Positions 1-64,000 of a stretch of 64,000 bases of DNA are shown one piece after another; position 1 is the stretch's first letter, and each line of letters begins with the position of its first letter. The translations under genes were made by a program, and so were the position numbers. Location: positions 672,001-736,000 of the forward strand of contig CAXXWS020000002.1 of NCBI GenBank assembly GCA_963665325.3, given 5' to 3'. The notes below the pieces were generated by a model that saw nothing but the letters and a program-made list of their open reading frames with translations, did no database searches and had not been told where the DNA came from. This stretch comes from Alphaproteobacteria bacterium. GTDB taxonomy: Bacteria > Pseudomonadota > Alphaproteobacteria > Bin95.

Positions 1-285
1 CGCTACGGCATCGTAGTCGCGGCGGAGGGAGGCGAGGCTTATGTCGCGCCCGACCTCGACGCCGAGATGGAGCCGGGCCGCCCGCTTGTCGAACGGCCGC
101 TGCAGCACGCGGGAAATGGCGCGGGTCGCTTCATGGTCCGGCGCCACGCCGAAACGCACCAGGCCGAACGGTTCGTCCAGCCGCTCGAACACGTCGATGA
201 CGGCGCCCCGCATGGCGCGGGCGAGCGCATCCGCCAGATAGCAGCCTGCCGGCCCCGATCCGACGATCGCGAAACGCGCCGTCAA
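1..285 (-). CDS. FprA/adrenodoxin-reductase-type ferredoxin/flavodoxin-NADP+ reductase, 5' part (runs off window start)
   Basis: Not in ORF track. Manual translation from TTG at 285 (overlaps boxB stop): MTARFAIVGSGPAGCYLADALARAMRGAVIDVFERLDEPFGLVRFGVAPDHEATRAI. It shows the GxGPAG FAD motif and the PFGLVRxGVAPDH signature of the AdR/FprA family. Confidence 0.8.
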   Translation of the reverse strand, partial: MTARFAIVGSGPAGCYLADALARAMRGAVIDVFERLDEPFGLVRFGVAPDHEATRAISRVLQRPFDKRAARLHLGVEVGRDISLASLRRDYDAVA

Positions 286-1706
286 TGCAGCTTCACATAT
301 TCGTAGTCGACCGGCTTGCCGTCGATGCCGCGCGCGGGCGGGGCGATCCAGCCCGCCATCTTTCCGGGCTCGGTGACGGCGTGCATCAGCGAATGGATAT
401 AGGCCTTGTCCTCGTCCGTCGGCAGCCAGCCGGGCAGATTGCGGCGGTAGAGGTCGTCGGCCATCGGCGCGCCGTCGGGGGCGACGGGCGCGCCGGCCCA
501 GCGGCCGATAGTGCGGCGGAAGCGCGTCGAGGGCAGGAAGAGTTCGGCGTCGAAGCCGGCGCGCTTTATCGTCCGGTTCCAGCGGGTCATGCCGATGGCG
601 CAGTCCTTCACATAGAGCCCGCGCGTGATCTCGTTCATCGCGTTGCGGGTCGGCACCTCCTCCTCAGCGACGCCGCCCGCGCCGTCGGGGACCGCGATGC
701 GCTCGGCGGTATCCAGGCAGAGATGGTCCTCGAAAGTCGCCTCGTCGGGCCGGCCCTTCAGGCCCGCGGCGAAATAGGTCGCAGCGTTCGACGAGGTCTC
801 GGAGCCGAACAGGTCGAGCGAGGAGGAGAACCAGAAGTTGATGTAGCGCTGGAGCGTCGGCAGGTCGATGGCGCCCTGGGCGCGCACGGCGTCCGGGTCG
901 TCCGTGCCGAGCGCCTGCATGACTTCGAGCGTGCGCCTGACGATCCGCCCGATGCCGGTCTCGCCGACGAACATGTGGTGGGCTTCCTCGGTCAGCATGA
1001 AGGAGCAGGTGCGCGCCAGCGGGTCGAAGGCGGACTCCGCGAACGACTTCAGTTGGTACTTGCCGTCCCGGTCGGTGAAATAGGTGAACATGAAGAAGGA
1101 GAGCCAGTCGTCGATGGGCTCGTTGAAGGTGGTCAGGATGCGCGGATTGTCCGGGTCGCCCGAATGGCGGTAGAGCAACTCCTCTGCCTCCTCGCGCCCG
1201 TCGCGCCCGAAATGGGCGTGCAGCAGATAGACCATCGCCCAGAGGTGGCGGCCCTCCTCGACATTGACCTGGAAGAGGTTGCGCAGGTCGTAGAGCGACG
1301 GGCAACTGTGCCCGAGGCGGCGCTGCTGCTCGACGGAGGCGGGCTCGGTGTCGCCCTGCGTCACGATCAGGCGGCGGAGTGCCGCGCGGAACTCGCCTGG
1401 AACCTCCGGCCAGACCGGCTTGCCCATCTCGTCGCCGAAGCCGATGCGGCGGTCCTGTTCCGGCTCGGCCAGGAAAATGCCCCAGCGGTAGTCCGGCATC
1501 CGCACATAGCCGAAGCTCGCCCAGCCTCTCGCATCGACCGCCGTCGCCGTGCGCAGATAGACATCCGCAGCCTGGTAGCCCTCCGGCCCGAGCTCGGTCC
1601 ACCAGTTGAGGAAACGGGGCTGCCAGTGCTCCAGCGCGCGCTGGAGGCGCCGGTCGCCGGAAAGATCGACATTGTTGGGGATGCGCCCCTTGTAATCGAC
1701 AGCCAT
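282..1706 (-). CDS. boxB: benzoyl-CoA 2,3-epoxidase subunit BoxB
   Basis: Start taken at MAVDYKGRIPNNVDL (474 aa). Diiron motifs QGDTEPASVEQQ, NVEEGRHLWAM, DRDGKYQL and EEAHHMFVG; ends PVDYEYV. Confidence 0.95.
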   Translation of the reverse strand: MAVDYKGRIPNNVDLSGDRRLQRALEHWQPRFLNWWTELGPEGYQAADVYLRTATAVDARGWASFGYVRMPDYRWGIFLAEPEQDRRIGFGDEMGKPVWPEVPGEFRAALRRLIVTQGDTEPASVEQQRRLGHSCPSLYDLRNLFQVNVEEGRHLWAMVYLLHAHFGRDGREEAEELLYRHSGDPDNPRILTTFNEPIDDWLSFFMFTYFTDRDGKYQLKSFAESAFDPLARTCSFMLTEEAHHMFVGETGIGRIVRRTLEVMQALGTDDPDAVRAQGAIDLPTLQRYINFWFSSSLDLFGSETSSNAATYFAAGLKGRPDEATFEDHLCLDTAERIAVPDGAGGVAEEEVPTRNAMNEITRGLYVKDCAIGMTRWNRTIKRAGFDAELFLPSTRFRRTIGRWAGAPVAPDGAPMADDLYRRNLPGWLPTDEDKAYIHSLMHAVTEPGKMAGWIAPPARGIDGKPVDYEYVKLH

Positions 1707-3328
1707 CACACGCGCCTCCAGTCGAAGCCCGGCTTTGCGCCGGAGCCGAAGCGTTTGAGCGCGCCCTCTTCGCCGACGGCGTTTGGGCGGCTGAATATCC
1801 AGTTTTGCCAGGCCGAGAGCCGGCCAAATATCTTGGTGGCCAGCGTTTCCGCCCCGCCGAAGCGCAGGCTCGCTTCCATGCCCGTCAACGCATCCGGCGA
1901 AAGCGCCGCGCGCTCCTCCAGCGCGATACGCACCTCGTCCTCCCAGTCGAGTTCGTCGGGAGCGAAGGTCACGAGGCCGGCGGCAAGTGCCTCTTCCGGC
2001 CCGAAAGATTCGGCCTTGAACTCCGGGACCGCGCCTGAAAAGCGGCAGTCGAGGCGCGTGCGCCCGTTTGCTGTTTCGAGGCCGCCGCGGTTCAGCGCGC
2101 CGAGCGCGATCCGGGGCGCGGTCTGCGGCTCGTCGAGGGGGAGGAACATGAAGCTGCGGTCGGCGGCGAGCGCGAGTTCCAGCAGCGGGCCGGCGAAGCA
2201 GGAGCCGGGCTCGACGAGCGCGATCAGCGAGCGCGAGGTCACGTCCAGCCGAGCGAGCGCGCGCCGCCACCAGGCGACGGTCTCGCGCAGGAACCGGTCC
2301 GTTTCGACGCCCTCGGCCAGCAGCGCATCCACGGCAAGCAACGCCTCCGGGTCGCCCTCGGTTCTCAGCACCCAGGCGCCGACCTGCTCGTGATTGGTGC
2401 GCAGCATCAGCACCGCGTCTTCGAGTTCGCGCGCGGCGGCAAGCGGCCACCAGCCGGCAGAGCGTTCCACCGCAACCGGGCCGGAGGGACCCAAGACCGT
2501 GATTTCCGCCAGCCGCCGTGCGTCGTCGATCCGCACGCGCACATTCGGGTAGCGGTATCCGTCCGGTTCGATATGCCGTTCCAGCGGCGAGAGCGCTACT
2601 GGATCGCCGGCGGGCAGGCCCGGCCGGGAGGCGAGTTCCTCCGCGCGCGCCCTGACCGCGGCCTCGAAGCGCTGCGGCGGTGCGGTGCGGTCCACCAGGC
2701 CCCATTCGAGCGCGCGGCGCCCGCGCGCCCCGTCGGGGTCGGTGCAGATTACGTCGGCGAGGTCGCGGCGCACGCGGCGCTTGTCGGTGATGCGCGTCAG
2801 GCCGCCCGTGCCCGGCAGCACGCCCAACAGGGGGACTTCCGGAAGGCTGACTGCGCTCGACCTGTCGTCCACCAGCCAGATCTCGTCGCAGGCCAGCGCC
2901 AGCTCGTAGCCGCCGCCCGCCGCCGTGCCGTTGCAGGCCGCGATGAAGGCGATGCCGGACCGCCGGCTCGTATCCTCCATGAAGTTGCGGGTCTCGTTGG
3001 TGAAGCGGCAGAAATTGACCTTCGCCGCATGGCTTGACCCGGCGAGCATGTAGATGTTTGCACCGGCGCAGAACATGCGCTCCATGCCGCTGGTCACGAT
3101 GACTGCGCGGACCTGCGGATGCTCGAAGCGCAGGCGGTCGAGGGCGTCGTTCAGCTCGATATCCACGCCGAGATCGTAGGAGTTCTGCTTGAGCTGGTAG
3201 CCCGGACGGAGGCCTCCGTCTTCATCCACCCTGAGCGTGAGCGTTGCGACGGTCCCATCCACGGCAAGCGACCAGTGCCGGTAATGCTCCGGGTCGCGGT
3301 CGTAAGCGATGAGCGTATTGTCGATCAT
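1706..3328 (-). CDS. boxC: 2,3-epoxybenzoyl-CoA dihydrolase BoxC
   Basis: Double crotonase fold; YQLKQNSYDLGVDIEL, KVNFCRFTNETR, IFGRLSAWQNWIF; stop overlaps boxB start. Confidence 0.95.
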   Translation of the reverse strand: MIDNTLIAYDRDPEHYRHWSLAVDGTVATLTLRVDEDGGLRPGYQLKQNSYDLGVDIELNDALDRLRFEHPQVRAVIVTSGMERMFCAGANIYMLAGSSHAAKVNFCRFTNETRNFMEDTSRRSGIAFIAACNGTAAGGGYELALACDEIWLVDDRSSAVSLPEVPLLGVLPGTGGLTRITDKRRVRRDLADVICTDPDGARGRRALEWGLVDRTAPPQRFEAAVRARAEELASRPGLPAGDPVALSPLERHIEPDGYRYPNVRVRIDDARRLAEITVLGPSGPVAVERSAGWWPLAAARELEDAVLMLRTNHEQVGAWVLRTEGDPEALLAVDALLAEGVETDRFLRETVAWWRRALARLDVTSRSLIALVEPGSCFAGPLLELALAADRSFMFLPLDEPQTAPRIALGALNRGGLETANGRTRLDCRFSGAVPEFKAESFGPEEALAAGLVTFAPDELDWEDEVRIALEERAALSPDALTGMEASLRFGGAETLATKIFGRLSAWQNWIFSRPNAVGEEGALKRFGSGAKPGFDWRRV

Positions 3329-3331
3329 ATA

Positions 3332-3348
3332 TGCACTATAATTCCTGT
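3332..3348 (-). promoter_or_regulatory. 17-bp motif ACAGGAATTATAGTGCA directly upstream of boxC; candidate BoxR operator/-10 element
   Basis: 16/17 identical to ACAGGAATTATAATGCA at 4210-4226; each lies 3-4 nt before an ATG. Confidence 0.6.
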
Positions 3349-4208
3349 CCGGCCGGGGTCAACCCTTCGCGGATCATGCGGCGCGCGGTGCGCTCCAGGT
3401 CGTCGAGGCAGTCTTCGAGCGGGCGGCCGGAGGTGTCGAGGCGGGCGTCGGAGCGGGCGTAGTCGGGGCTGCGGGCGGCGAGGATCGCGCGCAGGTCCGC
3501 CATCGCTTCCGGGTTGTCGGCCATCGGACGGCGGTCGCCCTGGGCGGCGACGCGCGCCATGTGCTCCTCGGGCGAGGCCGTCAGCCAGACGGTATGGGTC
3601 CGGGCGAAAAGCAGGTCGAACGTCGCCGCCTCCGCGACGATGCCGCCCGGCGTGGCGATCACCATGCGCTGCCCCCCGTCCACCAACCGATTGAGTGCCC
3701 GATACTCCTGCCGCCGCAGGCCGGGCTGGCCCGACAGGGCCAGGATTTCCGCGACATCGGCGCCGTAGTCCCTTTCGATCTCGCGGGTAAGTTCGACGAA
3801 AGGCCAGTCGAGACGTTTGGCCAGCAACCGGCCGAGCGTCGTCTTTCCGGCCCCCCGCAAGCCTACAAGCGCAATCCGTTCCGCCTTGTCGGCAGTCCCC
3901 CCGAAGTGGCGTTCCAGCAGCGCGCGGGCGGCGGCCCGGTCCTCGGGGCCGAGCCGCTCCAGCAGGGCGGCTGCAGCGTCGTGGGACGGAGGCGAGAACA
4001 GTGCCGCCAGGTCCACACCTATGGCCCCGCCGATGCGGGCCAGCACGCCTATGGACGGGTTCGCCCTTCCGTTCTCCAACTCCGCGAGATAGCGTTCCGA
4101 TACCGCGCTGTCCCGCGCCAGAATGCGCCGGCTCATCCCGCGCGCGGCCCGGAGCGTGCGCAGCCTTGCGCCAAGCGGCGCGGCGAGGTTTTCCTTGGCG
4201 GCATCCAT
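3336..4208 (-). CDS. boxR: BoxR/BzdR-type regulator (XRE HTH + shikimate-kinase-like domain)
   Basis: HTH (LRAARGMSRRILARDSAVSERYLAELENGRANPSI) fused to a P-loop domain (GLRGAGKTT) and GDRRPM; start at MDAAKEN. Confidence 0.9.
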   Translation of the reverse strand: MDAAKENLAAPLGARLRTLRAARGMSRRILARDSAVSERYLAELENGRANPSIGVLARIGGAIGVDLAALFSPPSHDAAAALLERLGPEDRAAARALLERHFGGTADKAERIALVGLRGAGKTTLGRLLAKRLDWPFVELTREIERDYGADVAEILALSGQPGLRRQEYRALNRLVDGGQRMVIATPGGIVAEAATFDLLFARTHTVWLTASPEEHMARVAAQGDRRPMADNPEAMADLRAILAARSPDYARSDARLDTSGRPLEDCLDDLERTARRMIREGLTPAGQEL

Positions 4209-4209
4209 T

Positions 4210-4226
4210 ACAGGAATTATAATGCA
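4210..4226. promoter_or_regulatory. Bidirectional -10 palindrome ATTATAAT (4216-4223) inside second copy of the 17-bp motif
   Basis: TATAAT on both strands, each exactly 7 nt from the ATG of the divergent genes (4208 minus, 4231 plus). Confidence 0.6.
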
Positions 4227-4230
4227 GGAT

Positions 4231-4695
4231 ATGAGCAGCACTGTCACCATCTATGTCGCGACGATGACCGGCACGGCCGATCTCGTCGCCGAGGAAGTCC
4301 AGGCCGCGCTGGAGGACGAGGGCGTGCAGGTGGAGCTCCAGCCGATGGACGATCTCGACGCGGGCGCTTTCGCCGCGCCGGGTCTCTACCTCGTCGTCAG
4401 CTCCACCTACGGCCAGGGCGACGTGCCGGACAACGGCCAGGCGCTTGCGGATGCGCTGGAGCGCGAGCGGCCCGACCTCGCCCATGTCCGCTACGGCCTG
4501 TTCGCACTCGGCGACATGACCTATGCGCGCACCTTCTGCGGCGGCGGCATGACCTTCGACCGGATCCTGAGCGAGCTCGGCGCAAGGCGCGTGGGCGAGC
4601 CGATGCGCCATAATGCGTCCTCCGGCGTCCTGCCCGAGGATGAGGCGGCGGACTGGGCGCGCGCGTGGTATGAAGGCGCCATGGCGGAGGCGTGA
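4231..4695 (+). CDS. flavodoxin (MioC-like, short chain)
   Basis: FMN motifs ATMTGTA, SSTYGQGDVPDN and ALGDMTYARTFCGGG. Confidence 0.9.
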   Translation: MSSTVTIYVATMTGTADLVAEEVQAALEDEGVQVELQPMDDLDAGAFAAPGLYLVVSSTYGQGDVPDNGQALADALERERPDLAHVRYGLFALGDMTYARTFCGGGMTFDRILSELGARRVGEPMRHNASSGVLPEDEAADWARAWYEGAMAEA

Positions 4696-6185
4696 GCGCA
4701 ATGGCCGGTTACAACGCGGCGGCGGACCTGATCGGGCGCAACCTCGCGGCCGGGCGCGGCGCGAAGGCGGCGGTGATCGACAGCCGGGGCGCCCACAGCT
4801 ATGCCGATATCGAGGCTGCGACGAGTCGGTTCGCGCATGCGTTGGCCCGGATGGGTGTGCGGCGCGAGGAGCGCATCCTCCTCTGCCTCAACGACACCGT
4901 GGATTTCCACACCTGCTTCCTTGGCGCCATCAAGGCAGGCGTCGTGCCGGTTCCGGTCAACACACGGCTTACCCGCGACGACTACGCCTTCATGCTGCGC
5001 GATGCCCGCGCGCAGGCGGCCTTCGTTTCGTCAAATCTGGCTCCGGTCTTCGAGGGCCTGCATGACCGCGTGACCCTGGACGGCGGCGGGTTGTCGGAGG
5101 CGATCGCGCCCGAGAGCCCCGTTTTCGCCCCGGCCGACACCGTCGAGGACGAGATGTGCTTCTGGCTCTACACCTCGGGCACGACGGGCCAGCCGAAAGG
5201 CGCGGTGCACCTGCATGGCGACATGGCGCGCACGGCGGACCTTTATGCCGGACCGACGCTGGGCGTGAGCGAAGACGACGTGCTGTTCTCCGCCGCCAAG
5301 CTGTTCTTCGCCTACGGGCTCGGCAACGGCCTGACCTTCCCGATGGCGGCCGGAGCGACAGCCGTGCTGCTCGAAGGTCCGCCAGAGCCGGCGCCGATCT
5401 GCCGTCTGCTGCGAGAGGCGAAGCCTTCGATCTTCTTCGGCGTGCCGACCCTGTTCGCCATGCTGCTGGCGAGCGGCGAGGCGCCGGGGCCGGGCGAGCA
5501 CGGGCTGCGGCTGGCGGTCTCGGCCGGCGAAGCGCTGCCTCCCGAAATCCTGCGCCGCTGGCAGGAGGCCGTCGGCGTGGACATACTGGACGGCCTCGGC
5601 TCGACCGAGATGCTGCATATCTTCATCACCAACTGTGTCGGCGACATCGCGCCGGGGGCTTCGGGGCGCCCGGTGGAGGGCTACGAGGTACGGCTGGTGG
5701 ACGATGACGACCGGGTGATCGAGGAGGCCGGCGCGCTCGGCGCGCTCGAGGTCAAGGGGCCGACCAGCGCGGTGTTCTACTGGAACCGGCGGGCGCGCTC
5801 GACGCAGACCTTCAGGGGCGCATGGACCCGCACGGGCGACAAATACACCCGCGACGAGAACGGCGTTTACGCCTTTGCGGGCCGCGACGACGACATGCTC
5901 AAGGTCGGCGGCATCTATGTGTCGCCCTTCGAGGTCGAAGGCGCACTGCTGAAGCATGAGGCGGTGCTGGAGGCGGCGGTGGTCGGCGCGGCGGACCCGG
6001 ACGGCCTCATCAAGCCCAAGGCCTTCGTGGTTCTGCAGGAGGGCAGGGAGGCCGGGGCGGCGGAGCTCCAGGACTTCGTGCGCGGTCAGCTGGCGTCCTA
6101 CAAGTATCCGCGCTGGGTCGAATTCGTGGACGAACTGCCAAAGACGGCGACGGGCAAGATCCAGCGATACAAGCTCCGCGCATGA
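4692..6185 (+). CDS. benzoate-CoA ligase family protein (BclA/BadA-like)
   Basis: FWLYTSGTTGQPKG, AAKLFFAYGLGN, DGLGSTEMLHIF and LPKTATGKIQR; box-cluster context. Confidence 0.9.
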   Translation: MSAMAGYNAAADLIGRNLAAGRGAKAAVIDSRGAHSYADIEAATSRFAHALARMGVRREERILLCLNDTVDFHTCFLGAIKAGVVPVPVNTRLTRDDYAFMLRDARAQAAFVSSNLAPVFEGLHDRVTLDGGGLSEAIAPESPVFAPADTVEDEMCFWLYTSGTTGQPKGAVHLHGDMARTADLYAGPTLGVSEDDVLFSAAKLFFAYGLGNGLTFPMAAGATAVLLEGPPEPAPICRLLREAKPSIFFGVPTLFAMLLASGEAPGPGEHGLRLAVSAGEALPPEILRRWQEAVGVDILDGLGSTEMLHIFITNCVGDIAPGASGRPVEGYEVRLVDDDDRVIEEAGALGALEVKGPTSAVFYWNRRARSTQTFRGAWTRTGDKYTRDENGVYAFAGRDDDMLKVGGIYVSPFEVEGALLKHEAVLEAAVVGAADPDGLIKPKAFVVLQEGREAGAAELQDFVRGQLASYKYPRWVEFVDELPKTATGKIQRYKLRA

Positions 6186-6982
6186 GCGGTCCGCCGGTCC
6201 TGGACGGCCGGCTCACCCTCGGCGACGGCGAAATCGAATACCGCCGGATCGAGGGCGACCCGGCCTTGCCGGTTACGGTGTTCCTGCACGAAGGGCTCGG
6301 GTCGGCCGCCCTCTGGCGCGATTTCCCGGACCGGGTGGCAGCGGAGACGGGCGCGGCTGCGCTGGTCTATTCCCGCCTCGGCTATGGCGGCTCGTCGCTG
6401 CCGGCCGGCGGCGCATTCCCGCTCGATTACATGCATGTCGAGGCCGAAAGGCGCCTGCCGGCGATACTCGCCGCCCTCGATATCGAACGGCCCCTGCTCG
6501 TCGGCCACAGCGACGGCGGCTCCATCGCGCTCATCCATGCCGGCGCCTTTCCCGAGGCAGTTGCCGGCCTTGTCGTCATGGCGCCGCACGTGTTCGTTGA
6601 GGACTGCTCGATCCGCGCCATCGCGGAGGCCCGGCGTGCCTTCGACAGCGGCGGCCTCGACAAACGGCTTGCCCGCTGGCACCGGGACGCCGCCGGGACT
6701 TTCGACGCCTGGAACCTGGCCTGGCTCGACCCGCGGTTCCGCGAGTGGAACATCGAAAGCTACCTGCCGGCCGTCACCGTGCCGCTGCTGGCCTTCCAGG
6801 GCGAGGCCGACCCTTATGGCACGCGCGCCCAGACCGACTGCATCGCCGCGCAGGTCTCGGGCCCGTCGGAGGTCGTGCTGCTGCCCGGTTGCGGCCATGC
6901 CCCTTGGCGCGAGGCCGGGGAAGCCGTGATTCCGGCCATGACGGCCTTCGTGGCCCGAATTGCAGGCGGCTACAGGTTGTAG
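6182..6982 (+). CDS. alpha/beta hydrolase (box-cluster associated)
   Basis: FLHEGLGS, GHSDGG nucleophile elbow, DPYG and GHAPW. Confidence 0.85.
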   Translation: MSGPPVLDGRLTLGDGEIEYRRIEGDPALPVTVFLHEGLGSAALWRDFPDRVAAETGAAALVYSRLGYGGSSLPAGGAFPLDYMHVEAERRLPAILAALDIERPLLVGHSDGGSIALIHAGAFPEAVAGLVVMAPHVFVEDCSIRAIAEARRAFDSGGLDKRLARWHRDAAGTFDAWNLAWLDPRFREWNIESYLPAVTVPLLAFQGEADPYGTRAQTDCIAAQVSGPSEVVLLPGCGHAPWREAGEAVIPAMTAFVARIAGGYRL

Positions 6983-8286
6983 ACGAAGCTCACGGCGATG
7001 AAGCTGTCGCGGCGCACGTCGTAGAGGGCGTCCGCCTGCCAGTCGACGCCGTGAAAGGCCGTGCCCTCGAGTTTCACCGACCAGTTGTCGTCCAGCCGCC
7101 GCTTTGCCTCGAAGCCGAAGGCCCGTCCGGCATGGTCAAGGTCCTCGATCACGCTGACGATGAACTCGGTGCCCTCGACATCATTCAGGGCCAGACGGGC
7201 AGCGAGGAACAGGTCGTTCTCGAAGGCGTTGGTTGCACGCTCGGGCCCGCGCCCGTCCCGGTACCACTCCGCCAGCAGGGTGATTTCGGCGTCCGTGTCG
7301 AAGACGGAATACAAGGTGTGCTCGCCGCCGACTATCCACGCGCCGTAATCGTCTTCCTCGCCGAAGGGGTGCGCCATGCTGGGCCGGTTGCTCGCGCCGA
7401 GGCGACGGATGGCCTCCAGCTTGAACAGCCACGGCCCGGTGGTGAGCTGCGCGTCCAGCCCGAACTGGCGAATCTTTTCGTAGTGCGGGTGCAAAGCCGT
7501 GGGCACGGGAAATGGCAGTCCAGGGACTTCCAGGAATTCAGCCGGCCGCAATGACGGCTCCCGGTTCTGGCCGTCGAACCAGCTGAGGCCGAGACCGACA
7601 AGGCCGAAGCTCCCGTTGTAGCGCAGCGCCCAGTCCATGTGCCGTTCCTCGGCGGCGCTGTCATAGGTCGCCTTGTCACTGTCCACGACCAGGCGGCTGC
7701 GAAGCCGGCCGGCGCGGCCCGGATAGGTGCGCTCGCGGTGCCAGGGCAGGAGGAACAGCTCCAGGGAGCCCCAGTCCGCGGACCATGTGCCGTGAGCCAT
7801 CAACTGGCCGAGCTTGGTCTTTTCGTCGGGGTGCTCGATCAGGTCCGTCTGGTTGACGATATCGACGATATTGCGCACCTCCGCCACGCCCCAGGCGACC
7901 CGGTCCACGCCGAGGCGCAACTCCCACTCCCCTTCGCCGAGTTCGCCGTAGAGCAACAGGAAGGCTTCGCGGAGGTCGGCATGGGTGCGGCGCGGGTCGG
8001 CGCTGTCGTACCGGAAGAAGGGCGAGATCGTGAGGCTGCGGCCCTCCTCGTCCTCGGCATAGAGTTCCGGCTTCGCCGTGAAGCCGCCCGCATGCGAACG
8101 CTGGCCGGAATGGAGCGCGCTGTCCGGATACCACCGGCTCTCGATGCTGAACCGGCCCGACAGTTCGACCTCGATATCTTCGGCCGCGGCCGGGGCGAGG
8201 CCGAGGCAGGCCGGAAGGACGGCAACGAGGAGCCGAAGCGCCGGTGCGCGCGCTCGACGGTTTGCGTCTTTTCGGAACAATCGCAC
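6970..8286 (-). CDS. putative outer-membrane beta-barrel protein of unknown function
   Basis: Signal peptide (LLVAVLPACLGLAPAAA), alternating beta-strand pattern, C-terminal FIAVSFVYNL; start inferred at GTG 8286. Confidence 0.65.
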   Translation of the reverse strand: MRLFRKDANRRARAPALRLLVAVLPACLGLAPAAAEDIEVELSGRFSIESRWYPDSALHSGQRSHAGGFTAKPELYAEDEEGRSLTISPFFRYDSADPRRTHADLREAFLLLYGELGEGEWELRLGVDRVAWGVAEVRNIVDIVNQTDLIEHPDEKTKLGQLMAHGTWSADWGSLELFLLPWHRERTYPGRAGRLRSRLVVDSDKATYDSAAEERHMDWALRYNGSFGLVGLGLSWFDGQNREPSLRPAEFLEVPGLPFPVPTALHPHYEKIRQFGLDAQLTTGPWLFKLEAIRRLGASNRPSMAHPFGEEDDYGAWIVGGEHTLYSVFDTDAEITLLAEWYRDGRGPERATNAFENDLFLAARLALNDVEGTEFIVSVIEDLDHAGRAFGFEAKRRLDDNWSVKLEGTAFHGVDWQADALYDVRRDSFIAVSFVYNL

Positions 8287-8321
8287 CGTGTACGCCTCCG
8301 ATTCTCGGTGATGTCGCGGAA

Positions 8322-9392
8322 TCAACTGAGGGGATATGCCGTTTCCGGGACGCGGGGAAGACCGCGGCCGAGACCGGTGAACAGAATTTTCAGGGCTGCA
8401 TCGAATCGCGCCAGCGCGCTGGTGGTCACGACCACCGTCTTTACGGCGCGCCGCGATATCTTGACCTCCTGGCCGCTGCCGAATGCCGGCGTCGTGTAGG
8501 TCCGGCGCAGGGTGAGCACCGCCATTCCCAGCGACCACAGGCAAAAGCGGCGGATGCCGGTCTCGTGCGCAGGGATCAGCAGGATGTATCGAAGCGCATT
8601 GGCGAGATGCTGGCCGGCGATCGCGATCAGCCTGTTGAGCCCTTCGATGAACCCCGGATCGGCCTCGCCCGGCGAGAGCGAGCGAAGATCGAAGCCGGCC
8701 GAGAGAAAGACGCTTCGCGGCAGCCAGCACGCCCCGCGGCTCCGGTCCTCCCATATGTCCTTCAGGATGTTGGTCATCTGGAGGCCCTGTCCGTAGGAGG
8801 CCGACAATGCGAAGAGCTCCTCACGCCGCGCGTCGATCTCGTCGGAATAGTCGCAGAACAGCTCCGTCAGCATTTCGCCGACGACGCCCGCAACGAAGTA
8901 GCAATAGCGGTCGAGGTGCCGGAGGTCGCTCAACCCTTCGAGGCTGGCCCCGTCCTGGAACTCGGCCATGCCGTGCGTCATGATCCTTACACAGCGCAAC
9001 ATTGCCTGCCGTTGCGGGGCGGAGAAGCTGTCCGTGACCCGCATGACGCGGGGAACGTTGGCGATCAGGTCGCGCTCGGCCCCGGTCGTCGAACGGGTCA
9101 GCAGGACATTGAGTTCGTCTGCAAAGGCCCCGGGCGCCTCGCTGCCTTCGACGACGCCGACCCAGCGTTCGGAGAATTCGCGTTTTTGGGCTGCGGAGAG
9201 CGCGGCTTCGTCTTCGATGGTGTCCGCAATCCGGCAGAGCAGGTAGGCATTGCCCACCGCATCCCTGAGCGGAGCCGGCAGTTGGGGAATGGTGAGCGCG
9301 AAGGTTCGGGAAACGCCCTGCAGGCTTTCCGCCTGGTAAGCGAGGTCCCCTTGAAGGGCGGTTTCGCCAATTGCCGTTTTCAGCTTCGACAT
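8322..9392 (-). CDS. squalene/phytoene synthase family protein
   Basis: [31 protein letters not shown] and [14 protein letters not shown] motifs. Confidence 0.9.
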
Positions 9393-9520
9393 CCCGCTGT
9401 AGCGTCGGCTGCTATCCGGCCGGGCCTCCGGGACCCGCTCATCCAATGGTTTCCGACCGGGCAGGCCAAGTCAAGCGGGGGCGTCACCCCTCATAACCGC
9501 CGCGCCGATTTTCCGTTTCC

Positions 9521-9630
9521 GCCGGATATCGCCCGCCCGATAGTCTGCTACAGTCCCGCGGCGGTCGGGAGGGCAGGGGATGCGGGCGAATCCGGGACCG
9601 AACGCCGGATCGGCATCGACATCGGCAGCA
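9521..9630 (+). repeat. Degenerate direct copy of 9935-10055 (hydantoinase upstream region + first codons)
   Basis: gccggatatcgcccgcccgatagtctgctacagt...gaatccgggaccgaacgccggatcggcatcgacatcggc vs gccggatatggcccgccggatagtttgctacagt...gaatccgggaccgaataccggatcggtatcgatattggc. Confidence 0.8.
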
Positions 9631-9710
9631 AAACGCATATTGCAGTTTCCGAGGCCTGACTCAACGCTGCGAGGAAAGTTGTAGTTGGCGAATCCGGGGG
9701 AACCGACGCC

Positions 9711-9917
9711 TTGTCCGAGCCGCAACATACTCATGACGGATGGTGGGCCCAGTTCGATGCCTGGGCCGATACCGTCGCGATCTGGGTCGCGCTGCTTTGC
9801 GTCCTCTTCTTCGTCATTCATATACGCACGCACCCTCGCGGGTTCCGGGACCGGCGTCTCGTCGGGGCGTGTCTCGCCGCCGCCGCCGTCTCGATCGTGT
9901 ACCGATGTTCCAGCTGA
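9711..9917 (+). CDS. small putative membrane protein
   Basis: 68-aa ORF (TTG start) with two hydrophobic stretches, lying between the two repeat copies. Confidence 0.3.
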   Translation: MSEPQHTHDGWWAQFDAWADTVAIWVALLCVLFFVIHIRTHPRGFRDRRLVGACLAAAAVSIVYRCSS

Positions 9918-10008
9918 CCCCAGTGCTGTCGTCCGCCGGATATGGCCCGCCGGATAGTTTGCTACAGTGCTGCCGCCGCGGGGTGGCGGCCAGGAGGGGT
10001 ACGGGAAC

Positions 10009-12066
10009 ATGAATGAATCCGGGACCGAATACCGGATCGGTATCGATATTGGCGGCACCTTTACGGACCTCGTCGCCGTGGACCGCGAGGGCGAGACCCG
10101 GATCGCCAAGGCGCCCTCGACGCCGGCGGACCAGTCCGTCGGCGTGCTGGACGGGCTCGAACGGCTGGCCGGGACGATGGGGCTCGACGTCGCGACCCTG
10201 CTCGGCCGGACCGAGCGGATCGTGCATGGAACCACGGTTGCGACTAACGCCATCCTGGAGCGCAAGGGCGCCACGGTCGGCCTGCTGACCACCGGGGGCC
10301 ACCGCGACGTGCTGGAGATGCGCGAGGGCCTGAAGCCGGACCGCTACAATCTCCGCCTGGCGCCGCCGGATCCGCTGGTGCCGCGCCGCAGGAGGCTCGG
10401 CGTCACGGAACGGCTGCGCGCCGACGGCGCCGTCGAGACGCCTCTCGATCCGGGCTCCCTGGAGGAGGCGGTGGAGACGATGCGGGGGCAGGGCGTCGAT
10501 TCGGTGGCCATCTGCTTCCTGCACGCCTGGTGCGACGACGCGCACGAGCGTGCGGCTGCCGATGCTGTGCGCCGGGCGATGCCGGAGGCTTACCTGTCGC
10601 TCTCCTCGGACGTGTTTCCGCAGATCAAGGAGTTCGAGCGCGTCTCGACCACAGTGGTCAACGCTTATGTAGGCCCCGCCCTTTCCGGCTATCTCGGCCG
10701 CCTTGCCGCCCGGTTGGAGGAGAACGGATATGCCGGGCCGCTGCTCATCATCCTGAGCCACGGAGGCGTCGCGCCGCTCGAGGAGGCGGTGCGTCTTGCG
10801 GCGGGAACGGTGCTTTCGGGGCCAGCCGGCGGCGTCGCGGGCGCGCGCTATTCCGCGCGGCTGCTCGGCATGGGCGACCTCATCCCGTTCGACATGGGCG
10901 GCACCAGCACCGACATTTCGCTCATCTCGGGCGGCGAGGCGGCGCTCTCCTCCGACCGGGGCATTGCCGGGGAGCGCATCGCGCTCTCCTCGCTCGACAT
11001 CGCCAGCATCGGCGCGGGCGGCGGATCGATCGCGCATGTGGATGCGGGCGGTGTGCTGCATGTCGGCCCGCAGAGCGCCGGCGCCGACCCGGGCCCGGCC
11101 TGCTACGGGCGCGGCGGCGCATCGCCGACCGTGACCGATGCGAGCCTGGTGCTGGGGTTCCTCGACGCGGCCAACTTCCTCGGCGGGCGCGAGCGGCTCG
11201 ACACCGGGGCGGCGGAGGCGGCCCTGGACCGACTTGCTGCCGAACTCCGGGTGGATCGCATGGCGGCGGCCGAGGGCGTTCACCGCGTCGTGCACACCAA
11301 CATGGCCGAGGGCATCCGCCTGGTTTCCGTGCGGCGGGGCGTGGACCCGCGACGCTTCGCGCTGCTCTCTTTCGGCGGGGCCGCCGGCATCCACATCACC
11401 GATGTTGCGCGCCAGCTGGATATCTCGCGGGTGGTGGTTCCGAGGGTGGCCTCCGTGCTTTCCGCTTGGGGCATGCTGGCGACGGACCTGCGCTTCGAGG
11501 CCTCGCGGACCCATATCGGCGACGCGGCGGCCCTCGACGCCGCCGCAGTGCGCAGCGTGTTCGACGAGCTGGAAAGCGCGGCCCGGGAGCGGCTTTCTGC
11601 CAGCCATTCCGGCGAGGTCGCGGTCCAGCGCACCGCCGACATGCGCTATGGCGAGCAGATCTTCGAGGTGGACGTCACGCTGGACGGCCTCGACTGGTCG
11701 GCCGACGACCTGCTGGACCGGATTGCGGAGCGCTTCCACGACCGCCATGAGGCGCTGTTCACCTATGCGCTGCGCGAGGACGATGTGGTGCTGGTGAATG
11801 CCCGCGCCGCGGCGATCGGGCGCCTGCCGGGCCTGCCGGAGGAGCGCGTGCCCGATGCAGGCTCGGATGCCGCGCCGCGCGGGCGCCGGCAGGTCCATAT
11901 GGGCGGTTGGCTGGTGGCGCCGGTCCACGATTTCGCCGCGCTCAGGCCCGGCCAGGTGCTGGAAGGGCCCACGGTCGTCGAGAGCGACACCACCACTGTC
12001 GTCCTCCGCCCCGGAGACCGCGCGACCGTCACCCCCCTCGGCTGGCTCGACATCGCGGTCGGGTAG
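10009..12066 (+). CDS. hydantoinase A / 5-oxoprolinase family subunit
   Basis: IGIDIGGTFTD, HGTTVATNA, SGPAGG, DMGGTSTD, GAGGGS and SAGADPGPACYG. Confidence 0.92.
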   Translation: MNESGTEYRIGIDIGGTFTDLVAVDREGETRIAKAPSTPADQSVGVLDGLERLAGTMGLDVATLLGRTERIVHGTTVATNAILERKGATVGLLTTGGHRDVLEMREGLKPDRYNLRLAPPDPLVPRRRRLGVTERLRADGAVETPLDPGSLEEAVETMRGQGVDSVAICFLHAWCDDAHERAAADAVRRAMPEAYLSLSSDVFPQIKEFERVSTTVVNAYVGPALSGYLGRLAARLEENGYAGPLLIILSHGGVAPLEEAVRLAAGTVLSGPAGGVAGARYSARLLGMGDLIPFDMGGTSTDISLISGGEAALSSDRGIAGERIALSSLDIASIGAGGGSIAHVDAGGVLHVGPQSAGADPGPACYGRGGASPTVTDASLVLGFLDAANFLGGRERLDTGAAEAALDRLAAELRVDRMAAAEGVHRVVHTNMAEGIRLVSVRRGVDPRRFALLSFGGAAGIHITDVARQLDISRVVVPRVASVLSAWGMLATDLRFEASRTHIGDAAALDAAAVRSVFDELESAARERLSASHSGEVAVQRTADMRYGEQIFEVDVTLDGLDWSADDLLDRIAERFHDRHEALFTYALREDDVVLVNARAAAIGRLPGLPEERVPDAGSDAAPRGRRQVHMGGWLVAPVHDFAALRPGQVLEGPTVVESDTTTVVLRPGDRATVTPLGWLDIAVG

Positions 12067-12143
12067 GGGGGGCCGGGGCGCCGGCTATCCGGCCGGGTTG
12101 CGTATTTCCCTGGCAGCCGCCTTCGCCACAAACGCGGAACGGC

Positions 12144-12413
12144 TCATCCCGCGCATCCGGGCGGCTCGGGGACATGCGGAACAAGCATCAGGATTGCTCC
12201 GGCCGCAATATCGTCGGCAACATCCTCGTGCACGGCTTCCAGTCCGCGCGGCTGCGCCTCCTCGCCGTCGTCGAAATAGAGCGCCAGCGCTTCCATTGCG
12301 TTCGGAACGATGTCTTCGAAGCCGTCTGCCGCAGAAAAGCAGCCGGGTACTTCGGGGAAACGGACGCCGTATGCGATGTCGGGTTCTTTATCGATGACGG
12401 CCACATAGTGCAT
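12144..12413 (-). CDS. HicB-like antitoxin (N-terminal domain only, orphan)
   Basis: YVAVIDKE..AYGVRFPEVPGCFSAAD...NAMEAL pattern. Confidence 0.75.
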   Translation of the reverse strand: MHYVAVIDKEPDIAYGVRFPEVPGCFSAADGFEDIVPNAMEALALYFDDGEEAQPRGLEAVHEDVADDIAAGAILMLVPHVPEPPGCAG

Positions 12414-12470
12414 CGCTGTTTTCTGCCTCGCTTCCGGCCGGCCCCGCGTTCGGGGATCATTTATACAGCG

Positions 12471-14087
12471 CTAACGCGCGTCCTCCAGCACCATCGCGGC
12501 GGCCTTTTCGCCGATCATGATGCTGGGCGCGTTGGTGTTGCCGGCGACAATGGCCGGCATGATCGAGGCGTCGGCGACGCGCAGGCCGGCGACGCCGTGC
12601 ACGCGCAGTCTTGCGTCGGTTGCGGAATCGGCCTCCGGGCCCATGCGGCAGGTGCCGACCGGGTGGTAGTTGGCGACGGCGCGCGCCCGTACGTCGGCCA
12701 GCAGGTCCTCGTCGCTCTCGCAGTCCGGGCCGGGCAGCACTTCCTCCGCCATGAAGGGCTTGAGCGCGGGTTGTCCGGCGATCTTCCGGCACATGCGGAT
12801 GCCGTAGAGGATCGCCTGCCGGTCGTATTCGCTGCGCAGGAACTCGTAGCGGATTGCCGGGGCCGCCAGCGGGTCCGGGCTCTTCAGCCGCACCGAGCCG
12901 TCGCAATCGGGGCGCAGGTGCACGGGGCTCAGCGTGAAGGCGGAAAAAGGATGCGGCACGATCGTGTCGGGTGTGCGCCGCGCTGCGCTCCAGCTCAGCA
13001 TGTTGATCTGGAGGTCGGGGCCGTCGAGGCGCGGGTCGCTGCGCACGAACGCCCCGGCGCAGATGCCCGTGCTGGTGAGCGGCCCGTCGCCGAAGAGCAC
13101 GTAGCGCGCGCCGGCGGCGAGGCGGCGCGGCAGGCTAAGCGCCAGATCGTTGGCGGTCACCGGCCGGGTACAGCGGAAGCCGATATAGGTGTTGAAATGG
13201 TCGCGGAGATGGGCGCCGACGCCGGGCAGGTCCTGCACCGGCTCGATGCCCATTTCGGCGAGATGCTCGGCCGGGCCGATGCCGGAGAGCTGGAGCAGGT
13301 GGGGCGAGCCGAACGCGCCGCCGGAGACGACGATCTCGCGCCTCGCCCGCGCCCGCTTGGGCCCCGCCAGCGTCTGGTATTCGATGCCCGCCGCGCGACC
13401 GTCCTCGATCAGCAGGCGGCGCGCCTGGGCGGCGGTTTCGATGTGCAGGTTCGGCCGCTTTTTCGCCGGAGCCAGGTACGCCTTCGCGGAGCTCCAGCGC
13501 CGCTTGCGCGAGCCGGTGAACTGGTAAAAGCCGGTGCCCTCCTGCTCGGGCCCGTTGAAATCCGGGTTGGCGGGGATACCGGCCTCGACAGCGGCGTCCA
13601 CCATGGCGCGGTGCAGCTCCCATTCGGCCGGCACGTCCGAGACGCGGAGCGGACCGCCCGCGCCGTGCAGCGCATCCCCGCCGCGTTCATTGTCTTCCGC
13701 CTTGATGAAGTAAGGCAGCACCGAATCCCAGTCCCAGCCCTCCAGTCCGCGCTGGCGCCAGCCGTCATAGTCGCGCGGCTGGCCGCGCATGTAGATCATG
13801 CCGTTGATGGAGCTGCTGCCGCCGAGCACGCGCCCGCGCGGCTGGAAGAGCCGGCGCCCGTCCAGCGCCTCGACGGGCTCGGTCTCGAACTTCCAGTTGA
13901 CCCGCGCGTCGGTGAACAGCTTGGGGAAGCCGAGCGGAATGTGGATCCAGGGGTCGGTGTCGCGCGGCCCCGCCTCCAGCAGCAACACGCTGTAGCGCCC
14001 GGACTCGCTCAATCTTGCCGCGACGGCGCAACCGGCCGAGCCCGCGCCGGACACGATAAAGTCGAACTCGGCATTGTCCGCCAGCAT
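12471..14087 (-). CDS. GMC oxidoreductase (choline dehydrogenase-like)
   Basis: GAGSAGC, RGRVLGGSSSINGMIY, YHPVGTCRMG and GNTNAP; start at MLADNAEFDF. Confidence 0.92.
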   Translation of the reverse strand: MLADNAEFDFIVSGAGSAGCAVAARLSESGRYSVLLLEAGPRDTDPWIHIPLGFPKLFTDARVNWKFETEPVEALDGRRLFQPRGRVLGGSSSINGMIYMRGQPRDYDGWRQRGLEGWDWDSVLPYFIKAEDNERGGDALHGAGGPLRVSDVPAEWELHRAMVDAAVEAGIPANPDFNGPEQEGTGFYQFTGSRKRRWSSAKAYLAPAKKRPNLHIETAAQARRLLIEDGRAAGIEYQTLAGPKRARARREIVVSGGAFGSPHLLQLSGIGPAEHLAEMGIEPVQDLPGVGAHLRDHFNTYIGFRCTRPVTANDLALSLPRRLAAGARYVLFGDGPLTSTGICAGAFVRSDPRLDGPDLQINMLSWSAARRTPDTIVPHPFSAFTLSPVHLRPDCDGSVRLKSPDPLAAPAIRYEFLRSEYDRQAILYGIRMCRKIAGQPALKPFMAEEVLPGPDCESDEDLLADVRARAVANYHPVGTCRMGPEADSATDARLRVHGVAGLRVADASIMPAIVAGNTNAPSIMIGEKAAAMVLEDAR

Positions 14088-14098
14088 TGCGCCTGCCC

Positions 14099-14836
14099 CT
14101 AGACGTGCTGGCCGCCGTTTACGTGGATTTCGGCACCGTTGATGTAGCGGGAGGCATCGGTGCACAGGAAATAGATCGTGTCGGCGACTTCGCCCGGCTC
14201 GCCCATGCGGCCGACGGGGATGGCGCGGATGATCTCGTCGGAGCCGGGGGAGAGCATCGGCGTGTCGATCTCGCCGGGCGCGATGGCGTTGACGCGAATG
14301 CCGTCCGGCCCGAACTCCGCCGCCATCTCGCGGGTGAGCGCCGCCAGCGCCGCCTTCGAGGTGGCGTAGGCGGGACCGGCGAAGCGGTGCACACGCCCGC
14401 CGGCGATCGAAGTGACGTTCACCACGGACCCCTGGCCGGCAGCCAACTCCGTCGCCAGCCCGCGCGCGAGCATCAGCGGGGCATAAAAGTTGACCTGCAT
14501 GACATGGTGCCAGGCGCTGAGGCGGGTGTCGCGAATGCCGAGCCTGTGGCCGTCATCGGCCTTGGGCGAGACCGCGGCGTTGTTGACCAGCGCATGGACG
14601 CGCCCGTCCGTCAGCCGCTTGCGCATCTCCTCTATCGTGACCGCGAGCCCCTCGGGGTCCGACAGGTCCACCTCGATATGGTCCTCCGGCCCCGCGCCCC
14701 AGGGGCAGATGCCGCCCGGAAAGGACTGCCGCGAGCAGGTGATGACGCGCCAGCCGGCATCCTTGAACTTGATGGCCGTCGCGTGGCCGATGCCGCGGCT
14801 GGCTCCGGTGAGGATGAGGGTTCGCATTTCAGACAT
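14099..14836 (-). CDS. SDR family oxidoreductase
   Basis: TGASRGIG, NNA, YATSK and RVNAIAPG. Confidence 0.92.
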   Translation of the reverse strand: MSEMRTLILTGASRGIGHATAIKFKDAGWRVITCSRQSFPGGICPWGAGPEDHIEVDLSDPEGLAVTIEEMRKRLTDGRVHALVNNAAVSPKADDGHRLGIRDTRLSAWHHVMQVNFYAPLMLARGLATELAAGQGSVVNVTSIAGGRVHRFAGPAYATSKAALAALTREMAAEFGPDGIRVNAIAPGEIDTPMLSPGSDEIIRAIPVGRMGEPGEVADTIYFLCTDASRYINGAEIHVNGGQHV

Positions 14837-14875
14837 GGGGTTGAGGCGCAGAATAGGCGCAAGGGAAGCCCGGCG

Positions 14876-16435
14876 CTACCACACTCCGATGATGAAACCC
14901 CGCTTGCGGCTGCCGTCGGTGCGCCGCGCCACCTCTTCATCGGAAAGCGTGGTGCGGGTGCGCCGCGCCCGGAGCCAGGCGAACAGCCTCTCGTGCAGTT
15001 CGGCGCGTGTGGCGGCGTGGGCCGGGTCGGCGCCGAGGTCGTCCCGTTCCAGCGGGTCCTCGGCAAGGTCGAACAATTGCGGGCGGAACCCTTCCCAGAA
15101 CAAGTATTTCCAGCGATCGGTGCGGACCATGTAGCCGCGGGACTCATCGACGCCCCGCCCCAGCGTCAGCCGGGCGGCGCGGTGCGCGTAGTCCGTCTCG
15201 GCGAACACCGCGTCGCGCGCCGGCGCCTCGCCGCCGCGCAGCAGCGGCAGCAGCGAATGCCCCTCCATCCGGTGCGGCTCGACCGCGCCGCCCGCCGCCT
15301 CCACGAAGGTCGGCACAAGGTCGATGGCCTCCACCAGGTCGTCCGAGACGGCGCCGGGGCGGCCGGCGGGGTCGTAGAGGATCAGCGGGATGCGCACGCT
15401 TTCCTCGTGGAACAGCTCCTTCTCGCCGAGCCAGTGGTCGCCCAGATAGTCGCCGTGGTCGCTGGTGAACACGATCATCGTGTCCTCCATCCGGCCCCGT
15501 TCCTCCAGGAAGGCGAACAGGCGGCCCATATGGTCGTCGATCTCCTTGACCAGCCCCATATAGGCGGGGATCACAGCGCGCCGGACCTCGTCGCGGGCAA
15601 AATTGCGGCTGTCCTCATGGGCCATGAAGGCGGCGTGGACGGGATGGGGGTCCCGGCGTTCGTCCTCGTGCCGGTTGGCGGCGATGACCGAGTTGGCCCC
15701 GTAGAGGCTGTGATAGGGCGCGGGCGCGATATAGGGCCAGTGGGGCTTGATGTAGGAGAGGTGGAGGCACCAGGGCTCCTCGCCCTGCTCGCGGATGAAC
15801 TCCATCGCGCGCCCGGTCATGTAGGCGGTCTCGGAGTGCTCGGCCTTCACGCGCGCCGGCAGCGGCGAATAGCGCAGATACCACCCGGAGAGCTGCTCGC
15901 CGTCCGGCCCCTCGGCGGAGTTGGCGAAGTCGTGCCAGGGGTTGGGGCTGTCGTAGCCGCGCTCCCGGAGCCAGCGGTTGTAGGCGAGGTCCGGGTCGGC
16001 GGAGATGTCGGGATGCAGCCCGTCGTCGCGCTCGACGGGCTCGAAGCCGCATTCGGACAGCAGCACGCCGGTATTGCTCGCCGGGTCGATGCCGAGCCGG
16101 CGCATGCCGTCCTGGTCGGCGGCCATATGCGTCTTGCCGACCAGCACGGTGCGCAGCCCGAGCGGGCGCAGCCAGTCGCCGAGCGTGAGTTCGCCGACGG
16201 AAAGCGGGACATTGTTCCAGGTCGCTCCGTGGCTGAACATGTAGCGCCCGGTATAGAAGGACATGCGCGACGAGCCGCAGATCGGCGACTGGCAGTAGGC
16301 GCGCGTGAAGCGCGTTCCCTTCGCCGCCAGGCCGTCCAGATGGGGCGTCTCCAGTGCCGGGTGGCCGTAGCAGGAAAGATAGTCCCAGCGAAGCTGGTCC
16401 GTCATGATGAACAGGATGTTGCGAACGCGCGCCAT
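14876..16435 (-). CDS. sulfatase / phosphonate monoester hydrolase family protein
   Basis: NILFIMTDQLR, CGSSR (CxxxR), GKTH, KPHWPY and FTSDHGD. Confidence 0.9.
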   Translation of the reverse strand: MARVRNILFIMTDQLRWDYLSCYGHPALETPHLDGLAAKGTRFTRAYCQSPICGSSRMSFYTGRYMFSHGATWNNVPLSVGELTLGDWLRPLGLRTVLVGKTHMAADQDGMRRLGIDPASNTGVLLSECGFEPVERDDGLHPDISADPDLAYNRWLRERGYDSPNPWHDFANSAEGPDGEQLSGWYLRYSPLPARVKAEHSETAYMTGRAMEFIREQGEEPWCLHLSYIKPHWPYIAPAPYHSLYGANSVIAANRHEDERRDPHPVHAAFMAHEDSRNFARDEVRRAVIPAYMGLVKEIDDHMGRLFAFLEERGRMEDTMIVFTSDHGDYLGDHWLGEKELFHEESVRIPLILYDPAGRPGAVSDDLVEAIDLVPTFVEAAGGAVEPHRMEGHSLLPLLRGGEAPARDAVFAETDYAHRAARLTLGRGVDESRGYMVRTDRWKYLFWEGFRPQLFDLAEDPLERDDLGADPAHAATRAELHERLFAWLRARRTRTTLSDEEVARRTDGSRKRGFIIGVW

Positions 16436-16511
16436 TGACGATCTGCCTTCCTGCGGCTCCGGCATTTCAGGCGAGTATAATGCGCTCGGGGTCGGCGGCG
16501 ATGACAGGGCC

Positions 16512-18107
16512 ATGAAGGCAGCGACAACACCGAGCCGGGTGAATCCGGTCTATCCGTTCCGAAAGCCGGACGATTTCGATGGGCGCGAACGGCACTACCC
16601 GGTCTGCGTGGTCGGCGCCGGGCCGGTCGGGCTTGCCGCTGCCATCGACCTCAAGCTTCGGGGCGTCGATGTCCTCCTGGTCGACGAAGACGACACGGTC
16701 AGCGCCGGTTCGCGGCTCATCTGCCTTGCCAAGCGCAGCCTGGAGATTTTCGCTCGCCTCGGCATCGGAGCGGAACTTGCCGCGAAGGGCGTGGTCTGGA
16801 ACCGGGGCAAGGTGTTCCACGGCGACGACCTCGTTTATGCCTTCGACCTGTTGCCGGAGGAGGGGCACCGCTGGCCGGCCTTCATCAACATCCAGCAATA
16901 TTATGTCGAGGAGTATCTGGTGGACCGCGCCCGGTCCCTCGGCATCGACCTGCGTTGGAAGACCCGGCTCACCGGGACCGAGGACCTGGGCGACGGGGTC
17001 CGAGTGCAGGTCTCGACGCCGGAAGGCGGCTATTCCTTCACCTGCGACTGGCTGCTGGCCTGCGACGGGGTACGCTCCACCGTGCGGGGCGGGCTCGATC
17101 TGCCGTTTCGCGGCCAGTCCTTCCCGGACCGTTTCCTGATCGCCGACGTGCGGATGAAAGCGGAGTTTCCTGCGGAGCGCCGCTTCTGGTTCGATCCGCC
17201 CTTCCATGCGGGCCGCTCGGCGCTGCTTCACAAGCAGCCCGACGATATCTGGCGCATTGACCTCCAACTCGGCCCCGACGCCGACCCCGAGGAAGAGGCG
17301 AAGCCGGAAAGGGTGCTCCCCCGCATCCGCGCCATGATCGGCCCGGACACGCCCTTCGATCTGGAATGGGTCTCCGTCTATACTTTCCGGTGCCGCCGGC
17401 TGGAGCGGTTCCGGCACGGCCGTATCTTCTTTCTCGGCGACGCCGCGCACCAGGTTTCGCCCTTCGGTGCGCGCGGCGGCAATGGCGGCATCCAGGATGC
17501 CGACAACCTTGCCTGGAAGCTCGCGGAAACGATCGCCGGGCGCGCCGGTGCCGCATTGCTCGACAGCTATGAGGCGGAGCGTATTCCCGCCGCCGACGAG
17601 AATATCCTCAACTCTTCGCGCTCGACCGACTTCATGACGCCCGTGGGCGGGGCGGCTGAGGCATTGCGGGACTCTGCGCTCTCGCTTTCGCGCACCCATG
17701 CCTTCGCCAGGAGCTTCGTCAACAGCGGTCGGCTTTCGACGCCGGCGCTGCTGGCTGGCTCCCCGCTCTCGACCGCCGACGAGCCCGAATGCGCCGATTT
17801 CAGCGGGCCGATGCGGCCGGGCGCGGCGGCGGTGGACGCGCCTTTCGGCAAGGGCTGGTGGCTGGACCGGATCGACGGCGGCTTCGAACTGCTGCACTTC
17901 ACGGACGAAGGCGGCACAGGGCCGGAACGCTGCGCCGGGCTGCCCGTACATTGCGCCAGGCCCGAAGGCCTGCTGGCGTCCCGCTATGATGGGCGGCCGG
18001 GCACGACATGGCTCTTCCGGCCCGACCAGCATGTCGCGGCGCGCTGGCGCAGCCTTGACTCGGCCCTCGTCGGCGCGGCGCTCGACCGCGCGCGAGGCCG
18101 ACCGTGA
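16512..18107 (+). CDS. FAD-dependent monooxygenase (MhpA/PheA-like aromatic hydroxylase family)
   Basis: VVGAGPVGL, LLACDG, GDAAHQVSPFGARGGNGGIQDA and RPDQHVAARW. Confidence 0.9.
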   Translation: MKAATTPSRVNPVYPFRKPDDFDGRERHYPVCVVGAGPVGLAAAIDLKLRGVDVLLVDEDDTVSAGSRLICLAKRSLEIFARLGIGAELAAKGVVWNRGKVFHGDDLVYAFDLLPEEGHRWPAFINIQQYYVEEYLVDRARSLGIDLRWKTRLTGTEDLGDGVRVQVSTPEGGYSFTCDWLLACDGVRSTVRGGLDLPFRGQSFPDRFLIADVRMKAEFPAERRFWFDPPFHAGRSALLHKQPDDIWRIDLQLGPDADPEEEAKPERVLPRIRAMIGPDTPFDLEWVSVYTFRCRRLERFRHGRIFFLGDAAHQVSPFGARGGNGGIQDADNLAWKLAETIAGRAGAALLDSYEAERIPAADENILNSSRSTDFMTPVGGAAEALRDSALSLSRTHAFARSFVNSGRLSTPALLAGSPLSTADEPECADFSGPMRPGAAAVDAPFGKGWWLDRIDGGFELLHFTDEGGTGPERCAGLPVHCARPEGLLASRYDGRPGTTWLFRPDQHVAARWRSLDSALVGAALDRARGRP

Positions 18108-18313
18108 ACCGGGCCGACGATATCTTCGCCGCCCTGGTGGAGGCGCATCGCGGCCTCGACGAGGAAGAAAGCCTCCGGCTGGATGCTCGGCTCATCCTGT
18201 TGCTCGCCAACGAAGTCGGCGACGGCGACCGGGTGCTCGCGCTGATCGAGGAAGCGCACACCTCCAGAGGCGTGCCGAATGATGCACCCGTGTCCGGCTC
18301 CGGCGAAGGCTAG
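18104..18313 (+). CDS. DUF2783-like small protein
   Basis: DDIFAALVEAHRGLDEEESLRLDARLILLLANEVGD pattern; coupled to the monooxygenase. Confidence 0.75.
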   Translation: MNRADDIFAALVEAHRGLDEEESLRLDARLILLLANEVGDGDRVLALIEEAHTSRGVPNDAPVSGSGEG

Positions 18314-18488
18314 AAAAACGCTCTCGTTCAGCAGTCTCCGCTGTTTCGTACCACTGCATTGTAGTAAGCTGAGGCAGTCCCGGTTAGACGAACCGGGCCG
18401 GACTGCGGCGGGGCTGCCCGGGCCCATGTGCCGGCCGCCCTTCGACGGAAGCTGATGCAGCGAGGCTGCGAGAGAAGGAGGGCATACC

Positions 18489-19481
18489 ATGAAAAGGAAA
18501 ATTTACGCGGCCTTGGCCGCCTGCGCGCTGTTCGGCGCGGCCGCTGGCGCTCACGCAGCGGATGTCACGGTCGGCTACCAGCTGGTGTATGGGCCGTGGA
18601 AAGCCAAGATGGAAGAGCTCAAGGCGAACGGGCTCGGCGGCAAGAGCATCGAGTTCGTGAGGTTCACCTCGGGCACCGAAGTCATCAACGCGATGGCCTC
18701 CGGCTCGGTGGATATCTCTCTCAACGGTTCGTCGCCGACCGCGGCGGGCTACAGCCGGGGCGTCGAACTTCAGGTCATCTATGTCTACGACAACATCAAC
18801 AATGCGGAGGCTCTGGTCGTCGATGACTCCATAACCGCTCCGCAGGACCTCAAAGGGAAGACGATCGGAGTCCCCTTCGGCTCCACCACTCATTTCCACA
18901 TGATGTTCGCGCTCGAGCAGTTCAACATCTCAACAGGGGATCTCGACGTGCTCGACATGTCGCCGCCGGACATGGTCGCCGCTTGGGAGCGCGGGGACAT
19001 CAATGGCGGGTTCGTCTGGGACCCAGCCCTCGGCCGCATGAAGGAAAAGGGCCGTGTGCTGCTGACTTCGGGCGATCTCAGCAACTGGGGCAAGGCCACC
19101 TTCGACGCGATGGTGGCGCGCAAGGGCTTCACCGACGAAAATCCGGAATTTGCCTGCCAGTGGGTGAAGATGGTCTCGTCGGCTGACGCCGACTACCGCG
19201 CCAATCCGGGCGCCTACGGGCCGGGCACGGACAATGCCATGGGCATCGCCGATGCGGTTTCCGGCAACGCGGACCAGGTCGGCGGCGTGCTCGCGCTCTA
19301 CGACTATCCGACGCTTGAGGAGCAGGTGTCCGCCACCTGGCTCGGCGGCGGGGTGCAGAACGCGCTGATGGCGGCGTCGGCTTTCCTCGTGGAGCAGGGC
19401 AAGCTGGATAACGTCCTCGACGACTATTCCGGGTCCGCTACGCCCAAATTCGCCCAGATGGTGCTGGACGGAGGTTGTTGA
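18489..19481 (+). CDS. tauA: taurine-type ABC transporter substrate-binding protein
   Basis: Signal peptide; FTSGTEVINAMASG, GSSP, PFGSTTHF and AAWERGDI..FVWDP. Confidence 0.8.
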   Translation: MKRKIYAALAACALFGAAAGAHAADVTVGYQLVYGPWKAKMEELKANGLGGKSIEFVRFTSGTEVINAMASGSVDISLNGSSPTAAGYSRGVELQVIYVYDNINNAEALVVDDSITAPQDLKGKTIGVPFGSTTHFHMMFALEQFNISTGDLDVLDMSPPDMVAAWERGDINGGFVWDPALGRMKEKGRVLLTSGDLSNWGKATFDAMVARKGFTDENPEFACQWVKMVSSADADYRANPGAYGPGTDNAMGIADAVSGNADQVGGVLALYDYPTLEEQVSATWLGGGVQNALMAASAFLVEQGKLDNVLDDYSGSATPKFAQMVLDGGC

Positions 19482-19542
19482 GCGGCTTGGGCTGCCCGGT
19501 TTCCGGACCGGGCAGCACGCTTGAGGTTGCGAGCAGGCAGGC

Positions 19543-20343
19543 ATGACTGCAATCGTCAGCCTGAACCGCGTAAGCGTCGAGTTCCCGGCGGTGGACGGCG
19601 CGGGCGTGGTGAGGGCGCTCGAAGATGTGAGTCTCGACTTCCGCGACAATGAGTTCGTCGTGGCGCTCGGGGCGTCCGGTTGCGGCAAGACGACATTGCT
19701 CAATGTCATCGCGGGATTCCTGCAGCCGACCTCGGGAGAAATCCTTCACAAGGACGCGCCGATCCGCGGCCCCGGTCCGGACCGCGGCGTGGTCTTCCAG
19801 AAACACGCGCTCCTGCCGTGGCTCAATGTTCTTGAAAACACCGAGTTCGGGCTGAAGCTCCAGGGCGTTGCGAAGGAGGACCGCCTGTCCAGGGCCCGCG
19901 ACTATCTGGCCCTGGTCGGGCTGTCCGACTTCGAGCGCTATCCGATCTACCAGCTTTCCGGGGGCATGCAGCAGCGTGTCGGTCTCGCCCGCGCGCTGAC
20001 CTGCGACCCCGACATGCTGCTCATGGACGAGCCGCTGGGGGCGCTCGATGCGTTCACCCGCGAGAACATGCAGGAGCTTGTTCTCGATGCCTGGAGAAAG
20101 ACCCGGAAGGTTGTATTCTTCATCACCCACAGCGTCGAGGAAGCCCTGTTCATGGCAACCCGGCTGATCGTGATGTCGCCACGACCGGGTCGCATAACGC
20201 ACACCTACGATATCGACTTCTGCGACCGCTTCTTCGAGACCGGCAATGCGCGGGCGATCAAGTCGTCGCCGGACTTCATTGCGCTTCGCGAGGAAGTGCT
20301 GTCGATCATCTACGGCGAAGAAACCGGTGACGGGCTGCCATGA
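19543..20343 (+). CDS. tauB: taurine-type ABC transporter ATP-binding protein
   Basis: GASGCGKTT, LSGGMQQR, MDEPLGALD and ITHSVEEA. Confidence 0.85.
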   Translation: MTAIVSLNRVSVEFPAVDGAGVVRALEDVSLDFRDNEFVVALGASGCGKTTLLNVIAGFLQPTSGEILHKDAPIRGPGPDRGVVFQKHALLPWLNVLENTEFGLKLQGVAKEDRLSRARDYLALVGLSDFERYPIYQLSGGMQQRVGLARALTCDPDMLLMDEPLGALDAFTRENMQELVLDAWRKTRKVVFFITHSVEEALFMATRLIVMSPRPGRITHTYDIDFCDRFFETGNARAIKSSPDFIALREEVLSIIYGEETGDGLP

Positions 20344-21233
20344 TGCGCGGCCTTTTCAAGCGGCGCGGGCCGCAGGCAGTCGAGCAGTACGGCGCGCCGG
20401 GGCAAGGCTCGGGCACGGCGATTAGCGCCGTCACGATCGTCTTGATTCTCGGAGGCTGGTGGGTGGTCACGCAGCTTGGGCTGATCCGGCCCCTGTTCCT
20501 GCCCGCTCCCGAGATGGTGATCTCGAAATTCGCAAAGATCGCCTGTACGGAGCACTATTTCGAGCAGGTGCTTGTCGCGGTCGGCGGTCTGGCGGAGGTC
20601 GGAGCGAAGTGCCACGGTTTCAGCGACCACGCGCTGCACGAGCACATTCTCTGGAGCCTCTACCGCGTCTTCGGCGCCTTCGCCCTTGCCACCGTGACGG
20701 CGGTGCCTATCGGCATCGCGATGGGCATGAACCGCCATGCGCGGGGCGTTTTCGATCCGCCCATCGAGTTCTACCGCCCGATCCCGCCGCTCGCCTACCT
20801 GCCGCTGACGATCATCTGGTTCGGCATCGGCGAGTCCGGCAAGCTGTTCCTCATCTTCCTCGCCTGTTTCGCCCCCATCGCCATCAACGCGCGCGCGGGC
20901 GTGCGCTCGGTCTCCATAGAGCAGATACACGCCGCTTACTCGATGGGAGCGAGCCACCGGCAGGTCCTGCGCCAGGTCGTGCTGAAGGCCGCACTGCCGG
21001 AGATCCTGACGGGCATGCGGGTCGCCATCGCGTTCGGATGGACGACGCTGGTGGCGGCCGAAATGGTGGCCGCCAAGGCGGGCATCGGCGTCATGGTGCT
21101 GAATGCGGCAAGGTTCCTCGCCACCGATATCGTCTTTCTGGGAATCATCGTGATCGGCGCCGTGGCGTTTATTTTCGACCTCATGATGCGCCGGTTCGAA
21201 CGCGCCCTCGTTCCATGGAAGGGCAAGGTATGA
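20340..21233 (+). CDS. tauC: taurine-type ABC transporter permease
   Basis: RPIPPLAYLPL..IWFGIGE and GWTTLVAAE; transmembrane helices. Confidence 0.85.
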   Translation: MMRGLFKRRGPQAVEQYGAPGQGSGTAISAVTIVLILGGWWVVTQLGLIRPLFLPAPEMVISKFAKIACTEHYFEQVLVAVGGLAEVGAKCHGFSDHALHEHILWSLYRVFGAFALATVTAVPIGIAMGMNRHARGVFDPPIEFYRPIPPLAYLPLTIIWFGIGESGKLFLIFLACFAPIAINARAGVRSVSIEQIHAAYSMGASHRQVLRQVVLKAALPEILTGMRVAIAFGWTTLVAAEMVAAKAGIGVMVLNAARFLATDIVFLGIIVIGAVAFIFDLMMRRFERALVPWKGKV

Positions 21234-21943
21234 AGTTGCTCGTCTTCCAGCATGTGGAATGCGAACACCCGGGATCGCTGCGTCGGTTTCTGGCCCGGGA
21301 CGGTGTCCATTGGGACGCGGTCGAACTCGACCGGGGCGAGGCCATCCCCGACCTCGACGGGTATGACGCCCTTTGGGTCATGGGCGGTCCGATGGACGTC
21401 TGGGACATCGAGGACAACCCCTGGCTGGTGGCCGAGAAGGTGGCAATCCGCCAGTGGGTGGCCGAGTTGAAGAAACCCTTTCTGGGCATTTGCCTGGGCC
21501 ACCAATTGCTGGCGGACGCGCTCGGAGGCACCTGCGGCCCGCAAACGCCGCCGGAAATTGGCATTCTGGACATCGAGCTGACGGAGGACGGGCGAAACGA
21601 CCGTCTGATGACGGGGCTGCCCGCTACTCAGAAATGCCTGCAGTGGCATGCGGTTCGGGTTGCCCAGGCGCCGGAGGGAGCAGCCGTCCTCGCGAGGTCT
21701 GCGTTGTCGCCGATTCAGGCGATGCGCGTGAACGAGAATGCCTGGTCGATGCAATACCATGTCGAAGTGGAACCGGACACGGTGGAAAACTGGGCCACGA
21801 TCCCCGACTATCTGGAGGATCTGATCGACGCATTGGGCGACAACGGCGTTGCCGAGTTGCGCGCAGACGCCGAGCAGGAAATGCCCGGGTTCCTGAGCGC
21901 CTCGGAGTCCCTCTACACGAACTTCATGGAAGCCGTCCGATAG
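21230..21943 (+). CDS. type 1 glutamine amidotransferase-like protein
   Basis: Start MKLLVFQHVECEHPG overlaps tauC stop; MGGPM, GICLGHQ and QYHVE. Confidence 0.85.
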   Translation: MKLLVFQHVECEHPGSLRRFLARDGVHWDAVELDRGEAIPDLDGYDALWVMGGPMDVWDIEDNPWLVAEKVAIRQWVAELKKPFLGICLGHQLLADALGGTCGPQTPPEIGILDIELTEDGRNDRLMTGLPATQKCLQWHAVRVAQAPEGAAVLARSALSPIQAMRVNENAWSMQYHVEVEPDTVENWATIPDYLEDLIDALGDNGVAELRADAEQEMPGFLSASESLYTNFMEAVR

Positions 21944-21950
21944 AAGGGCG

Positions 21951-22634
21951 TCAGACCGGGCGGTCGCCCTCCAGAATGATGCGCCAGAGCGTCCGGGAGT
22001 GCTGCCGGTCGTAGTCTCCGTGGGCGCGGTGCATCGCGGCCCGGTTGTCGCAGACGACCATGTCGCCCTGCCGCCAGCTGTGGCGGTAGACGATGCCGTC
22101 CTGGATCGTGCGGTCCAGCAGGTCCTGCAGCAGCGTCTGCGAGGCTTCCGGCTTCATGCCCTCGATGCAGCGGGCCTTGGTGATGTGGAAATAGAGCGCT
22201 CTTGAGCCGTGCTCGGGATGGGTGCGGACCATGGGGTGGATCGCAGGGATATCGTATTTTTCCCAATCCTCGGCGCGCGTGTCGGTCAGGTGGCGGTCGA
22301 GCCCGTTGACCGTCTTCAGCCCTGCAAGGCGCTCCCGCTCGTCCGCATCGAGGCCCGCATAGGCCGCGCGCATGTTCGCGAAACTGGTGTCGCCGCCCTC
22401 GGGCGGGATTTCCACACCGTAGAGGATCGTCGCCTTGGGCGGGCGCTCGCGGTTGGTGTGGTCCGTGTGCCAGCGTTCGGCCGGGCGCTGTCCGTTGCGG
22501 TGCCAGATGCGCCCGATCATCGGTTGGTCCGGCATGTTGTGCTGGCTGTAATGCTGCGCCATCGGTTCGCCGAGCTGCGAGCAGGCCGCCAGATACTCGT
22601 CAGGCGTGAAGTTCTGTTCGCGGAACACCAGCAC
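21951..22634 (-). pseudogene. TauD/TfdA dioxygenase, 3' segment (227 codons) cut off from its 5' end by an integrative element
   Basis: Begins mid-motif (VLVFREQ); intact WHTD, HPMVRTHP and DNRAAMHR; the matching 5' part is at 39133-39268. Confidence 0.9.
22625..22634 (+). repeat. left att core ACACCAGCAC
   Basis: Identical to 39133-39142. Confidence 0.9.
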
Positions 22635-22754
22635 AACGCACCTGCGGTGCTAAGAGGTTGATAAAGCGTCTGTTTTTCCTCGTGCAATTGCAGGTCAGGG
22701 ACAAAAATGCAAGTGCATTTTCCCCCGCCTGCAACAGAACGCAGGAGGGAATCC

Positions 22755-23876
22755 ATGTCCAATGTCCGCCTCAGCCAGAGCCGGGTCGAGGCCCTTGAGG
22801 CCCGGAGAGCGCCATACGACATCCGCGACCGTGACTTGAGGGGCTTCGGCGTCCGGGTCCTGCCCTCTGGCGCCAGGCGATATTTCGTTCACAGCCAGCA
22901 TGAGGGACGACGTTTCTGGAAGACTGTCGGAGACGCCGGCAGCATCGGTCTTGACGAGGCCCGCCGACGGGCGACGGAACTGCTCGCCGCTTTCCGGCGC
23001 GACGAGCCGCCTGCCCTGCCGGAGGAGAGGCTGTTCGAGGCCGTTGCCGAGGAGGTCTTCGACCGCTACGGGCGGCACTGGAAGCCCCGGACCATGAAGG
23101 TCAACCGGAACTATCTGCGCAACCAGATCCTGCCCTGGTTCCGGGGACGGGATATCGCCGACATCGACCGGCAGGATGTGCAAAAGTGGTTCGCCTCGTT
23201 GCGCGCCACGCCCGTGGCGGCCGACCGGTCCGCGCCGGTGCTGTCGGTCATCATGCGCCAGGCCGAGCTTTACGGCTGGCGCCCGGAAGGCAGCAATCCC
23301 TGTGTGGGCATCCGCCGCTACCGGCGCAAGGGACGCGAGCGCTTCCTGTCCGGGCAGGAACTTCTCCGTCTCGGGACCGTGCTCGACAGCCACGAGGCTG
23401 CGCATCCGCGGGAGGTATCGTTCGTCCGCCTGCTGCTGCTGACCGGCTGCCGGGTCAGCGAGATTGCGACCCTCCAGTGGTCCGACTACCGGGAGGGCCG
23501 CCTGTTCCTGCGCGACGGCAAGGCCGGCCCCCGGACTGTGTGGCTGTCCTCGCCCGCGCGCGCCGTGCTGGCCCGGCTTCCCCGGAAGGGAAAGTGGGTT
23601 TTCCCCTCGCCGCAGCGGCGCGGGCCGCTCTCCGTGACGGTCTTCGAGACCTTCTGGCGCCGGGTCCGGCAGGAGGCGGGCATTGCCGACGTGCGGCTTC
23701 ACGATTGCCGCCACACATATGCCAGCATCGCCGTCATGCGGGGCGAAACCGTCACCACGACGGCGCGGCTGCTCGGCCACAACGACGCGGCGACGACGCT
23801 GAAATACGCCCATCTGTCCGACCGTTCGGCGCGCGAGGCTGCCGACGCCCTCGCCGCCATTCTCGGGGAGGTCTGA
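22755..23876 (+). CDS. tyrosine recombinase/integrase 1 with arm-type DNA-binding N-terminal domain
   Basis: RBS GGAGGG; RDRDLRGFGVRVLPSG N-domain; catalytic TGCR, DGK, HDCRH, LLGH and TTLKY. Confidence 0.93.
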   Translation: MSNVRLSQSRVEALEARRAPYDIRDRDLRGFGVRVLPSGARRYFVHSQHEGRRFWKTVGDAGSIGLDEARRRATELLAAFRRDEPPALPEERLFEAVAEEVFDRYGRHWKPRTMKVNRNYLRNQILPWFRGRDIADIDRQDVQKWFASLRATPVAADRSAPVLSVIMRQAELYGWRPEGSNPCVGIRRYRRKGRERFLSGQELLRLGTVLDSHEAAHPREVSFVRLLLLTGCRVSEIATLQWSDYREGRLFLRDGKAGPRTVWLSSPARAVLARLPRKGKWVFPSPQRRGPLSVTVFETFWRRVRQEAGIADVRLHDCRHTYASIAVMRGETVTTTARLLGHNDAATTLKYAHLSDRSAREAADALAAILGEV

Positions 23877-23879
23877 TCC

Positions 23880-25043
23880 ATGCCGGTACGGAAAAGGCTC
23901 ACCGACGCCGGCATTGCGCGGCTCCACCCCGAGACGCGCGAATACACGGTATGGGATACCCGGGTCGCCGGTCTCGGGGTCAGGGTCCGCCCCACCGGCA
24001 GCCGGACCTTCATCTACAGCTTCAAGACGGCCGGCGGCTTGCGGAAATTGTCCTTCGGCCCGGCGGTGCTCGGTAGGGTCGAGGAGGTGCGCCGCGCCTG
24101 TCTTGCGGCGGCGGCCGAGGCTGCAACGGCGGCTGAGACGGACGAGCGGCCCCGCGAGGCAGTGCCGCTCTTCCGGGATTTCGTTGCCGGCCCCTGGAAG
24201 GCGGACCGCTTCGACCGCTGCAAGCCTTCCACGCAGAGGAGCTTCGCCGGCATCCTGAAACGCCAGCTGCTTCCGGCCTTCGGGTCCCGCCGTCTCGACC
24301 GGATTACCCGCAGAATGGCGGTCCGCTGGTTCGAGACCTACAGCAGGACCGCTCCGGGAACGGCCAATGTCGCTCTCGACCTGCTGGGGCAGATATTCCG
24401 CCATGCGCGCGCCTGCGGCCATATTGCCGCCGATCCTGTCAGAGGCATCGCTCGCAATCCCGTGAGGAATCACACCCGGTTCCTGTCCCGCGAGGAAATC
24501 GCCCGGCTTCACCGGGTCCTTGACCGACACGCCGAAGGCTCCGCGTCGCAGGCGCAGCAGGCCGACATCGTCCGCCTGCTGCTGCTCACCGGCTGCCGCA
24601 AGGGCGAAATCCTGCGCCTGCGCCGGGACGAGGTGAAGGAGGATCGGCTGGAACTCGCCGACAGCAAGACCGGGCCGAGAACCGTTCTGCTGAATGCCGG
24701 CGCACGGAAAATCCTGGCGCGCCGCATGGCGCAGGGAGAAGGTCCCTGGGTCTTTCCTTCCGCCGGCGATCCGTCCCGGCATCAGTTCTACGGGCTTCGG
24801 CTCTGGTATGTCGTGAGACGCGAGGCGGGTATTGAGGATGTGCGCCTTCACGACCTTCGCCATACGGTAGCCAGCCAGGCCGTGCTGAACGGCGTGCCCT
24901 TGACCGTCACCGCCCGCCTCCTCGGTCACAGCGACGTGCGCATGACCCTGCGCTACGCGCATGTCGGAGACCGCGAGGTCGAAGCAGCGGCCGAGCGGGT
25001 CGGAGCGGCAATGGCCGCCGCGATGGCGCCTTGCCGCGACTGA
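23880..25043 (+). CDS. tyrosine recombinase/integrase 2 (paralog of integrase 1)
   Basis: WDTRVAGLGVRVRPTG N-domain; TGCR, DSK, HDLRH, LLGH and MTLRY; starts 3 nt after integrase 1. Confidence 0.93.
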   Translation: MPVRKRLTDAGIARLHPETREYTVWDTRVAGLGVRVRPTGSRTFIYSFKTAGGLRKLSFGPAVLGRVEEVRRACLAAAAEAATAAETDERPREAVPLFRDFVAGPWKADRFDRCKPSTQRSFAGILKRQLLPAFGSRRLDRITRRMAVRWFETYSRTAPGTANVALDLLGQIFRHARACGHIAADPVRGIARNPVRNHTRFLSREEIARLHRVLDRHAEGSASQAQQADIVRLLLLTGCRKGEILRLRRDEVKEDRLELADSKTGPRTVLLNAGARKILARRMAQGEGPWVFPSAGDPSRHQFYGLRLWYVVRREAGIEDVRLHDLRHTVASQAVLNGVPLTVTARLLGHSDVRMTLRYAHVGDREVEAAAERVGAAMAAAMAPCRD

Positions 25044-25369
25044 AGGGATGCGTCGCTTTCACCACCGCGCCGCGATTTCCACGCCGACAGTGTGCTGTGG
25101 CGCTTGCGTGCCGCTTTCCCTGCGGGTCGCCTTGAGCCCGAACGACAGGTTGGGCGCGGTTGCGGCTTCCGGTGTCAGCCGCCAGCCGAGGCTGTAGTCG
25201 CGCCCACCGGTGGCGAGGCCGAGGCCCATATGCGGTGCCGGTACAGCGACCGTCGAACGCCGGGAAGCCCCAGGCCGCCTTCATCGACCAGCGCGCCGAC
25301 GCCTCGCTGCTGCCCTCGCGATCCTCCAGCGGCTCCGCCGTGGACAGCGCATCCAGGCCGCCGCCCGCC

Positions 25370-25545
25370 CGCCCCGATCCTGAATCGGGCGCACATCCAG
25401 CCCGAAGCGGTCGGCGAACTTCTGCCGGCTCGGCTTCGTGCGCTTACGCAGCGCGACGATCCGCTAGGCGACAGGGTCGTCCACGATCCGGCAGGGCAAC
25501 GCCGTCTCGCCCCGCAGTGGGGTAGCACCTCGCCTGGCGCCGCAC
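25370..25545 (-). pseudogene. decayed XRE/HigA-like HTH antitoxin
   Basis: Manual translation GETALPCRIVDDPVA*RIVALRKRTKPSRQKFADRFGLDVRPIQD, with an in-frame TAG at 25464-25466 and frame breaks on both sides; boundaries approximate. Confidence 0.6.
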
Positions 25546-25689
25546 TGCTGAAATCGGGCAACCCATTGAGAAACCGCCGATATACAACTTCCCCTTTTTT
25601 GCTTTGGACCCTTCTCAATCGGTCCTTTTGGGTCCAAACTGTCGTCGAAGCGAGATGGGAAACTCTGTCAAGACGGCGGGAGCCAGAAA

Positions 25690-28600
25690 ATGAACATCCG
25701 TACCTTGTTCGGCATATCGGCGGCACTACTCGGTATGCTCCCGATTCAACTGTCACATGCCTATACAGTTCCCGATTCGTTAGTAAACACAGTCAGATAC
25801 TATTACGAATCCAATAAAAACAAATCTCCGACATATGGATGCAATTGGTTTCGCGTACTTATCGCATATGGAGACAAGGAAGCCGGGCATTGGCCTGGCG
25901 GAGGCAGTTGCAGTCTGGTGCCATATACCGTCGCAGAAGCAAAAGCATCTGAATACCAATGGAATGGCTGGACACCCATTCGCGAATCTCTGGAAAAGAT
26001 TGAAGCTGCCCCCCCCCCCCCCGCAGCCTAAGCCCCAACAGGCACAATCTAATACTCCCGTGCCAGAGTTTATTATCACTGGCGGCGGGCAAACAATAAC
26101 AGAAGGTGGATCGGTTACCTTCTATATAAACAAATCAAACACTGCTACTATGACTGGATCGATCACACTCAATATCACCATCACTGGCGGCGATGACTTT
26201 GTACCCAGTAATACCCTAACCGTAATTGTACCCAGTTCCGGTTCCAAATCTTTTACCGTTAATACAGTTCAGGATAGTGTGGATGACCCGGATTCTTCTG
26301 TTGTTACCGTTGCATTGGCAACTGGAACGGGATACACTATCAACAGCCTTTTGAATTCAGTCACATTTACGGTTCAGGATGATGATGCAGTAACGACCCC
26401 CATTCCTCCAAAAACCGTGAACCCCAAGAATTATTGTAACTTCAATACACATTCATATGCTGAAGAAAACATTTGTGTTTATTTAACACTCTCATCCAAT
26501 TCCAGTTCGATAATAGACGAAGGTGATGCGATAACCGCGACAGTATATACTGATAGGAATGTAAAGGATTTCAATGGACTCACTATCAATATCGCTATTG
26601 CCGACAACAACGGATATATAAACGGTGTAGTCCCGAGCTCTATCCATATCCCCCGCTTCAAAGGCAAGGCAACATTTACACTGAATACAGAAGATGATAA
26701 TATAGACGAAAACGATGGTGTGATTAAGGTCAGTATTTCTCCGGGAGCGGGTTATTTATTGACAGATGACGGACGCAATGAATTTGAAATTAATGTGCGT
26801 GACAACGATATAGGCCCGCCTCCGGTAATTACCATCAGCAGTCTTGGCGATATTACGGAAGGCAATCAGGCCAGATTCAATGTCGTGGCAACGCCCACTC
26901 CAAAAGGTCCTGTTGTGGTATATTACACGGTATCTCGCACAGGAGACTTTGACAATTATGGCGGCAAAGTCTATCTGAAAGCTATTACCAAATACGATAC
27001 ATTATTGTCCTTGGATACCGTAAACGACGCTGCAGATGAGCCCGACGGTTCCATCACTGTCACACTACAGGAAGACGATGAAGACGGATACGACTTGTCG
27101 GCCTATTATACATTATCCTCAACTAAAGCGGCTACCGTTGCAGTCAAAGATGATGATCTTTCAGAAGCAAACAAACTGGTTGAGAATGCCTGCGTTTCCG
27201 ACGCCATGAAAAACCGTGTAAAATACTACATCTCTGAAGTCCGCAGAGGCGCCGCCCATGTGTTGAAATGGAAAAATGCATTAAACATCCTCAGCGGTAA
27301 TGATAGCACCAAGGCGTTGGAAGATTTGCGAATCAGTGCCAAAGCCCAAAAAGATAGAGGCTGGTCGAGATGGGATGAAATTCATAAAGCGGTTGTCTGT
27401 ATGCAAGGTGCTTCTGGTGAACCCGTACTTGTGTTGGCAAGCGATGGCAATATTGTTACCGAAGGCAATACCGCTTCGGTAACGGTGAGTGGGTCACTGG
27501 CTTTCAGTTCCCCAACCGATATAGCGCTGTATATTAGCGGTGACTTCGTGACTGACAGTCCTCTGACATGTCAATTCCCCGCCGGTCAAACTGCACATGC
27601 ATGCGCAATAGTCACGAACGCAGCTAATGGCACCATAGATGCCGATGGCACTTTCAAAGTGGAGTTGAAGCCTGGAGCAGGATATATACTCGGCGATACA
27701 AATATCGTCAACATACCAGTTGCCGATGCCGACACCCCTACAATCACCATAAAGCAGATACCTGGCTCGGACGTTGTCACGGAAGGTGGGACGGCGAGCT
27801 TCAATTTTTATACTACCGATACCAGTAAGGCATCTTCTGTGAAGGTGAAGATTGTGGATGGCGCAAACTTTGTCTCCAGCGGCCAGGCTGGAACCAGAAC
27901 GGTGAATGTAGGTCCCGGCGGCGACGGAGGAGTTGGCAGTATAAGTGACCCATCAGTTTTAACCGTAGTTACCGACAATGATAGCGTTCCTGAATCCCCG
28001 AGCAGGATTACCGCTACTATTCAGCAAGGTTCTGGTTACAGGGTAGGCGCGGTTTATACTACCCGTGTCGCAGTCCAGGATGACTCAGATGGTGGCAGCC
28101 GCCATAACGTGAATAGCTATTATCTTGAAGGCTGCGATGAGGATCACCAGAACTGTAACCTGGTGGAATCTGAGACATTCACTTCGGCGGAATGTTTTAC
28201 AGCTCAATCAGTCCGAAAAAACAAATATGTGTTGCCGAGTGCCACTACCATTGAAAACAGCGCATATACTCTGAATCAGATCCGCGGCGCAGGCAGCGCC
28301 GTCGACTACGGCAAGCGTCCTACAGGCAGTCCGCACTTCCCCGCAAACAGAACGAAGTATGCGGCGGAGTTCGTTTATCCCGACGGCAAGGACTACTTCT
28401 CGGAGGACGAAGAAGTAACCGTGCGGTTTTATGTGGCAAACTATAATCCCAACTACCCGAATAGAGATGACAACTATGAGCAACCCACAGAAGGCTATCT
28501 ATGCTCGAAGGATAAAAACGGGACTATCAAGAAGGATTCCCGCTGGGTAAACGATTGGAAATGGGGTCCGGGTGGAGTCCAGGCTCCCGCGAGCCAACCT

Positions 28601-31600
28601 ACCGACTTTGCATCCACATATGAAAGCGGCCCGGATGGGGTCATAAAAGTCCATCCTGTTCCCAAGGACACGTTGATAGATTTCACCGGCGGGTACGGTG
28701 TGCCCATGAACCAGAACCATATAAAATTTCTCGTCACCGGAACCAGCGGCGTTGTTCGCCCTGTTGGTCTTCACGACTTGCACTTCAGTCCCGGCGATCT
28801 ATACAAGGATTACAAGTTTGTTGTAGGCGCCAACTGCCGTAGAGACGGTACGCTACCGCCTCAGGATCGCATAACAAACTTCAATAATAACTATGATGAC
28901 GGAAATAAATACTTCCGTCATGGCAGATGGGATTATACAGGCGACAATACCTTCAGAGACCCTGTAGGGGTGTATATCAGCGATCAGAGGAACTATTCAT
29001 GCGAAACAGGCGAAGCGTACGGCACTTCATGTAGCGGCAATTCCGGTTATGGAACTCCTATCTATTGCATGAAGCCTGATGACCAAGGACAAGTCACTCT
29101 AAGCAGCTTTGGCGTTTCAGGTAATGGCGGTTCCTGGGCTGGGAACAATCTGAAAGCGAAAATCAGGCCCAAGGCGGCCGGTGAAGATGCTTTTGTTGTC
29201 GAGGGATATGTCAAGAGGATCACAGAAGGCCATCCACTGACGTATTTTATTACGACCCATGATGGCCAGGAGCCCAAGCAGGGGGGAACAATTCATCTGA
29301 AGGCAACTGCTGTTGCCGGCGGAGCGCCGTTTGAGAACGATCAGAAAACCAAGGTTGTTGACATTCCAATAACCATTGGTAATGGCTGGTTTAGCCGCGC
29401 GGCTCCATATAACGGAGGTTTTATGTTTCAGGATTTCCTTACGGATGATGACAGTAAGAATGAAGGCGACTCTATTGTCAGGCTTGAAGTGGCCGAAGGT
29501 AACGAGTTCCCAATAAGATTTGCGAATGGTGAAGGTTACTTTGAATATACGGTGCTCGATAATGAAGCCGTCACCCTTAATTCGACATTGACCAACAACG
29601 GTATTTCCGAAACCAGCGGAACGGCGACACTGACCGTTAAGCTGCCGGAAGGAACTGTTGATGGCGATGATGCAGATATGATAGTGGATATTCTTCCGGC
29701 ACCCTATACATATTTCCACAATCATATCGACTGGACAGATCCCAGTGGTAATGGCGACAAGAGGCAAACGGCCACAATAGAAGCGACGGGTTGCGCGAGT
29801 GCTGTTCCCGCAACTGAAGCGGCTCCATATTTCAGATGTGTAGTATCCGCCTCCACCGCGGCGCAGTCGCTAACCTTTACATTCAGGGCACTGCCGCAGG
29901 GTGATGAATCGGATGACCGGAATCCAGGTCACACATATGATTTGGGCTTCCATGTAGGGCATTACCAGGAAGCGCAAAGCCTGCAACCGCAGTATGAGAT
30001 AACGGGCACAAGAGACGAATACAAGACGCTGGACGGTGTACTGTCGGTAGCAGGTGACGGAACAGACTTTACTGGGGCCAATGCAATCAAGGTACAGTCG
30101 GTTCCCGGTATTTTCGGCAACACTGGCATTGATAGCATCGTAATGGGCGCTTTCAAAGGCAACTATGGCGATGGCCAAATACCTTCCGATGCAACGCCGC
30201 TTGCCAATATAACGTTCTCGGAACCCGCTTCGAATGATGAAAGCCTCTTGAACAATGGCGATACGGTATATATCGCTTTCAAGAGAACATCGTCTAATCC
30301 GGAACAGTCTAAAGTGGTATCTACGACCTTCGATGTAGCTTTCAATCATGGGACAGCGATACCGGGCAAGGATTTCAGGGTATATTCATACGATCCCCGA
30401 AAATATTGCAAGGGTAGCGCCAGTTTCACGACCAACGCTCAAGGCCGGGTGATTGCCCAATGCGATGGTACATGGAGCACGGATACCAGAGACTGGCATT
30501 CATATGATTATGGTAGAGGCGTGAGCAACAGCATAGGCGATAGGGTTACGGTGGGAAGGTCTCTCAATGAGTGGGTTGTGGGTTTCAAACTGGTGCCCAT
30601 GAGGGATAATCTGGATGAAACTGCTGAAACTGTGATCGGGAGGTTTTTCAGAAAATCTATATCGTCTGCTAAAGGTGTATATCACTCACATTATACAAAG
30701 CTGCAAGGCGAAGTAAATGCAACTCTCGAAAATGCAGGTGCGGGTACCGTCCAAAACATAAGTAATGTGCAAGTAACTATACCTGATGTCACAGCACCAG
30801 AAGGCACACCGACAAAGTTTACCATGACGGTAAACTTCCCAAGTAATCAAAATGGCTGCCTTACCAGTAAACTGGATACGGATGCGCTTTGGGCATATCC
30901 TACCTTTTTGCAACCTGCTGTTGCTGGAAAGGCGCATGTTGGCAAACTGGTAAATCAGGGAGATTTTCTGATTGGTAATACTGCTACCGATAATGGACTA
31001 CAGTCGAATTCACACAGGTTTGCAGATACACGTTTCAAAATCTGTAGCACCAATACAAAGAAGGCCATTACCAGAGACTTTTACATATACGCACATTCTG
31101 ACGGGATAAATGATAATGGCGAAACGGCTAAATTGAAATTACAGGTGCCAAGCTATACTTCCGGTGGTAAGAAGTACGACAATAAAGTGACGGTAACGAA
31201 CGGAACATTGACCATTACCAATGATGGCCCGCTTCCTAAGGAGTGGATTGCGAGGTTCGGTCATGTCGTAGCCAGTGAAACGGTGGAAGCGGTGTCGGAC
31301 AGGGTAAGGGCGGACAGGAAGCCCGGTAGCAGCAGTCTTTCATTCGGAGCAATGCCTGGCGAAGAAGTGGCTATCACACAGGGTTCGGAAATAGTCGAGG
31401 GCTCTTCTTTCCATATAACCAGTGCCGAAAGGGATGGAGCCACATTGTCCGCATGGGGCAAGGTTTCCACATCCTCATTCGACGCCAGTGTAACCGACAT
31501 GGATCTGGATAGTGATAATACCCACGCAATGTTGGGTATTGATTATGCCGCAGGTTCATGGCTGGTCGGTGTTGGAGTCGGCTTGCATAATGGTGAGGGA

Positions 31601-32305
31601 GGAGCCGAAATGCTTGGTGAGGCTCTGGTATATGACATCGAAAGCAAGGTATCGAATGTCTTTCCATACGGGTCGATTACGGTGGGCAGCACAAAGGTGT
31701 GGTCGACGATCGGTTACGGTACCGGTGAAATCAGTATAAGACAGGAGTTGGGCAGTGGTGAAAAGAGTGACCTGGGAACTGCCGATACGGAATGGTGGAT
31801 GGCGGCTACAGGGCTCCGCTCGACGATGTTCGATGCCAAACATTACAGTATGGCAATTGTTGGCGATGTATTCTGGACCTCAATCGAATCTGGCGAGGGT
31901 GCTGGATATAGGGCGGCAGAGGCGGAGTCACACCGTGAAAGATTGGGTCTGGAAGTGGATATGGACTTTGACAGATTGTCATTTACCCCGTCGATATTTG
32001 CCAGAGCCGATGGCGGAGATGTTGGTAGTGGGACGGGAATCGAGTTAAATGCTTCGGTAAGCTGGGAAACATTGGAGGGATTGTTTCTTACAGGCTCGGG
32101 CAGCCATGTATTGGATTCGGATAATGAGTTCAATGCATACGCTATCGGCGCTGAATGGCAAACCGGATTCGGCCGTCCGTCGGTTTCCTGGAATCGGGAA
32201 AACTACAGCCTTGGATGGTCCAGGGAGTTCAGCGGTGGTGTGTTGGGCATAAACACTATACCCGATGAGCAAGCCATGAGATTGGACCTTTCTTTGAGGT
32301 TCTGA
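25690..32305 (+). CDS. giant secreted Calx-beta-like repeat / autotransporter-like surface protein, frameshifted at a C14 tract (2204 aa if C13)
   Basis: 25690-26031 has RBS GGGGAG and a signal peptide. The downstream frame has repeated ITEG...F...DDxxDE..DG...V.L..G.GY.....V.DDD modules and a C-terminal beta-barrel-like region ending LDLSLRF. Visibly AT-richer than the host. Confidence 0.8.
26009..26022 (+). repeat. poly-C(14) homopolymer, candidate slipped-strand ON/OFF switch
   Basis: C14 gives a stop at 26029-26031; C13 or C16 joins the two frames. Confidence 0.8.
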
Positions 32306-32680
32306 TATCCCTTTCAGAAGATGGGGGCTTCGGGCAAAGGATCTCGGGTATAGGTAAGGACGACAGCCGACCGCGGGCCGGTGAAGCGGAGCCCGGTCGA
32401 AGCGTTCCTTTCCTGCCTGTCCGATTGTGTTGACGCTTTGGAGTGAAGCCCTCGAAGCTATTGGGGGGAATGGCAACCAGTATGGCGGAGTGCGATAGGG
32501 CGAAAATGGCATGACGGATGCGAAGCGGGATGTCGACGAAGACGGTTTTCTGGAGAAGAACCGGGAATAGTCTTATTGGCATGAGGGGGAGTAGGTCCGT
32601 CGACCGGTCGGAAATCGGGCTTGACGCCAATCACCAGTGCCTATAGCTGGCAAGTACCGAAGTGGCAGAGAGGGGACGCT

Positions 32681-33397
32681 GTGCCAAAGCCTATATCCAC
32701 CCCGACCGCGAGGCAGGGTATCCAGATCGGCGACAGGTTGATGGTCGAATGCGAAGACGGGCTTTTCTACAAGTCGGTCGTTATCGGGTTGTCGGAAAAG
32801 AGCATAAACATCCTGTTCGACAGTGGGGGCGAACAAGCCGAAATAAGCCGGCAGGCGGCTACGGATCCTGTCAGGGGGATATGTGCGCTCGATCAGCGGG
32901 AATGGCTCGATGCAGGCCTTTCCGGCGAGAAAGCAGACCAATTGTTGCAAGCGGAGCATTCAGGGCAAGGGGATTTCCCCGGAATGGAGAGCGCAGCGCC
33001 GCAAGGCCGTCCGCGCCGCCGGCGGCGGACGCGCGAGGAAATCGCGGCAAACAAGGCAAACGCTCCCGCCAGCTTGGAGCATAATCGACCGTCCGGCGTC
33101 GTGGACGGCATGGGGGGCCAGCTAAAGGGCTACCGAAACAAGCTGGCGGCTCTCCCGACACTGACGCTCGAGAGCATGATGGCCGTTTTCAGGAAGGCGA
33201 ACCCGGACGACCTGACAGAAGCGCAAAGCGCTATCTATGGCGAGTTCCACGATATGCGCCAGCTTGAAGAAGCGTTCCCCGATAAACTGCCGTCGCTGGA
33301 TCCGAACGATTATGACGCCTGCCGGGCAATGAATCAGGAAAGCACGACCGATGATCTGCTGGCACCCACAATGTATGAGAGAACCAATGCGGTATAG
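32681..33397 (+). CDS. hypothetical protein with Tudor/SH3-like N-terminus and Arg-rich patch
   Basis: GTG start after AGAGGGG; IQIGDRLMVECEDGLFYKSVVI...ILFDSG; PRRRRRTREEI; followed by a terminator. Domain call is by eye only. Confidence 0.5.
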   Translation: MPKPISTPTARQGIQIGDRLMVECEDGLFYKSVVIGLSEKSINILFDSGGEQAEISRQAATDPVRGICALDQREWLDAGLSGEKADQLLQAEHSGQGDFPGMESAAPQGRPRRRRRTREEIAANKANAPASLEHNRPSGVVDGMGGQLKGYRNKLAALPTLTLESMMAVFRKANPDDLTEAQSAIYGEFHDMRQLEEAFPDKLPSLDPNDYDACRAMNQESTTDDLLAPTMYERTNAV

Positions 33398-33422
33398 CCT
33401 CCAAAGGGCATATCGTTCCAAG

Positions 33423-33446
33423 GGGAGGCTTCGGCTCTCCCTTTTT
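33423..33446 (+). terminator. Rho-independent terminator
   Basis: GGGAGGC-TTCG-GCTCTCCC stem (cUUCGg loop, one bulge) followed by TTTTT, 25 nt after the stop at 33397. Confidence 0.7.
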
Positions 33447-33637
33447 GGTTCAGCAAGAAGGGCCGAAAGGCTTTAAGACGCTCAGACGCATATTCTGGCT
33501 CAACTTCAACAGCACGGACAAAAAGCCGGGCACCGCTCTTCCTGCCGGTCTCCCGGAGGCGGCCGGCTCCAGGCGGAGCGCGAGGTGGGCGCGTCGGGTG
33601 TGTGAACCACGCGCCGAAGGGCAGGCTCGGCACTCCA

Positions 33638-34948
33638 TCAAAAGGTCTTCGAAAAACCGATTGTGGCACCCTGATTGCGCCAGGCGTTAATCGGGATACT
33701 GGAGCGGTTCCATTCGTGGAAATATCCGATATACGGAGCGAATCCTTGGAGTTGCAGTGCGCGGTGAAGCAAGTTCACGGAGAGGCGCGTCTGCCGGTCC
33801 GAGCGCGTCTTTCCGAAGAGAGGGGTTGCGCCGTCGTAGCGCCGCCAGTGCATGGCCATTCGGGGCGAGATGGAGAGGCCGCCTGCGAAGGCATGGGAGA
33901 CCCCGAAAGCGAAGCCGCCAAGCCGGCTGCCGTGACGGTCCTCGCGGGCCCCGAGATGTTCGAGGTCGAGTTCGACCCGGAACGTCGTCCGGGAGTCGAG
34001 TGCGTAGTCGAGGCCGGGCCGCAGGGTAACGGTCCAGCCGTTCAGCCCGGGATGGTCCCGATGGCCGCGGCGCTCCGCGTTGAGCGCGGCGTCGAGCCGC
34101 AAGGCCGGCGACAGGCGCACGCGGCCGCGCACCCAGGGGCCGATCCCGTCGCTGTAGCGCTTTCCGCCCAGCCATCGCCGGCTGAGGCGAAGGCCGCCGG
34201 ATGCGCTCCCCCGATCAAACAGCCGCGCGGCCCCGATATCGCTTTGGACCGAGATATCGTTCCAGTCGGATTTCTCGTAGAGCTTTGCCGCCGCCGAAGC
34301 CGCCAGCACGCCGCGCCAGTCGTCGGCAAGGACGGACGAATATTGTGCGCCCGTGCCGAGCAGCAAGCCCGTTCCGGATGCTTCGCGGGCATCCTCGTCG
34401 AGACGGAACGGCACGCCGCCGATACGTATTTCGTCGTCATCCGTGCGCTTTGCCGGATTGCTCTCCGGCAGAATCGCCGCGGAGATCGAGGCCGACCATC
34501 GCTTGCGGGCATCGATCCGGTCGAGCCACGCCTCCACCGCCTTCTCGACGGAAGATGGCAGTTCATCCGCGAGCGAAGCCTCGAAATGGAACCGGGCTTT
34601 TCCGTCGCGTCCGAGCAGGCCGTAGACGCGGGCCAGTTCGAGCCTGGCCCGCGTCAGCTCCGGGCGGAGAGCCAGGACCGCCTCGAAACGCCGGGCGGCG
34701 TCGCGCAGACGCCCGAGCCGGGCTTCTGCGCTGCCCAGCAGGAACAGCCGCTCAATATCTTCTTCCTCGTCGCCGGGTCGTGCCTGCTCCAGGAATGCAT
34801 GCGCGTCGCGGAAACGGCCGGCATCGAACAGAAGCCGACCGAACTGCATGTCGTCAGGCACGTTCCGAACATCGGCCGTTTGGCCGAGCGCAGTCGCGGC
34901 GAACAGCAGCGCCGCCGCGACCGCAGCCGGGAGTGCGCCCGCGCGCAC
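33638..34948 (-). CDS. surface lipoprotein assembly modulator (SLAM / type XI secretion translocon): TPR + beta-barrel
   Basis: Signal peptide; TPR-like segment (RLFLLG...RPELTRARLELARVY...ARFHFE); barrel ending RSSIPINAWRNQGATIGFSKTF; adjacent TbpB-like cargo. Confidence 0.85.
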   Translation of the reverse strand: MRAGALPAAVAAALLFAATALGQTADVRNVPDDMQFGRLLFDAGRFRDAHAFLEQARPGDEEEDIERLFLLGSAEARLGRLRDAARRFEAVLALRPELTRARLELARVYGLLGRDGKARFHFEASLADELPSSVEKAVEAWLDRIDARKRWSASISAAILPESNPAKRTDDDEIRIGGVPFRLDEDAREASGTGLLLGTGAQYSSVLADDWRGVLAASAAAKLYEKSDWNDISVQSDIGAARLFDRGSASGGLRLSRRWLGGKRYSDGIGPWVRGRVRLSPALRLDAALNAERRGHRDHPGLNGWTVTLRPGLDYALDSRTTFRVELDLEHLGAREDRHGSRLGGFAFGVSHAFAGGLSISPRMAMHWRRYDGATPLFGKTRSDRQTRLSVNLLHRALQLQGFAPYIGYFHEWNRSSIPINAWRNQGATIGFSKTF

Positions 34949-34960
34949 CTGCGGGCGGCG

Positions 34961-36787
34961 CTACTGGCGGGCACCGCCGAACCAGCCGTGAAGCAGCTTG
35001 CCGTCCGCTCCCGTCGCCTGCATGACGCCGGCGGCCTCGGCGACGGCTGGCCCGTAGAAGGCGCCCGAGACGGTGCCGTCATAACCCAGACCCGACAGGC
35101 TGCCCGACAGGGCGTTCCCCTCGATGGCGCCGTTGAAGATCGTGAACTCGCCGGCAGTCGCCTGGTACGATTCACGCTGGAAGTAGCCCGGGCTATGCTC
35201 CAGATCCGAAATGCGCCCGGAGACGCTGCCCGCCGCGAAGTCCGCCGACAGGGTCAGCGATCCGCTATAGCCCTCGGCGTAGTTGGAGGAGGCGCGCCCC
35301 TCTCCCGGGGCCGGTGCGAAGACATAGGCGGCCGCCTTGCCGGCATAGGTCGCCGTTCCCGTCTGCGGCATGCTGGCGGAGGCGGTCCTGGTTCCGTGGA
35401 CAACCGATTCCCAACTAAAGGAGTCTGCCGAACTCGTGGTCCCATCGGGGTAAACTCCGACCAGCCAGTCCTTCACGTTGTAGTGCTGTCCTTGCGGCAC
35501 CCGGTCCGCGTAGTGCGGGCGCCGGAACCAGGCCAACAAGGTGCCGGTTCTTTTCTGATAAACCTCGGCCCTGCTTCCGGTGCCGATGTCATCGACGCTC
35601 ATGGACACGGTCTGTAGCGTCCCGTCAACCAGATAGGAGATCGTGTATCCGCCGGCATTATCCGCTTCGATGGCCGTGATCCGGTTGTTCGCGTCCTGAG
35701 CCACAATGCGGGGCGATGCCGAGTTGTAGCCGAGGCGGTTTACGCCGGCCTGCAACGGCTCATTGTCGGTGTGTTCGCCGACGACATCCGCACGTGTGCC
35801 GCCGAGATATCCTATCACTGCCCAATCGTCGTCGTCGCCGCCGGCGCGGGCCGCAGTGAGAGACGCGCCGAACTCGCGCGCGTTCGGCCCGTAGAACTGG
35901 CCCGATACATCGCCGGCGAACCCGCGCACGCTGTCGCCCAGAGGCACATTCGCATCGTCGTCCACACCCGTCAGGGTGGCCGTAAACCCATCGTTGGCGA
36001 TCTCGCCATCGGAGATTTCGAGCCGCGTGGTCGAAGCGAGGTTCCGGTAATCGGACTCGCCCGGCCCTCGTATCCTCAGACGGAAAATGCGTCCGTCCAA
36101 AGTCGCATCCGCAAAGTCAGCCGTCAGCACCAGATTGCCTTGAACCCGGGAACGGGCGACCGAGGTGGAGACGGAGTCGAGAGTATTGTCATAGGCGTCG
36201 GCGTGCATCCGCCCGATGTAGGTCGCGGTTCCCGTCGGCATGTCCTCCGGACCGGTCGGGATGCCGTAAGTCCAGACAAGCCTTGCCCCGTCCGGATGAT
36301 GGGAACCGAGAACATCGAAATAATCGAATTCCGACCCGATGCCATAGTTCTCACCGTCGAACGATCCGGCAGAGCTCCAGAACCAGTACTGTCGGCCGTC
36401 TACGTCCTTGGTATAGGAGGTTGTGTCCCGGGTTGCGAAGTCGCCCTTCGAGAAGTGCACGGTCGTTTCGGTGCCGTCGATGACATAGGTCACATGGAAT
36501 CCGTTGTCGCCGTCGCTCGCCACGGAGGAGATCGAGAAACGGTCGCCCACGGAAGCCCTGTCGGCACTGTAGTCGAACTCGAGCGCCTTCGAGACGGCCC
36601 CGAACATTTCGGTCGGATCCGGAACGAGCTCGGCCAGGGTCGGCGCCGGAGGCGTGGCGGGCGGCAGCGGCATCGGGCCGCCTGTCTTGCCGGCAGTGCT
36701 TCCTCCCCCGCCTCCACAGCCGGCAAGGGCGAGCACGGCAACGAGCGGAAGGGCAATCGAGGTCTTGCGCAGGACGGTAAAAGTCAT
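34961..36787 (-). CDS. two-lobed transferrin-binding-protein-B-like surface lipoprotein (T11SS cargo)
   Basis: Lipobox LAGC + GGGGGS linker; two copies of MPxGTATYxG...ADF..G.I...G.FYGP...E..G. Confidence 0.85.
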   Translation of the reverse strand: MTFTVLRKTSIALPLVAVLALAGCGGGGGSTAGKTGGPMPLPPATPPAPTLAELVPDPTEMFGAVSKALEFDYSADRASVGDRFSISSVASDGDNGFHVTYVIDGTETTVHFSKGDFATRDTTSYTKDVDGRQYWFWSSAGSFDGENYGIGSEFDYFDVLGSHHPDGARLVWTYGIPTGPEDMPTGTATYIGRMHADAYDNTLDSVSTSVARSRVQGNLVLTADFADATLDGRIFRLRIRGPGESDYRNLASTTRLEISDGEIANDGFTATLTGVDDDANVPLGDSVRGFAGDVSGQFYGPNAREFGASLTAARAGGDDDDWAVIGYLGGTRADVVGEHTDNEPLQAGVNRLGYNSASPRIVAQDANNRITAIEADNAGGYTISYLVDGTLQTVSMSVDDIGTGSRAEVYQKRTGTLLAWFRRPHYADRVPQGQHYNVKDWLVGVYPDGTTSSADSFSWESVVHGTRTASASMPQTGTATYAGKAAAYVFAPAPGEGRASSNYAEGYSGSLTLSADFAAGSVSGRISDLEHSPGYFQRESYQATAGEFTIFNGAIEGNALSGSLSGLGYDGTVSGAFYGPAVAEAAGVMQATGADGKLLHGWFGGARQ

Positions 36788-37148
36788 CGCGAAAGCTCCT
36801 GTTCGGGATTGAGAGAAAGGCGGCTGACAAACGGTATCCGATCGGCCTGACGCAGGATGTGCAGGCCGGGCCGGGGGCGCAGCGGGATCGATAGGGTGGA
36901 GTGAGTGCGGTTCCGCCGAACGGCGCGTGGCGGCAAAAAACGAACTGCGGTTGGACCGGTCGCAGTGAGGCCGGGCGTCCGAATGCCGACAACTGCGCGG
37001 CAATATGTCCGTTCCGCCCAAGGCGAACGAAATACGGGACGCCGCCGTCTGCTACGGCGGCAAAGGGCTTCGGAAGGGAGGAGGTGCCGGTCTCGGCGAC
37101 CGGGAGTGCGGGACTGCCCTAGCGGGCTACAACATGCGCTGACATCAA

Positions 37149-37274
37149 GAGGCGCGAGGCGCGAGGCGCGAGGCGCGAGGCGCGAGGCGCGAGGCGCGAG
37201 GCGCGAGGCGCGAGGCGCGAGGCGCGAGGCGCGAGGCGCGAGGCGCGAGGCGCGAGGCGCGAGGCGCGAGGCGC
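37149..37274 (+). repeat. perfect tandem repeat (GAGGCGC)x18
   Basis: Counted directly: 126 bp with no mismatches. Confidence 0.95.
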
Positions 37275-37287
37275 GATTCTACCCGCT

Positions 37288-37554
37288 ATGCCAACCGACA
37301 GCATCAAACCCTGTCGTCCCCTCTCTGACTTCGACTGGAATATAGTCAGCCTCTCCGGGCCGGCGCAAGCTCGAAGTGCCGTTAGCTTTGGGTTCGGGTT
37401 CACCGCCGCGGACGATGGCGGGCGCGAGGTGTTCGTCCATTACCGCGCCCTGTCGCGCGCCGGCCTGGAGATACTGGAACCCGGAGAGCGCGTGAGCTTC
37501 CGGATCGAAGAGGTCCCGCGCGGCCTTCAGGCCAGCGACATCGCGCCGGTCTGA
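37288..37554 (+). pseudogene. cold-shock-domain gene with missing/replaced N-terminus
   Basis: GFGFTAADDGGREVFVHYRAL...LEPGERVSF...RGLQA matches CspA RNP1/RNP2 and C-terminus, but the GxVKWFN first strand is absent. Confidence 0.6.
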
Positions 37555-37575
37555 CGCCGCCGGCGCCATTGTCCT

Positions 37576-38025
37576 TCAGAGCAGCTCGCCCTGCGGGCGG
37601 GGCTCCACGCCGGATGTCCCGGACTTCTCCGGCTCCTCCGGCGCCAGGGCCGCGGCGACCCGCTTCGCAGCCGCTTCGCCGACCGCAGGCGCCAGGACCG
37701 CGCACAACTCCGCCGCCCGGCCCGAAGCGGCAAGCTCGCCCGCCCAGGCGGCAAACAGCACGGCAAGCCGCTCATGCAGCCCGGAGCGCAAAATGCCGCG
37801 ACCGCTCTTCCCGGACAGAAAGGGCCGCAGATGGCGCACGGCCTCCAGCAGGCCGCGTTCGCCCTCGAGCGTCCGGCCCCCCGCCTCCGCCAGCGCCGCG
37901 TCCACAAGATAGCGCGAGATCGATTTCCCCTGCCCCCGCGCCCGGTCTTCCGCCAGCGCCCATTCCTCGTCCGTCGCCGAGATCGAAAGCCGCACAAGCG
38001 CCGAACCGGGCAGCGGGCGGCTCAT
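37576..38025 (-). CDS. ribbon-helix-helix / MobC-like protein
   Basis: VRLSISATDEEWALAEDRARGQGKSISRYLVDAAL pattern; start overlaps the upstream gene stop. Confidence 0.65.
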   Translation of the reverse strand: MSRPLPGSALVRLSISATDEEWALAEDRARGQGKSISRYLVDAALAEAGGRTLEGERGLLEAVRHLRPFLSGKSGRGILRSGLHERLAVLFAAWAGELAASGRAAELCAVLAPAVGEAAAKRVAAALAPEEPEKSGTSGVEPRPQGELL

Positions 38026-38318
38026 CTCCCGCCGTCCTTCGGCGCCGCTTCTTCCGGGCTGCCTTCATCGGCCACGGCGCCGCGTATCATGTCCGCGAAA
38101 CCGATCAGCCGGCGGACCCCGTCATGCAGTTCGGCCCGTTCCGCCTCCGACAGGCCGGGAGCCTCTCCCTTGCCGCCGCCGTCCCCCAGCGCCCGCTCCA
38201 GCACGAAGGACGAAACCGACACTCCCGCCGCTGCCGCCCGCTCACCGAGCGTATCCCGCTCCCCCGGGCTGCAATACACGCTGCGGGGACGTTTCGCAGT
38301 CTCGGCTCTTCTCCGCAT
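38022..38318 (-). CDS. ribbon-helix-helix / MobC-like protein
   Basis: RPRSVYCSPGERDTLGERAAAAGVSVSSFVLERAL pattern; start at MRRRAET. Confidence 0.65.
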   Translation of the reverse strand: MRRRAETAKRPRSVYCSPGERDTLGERAAAAGVSVSSFVLERALGDGGGKGEAPGLSEAERAELHDGVRRLIGFADMIRGAVADEGSPEEAAPKDGGR

Positions 38319-38423
38319 GCCGCAGTCCTCCAGTATACGCTCCGGGCTCTGCAACGGCTTCCCTTGCGGCGTCCTCACTGCGCCGACACCCTCCGGCCCG
38401 GACAACCGGCCGCATCCCGCACA

Positions 38424-38642
38424 TTGTGGCGTAACAGCACAAGATTGTCGACCTTATGGCGCAACGACACAAGCCCGGCGCCTCCATGCACGACGATGCA
38501 GAGACTTTATGGTGTTGCGCCATAAGAGCGCCGGTCTTGTGGCGTGGCAACACAAGACCCGCTCCGTTTATGGCGCAATGACACAAGACATCCTTATGGC
38601 GCAGCACCATAAGGCGGCAGGCTTGTGGCGCAACTACACAAG
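38424..38642. repeat. array of seven 20-bp quasi-palindromic repeats TTRTGG-N8-CAYAAG
   Basis: Copies start at 38424, 38454, 38507, 38537, 38568, 38594 and 38623 (e.g. ttatggcgcaacgacacaag). Confidence 0.85.
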
Positions 38643-38736
38643 CATCGCCGCGCCCGCCCGGTCAAGGGCATTGACGGACCCTTTCGGGCATGAAACACAG
38701 GATCGATATGACTGTTCCCCGGTGGAACACAGGAGC

Positions 38737-38773
38737 ACCACATCAATGTGGTATCCATGTTCACATGGATACC
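38737..38773. repeat. two overlapping perfect inverted repeats
   Basis: ACCACAT-CA-ATGTGGT (38737-38752) and GGTATCCATGT-TC-ACATGGATACC (38750-38773). Confidence 0.8.
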
Positions 38774-39132
38774 CATGGTCCCGTGCATCATCATCCGCGA
38801 CTCCACAAAGCCGCCACATGGAACACGACGTTCAGGGCGGAAGTCGATGCAAATCCTCGACATGAGGATTGGGTGCTCCGGAGATACGGCGCGACTGCCT
38901 CCCGGTCCCACACTCAGCGCCCGCAGGCGCCACGCCCGGTGCTCCTGTTGTATGTCATAAAATCCCCAATCTGCAACTGCAATGCGATTCCTACCACGAT
39001 CTCATACAGCATAATCGTGACACAAGGCGCTTGCATCGACCCCCGTAATGCCTTATTGTGGCTCACCTTATGAGGAAGGCAGCGCTTCAATCCACGGGTG
39101 TCCCTATAGTCCTGAACTGAGGTTTTATTGGC

Positions 39133-39142
39133 ACACCAGCAC
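39133..39142 (+). repeat. right att core ACACCAGCAC
   Basis: Identical to 22625-22634. Confidence 0.9.
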
Positions 39143-39268
39143 GATGTGCTCGGCGAGCGCGGCCGCCAGGGCCTCGCGGTCCCCGGCGGACAGTTCCTGG
39201 CGCAGGTCGAGGCCCTCGATCTCCGCTCCGAGGGAAGGATGCAAAGGCTTCGGCGTCGGGATGCTCAT
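39133..39268 (-). pseudogene. TauD/TfdA dioxygenase, 5' segment
   Basis: Not in ORF track. RBS AGGAGG, then MSIPTPKPLHPSLGAEIEGLDLRQELSAGDREALAAALAEHIVLV, then CQ-stop from element DNA. Confidence 0.9.
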
Positions 39269-39279
39269 GGCGGGCCTCC

Positions 39280-40770
39280 TCATTCGTCTCCGCGGCTGCG
39301 GCGCGCGGCCATTCGGGCGGCGATGGCGGGCCAGGCGAGGCCCAGGACCGCCAGCGCGAAGAAGCCGCAGACAATCGGGCTCTCCAGCAGCCGCAGCCAG
39401 TCATTATCGTACATGATCATCGACTGGCTGAGCGTCTCTTCCAGCATCCTGCCGAGAATGAGGCCCATGACCAGCGGGGCCGCGCCGAAGCCGTGCCGGC
39501 GCATGAGAAAGCCGACCGCGCCGGAGAGCAGCATGATCCAGACATCGAAGAAGGAGCCGCTCAGGCTGTAGGCACCGATCACCGAGAAACCGAACACCAT
39601 GGGCCAGAGGAAGGTGCGCGGGATGAGCGTGATCCGCGCGAAGACCTTCGCGCCCACAAGGCCGATGATGAGGAAGGCGACATTGCCGACCGCCATGGCG
39701 CCGAAGATGGCATAGACGAACTCGGGCGTATTCTGGATGAGATAGGGCCCGGGGCGAAATCCGTGTGCGATGAGCGCGGCCAGGATGAGCGCCGTCGTGC
39801 CGCTGCCGGGTATGCCGAGGGCGAGCGTCGGTACCATGGCGCCGCCGGTCGCGGCATTGTTGGCGGCCTCGGGGCCGGCGATGCCCTCCGGCACGCCGGT
39901 GCCGAACTCGTGCTTGCGCCGGGACCACCGCTTGGCTTCGTTGTAGCCCATGATGGCGGCAACCGTGCTGCCTTCCGCAGGCAGGATGCCGATGAAGGTG
40001 CCGATGCCGCTGGAGCGCAGCACCGTGCCGGTGACGGCGCGAATGTCTTCCCTGCTCGGCAGCTTCACGACCACGGACTTGATGCGCTCCAGCGCCATGT
40101 CCGCCGTCTGGCTCTGGACGAGCATTTCCGAGACGGCGAAAAGGCCGATCAGAACCGGCACGAACTCCACGCCTTCGGTCAGTTCGTGAAAGCCGAAGGT
40201 AAATCGCTCGATCCCGGTGCCGAGATGCGTGCCGATGGTGCTGATGAGCACGCCCACGGCTCCGGCAATCAGGTTGCGCAGCGACGACCGGCCGCTGATC
40301 GAAGCGAGCATGCTGAGCGCGAAGACGGTGAGCGCGAAATATTCCGGCGGCCGGAACGACACCGCCACCTTTGCGAGCAGCGGCGTGGCGACGATGAAAA
40401 CGACCAGGGAGAGAAGGCCGCCCGTGACGCTGGAGACCGCCGCGAGTCCGAGCGCACGCCCTGCTTCGCCGCGCCGGGCCATGGGATAGCCGTCGAATGC
40501 AGTGGCCACGGCCGGCGGCGCGCCCGGCGCATTGATGAGGATCGCGGTGATCGAGCCGCCGAACGTGCCGGCGCAATAGAGCGCCGCCATCATGCAGATC
40601 GCCGACACCGGCTCCAGCATGATCGTGAAGGGCAGCAGGAGCGCGATGGCGAGCGGCGAGGACAGGCCGGGCAGCGCGCCGAACAGCACGCCGATCAGCA
40701 CGCCCGCCATTACCAGCGCCATGTTGTAAAGGCTGAAAGCGAGCCCAAGACCTTCCAGGATCGGTTCCAT
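39280..40770 (-). CDS. tctA: tripartite tricarboxylate transporter large subunit
   Basis: GALPGL, GGSITAILINAPG, PEAANNA and LGIPGS. Confidence 0.93.
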   Translation of the reverse strand: MEPILEGLGLAFSLYNMALVMAGVLIGVLFGALPGLSSPLAIALLLPFTIMLEPVSAICMMAALYCAGTFGGSITAILINAPGAPPAVATAFDGYPMARRGEAGRALGLAAVSSVTGGLLSLVVFIVATPLLAKVAVSFRPPEYFALTVFALSMLASISGRSSLRNLIAGAVGVLISTIGTHLGTGIERFTFGFHELTEGVEFVPVLIGLFAVSEMLVQSQTADMALERIKSVVVKLPSREDIRAVTGTVLRSSGIGTFIGILPAEGSTVAAIMGYNEAKRWSRRKHEFGTGVPEGIAGPEAANNAATGGAMVPTLALGIPGSGTTALILAALIAHGFRPGPYLIQNTPEFVYAIFGAMAVGNVAFLIIGLVGAKVFARITLIPRTFLWPMVFGFSVIGAYSLSGSFFDVWIMLLSGAVGFLMRRHGFGAAPLVMGLILGRMLEETLSQSMIMYDNDWLRLLESPIVCGFFALAVLGLAWPAIAARMAARRSRGDE

Positions 40771-40779
40771 GCGCGCCGT

Positions 40780-41283
40780 TCAGTTCAGGTTCAGGCCGAA
40801 GACGCCCGGCTGGAAGTAAATCTGGAAGGCTTGGGTAAACAACAGCATCACCGCTGTCGGAAACCCCAGGGCGAAGGCGGCAAGCGGCGTCCAGCGTCGC
40901 TCGCCCCAGAGCAGCGGCAGGGCGAAGCAGATGGCAATCAGCGTGAGATAGGTGCCGAGCCACTCCGCCGCCGCGACCAGTACGAGCGCTGCGGCGAAAG
41001 TGACATAGGCGATCGGCCGGACGGTATCCCGGCGGTCTTCGTCGAGGCCGCTGTCACCCCTCCTGCTGCGAACGGCGTGTTCGAACGGCAGGAGCACCGC
41101 GAGCACCCCGATCACCGACAGCATGAGCCGCGGGAAGAAGTCCGGCGGAATGGTGTCGGCGAAAAGCGGCGAGACCTCCTCGAAGGTCGTGCACAGGTAG
41201 AAGCCCGCGCCGACCAGCGCCAAAATCGCCAGGCTGAGCGCGAGATCCGTGCGGTGGACCCGGCCGAGCACCGACCGCCGCAT
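40780..41283 (-). CDS. tctB: tripartite tricarboxylate transporter small subunit
   Basis: Small multi-TM protein with PDFFP motif, lying between tctC and tctA. Confidence 0.85.
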   Translation of the reverse strand: MRRSVLGRVHRTDLALSLAILALVGAGFYLCTTFEEVSPLFADTIPPDFFPRLMLSVIGVLAVLLPFEHAVRSRRGDSGLDEDRRDTVRPIAYVTFAAALVLVAAAEWLGTYLTLIAICFALPLLWGERRWTPLAAFALGFPTAVMLLFTQAFQIYFQPGVFGLNLN

Positions 41284-41295
41284 GAGTGACGCCCC

Positions 41296-42246
41296 CTAGA
41301 GCCCCAGCTCTTCCATGGCGGCCTTCGCCAGGGCGTAGTTCTCCTTGAGCTGCTTGTCCCAGACCTTCCAGCCGGCGACGCTCTCCTCCGGGTCGAGCCC
41401 GGAAGACCGGAGATAGCCGCCGAAAGTCTTGTGCTTCATGGCCTTGGCAAGCGCATCGGAGAGCTTCTGGATGATCGGCTCGGGCGTACCGGCCTTCACC
41501 GCATAGCCGCGTGTGGTTGAGGTCTTTATCGGGTAGCCGAGTTCGAACGTCGTCGGCACATCCGGGTAGCCGCCGAGGCGCTTGTCGTTCATCACCGCTA
41601 GCGGGCGGAAGGTCCCGTCCTGCACCTGCGTCAGCGCTTCGGAGACATTCGGCAAAGTGGCATCGATGGCCCCGGACATGAGCGCTTGCACCATCTGTGC
41701 GCCGCTGCCGAACGGAACCGCTTTCTGCTTGATGCCGGCCACCTTCGCGAACTGCAGCAGGCCGATATGCTCCGTCGAGCCAATCTCGCCGACGCCCCAG
41801 TTGAGGGCACCCTCCTTGGAGGCGGCAATCAGCTCCCCCAGTGTCTTGTATGGGCTGTCCTTGTGGACGGTGATGAAGGTCGGGTCGTCCATGGCGCGGG
41901 CGACGCCGACCATGTCGTCGATCTCCATGCCGCCCTTGCCGCGCGCGATGGTGTAGAGATGGGTCTGCGTGAGCGCCATCAGCGTGTAGCCATCGGCAGC
42001 CTTGCCGTTCACATAGGCCTGGGCCGCCGCCCCGCCGCCGCCGCGTTTCGCGACCACGACCATGTCGGTGTCGAGATTACGGCGCGAGCGGATCATCATC
42101 ATCCGCGCCGTGGTATCGGTGCCGCCGCCATATTTGGCGTGGATGACAACTTCGATGGTCTTGTCGCCCGGGAAGTCGTCGGCTGCGGTTGCCGGCAGCG
42201 CCAACATGCCCGCGAGCGCGACTCCGGTCAGAACGGACTTCAGCAT
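41296..42246 (-). CDS. tctC: tripartite tricarboxylate transporter substrate-binding protein (Bug/TctC)
   Basis: Signal peptide; GGGTDTTAR, ADGYT, VPFGSG and PDVPT. Confidence 0.9.
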   Translation of the reverse strand: MLKSVLTGVALAGMLALPATAADDFPGDKTIEVVIHAKYGGGTDTTARMMMIRSRRNLDTDMVVVAKRGGGGAAAQAYVNGKAADGYTLMALTQTHLYTIARGKGGMEIDDMVGVARAMDDPTFITVHKDSPYKTLGELIAASKEGALNWGVGEIGSTEHIGLLQFAKVAGIKQKAVPFGSGAQMVQALMSGAIDATLPNVSEALTQVQDGTFRPLAVMNDKRLGGYPDVPTTFELGYPIKTSTTRGYAVKAGTPEPIIQKLSDALAKAMKHKTFGGYLRSSGLDPEESVAGWKVWDKQLKENYALAKAAMEELGL

Positions 42247-42327
42247 CGGTAACTCTCCTCGTGCCGTCGAAATGCCGGCCCCCCCCCTGCACGGCCGGTC
42301 GCTATGGATGGCGGGTTCGGTCTTCGG

Positions 42328-43566
42328 CTACTCCGCAGCCTGCGCGGCGCGGGGCGGCCAATCGACCTGGCGGCGCATTTCCAGCCGCGCGATCTGCTGG
42401 CGATGCACCTCGTCGGGGCCGTCAGCGAAGCGCAGCGCGCGCATCCGCGACCACATGAAGGAGAGCTTGAACGCCTGGCTCATCGCCCCGCCGCCATGCG
42501 CCTGCATGGCGTCGTCGATGACCTGCAACGCCATGTTCGGCGCCGCCACCTTGATCATCGCGATTTCCTGGCGCGCGGCCTTGTTGCCGACCGTGTCCAT
42601 CATGTGGGCGGCCTTGAGGGTCAAGAGGCGGCACATGTCGATATTGATGCGCGCGTCGGCCACGCGCTCGCGGAAATTGTCGCGGTCGCCGACCGGCGTG
42701 CCCCAAGTCACCCGCTCGGTGCCGCGCCGGCACATCATTTCGAGCGCGCGCTCGGCTACGCCGATGATCCGCATGCAGTGGTGGATGCGCCCGGGACCGA
42801 GACGGCCCTGCGCGATCTCGAAGCCGCGCCCTTCGCCGAGCAGCATGTTCGAGGCCGGCACGCGCACATCCTTGAAATCGACCTCGCCGTGGCCGTGCGG
42901 CGCATCGTCGAAGCCCATCACGTTCAGCATCCGCACGACCTTGATGCCGGGCGCGTCGGTCGGCACCAGGATCATGGACTGCTGGTTGTACCGGGGACCG
43001 GCCGGGTCGGTCTTGCCCATGAAAATCAGGACCTTGCAGCGCGGATCGCCGATGCCCGAAGTCCACCATTTGCGCCCGTTGATGACGTATTCGTCGCCGT
43101 CGCGCTCGATGCGGCTCTCGATATTGGTGGCGTCGGAGGACGCGACGCGCGGCTCCGTCATCGCGAAGGCGGAGCGGATTTCGCCGGCCAGCAGCGGGTC
43201 GAGCCATTGCTTCTTCTGCTCCGGCGTGCCGTAGCGCTCCAGCACCTCCATATTGCCCGTGTCCGGGGCTGAGCAATTGAAAACCTCGGGGCCCCAATTG
43301 ATCCGCCCCATGACTTCGCAGACCGGGGCATATTCGAGGTTGGTCAGGCCGCCGCCCAGTTCGCTCTCCGGCAGGAACAGGTTCCAGAGGCCCTCTTCGC
43401 GCGCCTTTTCCTTCAACTCCTCCAGGATCGGGATGACCTTCCAGCGGTTGTCGCCCTCATCCAGCTGTTCGTAATAGACCCCTTCGTTCGGATAGACGTA
43501 GCGGTCCATGAAGTCCTGGACGCGGCCGACCAGCTCCTTCGTCCGGTCGTTGAATTCGAAGTCCAT
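42328..43566 (-). CDS. acyl-CoA dehydrogenase (ACAD10/11-like)
   Basis: [36 protein letters not shown] and ADGPDEVH. Confidence 0.93.
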
Positions 43567-43637
43567 CGGGTTCCCTCTCCGGAGTTCCTATTTCTTTCGA
43601 GGGACCCTAGCGCAAGACGCCGGTTGCCGGAAGCCGG

Positions 43638-44648
43638 CTATGCCTTTCCGGCAAGGCCCAGCACCGTGGCGTAGAGCGTGTCCTCGACTGTAATTCCCTC
43701 CTCGGGCGTCCGGGCACGGGCCGCGAGGCGCCGGTCGCCCGGCAGCCGGGCTTCGCCATTGGAAAGCAGCCGCCCGAACAACTCCTCCACATGGGCGAGG
43801 AAACCCGGTCCCGCGAGCCGCGCGGGGTCTATGGCGATGAACGACTGGGCGCCGTTGGAGGGGCCGCCGTCGCGCTTGTAGTCGGCGGCGCTCTCATGGC
43901 CGAAGAACCCGCCGGAGAGCCCGCCGGTCATCAGCTCCACCATGAGCGCGATGGACGAGCCCTTGTAGCCGCCGAACGGCAGCTGCACGCCTTTCAGGAT
44001 TTCCGAGGGGTCGGTGGTGGGCTTGCCGTCCGGGTCGAGACCGGCGCCCTCCGGGACCGAATGGCCGTCCCGCGCGGCGATCTGAAGTTCTCCCCGTGCG
44101 GTTGCCGCTGACGCCTGGTCGAAAATCATCGGCGGCCTTCCGCCGTCACGCGGACAGGCAAACGCCATCGGATTGGTGCCGAACAACGCTTCCGTGCCGC
44201 CGGCTGGCGCCATGAAGCTCTGCGAATTGACGAAGGTGAAGGCGACCAGCCCTTCCTCCGCCAGGGGCTCGATATCGGGCCACAAGGCGGCGAAGTTGAA
44301 GGAATTCCGGATCGTCATGCAGGCCACGCCCTGGGACCGCGCCTTCTCCGCCAGCACTTTGCGTCCGCGCGCGATGGCGAGCGGCGCGAAGCCCCGGCGC
44401 GCATCCACCGCGACCAGGCCGGGAGCAGCATCCGCAATGTCCGGTTCGGCTTGTGGATCGGCGGCGCCGCTTTTCACCGATGCCACATAGCCCGGCAGCC
44501 GGAACAGGCCGTGGCTCTTGCAGCCGTCCGCCTCCGCGCGGGTGATGTGGTCGGCGATCGCCTCGGCGTTGGCGGGGGAGACACCTGCGTTCGACATCGC
44601 TTCGAATGCGAGCGCGCGGCAGTCCTCCAGCGAAATGGCGGCGGGCAT
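43638..44648 (-). CDS. Ldh_2 family oxidoreductase (malate/L-sulfolactate/ureidoglycolate dehydrogenase-like)
   Basis: SHGL.R, GTNPMA, PFGGYKGS and RLPG. Confidence 0.88.
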   Translation of the reverse strand: MPAAISLEDCRALAFEAMSNAGVSPANAEAIADHITRAEADGCKSHGLFRLPGYVASVKSGAADPQAEPDIADAAPGLVAVDARRGFAPLAIARGRKVLAEKARSQGVACMTIRNSFNFAALWPDIEPLAEEGLVAFTFVNSQSFMAPAGGTEALFGTNPMAFACPRDGGRPPMIFDQASAATARGELQIAARDGHSVPEGAGLDPDGKPTTDPSEILKGVQLPFGGYKGSSIALMVELMTGGLSGGFFGHESAADYKRDGGPSNGAQSFIAIDPARLAGPGFLAHVEELFGRLLSNGEARLPGDRRLAARARTPEEGITVEDTLYATVLGLAGKA

Positions 44649-44725
44649 GTTCGGTGGTCCCCCATGCGTTTGCGGAGTCGGTCCCGGAGCATAGACTTGG
44701 CGGCCGATGACAAGGAAGCCGCGAG

Positions 44726-45478
44726 ATGCGTATCCATTCCGAAGAACTGGGCGGGCATGTGACCCTCGTGCGGATAGAGAACGAGGCGCGCCGCAACGCC
44801 ATGACGCGCGCGATGATGGTGCGCCTCGCCGATCTCTGGGATGAGCTTGAGGCGGGGCCCACGCGCGCCATCGCGCTCACCGGAGCCGGGGACAAGGGGT
44901 TCTGCAGCGGCGCGGATGTGTCGGGAGACCTGTCGGCCTCGCCGGAGACGGCCGCAGCGGTCGCGCGCGCGCTGTTGAAGACGAAACGATATCGCAAACC
45001 GATTGTCGCAGCCGTCAACGGCGACTGCGTCGCCGGCGGGGTCGAACTGCTGATTTCGACCGACCTTCGGGCTGCCGCGCCGCATGCCCGCTTCGGGCTG
45101 CCCGAGGTGAAGTGGGGCATCTACCCGTTCGGCGGCGCGGCGACCAAGCTGGTGCGCCAGATCGGCTATGTGCACCTCATGGACATGATCCTGACCGGGC
45201 GTCTGCTGGATGCGGAGGAAGCGTGCGCCATCGGGCTTGTGAACGCCGTGGTTCCGGCCGGCGAGCTGCTCGACTGGGCGGTGGAAAAGGCGCGGCTGAT
45301 TGCCGCCAACAGCCCGGCAGCGGTTCAGGCGGTCAAGGAGCAGATCACTGCCGGGCTGGAGGAATGGACGCTCTCCCAGGAGCCGCGCGAACAGGCGCTG
45401 GGCGACCGGGTGCGCGCCTCTCCCGACTTTCCCGAAGGCGTCGCCGCATTCCTGGAGAAGCGCCGGCCGCAATATTAG
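44726..45478 (+). CDS. enoyl-CoA hydratase/isomerase family protein
   Basis: FCSGAD, AAVNGDCVAGGVEL, FGLPE and EGVAAFLEKR. Confidence 0.9.
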   Translation: MRIHSEELGGHVTLVRIENEARRNAMTRAMMVRLADLWDELEAGPTRAIALTGAGDKGFCSGADVSGDLSASPETAAAVARALLKTKRYRKPIVAAVNGDCVAGGVELLISTDLRAAAPHARFGLPEVKWGIYPFGGAATKLVRQIGYVHLMDMILTGRLLDAEEACAIGLVNAVVPAGELLDWAVEKARLIAANSPAAVQAVKEQITAGLEEWTLSQEPREQALGDRVRASPDFPEGVAAFLEKRRPQY

Positions 45479-45555
45479 CCCTCCGCCCCATGGACCTTGG
45501 GGTTCGCCTGCGCCATATGTTTGCCCCATTCGGCAGTCCGCCGCTAAGGTCGCGC

Positions 45556-47979
45556 ATGATGGAACTTCTGCAATATATCGACCGGCGCCCGGAGCCTCGC
45601 GAGGCGCTGGCGCTTGCCGAATGCGGCGATCTGGAAGGTTTGATGGATGCGGCGGCGCGGTTGCGCGACCGGCTGCACGGGCCGCGTATCAGCTATTCGC
45701 GCAAGGTCTTCATCCCGCTGACGCATCTCTGCCGGGATGTCTGCCATTACTGCACCTTCGCCAAGCCGCCGCGCCGTGGCGAGGCTGCATACATGACACC
45801 GGATCAGGTGTTGGAAATCGCTCGGGCCGGGGCGGCTGCGGGCTGCAAGGAGGCGTTGTTCACGCTCGGCGACAAGCCGGAACGGCGCTACCGCGCGGCG
45901 CGCGAGGCGCTGGCCGAACTCGGTTACGAATCGACCCTCGACTACCTCAAGGCCATGGCGCAGCTGGTGTTCGAGGAAACCGGCCTGTTGCCGCACCTGA
46001 ATCCGGGCCTGATGACGGCGGAAGAGCTTGCGGAGCTTCGCGGCGTTTCGGCCTCGATGGGCATCATGCTGGAAAGCGCCTCGGACCGGCTCTGCGAAAA
46101 GGGCATGCCCCACTACGGCTCGCCCGACAAGGTACCGGCGCGCCGGCTTGAGACCATCCGGCTCGCGGGCGACGCAAGTGTCCCGTTCACCTCCGGCATC
46201 CTGATCGGCATCGGCGAGACACGGCGCGAGCGCATCGAGGCACTGCTGGCGCTGCGCGATATCGACGACGCCACCGGCGCGGTGCAGGAGATCATCGTCC
46301 AGAACTTCCGCGCCAAGCCCGACACGAAGATGGCCGCCGCGCCGGAGCCGGACGCCGAGGAACTGCTCTGGACGATTGCGGCCGCGCGGCTGATCTTCGG
46401 CCCGGCCGCTTCGATCCAGGCGCCGCCGAACCTCTCGCCGGGCGCGCTCGGGCCCATCGTGGCGGCAGGCATCGACGACTGGGGCGGCGTGTCGCCGGTG
46501 ACGCCGGATTTCGTCAATCCGGAAGCGCCCTGGCCGCATCTGGAGACGCTCGCACGCGAGACCGCGAAGGCCGGCAAGCAGCTGGTGGAGCGCCTCACGG
46601 CCTATCCGCGCTACCTCAACGATGAATGGCTGGCGCCGCCGCTGCTGACCCGCGCATTGCAGCTTTCGGACGCCGGGGGTCTGGCGCGGCCGGACGACTG
46701 GTCGCCCGGTGAGTTGACTGTGCCTGCGCCGATCCCGCGGCGGGGCGCGGCGAGCGCCGATGTCGAGACGATCCTTGCGGATGCGGAGGCGGGCGCGCCG
46801 CTCGACGAAGCCGGGATCGTGCGCCTGTTCGAGGCGCGCGACGACGATTTCCATGCCGTGGCGGAAGCCGCCGACCGGGTGCGGGCGCAGCTTGCAGGCG
46901 ACACCGTCACCTATGTGGTGAACCGCAACATCAACTACACCAATGTCTGCTACTTCAAATGCCAGTTCTGCGCCTTCTCGAAGGGCAAGCTTTCCGAGAA
47001 CCTGCGCGGACGCCCCTACGACCTGGACCTCGACGAAATCCGCCGCCGCGTCGCCGAGGCCTGGGACCGGGGGGCGACAGAGGTCTGCATGCAGGGCGGC
47101 ATCCATCCTGACTACACCGGCCAAACCTATCTCGACATTCTGGACGCGGTGAAGGCGGCCGCGCCCGACATCCACGTCCACGCCTTCACGCCGCTCGAAG
47201 TGTTCCAGGGCGCGCATACACTCGGCATTTCCGTCGAGGCCTTCCTGCGCGACCTGAAGGCGGCGGGCCTCGGCACCCTGCCGGGCACGGCTGCGGAAGT
47301 GCTCGACGATGAGGTGCGGCGCATCATCTGCCCGGACAAGATCGACACTCAGCAATGGCTGGATGTCATGGAGACGGCGCACGGTCTCGGTATTCGGTCC
47401 ACGACGACGATCATGTACGGCCATGTCGAGCGGCCGGTGCATTGGGCGCGCCACCTCCTGCGGTTGCGCAATCTCCAGGCGCGCACAGGCGGCTTCACCG
47501 AATTCGTGCCGCTGCCCTTCGTCCACATGGAAGCGCCGATCTACCTGAAGGGGCGGGCGCGCAAGGGGCCGACCTTCCGGGAAGCGGTGCTGATGCATGC
47601 GGTGGCGCGCCTCGCACTCGCGCCGCATTTCGTCAATATCCAGACCTCCTGGGTCAAGATGGGGCCGGAAGGCGTTTCGGCGGCCCTGGCGGCCGGCGCG
47701 AACGATCTCGGCGGCACGCTGATGAACGAGAGCATCACCCGCGCCGCCGGCACGGTTCACGGACAGGAAATGGCCCCGCACCGCATGGAGGAAACCATCC
47801 TGGCGGCCGGGCGCCGGCCGGTCCAGCGCACCACGGATTACGGCCGCCCGCCGGAAATCCAGATCCTGCGCTCCCGCCAGGCCGCGCCGCTCGCGGACAT
47901 CGTGGAGACCCCGGCGCGCAAATACGAACGCACCGCCCCCCGCACCCTCTACCGCCCGGGTTTGACGGCCGCGGAGTAG
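45556..47979 (+). CDS. fbiC: bifunctional FO synthase (CofG-CofH fusion)
   Basis: Two radical-SAM motifs (CRDVCHYC and CYFKCQFC); IQAPPNL, DDWGGVSP, PGTAAE and GGTLMNESI. Confidence 0.93.
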   Translation: MMELLQYIDRRPEPREALALAECGDLEGLMDAAARLRDRLHGPRISYSRKVFIPLTHLCRDVCHYCTFAKPPRRGEAAYMTPDQVLEIARAGAAAGCKEALFTLGDKPERRYRAAREALAELGYESTLDYLKAMAQLVFEETGLLPHLNPGLMTAEELAELRGVSASMGIMLESASDRLCEKGMPHYGSPDKVPARRLETIRLAGDASVPFTSGILIGIGETRRERIEALLALRDIDDATGAVQEIIVQNFRAKPDTKMAAAPEPDAEELLWTIAAARLIFGPAASIQAPPNLSPGALGPIVAAGIDDWGGVSPVTPDFVNPEAPWPHLETLARETAKAGKQLVERLTAYPRYLNDEWLAPPLLTRALQLSDAGGLARPDDWSPGELTVPAPIPRRGAASADVETILADAEAGAPLDEAGIVRLFEARDDDFHAVAEAADRVRAQLAGDTVTYVVNRNINYTNVCYFKCQFCAFSKGKLSENLRGRPYDLDLDEIRRRVAEAWDRGATEVCMQGGIHPDYTGQTYLDILDAVKAAAPDIHVHAFTPLEVFQGAHTLGISVEAFLRDLKAAGLGTLPGTAAEVLDDEVRRIICPDKIDTQQWLDVMETAHGLGIRSTTTIMYGHVERPVHWARHLLRLRNLQARTGGFTEFVPLPFVHMEAPIYLKGRARKGPTFREAVLMHAVARLALAPHFVNIQTSWVKMGPEGVSAALAAGANDLGGTLMNESITRAAGTVHGQEMAPHRMEETILAAGRRPVQRTTDYGRPPEIQILRSRQAAPLADIVETPARKYERTAPRTLYRPGLTAAE

Positions 47980-48155
47980 GGTGTACGGCAGCTCCACTGC
48001 TGCCCGGTTTGGATGTAGCGGACAGGGCGCGTGGCCCGGATCGACGCCCGGCGTCCCGATTCTCTGTCCTCTCATCCTGAGTAGCCGCAAAGCGGCATAT
48101 CGAAGGGCGCCACCCCGAGACCTCTCTCCGCCAGGCCGCCTCCCACACCTCTTTC

Positions 48156-48181
48156 GTCGCCCCCGCGAAGGCGGGGGCCCA
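48156..48181 (+). repeat. REP-like palindrome
   Basis: GTCGCCCCCGCGAAGGCGGGGGCCCA; degenerate inverted partner near 48254-48284. Confidence 0.5.
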
Positions 48182-48592
48182 TCCCTGACTCCCGATGCTG
48201 CCGCAGCCGGTGGAGAGTGGGTCGAACCGCCGAATTTGTCGCGAGAACCGAGGCTGGGCCCCGGCTTCCCCGCTCGGGGGCGAGGACAGGCGGGGTCCGG
48301 GGCGACGGTTGGGGTCGCGCAGTGTGGAGCCACGACGAGCGGATGCGTGAATCCGGTAGCGCCCGAGCCGGGGCCTTGTGTGGCCGGAGCCCTGTTGCAG
48401 CGAGGCCCGGCTGACGACAAGGGCCGCGCAGTCCGAAGCCGCCAGGGATGCGTGCATGCGGTAGCCCGCTCGCGGGAGGCGGGAGGAGCCTTCCGCCGGC
48501 AATCGTCATGGGTTCCGATCCATGGCCGCCGGTATTGCCGATCCTTACCCGCGGCCGTTGGCATGACTGCATGTTCGTATACTTTGAAATAA

Positions 48593-48636
48593 TTCCCAGA
48601 ACAGGGCTTGTGTTCTGGGAAGTCGTGCTACAATGG
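48593..48636 (+). promoter_or_regulatory. 11-bp perfect inverted repeat overlapping a promoter-like motif
   Basis: TTCCCAGAACA-N7-TGTTCTGGGAA, overlapping CTTG-N15-TGCTACAATGG. Confidence 0.45.
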
Positions 48637-48911
48637 CTCCGAGGGAAGCGGTATCCATGGTCCGCTTCCCGTCTCCCTGGCCCGGCGCCGGAACGACCCC
48701 GATTCAGCAGACAGGCGAAGTGCGCCCTCCGGCTCGCGCGCGCAATCAGGCGCGCGAACCGCGCCGGCGCCGACGCCCGCCCGCGCCCGCCCGCGATACG
48801 CGCGAAACAGGGTCGCTCCGGAGACGGGCCGGGGTGACGACTGTGGTTCGGGCCTGAAATCGGGTTCGACTCGAAAGAATGTAAACGGAATGAAAGGAGC
48901 CGCCGCGCCCC

Positions 48912-49892
48912 ATGCCCATCATCCAACCCGCCGTTGCCCTGTCCACACGCCAGGAGGCCTTCTGCCGCCACTATGCGGTCTCCGGCAATGCCGCAGACGC
49001 TGCAAGGCAGGCCGGCTATTCCGGGCGCTCCGCCCGCCAGACCGGATGCGCCCTATTGGAACGGCCCTACATTGTGGAGCGCCTGCGGCGCATCCGCCTG
49101 TCGTGGAAGCGCACCGAGCGGGACGAGGCCCGCATCCTGCTTGCCCGGCTGGAGCAGGCGTGGGACGCGGCCGTCGCCAGCGGCTCGGCTTACACGATGC
49201 TCCGGGTGCTGCGCTTCCAGGCCGAGATTGCAGGGCTTACGGGGCCGACGGCCGCGCGCCGTGCGGGGCTCTGGCCGCTGCCGCACGAGGACGAGTTCGG
49301 CGAGATCGAGGCCGGCGAGGCTCAGGAGGCGGGCACCGAGCCGGGGCCGCTCTCCGAGGCCGTGCGCAGCGGCCTCGACCGCGCCCGATGCGCGCTCGCG
49401 CGGCACCGTGACTGCCGGGAGGAGATGGAAGCGCAGGAGGGCTTCGACGGGGCCGCGCACGAGGAGGTTGCCCGCAGGCTCGCCGGGGCCGTCGAGGAAC
49501 GCGAGCGGCTCCCTGTCTGTTTCGAGCCGCCCGCACCGGCTTCGCCCGGAGACCGGCCCCCCGCCGACGACCCGCCCGAGGAGACCTACGAGGACTGCCC
49601 GTGGGCAGGCGGCGAAGGGTCCGGCGACGAGGACAGGATCGACAGTGACCGGGCCGACGGCGCCGAACATGACTGGCTCTACCAGCGCCGCAACGGCTAC
49701 GCCGAAATCTACGACCCCTGGGCCCCGGAGGAGGTCGAGGAGCGAACGCGGAACCGCCTCGATCGGGAAGAGCGGGGCGGCGGAGAAGACGATGACTGGA
49801 GTGGACCGGCGACCAGAAAGAAGAAGAAAAAGAAGGGAAAGAAGACCGCGCCCGAGGGCGCCGGCTCCGCGCCGGACCATGACATCTCGTGA
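48912..49892 (+). CDS. protein with terminase-small-subunit-like N-terminal HTH, acidic middle and polybasic tail (orphan)
   Basis: LSTRQEAFCRHYAVSGNAADAARQAGYS..SARQTG..LL..P matches the TerS pattern; RBS AAGGAG. Confidence 0.65.
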   Translation: MPIIQPAVALSTRQEAFCRHYAVSGNAADAARQAGYSGRSARQTGCALLERPYIVERLRRIRLSWKRTERDEARILLARLEQAWDAAVASGSAYTMLRVLRFQAEIAGLTGPTAARRAGLWPLPHEDEFGEIEAGEAQEAGTEPGPLSEAVRSGLDRARCALARHRDCREEMEAQEGFDGAAHEEVARRLAGAVEERERLPVCFEPPAPASPGDRPPADDPPEETYEDCPWAGGEGSGDEDRIDSDRADGAEHDWLYQRRNGYAEIYDPWAPEEVEERTRNRLDREERGGGEDDDWSGPATRKKKKKKGKKTAPEGAGSAPDHDIS

Positions 49893-49999
49893 CATTCCAT
49901 GACACTCCCGGGAGGGAGCCACGCATCGCGCTGCGCGTCTCTCCTACCCTGCCGACCCGACAGCGCCGCGCAGACCATGACCCTGGTGAGAAATGCGGG

Positions 50000-50329
50000 T
50001 TAACCGAGCAATTCCACCGGCTCGTCGAGCGGGTGGCGGCCTTCGCGGTCTTCTATTTCGAGCACCCAGATGTCGGGGTCGCGGGCGGCCTCGCGGGCAA
50101 TTTCCTCGTCGGCGTCGGCCTCCGGGCCCGGCGGGTGGGCGAGCCAGCGGCGGCGGTCCCCGTCGGTCCAGGCCGGGCGGAGGAGTTGCGCCGTGCCGTC
50201 GAGGCGGTTGAGCTTGAGCAGCACTGCGCCCGCCCCGTCGAAGCCGCGCCGCGCTACCTGCGCCGGGCAGCCGCGAACCGTTGCCGCCCGGATGCAGGCC
50301 TGGATATAGACGCGAGCCGTCAGCGCCAA
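50000..50329 (-). CDS. DUF1491 family protein
   Basis: VARRG...AGAVLLKL..LDG and DPDIWVLEIEDREGRH. Confidence 0.75.
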   Translation of the reverse strand: MALTARVYIQACIRAATVRGCPAQVARRGFDGAGAVLLKLNRLDGTAQLLRPAWTDGDRRRWLAHPPGPEADADEEIAREAARDPDIWVLEIEDREGRHPLDEPVELLG

Positions 50330-50343
50330 GGCAGCGCCGCGCC

Positions 50344-51210
50344 TCAGGCGTGTCCGGGCACGATGTGCCGGGCGGGCGAGGGCCGGAAGGTCGCGCGCTT
50401 CAGCCAGCGGTTTTCCGTCGGGTCGAAATCGTCCCGCCGATGAAGCAGGAAGCCATTGTCCCAGAGCACGGTGTCGCCAACCTCCCAGTCATGCCGATAG
50501 ACGAAGCGGGGCTCGGTCGCATGCGCGATCAGGCGGTCGAGCAGGGCGCGACCCTCTCCCGCGTCCATGCCGTCTATCCCGGACATGGTGCCGGGGTCGA
50601 GATAGAGCGCCTTGCGCCCCGTCACCGGGTGGGTATGCACCAGCGGGTGGGTGACGTCGGGCGTGCGCCGGCGGATGTCGTCTTCCGCCATCTTGTCGAT
50701 TTCGCCGTAGCCGGCCACGCGCACGGCATAGCTGAAAACGCCCCGCCGCCCCTCGATCTCGGCCTTGAAGCCTTCGTCGAGCGCGTCGTAGGCGGCTTCG
50801 AGATTGGCCCAGCAGGTGGGTGCGCCGCCGGCCGGCGTCTCGACGCAGTAAAGCAGGGACCCCGTGGCCGGATTGGCCATGTAGGACTGGTCGGTATGCC
50901 AGGCGAGCTCGCCCTGGCCGATACCGCCGATGGTGTTGCCGCCGGGGCCTCGCATATTGGAGATGTAGGTGATCTCGGGCTGGTATTTCGACGCCCAGTC
51001 CTCCCGCACGATCAGCTCCAACGCGCCGAACCAGGAAGCGGCCTTCGCAAGCTCGGCTTCCGAGAGCGCCTGCCGGCGGAAAACCAGCACGCCGTGTGCG
51101 GCAAGCGCGGTATCCAGCGCCTCGCGGGTTTCCTCGTCCGGGTGCTCGTGCAGTGCCATGCCCTCCACGATCCTCGCGAAGCCGTTTTCGGCAGGTCTGA
51201 ATGTCAGCAT
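50344..51210 (-). CDS. TauD/TfdA family dioxygenase (intact)
   Basis: HGVLVFRRQ, WHTDQSY, HPLVHTHP and WDNGFLLHRR. Confidence 0.9.
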   Translation of the reverse strand: MLTFRPAENGFARIVEGMALHEHPDEETREALDTALAAHGVLVFRRQALSEAELAKAASWFGALELIVREDWASKYQPEITYISNMRGPGGNTIGGIGQGELAWHTDQSYMANPATGSLLYCVETPAGGAPTCWANLEAAYDALDEGFKAEIEGRRGVFSYAVRVAGYGEIDKMAEDDIRRRTPDVTHPLVHTHPVTGRKALYLDPGTMSGIDGMDAGEGRALLDRLIAHATEPRFVYRHDWEVGDTVLWDNGFLLHRRDDFDPTENRWLKRATFRPSPARHIVPGHA

Positions 51211-51215
51211 GGCCG

Positions 51216-52157
51216 TCAAAGCTCCTTCAACAGCGCCTCGATATCGTCCGGGCTCTCGACCGCGACGCCGGACATCTCCCGGTCGATGCGCCTGACCAGC
51301 CCGGAGAGCACCTTGCCGGTGCCGAGCTCGACCACGCGGTCGATGTCGTTCTCGCGCATGAACATCATACTCTCCCGCCAGCGAACGGTCGCCGTCACCT
51401 GGCGCACGAGGAGGTCAGGCAGGTCGGCGGCGCCTTCCACCGGGCGCGCCGTCACATTGGCAACCAGCGGCACCGAAGGGTCTTCCATATCGACAGAGAC
51501 CAGGGCCTCCGCCATGGCGTCGGCGGCGGGTTGCAGCAGCGAGCAATGGAAGGGCGCACTTACATCGAGCATGATCGCCCGGCGCGCGCCCCGCGCCTTC
51601 GCCAGTTCCACCGCGCGTTCGACGGCAGCGCAGTCGCCGCTCACCACGACCTGGCCGGGAGCGTTGTCGTTGGCCGGATCGCAAACCTCGTTTTCTGCCG
51701 CCTCGCGGGCAACTTCCTCCACCTGCTCGAAATCGAGGCCGAGCAGCGCCGCCATTGCGCCGGCGCCTACAGGCACGGCGCTCTGCATCGACTGCCCGCG
51801 CAGCTTCAGAAGGCGCGCGGTATCGGCGAGCCGGAAAGCTCCGGCCGCAGTCAACGCCGAATACTCACCAAGCGAATGACCCGCCAGATAGAGGCAGGCC
51901 GAGGGCAGGGAAACGCCGCCCTCGCGCTCCAGCACCCGCATGACGGCCATGCTGTGCGCCATCAGCGCCGGCTGCGCGTTCTCCGTCAGGGTCAGTTCGT
52001 CGCCGGGGCCTTCGAACATCAGCCGCGAGAGACCTTGTCCGAGGGCGTCATCTACCTCCTCGAACACCTCCCGCGCGGCCGCCGAAGCCTCCGCCAGCGC
52101 CCGGCCCATGCCGACCGCCTGCGCCCCCTGTCCCGGAAAGACGAAAGCTCGTGCCAC
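51216..52157 (-). CDS. fabD: malonyl-CoA:ACP transacylase
   Basis: FVFPGQGAQ, AGHSLGEYSA and VSAPFHC. Confidence 0.96.
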   Translation of the reverse strand: MARAFVFPGQGAQAVGMGRALAEASAAAREVFEEVDDALGQGLSRLMFEGPGDELTLTENAQPALMAHSMAVMRVLEREGGVSLPSACLYLAGHSLGEYSALTAAGAFRLADTARLLKLRGQSMQSAVPVGAGAMAALLGLDFEQVEEVAREAAENEVCDPANDNAPGQVVVSGDCAAVERAVELAKARGARRAIMLDVSAPFHCSLLQPAADAMAEALVSVDMEDPSVPLVANVTARPVEGAADLPDLLVRQVTATVRWRESMMFMRENDIDRVVELGTGKVLSGLVRRIDREMSGVAVESPDDIEALLKEL

Positions 52158-52303
52158 GAACCCCTCCCGATGCCCGGTCAACGAAGTGCAATCAAGGCGG
52201 GGCCGCAGAGAGTGTCAAGGGCGCATTCCGGCGGCTTGCGCGCATTGCGGGTTCGTGTATAACCCCGGCCCCAGTGCAACTTTCGGGACGAAACGCATCG
52301 GCA

Positions 52304-52735
52304 ATGGCTCTTTACGAGAATGTCTTCATAGCGCGTCAGGACATGTCGCCCGCACAGGTGGAGACCCTGGCGGACGAATATGTGTCCGTCATGGAGTCCC
52401 TCGGCGGCAAGGTCGAGAAGCGCGAACATTGGGGCCTCAAGACCCTGGCTTACCGGATCAAGAAGAACCGCAAGGGCCATTACGTCCTCTTCAATTTCGA
52501 TACGAACGGCGACGCGGTGGCTGAACTCGAGCGGCGGATGCGCCTGTCGGAAGACGTGCTGCGGTACCTGACCGTGCGGATCGAGGCCGTCGACGAGCGG
52601 CCTTCCGTGATGCTTCAGGCCCGGCCGCGCGACGACCGCGGCCGGCGCGACGCGCGCCCGCGCCGGGATACCGAGGAGAGGAAACCGGAAGGCGCCGGCG
52701 AGCAGCCTGCCGCCGCAGTGGAGGCCGCCCAATGA
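52304..52735 (+). CDS. rpsF: 30S ribosomal protein S6
   Basis: [13 protein letters not shown] and [12 protein letters not shown]. Confidence 0.97.
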
Positions 52736-52968
52736 ACGCTGCACCGCGCCGCCCCTTTTTCCGACGCCGCAAGAGCTGCCCCTTCTCCGGGCCCAATGCG
52801 CCCGAGATCGACTACAAGGATGTGAAGCTGATGCAGCGGTTCCTGTCGGAACGCGGCAAGATCGTGCCCAGCCGCATTACCGCCGTCTCGGCAAAGAAAC
52901 AGCGCGAACTGGCGCAGGCGATCAAGCGTGCGCGCTTCATGGCGCTGTTGCCCTACGTCGTAAAGTAG
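52732..52968 (+). CDS. rpsR: 30S ribosomal protein S18
   Basis: [17 protein letters not shown] and [13 protein letters not shown]. Confidence 0.97.
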
Positions 52969-52996
52969 GTCCAGGACTGCCGCCCGCGCGGATTGG

Positions 52997-53938
52997 ATGG
53001 GAAAGGATCTCATCCTCCTGACCGTCGGCGGGCTGGCCGCAGGCGCGCTCTTCGGTTCCATCGTCGCCGGCTCTCTGGGTGCGGCCCTGCTGGCCTATTT
53101 CGCCGCAGCGCCGCTGTTCCTTGTGGGCCTGTCCCTGGGTTGGCTGCCGGTTGTCGCCTCGGCACTCGTCGGCGCGGCTGTGGTGGCCGGGATCGTCGGT
53201 TTTTTCGCTGCCGGCTATTTCGCTCTCATTATCGGCCTTCCAGTAGCCGTGTTGTGCCGACAGGCCCTGCTGAACCGCACCGACGGGCGGGGCGGTGTCG
53301 AATGGTATCCGCCCGGTCGCCTCGTCGCGGCGCTCACCGCCATGGCGGCTGCAGCTCTCCTGGCGATGTTCTCCGTCGCCGTTCTCGAAGGCGTGGATCC
53401 GCGACAGGAAGTGCAGCAGACGATCGAGGCGGTTCTGGACGCCGGGATGCCGCCCGAAATCGCCGAGCGCGCCAAGGAACAGGGTCTGGCAGTGCGGGCG
53501 GCATCCTTCCTGCCGGGCATTGCCGCGGCGCTGCTTTTCCTGACACTGGCGCTGGACGGCGTGCTCGGCCAGGCCATCGCCGCGCGCCTGAGTATCGCGA
53601 GGCGCCCCTCGCCTCCGTGGCGCGATATGACGCTGCCGGCCTGGCCGTTGTACGCGCTCGGCCTTTCCTGTCTTGCCGGGATTGCCGCAAGCGGAGCGCT
53701 GGAGTATATCGGCCGCAATCTGGCTATCGTCTTCGCCGTTCCGTTCCTGCTGCAGGGGCTTGCTGTCGTCCATGCCGTGGCGGCCCGGCTGCCGGGGCGG
53801 ACGGTCTGGCTGGTCGGTTTCTATCTGCTGGGGCTCCTGATGGCCTGGCCATTCGTGCTGGTCGCAGCGCTGGGCCTTGCGGAGCCTTATGTCGGTCTGC
53901 GCGCCCGTTTCGGGGGCGGTCCGAAGGAGAGTGAGTAA
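52997..53938 (+). CDS. DUF2232/YybS-like membrane protein
   Basis: Polytopic membrane protein with EWYPPG motif in its usual position between rpsR and rplI. Confidence 0.8.
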   Translation: MGKDLILLTVGGLAAGALFGSIVAGSLGAALLAYFAAAPLFLVGLSLGWLPVVASALVGAAVVAGIVGFFAAGYFALIIGLPVAVLCRQALLNRTDGRGGVEWYPPGRLVAALTAMAAAALLAMFSVAVLEGVDPRQEVQQTIEAVLDAGMPPEIAERAKEQGLAVRAASFLPGIAAALLFLTLALDGVLGQAIAARLSIARRPSPPWRDMTLPAWPLYALGLSCLAGIAASGALEYIGRNLAIVFAVPFLLQGLAVVHAVAARLPGRTVWLVGFYLLGLLMAWPFVLVAALGLAEPYVGLRARFGGGPKESE

Positions 53939-54564
53939 TGGAGCTGGTCCTTCTCGAACGGGTCGAGAGCTTGGGGCTGATGGGCGATATCGTCACGGTC
54001 AAGCCCGGATACGCGCGGAACTACCTGCTGCCCCAGAAGAAGGCGCTGCGCGCGACGCCCGAGAACATGGCCGTTTTCGAGACGCGCCGCGCGGAGCTGG
54101 AAGCACGCAACCTGGAGCGGAAGGGTGAGGCCGAAGGTGTTGCCGGGAAGCTGGAAGGCTTCAGCGTCACGCTGATCCGCCGCGCCGGCGACACCGGACA
54201 TCTCTACGGGTCGGTCACGGTGCGCGACATCGCCGAGGCGGCCAGCGAGGCGGGCGTCGAGATCGATCGTCGGCAATTGCGGCTCGCGCAACCGATCAAG
54301 TCGCTCGGCCTGCACGATATCGCGGTCCAACTGCATCCTGAGGTCCAGGTACCGATCACCGCCAATGTCGCCCGCACGCTCGATGAGGCGGAGGCGCAGG
54401 CGCGCGGCGAGGATGTGCTGGCGATGGACGACGAGGACGCTTATCGTTTCGAGAGCGGACTGTCGGAGTTCTTCGACGACGGCGGATCGGAGCGCGACGG
54501 AGAGGCCCGGGCTGAAGCCGGCGAGGCCGAACCGGCCGGGGAAGAACCGGGCGAGGTAAGCTAG
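53938..54564 (+). CDS. rplI: 50S ribosomal protein L9
   Basis: VKPGYARNYLLP, LYGSV and IKSLG. Confidence 0.97.
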   Translation: MELVLLERVESLGLMGDIVTVKPGYARNYLLPQKKALRATPENMAVFETRRAELEARNLERKGEAEGVAGKLEGFSVTLIRRAGDTGHLYGSVTVRDIAEAASEAGVEIDRRQLRLAQPIKSLGLHDIAVQLHPEVQVPITANVARTLDEAEAQARGEDVLAMDDEDAYRFESGLSEFFDDGGSERDGEARAEAGEAEPAGEEPGEVS

Positions 54565-54615
54565 GGGTTCGTTGCCCGCTGGCTGCGGCGGGAGGCGGGA
54601 GGGAGAGCAGGGCCG

Positions 54616-55818
54616 ATGCTGTTCGCGCCGTTGTTACGCCGGCTCGTCAAATTCGGTACGCTGACCGTAATAGACCCGCGCGGCGGCTCACACAGCATAG
54701 AAGGCGCGGGCGGGCCTTCGGTCGCCATCCGCCTGCACGATAGCTCGGTGAGCCGGGGGTTGATCCGCAATCCGGCTCTTGCCATTGGCGAGGCCTATAT
54801 GTCCGGGCGGCTGACGGTTGAGCAGGGCACGCTGTTCGATTTCCTCACCATTCTGGTGGTCAACCGCCGCGAGGCCCTTCTCGGTCGTTCCAAGGGTCCT
54901 GCGGCCATCGGGCGAAAGCTCATGGGCCGGTTGCGGACGCACAACCCGGTTGGCACGGCGCGTCGCAAGGTATCGCACCATTACGACCTGAAGCCGGAAC
55001 TGTTCGATCTGTTCCTGGACAGCGACCGTCAATATAGCTGCGCCTATTTCGCCTCGGACAATGACGACATCGAGACGGCGCAGCGGCGCAAGAAGACGCA
55101 TCTTGCGGCGAAGCTGCTGCCGCGTCCGGGGGACCGGGTTCTGGACATCGGCTCGGGCTGGGGCGGTCTGGGGCTTTATCTGGCGCAGGAAGCGGACGTG
55201 GATGTGACGGGCGTGACGCTCAGCCACGAGCAGCATGAGCTGTCGAACGCGCGCGCGGCGGAGGCGGGGTTATCGGAGCGTGTGCGCTTCAAGCTGCAGG
55301 ACTACCGGGAGGAGACGGGCCGCTACGAGCGGATCGTTTCGGTGGGGATGCTGGAGCATGTGGGTCTGGGGCATTATCGCGAGTTTTTCGGGAAGGTTCG
55401 CGATCTGCTGACGGATGACGGCGTTGCGGTTGTGCACACCATCGGCCGCTACGACACGCCGGGCCCGGTCAACCCGTGGATCGCCCGCTACATCTTTCCG
55501 GGCACCTATGTGCCGACGCTTTCGGAGCTGATGCCCGCGATAGAGGAGCAAAACCTTCTGGTGACGGACATAGAGGTATTGAAACGCCACTATGCGAAGA
55601 CGCTCAGGGCGTGGCGGGACCGTTTCGTTTCGAACCGGGACCGGGCTCGCGCGATGTATGACGAGCGTTTCTGCCGTATGTGGGAGTTCTACCTCACTGC
55701 CTGCGAGGTCGGCTTCCTGTCGAAGGAGCTCAATGTCTTCCAGATCCAGCTTGCAAAGGATCTGGATGCGGTGCCGGAGACGCGGGACTATATCCACGCC
55801 TTCGAGGCGGCGCACTGA
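54616..55818 (+). CDS. cfa: cyclopropane-fatty-acyl-phospholipid synthase family methyltransferase (copy 1)
   Basis: HHYDL, QYSCAYF, LDIGSGWG, SVGMLEHVG, YIFPG and RMWEFYL. Confidence 0.88.
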   Translation: MLFAPLLRRLVKFGTLTVIDPRGGSHSIEGAGGPSVAIRLHDSSVSRGLIRNPALAIGEAYMSGRLTVEQGTLFDFLTILVVNRREALLGRSKGPAAIGRKLMGRLRTHNPVGTARRKVSHHYDLKPELFDLFLDSDRQYSCAYFASDNDDIETAQRRKKTHLAAKLLPRPGDRVLDIGSGWGGLGLYLAQEADVDVTGVTLSHEQHELSNARAAEAGLSERVRFKLQDYREETGRYERIVSVGMLEHVGLGHYREFFGKVRDLLTDDGVAVVHTIGRYDTPGPVNPWIARYIFPGTYVPTLSELMPAIEEQNLLVTDIEVLKRHYAKTLRAWRDRFVSNRDRARAMYDERFCRMWEFYLTACEVGFLSKELNVFQIQLAKDLDAVPETRDYIHAFEAAH

Positions 55819-55869
55819 CGGGCGCCGGGATGGCCTAGCGCGGCCGGAAAGCCGGGGAGGGCACGGCTC

Positions 55870-57072
55870 ATGCTCTATCTGCCGTTTTTGCGCCGGTTCG
55901 TCGAAGTCGGGGTGCTGACGGTCATCGACTCGAACGGCGCCGCACACCGTCTGGAAGGCGGGGAAGGCCCGTCGGCGACAGTGCGCCTGCACGACGCTTC
56001 AGTCGCGCGCGCCATGTTCCGGAATCCGGCGCTTGCTGTTGGCGAGGCCTATATGGACGGGCGCCTGACGGTCGAGGAGGGCACGCTGTTCGACTTCCTC
56101 ACCATCGCTCTTGTCAATCAGCGCCGCGCTCGGCTACGGAGCGATTCCGGTGTCCTGGACTTCGCACGAAGGCTTATGGGCCGGTTGCGGACGCATAACC
56201 CGGTTGGCGCGGCGCGTCGCAAGGTATCGCACCATTACGACCTGAAGCCGGAACTGTTCGATCTGTTCCTGGACAGCGACCGTCAATATAGCTGCGCCTA
56301 TTTCGCATCCGACAACGATGACATCGAGACGGCGCAGCGGCGCAAGAAGACGCATCTTGCGGCGAAGCTGCTGCTGCGTTCGGGGGACCGTGTTCTGGAC
56401 ATCGGCTCGGGCTGGGGCGGTCTGGGGCTTTATCTGGCGCAGGAAGCGGACGTCGATGTGACGGGCGTGACGCTCAGCCACGAGCAGTATGAGCTTTCGA
56501 ATGCGCGTGCGGTGGAGGCCGGCCTTTCCGAGCGGGTTCGATTCGGGCTCCGGGACTACCGCGAGGAGACGGGCCGTTACGAGCGGATCGTTTCGGTGGG
56601 GATGCTGGAGCATGTGGGTCTGGGCCACTACCGGGAGTTTTTCGGGAAGGTCCGGGAGCTTTTGACGGACGACGGGGTTGCGGTTGTGCACACCATTGGC
56701 CGCTATGACATGCTTGGCCCGGTCAACCCCTGGATTACTCGCTACATTTTTCCGGGCGGATACCTGCCGACCCTCTCGGAACTGATGCCTGCAATAGAGG
56801 AGCAAAACCTTCTGGTGACGGACATAGAGGTATTGAAGCGCCACTATGCGAGGACGCTCAGGGCGTGGCGGAACCGTTTCGTTTCGAACTGGGACAAGGC
56901 GCGCGCGATGTATGACGAGCGCTTCTGCCGTATGTGGGAGTTCTACCTCGCCTCCTGCGAGGTCGGTTTCATGCACAATATCGTGACCGTATTCCAGATC
57001 CAGCTTGCGAAAGACCCGGACGCCGTGCCGGAGACGCGGGACTACATTCACGACTACGAGGCCGCGCACTGA
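55870..57072 (+). CDS. cfa: cyclopropane-fatty-acyl-phospholipid synthase family methyltransferase (copy 2)
   Basis: Same motifs and same length (400 aa); tandem paralog. Confidence 0.88.
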   Translation: MLYLPFLRRFVEVGVLTVIDSNGAAHRLEGGEGPSATVRLHDASVARAMFRNPALAVGEAYMDGRLTVEEGTLFDFLTIALVNQRRARLRSDSGVLDFARRLMGRLRTHNPVGAARRKVSHHYDLKPELFDLFLDSDRQYSCAYFASDNDDIETAQRRKKTHLAAKLLLRSGDRVLDIGSGWGGLGLYLAQEADVDVTGVTLSHEQYELSNARAVEAGLSERVRFGLRDYREETGRYERIVSVGMLEHVGLGHYREFFGKVRELLTDDGVAVVHTIGRYDMLGPVNPWITRYIFPGGYLPTLSELMPAIEEQNLLVTDIEVLKRHYARTLRAWRNRFVSNWDKARAMYDERFCRMWEFYLASCEVGFMHNIVTVFQIQLAKDPDAVPETRDYIHDYEAAH

Positions 57073-57515
57073 TGGATGCCGGGCAGATGGCGAGCGCTGC
57101 CGATGCGCTGGCCCGGCGCGTCTCCGACGCCATGTACGGGCAGGACGATGCGTCGCGGAATCTCGGCATCCGGCTGGAGGCGGTCGGCGCCGGCTGGGCC
57201 CGCATGTCGATGCCGGTGACCGACAACATGCTGAACGGCCATCGCGTTTGCCACGGCGGCTACATCTTTTCGCTCGCCGATTCGGCCATGGCCTTCGCGA
57301 GCAACAGCCGCAACCGGGTCTCCGTGGCGCAATTCTGCTCCATTACCTTCCTGCGTCCCGGCCGGGCGGGCTGCCTGCTGTTGGCCGAGGCGCGGGAGCA
57401 GGCGGACGCCGGGCGCACCGGCATGTATGCCGTCGAGGTGCGTGAGGACGGCGGCGAGGTCCTCGCCGTGTTCTCGGGCGCGGTCCGCCGCCTGGGGGAA
57501 CGAACCATCGTCTGA
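57072..57515 (+). CDS. paaI: PaaI-type hotdog thioesterase
   Basis: MLNGHRVCHGGYIFSLADSAMAFASNS. Confidence 0.85.
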   Translation: MDAGQMASAADALARRVSDAMYGQDDASRNLGIRLEAVGAGWARMSMPVTDNMLNGHRVCHGGYIFSLADSAMAFASNSRNRVSVAQFCSITFLRPGRAGCLLLAEAREQADAGRTGMYAVEVREDGGEVLAVFSGAVRRLGERTIV

Positions 57516-57533
57516 AGGCTGCGGCTCCGCGTT

Positions 57534-58661
57534 TCAGCCGCCGCCGAGCAAAGGCCCGGCCTTGGGCTTGCGACGTTTCTCGCCCTTCAGGAACAGCGGC
57601 GCAGCCAGTGCCAGAGATGCGCCCGTTTCCGGGTCGTCGCAGGGGATGAGCGCGCCGCTCTCCCGCATCTGAGCATCGTTCGGGATGTCGGCGAGTGTGC
57701 CGATCTCGCCGAAACTGACGGCATGGCGGACGAGGATTTCGCGCCAGTCCGGCCAGTCGCGAGCGGCGAAGACGGCGTCGAGATCGGCGATCAGCGCGTG
57801 GCGGTTGGCGACCCGCGCCGGCCGGTCCCGGTAGCGCGGATCGTCGAGCCATTCCGGCTTGCCGAGTGCAGCGACCAGCTTCGGCCAGTTCCGGTCCTCG
57901 GGTAGGAGCACGAGGTGGAACCAGCGGCCGTCGCCGCAACGGTAGAGGTTGTGCAGCGCGTTGGCGGCATCCTCGCGGGACGGGCGCCGCTTGTGCTCCG
58001 CGCCACACAGGATGGCGCTGGTCTGGAAGGCGTTCCACCAGAGGCCGTTCGCCATGAGGTTGGTCGAGACGGCGCCGCCCTTGCCCGTTCGCTCGCGCCG
58101 GTAGAGCGCCATCATCACGGTGGCGAAGAGCGTCATCGCAGTCGGGTGGTCGCCCATGCCGGGGAGCGAACGCGCGGGCGGTGCATCGGGCGCGGGCCGC
58201 ACCATGTCCATAAGGCCGCTGCGCGCCCAGAGCGCCGTCGAGTCGAACCCGGTGCGTGCGGCTTCGGGGCCGGTCTCGCCATAGGCGGTAACTGAGGCAT
58301 AGATCAGCCGCTCGTTCAGCGGCAGCAGGTCCTCATCGCGGATGCCGAGCCGTGCGCGCGTTCCGAGCGGCGAGTTGGTGATGAAGACATCCGCTTCGCC
58401 CACCATGTCGTATAGCCGCACCCGGTCCCCGTCCTGCTTCAGGTCCAGCACGACACTCCGCTTGTGCCGGTTGTCCATGTTGAAAGGATAGTTGAACGGC
58501 GTGGGCGGATTGCCGGGCGCCCCCACGGACTGCCGAAACGGGTCGCCGTCGGGCGGCTCGACCTTCACCACGTCGGCGCCGAACTCGCCTAGAATCATCG
58601 CGGCCGCTGGACCGGCAATAAAAGTCGCCGCCTCGATAACCCTGATCCCGTCGAGCAGCAC
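57534..58661 (-). CDS. CaiB/BaiF family III CoA-transferase
   Basis: LDGIRVIE, GADVVKVEPPDGD, NRHKRSVVLDLK and YGETGP; GTG start inferred after an AG-rich RBS. Confidence 0.9.
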   Translation of the reverse strand: MLLDGIRVIEAATFIAGPAAAMILGEFGADVVKVEPPDGDPFRQSVGAPGNPPTPFNYPFNMDNRHKRSVVLDLKQDGDRVRLYDMVGEADVFITNSPLGTRARLGIRDEDLLPLNERLIYASVTAYGETGPEAARTGFDSTALWARSGLMDMVRPAPDAPPARSLPGMGDHPTAMTLFATVMMALYRRERTGKGGAVSTNLMANGLWWNAFQTSAILCGAEHKRRPSREDAANALHNLYRCGDGRWFHLVLLPEDRNWPKLVAALGKPEWLDDPRYRDRPARVANRHALIADLDAVFAARDWPDWREILVRHAVSFGEIGTLADIPNDAQMRESGALIPCDDPETGASLALAAPLFLKGEKRRKPKAGPLLGGG

Positions 58662-58839
58662 GGAACCTCTCCTCTCATCAACGCCACCGGCGCCATTTGG
58701 TCGGCCACCTGGGGAAACTAACCCGACGCCGCCGGAGGGGAACCGACGTTGTACGGGAGCATTTGTCGCAAGCCATGGAGTTAGGGGTGACAGATTGGAT
58801 AGGATTACCTGCCGAATCTTGGTCGGGAGGGACAAAGTC

Positions 58840-59733
58840 GTGGCGCGGGCGGAAGCGAACGGGATCGAAATCGAATACGAGCTTCGGGGGCCGGCGGACG
58901 GCGAGCCGATCCTGATGATCGGCGGGCTCGGCATGCAGCTCATCTCCTGGCCGGACGCGCTGATCGACGGGCTCGGCGAGGCGGGCTTCCGGCCCATCCT
59001 GTTCGACAACCGCGACTGCGGGCTTTCCACGCGCTTCGAGGAGGCCGGACTTGCGAATATCGGCCGGGCCTTCAAGCAGGCTCGGGCGGGCGAGCCCGTG
59101 GACGCCCCCTATGCCATCGAGGATATGGCCGACGATGCGGCAGGGCTACTGGATGCGCTCGGCATCGGGGCGGCGCACATCTATGGCAGCTCCAATGGCG
59201 GGGCCATCGCGCAGCTGGTGGCGATTCGCTATCCGGCGAAGACGAAATCCCTGGTCTCCGTCATGGCGACTTCGGGCCGCCGGGGATTGCCGCGGCCGAG
59301 CAAGGCGGCTTCGGATTGGCTGAACGCACCGCGCCCGGCGGATATCGACCGCGAGACCTTCATGGAATTCGCCTGGGAGCAGAACCGGATCATGGGCTCG
59401 CCAGGCTATCCGCGCGACGAGGCCGGCATTAGGGCCCGCGCCGGCGCGCTGTACGACCGCGCCTATTATCCCCCCGGCCACAGCCGGCACCTGTTGGCGA
59501 GCATCGCTTCCGGCGACAGCCGCTGCGCCGCGCTCGGCGGCATCGCGGCGCCCACGGTCGTCATCCACGGTGCCGACGACCCGCTGGTCCCTGTAGGGCA
59601 GGGCGAGGACGTGAAGAACTCGATCCCCGGCGCGCGCATGGTCGTCATCGACGGCATGGGCCACGACGTGCCCGACGGCGCGGCGCCGCTGGTCGTCGAG
59701 GCGGTGGCCGGGAACGCCCGGCGCGTGGGCTGA
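58840..59733 (+). CDS. alpha/beta hydrolase
   Basis: NGIEIEYE, FDNRDCGLS, GSSNGG, IHGADDPLV and GMGHD. Confidence 0.88.
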   Translation: MARAEANGIEIEYELRGPADGEPILMIGGLGMQLISWPDALIDGLGEAGFRPILFDNRDCGLSTRFEEAGLANIGRAFKQARAGEPVDAPYAIEDMADDAAGLLDALGIGAAHIYGSSNGGAIAQLVAIRYPAKTKSLVSVMATSGRRGLPRPSKAASDWLNAPRPADIDRETFMEFAWEQNRIMGSPGYPRDEAGIRARAGALYDRAYYPPGHSRHLLASIASGDSRCAALGGIAAPTVVIHGADDPLVPVGQGEDVKNSIPGARMVVIDGMGHDVPDGAAPLVVEAVAGNARRVG

Positions 59734-59737
59734 CGGC

Positions 59738-60220
59738 TTAGAAGGCCAGCGCCCGGCGCATCAGGTCGAGCGCGGCTTCGGCGAAACGCCACATATTGGC
59801 CTCGCGGTCGGCATCGCCCGTTTCCAGCGTCTCGGCGAAGTCGATGGCGCCGGAGACCGCGAGGCAGCTATGCCCCGGCGCGTCGCCGTAGCGGTTGCCG
59901 TCCGGTCCGGCCGCGCCTGTCTCCGCGAGGCCCCAGTCCGTGCCGAAGATGGTTCGGGCGCGGCGCGACAGCAATTGCGCATAGGGTTCGGACGAAGACC
60001 GGATGCCGCGCATGTCGGCCTCGCCGATCCGCGCCAGCTCGCTCCGCGCGGCCTGCGTGTAGATCACGCCGCCGCCCTGGTAGTAGCGGCTGGCCCCCGG
60101 CACGGCGAGCAGCGCCGCCGACACCAGGCCGCCGGAAGAGCTCTCGAAAATGGCGATCGTCTCGCCGCGTTCCTTCAGCTTCGCGCCGATCTCTGCGGCC
60201 ATGCCTTCCAGTCGGGCCAT
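59738..60220 (-). CDS. CinA C-terminal/PncC family protein
   Basis: ESSSGGL...PGASRYY.GG and ETGAAGP. Confidence 0.85.
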   Translation of the reverse strand: MARLEGMAAEIGAKLKERGETIAIFESSSGGLVSAALLAVPGASRYYQGGGVIYTQAARSELARIGEADMRGIRSSSEPYAQLLSRRARTIFGTDWGLAETGAAGPDGNRYGDAPGHSCLAVSGAIDFAETLETGDADREANMWRFAEAALDLMRRALAF

Positions 60221-60224
60221 GTCC

Positions 60225-61613
60225 TCAATATCCCTCCGGCGTGCGGTGGTGCCAGTCCGTCGCCTGTTCGTAGGCCCAGCCTATCCGGAGCGCCAGCGCC
60301 TCGTCCCCGTCGCGGGTGTTGACCAGAAGCGAGGTCGGCATGCCGGCCCGGGTGAAGCCGTTGCGCATGGCGAGACCGGTCAGGCCCAGATAGTTGCCCA
60401 TGCGGGTCACGGTTGCGGGCGTCTGCTTCTGGTCCACCTCGGCGACCGGGATTGCCGCGAAGCGGGCCGTCGGCGTCAGCAGCGCGTCGATGCCGTCCAT
60501 CGCTTCGTCGAAGGCTGCCATGACCGCCTGGCGGTCGATCAGGGTGGCCACATAGTCGCGGGCGGAAAGCCGTCCGCCGGCGGCCACGCGCGGCTTTACA
60601 TCGGGATCGAGCTGCTGTTCGTCGTTGTCCACCACGTCCTTCAGGTGGGTGTAGCTCTCCGCACCGATGATGTTGGCGACCGGTTCCGCAAAGTCCGCCA
60701 TGGCGCGCGGCATGGCGATATCCACGATATGTGCGCCCAGTTCCTCGAACGCGGCGAGTGCGGCGTCGTAGGCCGCCAGCACCTCGGCGTCGAAGCCCGG
60801 CCGCTCGGAGTCCGGCATGCGGGCGAGGCGCAGGCCTGTTACGCCCCGGCGCAGGCCGGAGGTCGCGTCCGCGGGCGCCAGCCGGCGGGTCTTCCGGTCG
60901 CGCGGGTCAGCCCCCTGCATAGCCTCCAGCAGCCAGGCGCAGTCCTCGACAGCCCGGGCGAGCGGCCCCGGCGTGTCGAGCGTGTGGGAGAGCGGCAGCA
61001 CGCCGTGGGTGCTGATCCGCCCGACCGAGGTCTTGAGGCCGGCCGTGCCGCAAAAGGCCGCCGGCAGGCGCACCGAGCCGCCGGTATCGGTGCCGATGCC
61101 GCAGGGGATGAGCCCGGCGCCGACGCCCGCGCCGGTGCCGCTCGACGAGCCGCCGGGGATGCGGTGCGTATCCCGGTCCCAGGGGTTCCAGGGGGTGCCG
61201 AGCGAGTTGTTCGTGCCCCAGCCGCCATAGGCGAACTCGACCGTGTGGGTCTTGCCGACCACGATCATGCCGGCGGCGCGCAGCCGCTCGACCAGTGTGG
61301 CGGTCGTGGGCGAAATGCGTTCCTTCCAGATGGCGGCCCCGCCGGTGGTGACGCGGCCTTCCATGTCGCAAAGGTCTTTCACGCCGATGGGGATGCCGTG
61401 CAGCGGGCCGATGCGATGCCCGGAGCGAATCGCCCGGTGCGCGGCCTCGGCGGCCTCGCGCGCCTCGTCGGCATAGACGGCGGCGAAGGCATGGAGCTTC
61501 GGATCGAGGCTGGCAATCCGGTCGAGGCAGGTTTCCGTCACCTCGACGGGCGACAGCCGCCCGGCTGCGATCTCGGGGGCAAGCTCGTGGATCGGGGCGA
61601 AGGGGTCCGACAT
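60225..61613 (-). CDS. amidase signature family protein
   Basis: GVKD, PGGSSSG and GTDTGGSVRLPA. Confidence 0.92.
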   Translation of the reverse strand: MSDPFAPIHELAPEIAAGRLSPVEVTETCLDRIASLDPKLHAFAAVYADEAREAAEAAHRAIRSGHRIGPLHGIPIGVKDLCDMEGRVTTGGAAIWKERISPTTATLVERLRAAGMIVVGKTHTVEFAYGGWGTNNSLGTPWNPWDRDTHRIPGGSSSGTGAGVGAGLIPCGIGTDTGGSVRLPAAFCGTAGLKTSVGRISTHGVLPLSHTLDTPGPLARAVEDCAWLLEAMQGADPRDRKTRRLAPADATSGLRRGVTGLRLARMPDSERPGFDAEVLAAYDAALAAFEELGAHIVDIAMPRAMADFAEPVANIIGAESYTHLKDVVDNDEQQLDPDVKPRVAAGGRLSARDYVATLIDRQAVMAAFDEAMDGIDALLTPTARFAAIPVAEVDQKQTPATVTRMGNYLGLTGLAMRNGFTRAGMPTSLLVNTRDGDEALALRIGWAYEQATDWHHRTPEGY

Positions 61614-61752
61614 GGAACGGGGTCTCCTGATGGCGCGAGTGATGTGCAGGATAGGGTCATCGCCGTCCCGGAGCGAGCCGCGCCCGGTATGGCGTCGGCG
61701 ATGCGGCGGGGATAGCATCGCAGCGGAAGGACGGAGCGGGGGAGAAGAGGCC

Positions 61753-62910
61753 ATGGCGGCATCGTTGAACGGCAAGGCGGCGGTCGTGGGGATCGGCGAG
61801 ACGGCCTATCTGCGCGGATCGGACAAGAGCGCGCTGGCGCTGCAATTGGAAGCGTCGCTCAGGGCGATAGAGGATGCAGGCCTGGAGCCGAAGGATATCG
61901 ACGGCATTCTGCCCTATGCCTCGGGCGCGGCCGTCGCCGAGGACTTCATCACCAATTTCGGCCTGGAGGACGTGACCTTCTCGGCGACTACGCCGATGGG
62001 CGGGGCGAGTTGCGTGGCTGCGATTCAGGCGGCGGCGGTCGCCGTGGCGACAGGCCTTTGCCGAAATGTGCTGTTGCCGATCGGGCGGCGCGGCTATTCG
62101 GACTCGCGGGTGGCGTCGCGGGTTGCCGCCATGCCGCAATTCCACGTCGTCTCCGAGTTCGAAACGCCTTCCGGAACCATCGCCCCGGCGCAGCTCTACG
62201 CCCCAATGGCGCGTCGCCACATGGAGCTTTACGGCACGACGGCGGACCAGTTTGCGGAAGTCGCCGTCACTATGCGCCGGCACGCCGTGCTGAACGACAA
62301 TGCCATCATGCAGAAGCCGATGACCGTCGAGGACCATCACGCATCGCGGATGATCTGCGACCCCTACCGGCTCTTCGACTGCTGCTTGGAGAGCGACGGC
62401 GGCGCGGCGATCGTGATCTCCGGCGCCGAGCGCGCGGCCGACACGCGCCGCCCGGTTCCGATCATGGGCGTGGCCGAAGGCCACCCCGACTCGCCGAGCG
62501 TCATCACCCAGCGTCCGGAGATCACGCGCCTCGGGCTTGCCAAGGCCGCGCCACGCGCCTTCGGCATGGCCGGCGTGCGCCCCGAGGATGTGGATGTCGC
62601 GGAGGTGTATGATTGCTTCACCTGGACGGTGATCTGCCAGTTGGAGGATTTGGGCTTCTGCGCCAAGGGTGAGGGCGGCGCTTTCATCGAGGGCGGGCGG
62701 ATCGGCCTCGACGGGGCGCTGCCGGTCAACACGCATGGCGGCCTGCTCAGCCAGGCGCATATCGTCGGCATGAACCATGTCTGCGAACTGGTGAAGCAGA
62801 TGCGCGGCGAGGCGGGCCGGGCGCAGGTGGCGGACGCCGAAGTCGGCCTCGTGACCGGCTACGGAGACCTCGGCGACGGCTCGCTCGCGATCATCGGAGC
62901 GGCGGCGTGA
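61753..62910 (+). CDS. SCP2-type/Ltp2-like thiolase family protein
   Basis: FDCCLESDGG, EVYDCF and NTHGGLLS; paired with DUF35. Confidence 0.88.
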   Translation: MAASLNGKAAVVGIGETAYLRGSDKSALALQLEASLRAIEDAGLEPKDIDGILPYASGAAVAEDFITNFGLEDVTFSATTPMGGASCVAAIQAAAVAVATGLCRNVLLPIGRRGYSDSRVASRVAAMPQFHVVSEFETPSGTIAPAQLYAPMARRHMELYGTTADQFAEVAVTMRRHAVLNDNAIMQKPMTVEDHHASRMICDPYRLFDCCLESDGGAAIVISGAERAADTRRPVPIMGVAEGHPDSPSVITQRPEITRLGLAKAAPRAFGMAGVRPEDVDVAEVYDCFTWTVICQLEDLGFCAKGEGGAFIEGGRIGLDGALPVNTHGGLLSQAHIVGMNHVCELVKQMRGEAGRAQVADAEVGLVTGYGDLGDGSLAIIGAAA

Positions 62911-63332
62911 GCGGCGCCGCGACCGAATTGAACCCCGCGCGCCCGGCGCCGGAGCCCACCATCGACTCGAAACCCTATTGGGACGGGCTGAAGGAACGCC
63001 GCCTGCTGCTCCAGCAATGCGGCGACTGCGGCCTGGTCCGCCACTACCCCCGCCCGATGTGCGCCGACTGCCATTCGCTGGAGGTGGGCTGGATCGAGTC
63101 CTCCCGCCAGGGCCGGCTCTATAGCTGGACGGAGGTCCACCATCCCTTCGTGCCCGGCTTCCGCGGCGAAATCCCCTATGTCATGGCCACCGTCGAACTG
63201 GAGGAAGGCGTTCGCCTCCAGTGCCAGATGCTCGACGCCGCCTCGGCGGGCCTCAGGCTCGACCTGCCGGTGGAGATCGTCTTCCGGGAAGTGCAGGACG
63301 GTTTGGTGCTGCCCTTTGCGCAAGCAGCGTGA
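62907..63332 (+). CDS. DUF35 Zn-ribbon/OB-fold protein
   Basis: CGDC...CADC and PYVMATVELEEG. Confidence 0.88.
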   Translation: MSGAATELNPARPAPEPTIDSKPYWDGLKERRLLLQQCGDCGLVRHYPRPMCADCHSLEVGWIESSRQGRLYSWTEVHHPFVPGFRGEIPYVMATVELEEGVRLQCQMLDAASAGLRLDLPVEIVFREVQDGLVLPFAQAA

Positions 63333-63848
63333 GTGCGGTCTGTATTGAGACGGTAATCACCTGACAGTCAGGCTGGCGTCGGCGCGCGACCGTCAAGAGT
63401 CGTGCGTCCGATGATGCGGATGTGCTCGTCGAGCAGGGTATGGCGCAAGCGTTCGGCGAAGCCGTGTCGCCGGGGCCTTCGCGGTGCGGTGCCCGGTCTC
63501 TTCCGGCTGGAGGAGGAACTTGCAGGGGTGGCGGAGAACGGGAGGTGCAGAAAGGAGGATGCGGGGCTTGAAATAGGAAAATAGAGCTGTATATGCTTGC
63601 GGAACGGAAGCGCTGGGGAGGGGACGCCATGAAACGAGCGGATTACGGGTGCGGGTAGCGGCGGTTCCGCCGGTGGCGGGGCATGCAATCTGGGGCGATT
63701 GTCGGCGCCGGTTGGCGCGCCGGGCAGGTGCGCCCGGCGTGCCGGTTGTTGCGTTCAGCCTGGCGCCCGGCGTTCGGGGCGGACGGCCAGCTTGACTGCG
63801 ACGAAGGCGCCGCGGCGGAAAAAATTTTCAGTTTTTGTTCTCCAGAGC

Positions 63849-63943
63849 CTTGACCACGAAAATTCGATGCTACAATGGGGTTGAAGTGGCGGCTTGTCCC
63901 GGTCCGGGGCGGCCGCCTTTTCCGTTTCGCTGTTTGACATTGT
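63849..63943 (+). promoter_or_regulatory. promoter-like motif followed by GC hairpin and BoxA-like sequence
   Basis: CTTGAC...TGCTACAATGG, then a GGCGGC...GCCGCC-TTTT hairpin, then GCTGTTTGACATTGT. Confidence 0.3.
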
Positions 63944-64000
63944 GGGACCTGCCGGGGAAAGCCGGGGGAGGTGCGCGTGCGCTTGCCGGGGGCAGCCCAG

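Follow-up and report, generated by a model that had tools for sequence, protein, structure and literature searches.

The 64-kb stretch of DNA that we analysed (hereafter the window) carries a 16.5-kb element within a TauD-family gene, and we consider it about 80% probable that it arrived by conservative site-specific insertion of a mobile, multi-copy family, as one of many independent and fairly recent events rather than as a fixed developmental switch. An integrase at one end, core repeats at the junctions, empty sites in relatives and independent insertions at the same site mark the insert as a site-specific integrative element. Islands within coding sequences are by themselves common, with 43.4% of TIGER/Islander islands integrating in this way (PMC12424338); the two-recombinase family to which the present one belongs is the more novel part.

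In the mechanism that we propose, the element would enter the sequence coding for the V-L-V-F strand of TauD, the last gene of the tctCBA operon. Its left end would supply two co-transcribed P4-type tyrosine recombinases, int1 and int2, and strand exchange would take place inside a 10-bp segment, ACACCAGCAC, that element and target have in common and that now borders the element on both sides; the ACACC of this segment is invariant across the family and the subsequent bases vary among sublineages. The first 42 TauD codons stay coupled to tctA with the other 227 cut off, and the host acquires a Slam and surface-lipoprotein pair together with an autotransporter-like protein.

The interrupted dioxygenase gene

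The preliminary description had placed a 10-bp repeat at both junctions, and ACACCAGCAC is indeed present there (22625-22634 and 39133-39142) and nowhere else in the window; the chance expectation is 0.01, and two or more copies were obtained in 0 of 100 shuffles. The two copies lie 16,508 bp apart, counting one of them, and interrupt the TauD-family gene after codon 42. On translation of the minus strand, the 5' part comprises 42 codons and the 3' part 227 codons and a stop; joined by a script, they yield a 269-aa frame without stops, as had been proposed. Across the junction, this rebuilt sequence runs colinear with the uninterrupted loci of 10 of 11 relatives, as well as with G009 and a G004 contig. 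As it stands, the 5' part continues for six extra codons, over its copy of the repeat and into the edge of the element, before it meets a stop.

The 3' part matches Pfam PF02668 with an E-value of 6.7e-47 and 161 bits (cut-off 27), covering positions 39-266 of the 267 in the profile; the N-terminal ~38 positions are the sole portion absent, and the same part aligns from residue ~45-59 of solved TauD-family structures. Its WHTD and distal His match conserved positions of solved family members in the alignment, in agreement with the earlier claim of intact iron ligands, and we take these to be the HxD...H metal-ligand positions. From the Pfam domain and this motif, the split gene belongs to the TauD/TfdA Fe(II)/2-oxoglutarate dioxygenases. 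A scan of the 227-aa 3' part alone with the NCBIfam taurine dioxygenase model (NF007104), whose cut-off is 313 bits, gave 113.6 bits.

Upstream, GGAGG lies 6 nt 5' of the TauD ATG, sharing bases with the stop codon of tctA, and the genes that precede it are tctA, tctB and tctC by their Pfam domains, so that both the ribosome-binding site and the terminal place in the operon given in the preliminary description stand. Its further statement that the element provides no replacement 5' end for TauD is likewise correct, because an in-frame TAG stands six codons upstream of the left junction and int1 begins 120 nt off on the opposite strand. As the 3' 227 codons are left with neither a promoter nor a proper start, this TauD paralogue is in all likelihood silent for as long as the element stays in place. 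At the junction there is a GTG with AGGTG before it, and a truncated TauD product may therefore exist.

Architecture and cargo of the element

Features of the element and its flanks, in window coordinates
Feature	Position	Strand	Basis or remark
Split TauD dioxygenase, 3' part	21951..22634	-	translation; PF02668; alignment to solved chains
Left 10-bp core ACACCAGCAC (attL)	22625..22634	+	same core at left junction in G011, L025, L104-L107
Integrative element proper	22635..39132	+	16,498 bp between repeats; 16,508 bp with one copy
Left-end motif CGCAYC-N3-GRTGCTA, family-wide	22637..22652	+	5-bp palindrome, 3-bp spacer
Left subterminal repeat, TTGAT...TGTTTTTCCTCGTG	22658..22684	+	inverted relative to 39066-39090
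int1, tyrosine recombinase	22755..23876	+	PF00589, PF13356, PF22022, PF14659; N-terminal Arm-DNA-bind_3
int2, second tyrosine recombinase	23880..25043	+	PF00589, PF22022; 3 nt after int1 stop
2156-aa protein, autotransporter-like C-terminus	25835..32305	+	low-GC (44-50%) segment
258-aa ORF	32621..33397	+	no Pfam match; no paralogue in genome
Slam (surface lipoprotein assembly modifier), TPR repeats	33638..34948	-	PF04575, 87.6 bits vs 22
Slam-dependent surface lipoprotein, TbpB-type barrels	34961..36787	-	PF01298, 86.7 vs 26; NF041636, 85.5 vs 80
Heptanucleotide repeat (GAGGCGC) x 18.3, perfect	37149..37276	.	between lipoprotein and cold-shock-domain genes
Cold-shock-domain protein	37288..37554	+	PF00313, E 9e-14
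Two ribbon-helix-helix NikA-like ORFs (37576-38025, 38022-38405)	37576..38405	-	PF21983
Right subterminal repeat, ...ATGAGGAAGG...	39066..39090	+	inverted partner of left repeat
Right 10-bp core (attR)	39133..39142	+	GGC just before, as in two sibling elements
Split TauD, 5' part, 42 codons	39143..39268	-	ORF 39125-39283
tctC, tctB, tctA transporter genes, upstream of split gene	39280..42246	-	PF03401, PF07331, PF01970

The two recombinases are of 373 and 387 aa, with a Pfam match to Arm-DNA-bind_3 in one and an N-terminus that looks similar by eye in the other. The subterminal repeats were read by eye from the aligned left and right ends. Slam and the adjoining TbpB-barrel lipoprotein, whose start was set at the ATG preceding the lipobox, constitute a Slam-dependent surface lipoprotein system; this puts such lipoproteins among the cargo of mobile elements in uncultured Alphaproteobacteria. 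The 2156-aa protein returned no match in a Pfam search and scored 0.95 against autotransporter beta-domain clusters in an atlas feature search, which we treat as a lead only. Of the NikA-like ORFs, the second reaches 29.6 bits (cut-off 27) against PF21983 and the first falls under the cut-off. The segment with the 2156-aa gene is missing from the homologous element of a second species, G011, in which the GAGGCGC repeat runs to 34.3 copies.

Occupied and empty sites among relatives

Comparison with related genomes, suggested at the outset as a check, was informative: among 14 species of the genus that have the TauD gene, 12 have an empty site, and only the window's genome (G000) and G011 have an occupied one. 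In G011 the base-exact site is filled by a homologous element, with 87-93% nucleotide identity to the window's in the recombinase pair, Slam, the lipoprotein and the right end, and a different middle. In two metagenome contigs, L104 and L106, the same TauD orthologue holds an element of a second clade, which has only 84% identity to the one in the window. Further, an element 99.3% identical to this clade lies inside a Usp-like gene (L105), one 95% identical to the window's lies at the homologous residue 42 of a TauD paralogue with 29% identity (L107), and another paralogue (33%) is occupied at the same codon and with the same core (L025). In G000, 20 other copies of ACACCAGCAC are unoccupied, ~7 of them within TauD-like VLVF contexts; the 10-mer alone does not account for site choice.

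G000 has several copies of both the recombinase pair and Slam, and such repeats can mislead assemblers into misplacing an element within a gene. To this we assign practically no weight, for the junction recurs in four separate records (the window, G011, L104 and L106), the 10-bp repeat is exact at each end, and a 340-nt public-run contig, which may share the window's sample, covers 22361-22700 with two differences.

Between G000 and G011, dS is 0.125 for int1, 0.159 for int2, 0.29 for Slam and 0.305 for the lipoprotein, as against 0.429 for tctA, 0.465 for tctB and 0.394 for TauD among the host genes. Taken with the empty sites, the two clades and the other targets, this lower divergence of the elements means that insertion is recurrent, fairly recent and sequence-directed; the elements are nevertheless not brand new, since int1 already differs by a dS of 0.125 between those of the two species. 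An ancient insertion that predates the split of G000 and G011, passed down to both and lost elsewhere, would explain why homologous elements share a base-exact site in both species. It is very improbable, given that the elements have diverged less (dS 0.125-0.305) than the host genes (0.39-0.47), that a 95%-identical element sits in another gene (L107), and that many precise losses would be required; moreover, the site is empty in G012, which by the TauD gene is the closest relative of G011 (dS 0.264), nearer to it than G000.

The earlier observation that neither half of TauD has decayed extends to G000, G011 and L104. Median dN/dS is 0.173 between split and intact genes (18 pairs) vs 0.175 among intact ones (36 pairs), and private changes, non-synonymous to synonymous, number 4:6 in G000 and 2:7 in G011. 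This lack of decay fits ongoing selection as well as recency. The family as a whole warns that an intact split gene need not mean a switch.

Regulated gene integrity is exemplified by skin in sigK, the nifD element, phage regulatory switches and helper-embedded PICIs. Here, a reversible element would excise conditionally, rebuild the dioxygenase and remove or silence the surface-protein cassette. Like elements of the skin and nifD type, the one in the window splits a gene without a replacement end, which its recombinase could rebuild on excision; unlike them, it is unfixed at its site, has many other targets and has no known condition-dependent excision. As defined in PMC10111431, regulated gene integrity involves a gene split without a replacement end and restorable by the element's own recombinase, and disruptive integrations of this type are candidates for the mechanism. 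In line with this, precise excision in silico restores the TauD frame, both recombinase genes are intact, and neither half is decayed in the three occupied orthologues above. Against it, the element has not been kept across the lineage under selection on the split gene, with 2 of 14 species occupied, element dS below host dS, and two different clades holding the site. Unrelated genes are split by the same elements as well (one Usp-like, one of the isochorismatase family and one that, going by its motifs, has a metallo-beta-lactamase fold), the cargo of the G000 and G011 elements is not alike, and in G008, where the site is empty, the orthologue is interrupted by an in-frame stop, so that the gene appears dispensable in that lineage. 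The preliminary description had left recent insertion and an excision switch side by side; the former gains from the empty sites, the two clades and the low element dS, whereas the latter has no positive evidence and strikes us as improbable. The empty-site and circle junctions that it had proposed to look for did not turn up: there was no empty-site joint for the window's strain in public-run contigs, where rare forms would not show, and no circle junction in metagenome contigs. Excision of the element may still be possible.

A family of paired-recombinase elements

About 11 int1/int2 pairs are present in G000, along with recombinase trios or quartets elsewhere in the genome. Of 62 related loci, 60 have a homologue of int2 directly behind int1 and the remaining two are too short to judge; the two enzymes probably act together. 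The left-end motif occurs at 50 places in 49 related loci (13 places in G000), and at 46 of 50 left ends it is abutted by ACACC and 5-7 variable nucleotides. Two siblings in G000 are an 11.2-kb element flanked by ACACCGGGCAG and a 30.8-kb element flanked by ACACCTTCG, the latter splitting an isochorismatase-family gene (PF00857, profile 3-130 of 175). Another gene split by family elements, without a match in a Pfam search, has conserved motifs from which we assume a metallo-beta-lactamase fold. The family of two-recombinase islands is large and apparently unnamed.

The copy number raises a different reading, in which, as in strand-biased circularizing elements (SE) and GInts, left and right ends would join into a circular copy without emptying the donor, spread would be replicative, and the gene would never be rebuilt. 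Besides the 11 pairs in G000, another genome has three copies that are 99.7-100% identical over 2.3 kb in unrelated flanks, and multi-recombinase elements are reported to join their ends without an empty site (PMC10214605). Near-identical copies in one distant sublineage differ in the 3 nt following ACACC; an overlap specified by the element may therefore not hold family-wide, though in the window's sublineage the overlap probably must match. We nonetheless think such copying unlikely: the four elements for which both ends are known have identical 9-11-bp repeats at each end, the classical mark left by reciprocal exchange inside a core that both partners share; an ORF and Pfam scan showed nothing like tfp or srap between or after int1 and int2; and copy number by itself cannot separate replicative from conservative movement. 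Conservative insertion remains our preferred reading.

Several known systems offer partial parallels. The dusA and trmE islands keep their target gene intact. Those P4-type islands resemble the window's element in the arm-binding integrase by one end, the short identical core, the conserved coding target, which is hit near its 5' end in the window, and the co-existence of occupied and empty sites among relatives; they differ in having one recombinase rather than two adjacent ones and in supplying the replacement gene end that is missing here, and the window's family has many copies per genome, many targets and a ~10-bp core with invariant ACACC. Multi-recombinase elements, which in PMC10214605 include SE (intA-tfp-intB-srap), GInts (three recombinase-like genes and one more), RIT trios and Tn554 (tnpA, tnpB, tnpC), share with it more than one tyrosine recombinase at the left end, imperfect terminal or subterminal inverted repeats, a short target, transposon-like copy number and the lack of conjugation genes. 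The window's element, in contrast, has two ordinary-size genes with nothing between or directly after them, and flanks in its family are identical over 9-11 bp vs a 6-bp footprint. By the definition in PMC10214605, it is not a strand-biased circularizing element (SE), as int1 stops at 23876 and int2 starts at 23880 with nothing between, and the next ORF belongs to no Pfam family; nor is it a RIT, which requires three adjacent tyrosine recombinases. As with XerC and XerD, two paralogous tyrosine recombinases would each recognise its own half-site of a single core; the window's pair differs in its arm-binding domain and in residing on a mobile element instead of being chromosomal housekeeping, and scores 57.9 and 49.3 bits against NCBIfam cut-offs of 335 and 330.

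We tentatively suggest, at somewhat less than even odds, that these islands form a class of their own, not described before: transposon-like integrative elements with two recombinases that always lie next to ACACC and a sublineage-specific stretch and home to motif-coding DNA, with at least 10 copies per genome, while shuttling Slam/surface-lipoprotein cassettes. If so, they would home to the VLVF strand and the WHTD metal site in TauD paralogues, and to the VHYT region in isochorismatases; such numbers would be reached, cassettes in tow, in uncultured Alphaproteobacteria, and every insertion would knock out one member of a large paralogous family in a potentially reversible way. The recombinase module of the family is obligately paired and has a very short, partly invariant target; it attains high copy number and repeatedly strikes the motif-coding DNA of expanded enzyme families, and related pairs with different cores form a natural series for studying how tyrosine recombinases are retargeted. 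The family's hosts are alphaproteobacterial, and a Shewanella megaplasmid carries a pair with 41% identity.

The interrupted dioxygenase gene and its counterparts in the genus

The 10-bp direct repeat ACACCAGCAC that flanks the 16.5-kb element occurs twice in the window, against a chance expectation of 0.01 and with two or more copies in 0 of 100 shuffles. Joining the two minus-strand portions of the TauD-family gene in silico yields a single open frame of 269 codons, which bears out both the repeat and the stop-free product first read from the sequence alone. The 3' portion retains a TauD/TfdA domain (PF02668, E 6.7e-47, profile positions 39-266 of 267) with only the first ~38 profile positions missing; aligned with solved members of the family, it begins at their residue ~45-59 and keeps the WHTD motif and the distal histidine. 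Because the genes for TctC, TctB and TctA lie upstream, a GGAGG 6 nt before the ATG of the 5' half overlaps the tctA stop, and a convergent gene ends 8 nt past the TauD stop, the split gene is fairly described as the last of a tctCBA operon. The preliminary description was also right that the element supplies no replacement 5' end: an in-frame TAG stands six codons upstream of the junction with the 3' half, and int1, the first gene of the element's recombinase pair, starts 120 nt from the junction on the strand opposite to TauD.

Of 11 loci taken from relatives, 10 align colinearly with the rejoined DNA over the junction (84-88% identity), as do G009 and a contig of G004, two other species of the genus. 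The empty sites consist of exactly the two flanks and one copy of the core. The suggested search of related genomes for empty and occupied sites covered 17 species of the genus: an orthologue is present in 14, with the site empty in 12 and occupied in two (the window's own genome, G000, and G011), while none was shown in the other three. The orthologue of G008 (L007), otherwise colinear and with an empty site, has an in-frame stop at codon 133, which makes it a pseudogene unless the stop is a sequencing error. As judged from these alignments, the insert is a genuine insertion.

Features of the element in the window and of related loci
Feature	Location	Remarks
TauD gene, 5' half	window 39268-39143, minus strand	42 residues
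TauD gene, 3' part	window 22634-21951, minus strand	227 residues and stop
Core copies	window 22625-22634; 39133-39142	ACACCAGCAC
Left end		conserved terminal motif and subterminal repeat
int1, int2		two tyrosine recombinases, 3 nt apart; Arm-DNA-bind_3 domain in int1
8-kb segment	window 25500-33600	low GC (44-50%); codes for a 2156-aa protein and an orphan 258-aa ORF
2156-aa protein		C-terminus like autotransporter beta-domains; candidate only, from feature search
Slam and Slam-dependent lipoprotein		TbpB-type barrels in the lipoprotein
(GAGGCGC) tract	window 37149-37276	perfect heptanucleotide tract, 18.3 copies, between divergent surface-lipoprotein and cold-shock-domain genes
(GAGGCGC) tract, G011 element	L024 4652-4891	34.3 copies
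Right part		cold-shock-domain gene and two NikA-like ribbon-helix-helix ORFs
Sibling element, G000	C1:1786961-1798175	both ends known; flanked by ACACCGGGCAG
Sibling element, G000 (L015)	C4:~999727-1030539	30.8 kb; both ends known; flanked by ACACCTTCG
Element abutting a TauD paralogue	L039 5579-5895
Shewanella oneidensis MR-1 recombinase pair	L111 3330-5998	overlapping genes, 376 and 456 aa
Slam-like copies, G000	C5:255393-258644; C4:1096724-1100114; C1:1789479-1790059; C1:1229642-1230720
Recombinase runs, G000	C1:615437-619994; C3:1061945-1065285; C3:6951-9235; C5:283-2567; C4:37567-39876

Age of the insertion and the question of a switch

A homologous element of 11.3 kb is inserted at the identical base in G011, where both halves of the TauD gene are open. 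Identity between the two elements is 87-93% over the parts they have in common, which are the recombinase pair, the right end and the genes for Slam and the lipoprotein. In place of the low-GC segment, the G011 element has ~3.3 kb that encodes an HTH protein and a further lipoprotein with a TbpB barrel, which looks like a cargo swap within the element. Between G000 and G011, synonymous divergence (dS) is lower for the element genes (int1 0.125, int2 0.159, Slam 0.29, lipoprotein 0.305) than for the host genes (tctA 0.429, tctB 0.465, TauD 0.394), and G012, which is nearer to G011 by its TauD gene (dS 0.264), has an empty site. Thus, descent of both from a single ancient inherited insertion is very improbable. 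The split gene itself shows no decay in either half, as had been proposed: median dN/dS is 0.173 for split versus intact genes (18 pairs, range 0.115-0.206) and 0.175 for intact versus intact genes (36 pairs), these pairs omitting G008, with its stop codon, and G004 and G009. The private non-synonymous and synonymous changes (4:6 in G000, 2:7 in G011) lie inside the spread of intact genes. Such preservation would fit a recent insertion or continued selection equally, and does not tell the two apart.

Two readings had been offered at the outset, namely a recent insertion or an excision switch coupling the catabolic gene to a surface-protein cassette. The cassette was correctly recognized, as the element encodes Slam with its dependent lipoprotein and the autotransporter-like protein; phage and conjugation genes were found nowhere in the element. 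The insertion reading is supported by the empty sites and by the lower dS of the elements relative to their hosts, and we give it a probability of roughly 0.8. The event is by itself ordinary, and one report places 43.4% of mapped islands within coding sequence (PMC12424338). Another report regards regulated gene integrity as a candidate explanation where a disruptive integration lacks a replacement end (PMC10111431), and the window's case resembles that class in structure only. A regulated excision switch is unsupported and very improbable here, given that the site is empty in most species, that occupancy is independent and recent, that the family inserts into many different targets and that the cargo differs between elements.

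A 340-nt contig from a public run, possibly derived from the same source sample, confirms the left junction. Among the loose ends listed for public-run contigs over 20801-37100 (four runs), none falls at 22634; since the right junction is outside that stretch, no joint across the element could appear in this comparison, and since the runs are contigs, rare excision products would be invisible in them. A degenerate 21-nt pattern for the circle junction gave 0 matches in metagenome contigs, a weak result in that the organism may be absent from the collection.

A family of paired recombinases and its targets

The recombinase pair occurs ~11 times in G000. Public loci in which int1 has a full-length relative (identity at least 40%) number 62; in 60 of them an int2 relative lies at most 200 nt downstream, and the other two are too short to tell. 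The hosts are mostly uncultured Alphaproteobacteria, as labelled in the records. On a megaplasmid of Shewanella oneidensis MR-1, the first of two recombinases is 41% identical to int1, and the pair, annotated as integrases only, has ACACC upstream and a left end like the family's subterminal repeat. A DNA search of a plasmid collection returned only an uninformative 323-nt match (76%) to an Ensifer replicon. The left-end motif is present at 50 places in public loci, with ACACC, the family-wide invariant part of the core, 5-7 nt upstream in 46 and unrelated flanks further out; the same rule holds at 10 of 13 places in G000.

Seven occupied sites have ACACCAGCAC in common, of which L104 to L107 were retrieved with a pattern requiring the core and hence test which gene carries it, not the core itself. 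These sites lie in the same TauD orthologue (the window, G011, L104 and L106), in TauD paralogues interrupted at the counterpart of residue 42 (L025, 33% identity; L107, 29%) and in a Usp-like gene with VLVC starting at the junction (L105). One clade of elements comprises those of the window, G011 and L107 (94-95% identical), and a second those of L104, L106 and L105 (99.3-100% among themselves; 84% to the first). The clades thus cut across the targets: nearly identical elements occupy different genes, and one gene can host different elements. In G000, 20 more copies of the 10-mer are all unoccupied, where base composition predicts 11.6 in all; ~7 of them fall within other TauD-like VLVF contexts.

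In both sibling elements of G000 with known ends, GGC precedes the right core copy, as in the window. The C4 sibling interrupts a gene of the isochorismatase family, the break falling after profile position 130 of 175, and this target is also occupied in another genome (L040); the joined flanks of the C1 sibling gave no convincing gene. The L039 element abuts its TauD paralogue exactly within the bases coding for the metal-binding WHTD motif. In L033 and L034, the element borders a gene fragment that has no family in Pfam and that, from its conserved motifs, we take to be of the metallo-beta-lactamase fold. A tRNA or other RNA gene as the family's target was rejected, with no tRNA gene in the window or at seven sibling loci and no Rfam family at the latter. 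A phrase-level search of a subset of open-access full-text literature on tandem or paired tyrosine recombinases and on Slam-bearing islands, which is not proof of absence, found no description of the pair architecture. A two-recombinase family that is anchored on ACACC and inserts into the motif-coding stretches of paralogous enzyme genes thus appears to be undescribed in the literature searched.

Mode of movement and cargo

The simplest reading of movement would be conservative site-specific recombination inside a core common to element and target, with ACACC as the fixed recognition element and the bases after it as the overlap. The catalyst would be a hetero-oligomer of int1 and int2, which we infer to act together because they are strictly linked. 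Three copies in one other genome (L068, L069 and L076) are 99.7-100% identical over the element's first 2.3 kb and 95.5-99.8% over the whole stretch compared, yet they occupy unrelated sites that have ACACC in common and differ in the next three bases; hence, in their sublineage, part of the 'variable' stretch probably comes from the target. Movement in that sublineage may resemble the copy-out kind, which one account describes for other multi-recombinase elements (PMC10214605). If copy-out held for the window's element, excision would not rebuild the TauD gene.

With respect to cargo, the (GAGGCGC) tract, which differs in copy number between the window and G011, is a candidate hypermutable (phase-variation) tract, and the C-terminal domain of the 2156-aa protein has ~25 paralogues in the genome. 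Slam-like matches occur at ~15 further places in G000, two of them seemingly fragmented or frameshifted; since several adjoin other int1/int2 pairs, Slam/lipoprotein cassettes look like a recurrent cargo of the family. The same genome also has runs of two to four adjacent, remoter tyrosine recombinases (~34-39% identity to int1), which are possibly elements of the recombinase-in-trio type.

Follow-up and report, generated by a model that had tools for sequence, protein, structure and literature searches.

The C14 tract and its reading frames

The window, i.e., the whole 64,000-nucleotide stretch of DNA that was analyzed, derives from an organism whose nearest relatives are uncultured alphaproteobacterial MAGs. 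An uninterrupted C14 homopolymer lies on its plus strand at positions 26009 to 26022, corresponding to nucleotides 320 to 333 of a 6.6-kb gene, and forms the site of a frameshift. Upstream of the shift, ORF A starts at the ATG at 25690 and runs to 26031; according to the ORF list and its translation it encodes 113 aa. In the C14 state, ORF A ends at a TAA (26029 to 26031, plus strand) located 7 nt beyond the tract, so that the stop falls two codons downstream. A long frame, listed as an ORF of 2,156 aa at 25835 to 32305, stays open to 32305. This frame is +1 relative to that of ORF A (25690 mod 3 = 1; 25835 mod 3 = 2), and therefore a tract shortened by one base fuses the two into 6,615 nt, equivalent to 2,204 codons plus a stop. 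The in-frame junction, taken from the translation of the long frame from the tract onward, is EAAPPPPQPKPQQ, in which the tract is read as (CCC)n Pro codons of a poly-Pro linker. Both the tract with its nearby stop and the 2,204-aa fusion on loss of one C had been claimed in an earlier note on this DNA; the former is seen directly in the window sequence, and for the latter frame arithmetic and translations agree.

Under an independent-base model, 0.014 C or G runs of at least 14 nt are expected in 64 kb. The only other homopolymer of at least 8 nt in the window is a C9 run (42279 to 42287), and none of at least 9 nt was found in 80 related loci (1,249,236 bases). Perfect simple sequence repeats (SSRs) of at least 14 nt number just two in the window, both inside the island described below. 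The C14 run results from the poly-Pro part of the linker being written entirely in CCC codons; codon usage does not account for it. Downstream of the tract, CCC accounts for 31 of the 94 Pro codons, and the three other Pro runs of the gene (CCTCCA, CCGCCTCCG, and CCGCCT) use mixed codons. As in SSR contingency loci, a simple repeat far above chance length is thus present in the 5' coding region, and a change in repeat number shifts between the full-length and truncated frames, as judged from frame arithmetic and the intact homolog P0004. A promoter and terminator scan returned no more sites than in shuffled sequences, with none upstream of the autotransporter-type gene.

Homologs and architecture of the predicted protein

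In the intact homolog P0004 (2,211 aa), the signal peptide, N-terminal module, and an AAAPPPPPPP linker are fused in frame to the long protein. The long-frame protein of the window (P0002) shares 68 to 72% identity with P0004 and P0003 over alignments covering 97% of its length, while the ORF A protein (P0001) shares 91% identity with P0095. P0095 and P0003 are encoded on one contig of 5,378,753 bp, where the gene is split at the same poly-Pro run in the other wrong frame and P0003 is recorded as a 2,067-aa protein starting with MPEF directly past the tract. At the protein level, with alleles that are only 68 to 75% identical and homolog codons that are deduced, the site reads 4, 7, and 8 Pro: the window allele has four (long frame +2), P0004 has seven (in frame), and P0095 has eight (long frame +1). 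As the frames differ among the window, P0095/P0003, and P0004, three genomes display three frames at one site, which lent support to the candidate phase variation that the earlier note had proposed. The poly-Pro runs at the P0003/P0095 and P0004 loci are probably poly-C, as in the window. In both split genes, the frame past the tract is intact over more than 2,000 codons; the claim that the ~6.3-kb downstream frame carries no other lesion also held, as it contains no stop and aligns over 97% of its length to two homologs. GC3 values are 0.453 for ORF A and 0.48 for the long frame, compared with 0.76 to 0.88 for the neighboring genes. Judged from these comparisons, the long frame belongs to the same gene as ORF A. 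An identity profile across the three alleles revealed that they are mosaic, as expected of exchanged surface antigens. A search of genome contigs with the three-allele profile (A2) matched 17 stretches, none of which was confirmed, and tblastn of P0004 against plasmids gave no match.

The protein begins with a candidate Sec-type signal peptide of 24 aa (25690 to 25761, plus strand; MNIR...SHA, then YTVPD), in which inspection of the translation shows a basic n-region ahead of a hydrophobic core of 15 aa, with small residues occupying positions -3 and -1, and which is kept in P0004 and P0095. The remainder of ORF A up to the tract (25762 to 26008, plus strand) encodes a small Cys-containing module (YY..N...GCNWFRVL.AYG...W.GW..I) that is kept in P0004 (alignment A1, which gives whole-row identities only). 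Distant barrel relatives P0096, P0098, and P0099 also start with a signal peptide and the same module; a linker comes next, which in P0096 and P0099 is rich in Pro and Glu. The module is found internally in P0101, P0244 (E value, 7.7e-13), and P0007. Sequence searches of Pfam, NCBIfam, and PDB returned nothing for the module or ORF A, and a BLASTP comparison of ORF A with the long protein gave nothing significant.

Past the tract, positions 26024 to 28084 (plus strand, +1 frame) encode a Pro-rich linker and then Calx-beta-like repeats, with the small module recurring once at about residues 450 to 530 of P0002. In BLASTP, P0007, which carries PF03160, aligned with the long protein of the window at 29% identity over 699 aa (E value, 2e-54), and PF03160 is carried by 73 of the 93 homolog rows of the long-protein search. 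P0002, P0003, and P0004 themselves matched no Pfam family, PF03160 included, at an E value of ≤0.01, and five segments of the long protein matched none at ≤10. As homology to PF03160 proteins is clear and there is no match to the model, the repeats are termed Calx-beta-like, without membership of the PF03160 family. Other Calx-beta proteins have poly-Pro linkers of 5 to 9 residues at the same relative position, and thus the poly-Pro run may serve a structural purpose and slip only as a side effect. In related families, quick in-frame length change occurs at the same kind of linker.

The passenger continues as a region of ~1,050 aa (28085 to 31228, plus strand) that is covered only by P0003 and P0004 and includes the most conserved passenger block, at about residues 834 to 933 of P0002 in the identity profile. 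The region matched nothing in Pfam, PDB, or the ESM-Atlas (the Atlas search covered 28112 to 29554 and gave no usable match), and self-BLAST of the passenger detected no internal repeats at 1e-3.

At 31229 to 32305 (plus strand) lies the putative C-terminal translocator, comprising the linker PLPKEWIARFGHVVASETVEAVSDRV and a predicted beta-barrel that ends in LDLSLRF directly before the stop. The C-terminal 378 aa belong to a family of 2,794 proteins, one of which (P0102) matches PF03797 at 4.5e-14 over residues 288 to 387. The barrel region of the window protein matches residues 270 to 528 of P0102 at 3.7e-34, spanning its PF03797 segment. TIGR01414 was above its cutoff in 7 of 25 relatives, and 28 of the 30 nearest ESM-Atlas clusters were autotransporter beta-domains (top score, 0.95). 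The C terminus of the window protein itself had no direct Pfam or NCBIfam autotransporter match at an E value of ≤10, and PDB sequence searches with the barrel, profiles A2 and A3, and ORF A were either empty or limited to Calx-beta domains of Na/Ca exchangers. The protein ends in ...RLDLSLRF, as does P0003, and P0004 ends in LDLSVRF; this conforms to the definition of the C-terminal beta-signal motif, including the terminal aromatic residue found in type Va autotransporters. Transitive homology and the language-model match suggest membership of the C terminus in a divergent family of autotransporter beta-barrels. The description of a giant surface protein in the earlier note was supported by this family, with its members at the curated cutoffs of PF03797 and TIGR01414, and by the Atlas matches. 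A simple beta-moment scan of the barrel gave eight ragged segments and was set aside as evidence.

The likeness to type Va autotransporters (PF03797/TIGR01414) extends to the candidate signal peptide, the long passenger, the helical linker, a predicted C-terminal barrel of about 280 to 300 aa with relatives that reach curated cutoffs, and the terminal Phe. Unlike classical members, the window protein falls below every curated model. The usual type Va passenger is a beta-helix, whereas here the passenger is built of Calx-beta-like modules. Literature joining "Calx-beta" with "autotransporter" was sparse, and a paper with both terms, on LapA, describes no such protein; none was found that joins Calx-beta, autotransporter, and symbiont.

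The island in tauD

The gene is carried on a 16.5-kb island (22635 to 39132) located in tauD, defined by blastn and junction alignment A4. The island splits the TauD reading frame and has a copy of the 10-bp direct repeat ACACCAGCAC on each side (22625 to 22634 and 39133 to 39142). In blastn comparisons with nine related loci (L001 to L009), matches of at least 150 nt inside the island were found in none. Two tandem tyrosine integrase genes occupy 22707 to 25043 on the plus strand (22707 to 23876 and 23880 to 25043), with matches to Pfam Phage_integrase (2.7e-21 and 2.1e-20) and the PHROG 1 integrase (6.9e-64 and 6.2e-62). The autotransporter-type gene is foreign to its genome, with a GC content of 48% versus 64 to 70%. 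A search of the island against Rfam found nothing.

A second long simple repeat, a perfect (GAGGCGC) array of 18.3 units, is present at 37149 to 37276. It occupies the divergent stretch that separates a CSD gene (37288 to 37554) from a TbpB-like/Slam operon and is 12 nt upstream of the former; the TbpB-like lipoprotein gene, on the minus strand, has its ATG at 36790, and the array lies about 360 nt upstream of it. In Haemophilus influenzae, a heptanucleotide array of about 13 to 24 units upstream of the surface protein genes hmw1A and hmw2A tunes expression (PMC8262952). The likeness is limited to this island array, which is likewise a perfect heptanucleotide repeat; the hmw repeat unit differs from GAGGCGC, and the island array may or may not touch a promoter.

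Candidate phase variation and alternative explanations

We favor, with a probability of roughly 0.6, the reading that positions 25690 to 32305 constitute one autotransporter-type gene that is a slippage-driven, reversible ON/OFF contingency locus, with the assembly showing an OFF length. When in frame, the product would be a giant autotransporter-type outer membrane protein of 2,204 aa composed, in order, of the Sec signal peptide, the Cys module, the poly-Pro/Pro-rich linker, Calx-beta-like repeats, a region of ~1,000 aa, an alpha-helical linker, and the beta-barrel. The C run would gain or lose bases via slipped-strand mispairing at replication. Tract lengths of 3n+1 would keep the frame and allow display of the protein on the surface, and at C14 translation would end after 113 residues, yielding a short exported fragment with neither passenger nor barrel. 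The switch would be stochastic, heritable, and reversible for a single surface protein. From sequence we infer both slippage in the window organism and its reversibility, along with surface exposure and a likely adhesive function of the product.

Homopolymer switches in autotransporter genes are well established for Neisseria, Bordetella, and Campylobacter, and the switch mechanism itself is not new. The reported poly-C tracts of nalP (6 to 15 bp) and mspA (AusI; 6 to 14 bp) in Neisseria meningitidis bracket the C14 of the window (PMC3723659), and as in the window gene, the C tract of these autotransporter genes is situated toward the 5' end, with only every third length in frame. NalP and MspA have serine protease passengers and belong to a human commensal/pathogen, in contrast to the Calx-beta-like passenger in an uncultured alphaproteobacterium, and their switching was demonstrated by fragment sizing and immunoblotting (PMC3723659), whereas at the window locus it is a candidate. 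A further difference is the place of the window tract, which lies about 107 codons into the gene and codes for a poly-Pro linker behind a folded N-terminal module. The autotransporter gene bapC of Bordetella pertussis resembles the window gene in carrying a homopolymeric tract within its 5' coding region; this tract is often variable, and a second one is C14 in Tohama I (PMC1891110). In that study, length differences between related genomes were used as evidence and 90 isolates were assayed (PMC1891110). B. pertussis is a high-GC respiratory pathogen, and no sequence kin of BapC were seen among the homolog rows of the window gene, which are without names.

A less likely explanation, of which the earlier note had warned as a homopolymer sequencing error, is that the tract was miscalled in sequencing or assembly, in which case the true tract, still hypermutable, would be in frame (e.g., one base shorter), the gene would be intact, and the OFF state would be an artifact. 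Homopolymer length is poorly called on every platform, including Illumina, PacBio CCS, and ONT (PMC11878640), and therefore the three frames in three genomes could partly reflect miscalls. The 1.34-Mb contig of the window would fit a long-read assembly, as would the other two contigs (P0003/P0095 and P0004), all three being megabase-sized. The flawless 6.3-kb downstream frame is compatible with a miscall, and the break in the second genome falls on precisely the homopolymer-type site that is affected here, as systematic miscalling would give. However, a consensus normally gives the modal length, and the neighboring genes are covered end to end by Pfam models (TctA, 2 to 422 of 423; Ldh_2, 1 to 331 of 333; SlipAM, 1 to 288 of 288), so the assembly is not generally indel riddled; no second long homopolymer lies inside any window gene to act as a control for this check. 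A frameshift scan of the rest of the window flagged 12 cases whose positions suggest gene boundaries of stop-to-stop ORFs in high-GC DNA, and it is uninformative on assembly quality.

Fixation as a pseudogene is improbable. Here, an island-borne gene inactivated by a slip in the tract would be decaying, with no switch back at a useful rate. As a foreign gene (48% GC) on an island that disrupted tauD, it is possibly dispensable cargo, and two of the three known alleles are out of frame. Against decay, no second lesion is present in the 2,094 downstream codons here or in the 2,067 aa of P0003, and both halves are conserved near the family level (P0001 with P0095, and P0002 with P0004 and P0003, at the identities given above). 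A C14 run is also physically unstable, and reversion would thus be expected.

Marginally harder still to credit is recoding, by which the C14 allele would yield, in addition to the 113-aa product, some full-length protein at a low and fixed level through +1 ribosomal frameshifting or RNA polymerase slippage. Relative to ORF A, the long frame is shifted by exactly +1, and CCC-C is a classic +1-slippery site, at which shifting reaches up to 1% in Escherichia coli and is higher without m1G37 or EF-P (PMC4519876). Transcriptional slippage rescues frameshifted genes of other bacteria (PMC1088944, PMC4256274), but the slippage survey of PMC1088944 concerns A and T runs. Moreover, the stop is two codons beyond the tract rather than adjacent, and RNA structure downstream is unremarkable (z = -1.56; 15 of 200 shuffles fold equally well). 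The needed shift is not conserved; a programmed frameshift conserved in the family was rejected, as P0004 is already in frame and the genome of P0095 would require a shift in the other direction. Also rejected, as highly improbable, was a pair of genes in which ORF A encodes a small secreted protein and a large protein starts independently past the tract, as the MPEF record of P0003 would have it: P0004 is fused, no start in the long frame yields the signal peptide that an autotransporter needs, the ORF A module is normal in such passengers, and composition is identical on either side of the tract.

The island might tentatively be viewed as a portable "contingency cassette," although we regard this extension as doubtful. 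It would hold two surface protein systems, each with a long hypermutable repeat, the C14 tract being paired with the Calx-beta-like autotransporter and (GAGGCGC)18 with the Slam/TbpB-like lipoprotein operon, and leakage by +1 slippage on CCC-C could add a third, low expression state. With an uncultured, probably nonpathogenic alphaproteobacterium as the recipient, multilocus SSR phase variation, which has so far been linked almost wholly with pathogens and commensals, would then extend to environmental or symbiotic Alphaproteobacteria and be horizontally acquirable as a unit. The link of multilocus phase variation with pathogens may be database bias, and wider surveys have been urged (PMC11868660). 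A literature search on phase variation in uncultured or symbiotic bacteria gave nothing relevant among the matches listed.

The setting of this candidate switch is an uncultured alphaproteobacterium with MAGs as its nearest relatives, and the protein family to which it points, with 2,794 barrel relatives, is essentially undescribed: autotransporter-like, with Calx-beta-type passengers, and mostly missed by curated models. The position of the candidate switch, in a poly-Pro linker behind a folded module, is also of note. Public records divide genes of this kind into a small "hypothetical" ORF and a large N-terminally truncated one, as exemplified by P0095 and P0003.

A poly-C tract within one giant gene

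Positions 26009 to 26022 of the window are 14 consecutive C residues without interruption (C14). ORF A, which reads across this tract on the forward strand, begins with an ATG at 25690 (GGGAG is located 7 nt upstream), ends with a TAA at 26029 to 26031, and encodes 113 amino acids (aa). The long frame (25835 to 32305, forward strand; P0002, 2156 aa) is +1 relative to ORF A and remains open until 32305. Together they span 6616 nt (25690 to 32305), and with one base less in the tract this giant gene comprises 2204 codons and a stop, with the junction ...EAAPPPPQPKPQQ. The tract, frame, and length figures in an earlier note, which had proposed a phase-variable giant surface protein switched OFF by C14, were correct; its claim that the downstream frame carries no other lesion also held, and the downstream frame of a second split gene, that of the homolog P0003, is likewise flawless. 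A simple composition model predicts 0.014 C/G runs of such length in the window, and the only other homopolymer of at least 8 nt is a C9 run (42279 to 42287) between a TctC-like gene (41296 to 42246, reverse strand) and an acyl-CoA dehydrogenase gene (42328 to 43566, reverse strand). No homopolymer of at least 9 nt was present in 80 related loci (1,249,236 bases), the longest being three C/G and two A/T runs of 8 nt.

An 8-bp inverted repeat with an 18-nt spacer (TTGGACCC ... GGGTCCAA) lies at 25604 to 25637, approximately 52 nt before the start codon of the giant gene, and coincides with a drop in GC content; it could be an operator or terminator remnant.

A search of 5.8 billion proteins with the giant protein returned 93 rows, only two of which were close: P0003, of 2067 aa, at 72% identity, and P0004, of 2211 aa, at 68%. 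P0004 is an intact form, with a putative signal peptide and N-terminal module as in ORF A followed by EAAAPPPPPPPKEEEQP... directly into the long protein. Using ORF A as the query, one further protein was found among 10 candidates, P0095 (141 aa, 91% identical); P0095 and P0003 are each on a 5,378,753-bp contig. The C-terminal end of P0095, ...EAAPPPPPPPPRNLNLN...CQSLSSRAADKQ, is read one base later than the long frame (CQS versus VPE/MPE at the start of P0003), and thus the P0095/P0003 genome appears to be split at the same poly-proline run in the other wrong frame. As ORF A sits at +2 of the long frame, P0095 at +1, and P0004 in frame, one site would occur in three phases in three genomes; at the protein level, the proline counts at this site are 4 (ORF A), 7 (P0004), and 8 (P0095). 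The GC content at third codon positions (GC3) is alike and atypical in ORF A (0.453) and the long frame (0.48), compared with 0.76 to 0.84 in the island neighbors and 0.87 to 0.88 in core genes, with the ORF at 32621 to 33397 intermediate (0.687). Distant relatives of the C-terminal domain start with the same kind of module (pattern HV.RW.RVL.AFG ... W.RW), followed by a Pro/Glu-rich linker in P0096 and P0099, and the module also occurs internally in the Calx-beta proteins P0244 (E value, 7.7e-13) and P0007. The intact P0004, the shared composition, and the module in relatives together indicate that ORF A and the long frame are, in all probability, one ancestral reading frame that is broken at C14.

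Of the proline codons 3' of the tract, 31 of 94 are CCC, and the other three proline runs in the giant gene are spelled CCTCCA, CCGCCTCCG, and CCGCCT; four consecutive CCC codons are atypical of the codon habit of this gene. Poly-proline linkers of 5 to 9 residues are common in distant Calx-beta relatives, approximately 100 to 120 residues from the N terminus, and in one such family seven proteins sharing 84 to 92% identity with each other (P0029, P0038, P0039, P0042, P0043, P0044, and P0046) have N-proximal runs that, taken by length, are 5, 5, 6, 6, 7, 8, and 9 residues. Such linkers therefore seem to be functional and, in general, to vary rapidly in length.

Architecture and mosaicism of the giant protein

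Neither Pfam nor NCBIfam gave a match to the whole giant protein or to any of five segments. The Calx-beta (PF03160) protein P0007 aligns through its repeated modules with residues 70 to 750 of P0002 (E value, 2e-54; 29% identity), and PF03160 is present in 73 of the 93 rows from the protein search; the first part of the passenger is thus described as Calx-beta-like, with no family membership assigned. Searches of Pfam, PDB, and Atlas with residues ~750 to 1798 gave no match beyond the three alleles.

An exhaustive search with the last 378 residues identified 2794 proteins at an E value of ≤1e-3, including 1934 at ≤1e-10 and 14 at ≤1e-30, with the match at the C-terminal end in the closest rows (for example, residues 633 to 998 of 1000 in P0096 and 667 to 1025 of 1025 in P0099). 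The giant protein's own C terminus matched neither PF03797 (Autotransporter) nor TIGR01414 (autotrans_barl). When 21 of 150 listed matches from the 2794 were scanned with Pfam, one relative reached PF03797 (P0102, 4.5e-14), four contained Calx-beta, and one gave a subthreshold match to OMP_b-brl, while TIGR01414 scored above its curated cutoff in 7 of 25 relatives scanned with NCBIfam, within the region aligning with the window. In an ESM-Atlas feature search, 28 of the 30 nearest clusters were of the autotransporter beta-domain set (top score, 0.95; 179 of 256 features shared). The protein terminates in L-D-L-S-L-R-F, and ahead of the predicted barrel sits PLPKEWIARFGHVVASETVEAVSDRV, conserved in the family as AWLARFGRTVA.... 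By transitive homology, the giant protein is classified as a putative divergent autotransporter-type protein.

In the alignment of P0002, P0003, and P0004, the most similar pair shifts along the protein, with blocks spanning 47% to 91% identity. The window allele is 78 to 91% identical to P0003 across residues 57 to 440 but only 51 to 61% identical to either homolog across residues 440 to 830, where P0003 and P0004 share 60% in one of the four 100-column windows and 83 to 84% in the rest. Across residues 1130 to 1230, identity to P0004 is 82%, versus 47% for P0003. The alleles are thus mosaic, which suggests that they have recombined with one another and fits an exchanged, diversified surface protein.

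Proposed phase variation and competing readings

The classical slipped-strand reading of the C run is best supported, and we consider it probable (roughly 60%) that the giant gene is a working contingency locus caught in the OFF state. Slipped-strand mispairing would alter the length of the run; every third length would be in frame and give an exported, barrel-anchored protein, and the remaining lengths would give an exported fragment of 113 aa or, in the other frame, roughly 140 aa. There are precedents for poly-C tracts as switches of autotransporters. The genes nalP and mspA carry poly-C tracts of 6 to 15 bp and 6 to 14 bp, respectively, and are expressed only at every third length, the same frame logic as proposed here (PMC3723659). 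According to PMC1891110, bapC has a frequently varying coding tract and a second tract that, like that of the giant gene, is C14, and length differences among related genomes were argued there as evidence of phase variation. Simple sequence repeats (SSRs) are also described as enriched near N termini in species using them as switches (PMC3315296). The switching mechanism is known; the gene family, organism, and mobile context are new.

The main rival to an OFF state in this genome is a homopolymer miscall, which we consider rather unlikely. Length at such runs is poorly called on all platforms (PMC11878640), and the window holds no feature calibrating homopolymer calling; a miscall would cancel the OFF state only, leaving the switch. 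Recoding, pseudogene, and two-gene readings are jointly improbable. Recoding of the C14 allele, at most a leak, is worth keeping in mind since the long frame is exactly +1 of ORF A and CCC-C is a classic +1-slippery site (up to 1% in Escherichia coli; PMC4519876), but the required shift is not the same between alleles and no stimulatory context was found. Two alleles were split independently and neither has a second lesion, which makes a dead pseudogene unlikely.

The island and its second repeat

The giant gene (44 to 51% GC, versus 61 to 71% in its surroundings) lies in a 16.5-kb island that, from the junction alignment and translations, splits tauD into a 5' piece of 45 codons, on the right of the island, and a 3' piece of 227 codons, on the left; a 10-bp direct repeat, ACACCAGCAC, borders the island at 22625 to 22634 and 39133 to 39142. 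The adjoining TauD fragment shares 82 to 90% identity with genes of nine metagenome-assembled genomes (Alphaproteobacteria or Thalassobaculaceae). None of these nine loci matched positions 22635 to 39129 when the window was searched using blastn (matches of <150 nt dropped), and in eight the DNA beside tauD resumes at or beyond 39130 or 42328, the ninth (L006) being unmatched on that side. The island also carries two tandem tyrosine integrase genes and the ORF at 32621 to 33397, to which no family was assigned.

On the reverse strand, a TbpB_B_D/FHBP_C-type lipoprotein gene (ATG at 36790; LAGC lipobox and Gly-rich linker) is directly followed by a Slam (SlipAM/DUF560) gene (33638 to 34948). 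Slam and TbpB-like lipoproteins form a surface-lipoprotein export pair best known in Neisseria and relatives; here the pair (33638 to 36790) is carried by a mobile island of an alphaproteobacterium.

A scan for perfect repeats (unit of 1 to 9 nt, at least 4 copies, at least 14 nt) identified exactly two in the 64 kb, C14 and (GAGGCGC)18, both in the island; the same scan of 1.25 Mb of related loci found six trinucleotide repeats of five copies and nothing else. The perfect heptanucleotide array (37149 to 37276; 18.3 copies) precedes the start codon of a cold-shock-domain ORF (37288 to 37554, forward strand, 88 aa) by 12 nt and that of the lipoprotein/Slam operon by approximately 360 nt. It resembles the heptamer repeats described for the hmw1A promoter of Haemophilus influenzae (PMC8262952) and may be a second candidate switch, raising the possibility of a transferable multilocus switch cassette. 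An ORF at 37576 to 38025 (reverse strand, 149 aa) has weak ParD/NikA-like ribbon-helix-helix matches. Beside it, toward the island's right end, are six partly palindromic 20-nt repeats (38424 to 38642; TTRTGGCGYAAC..ACAAG), which are candidate binding sites of the recombinase-arm, oriT, or iteron type.
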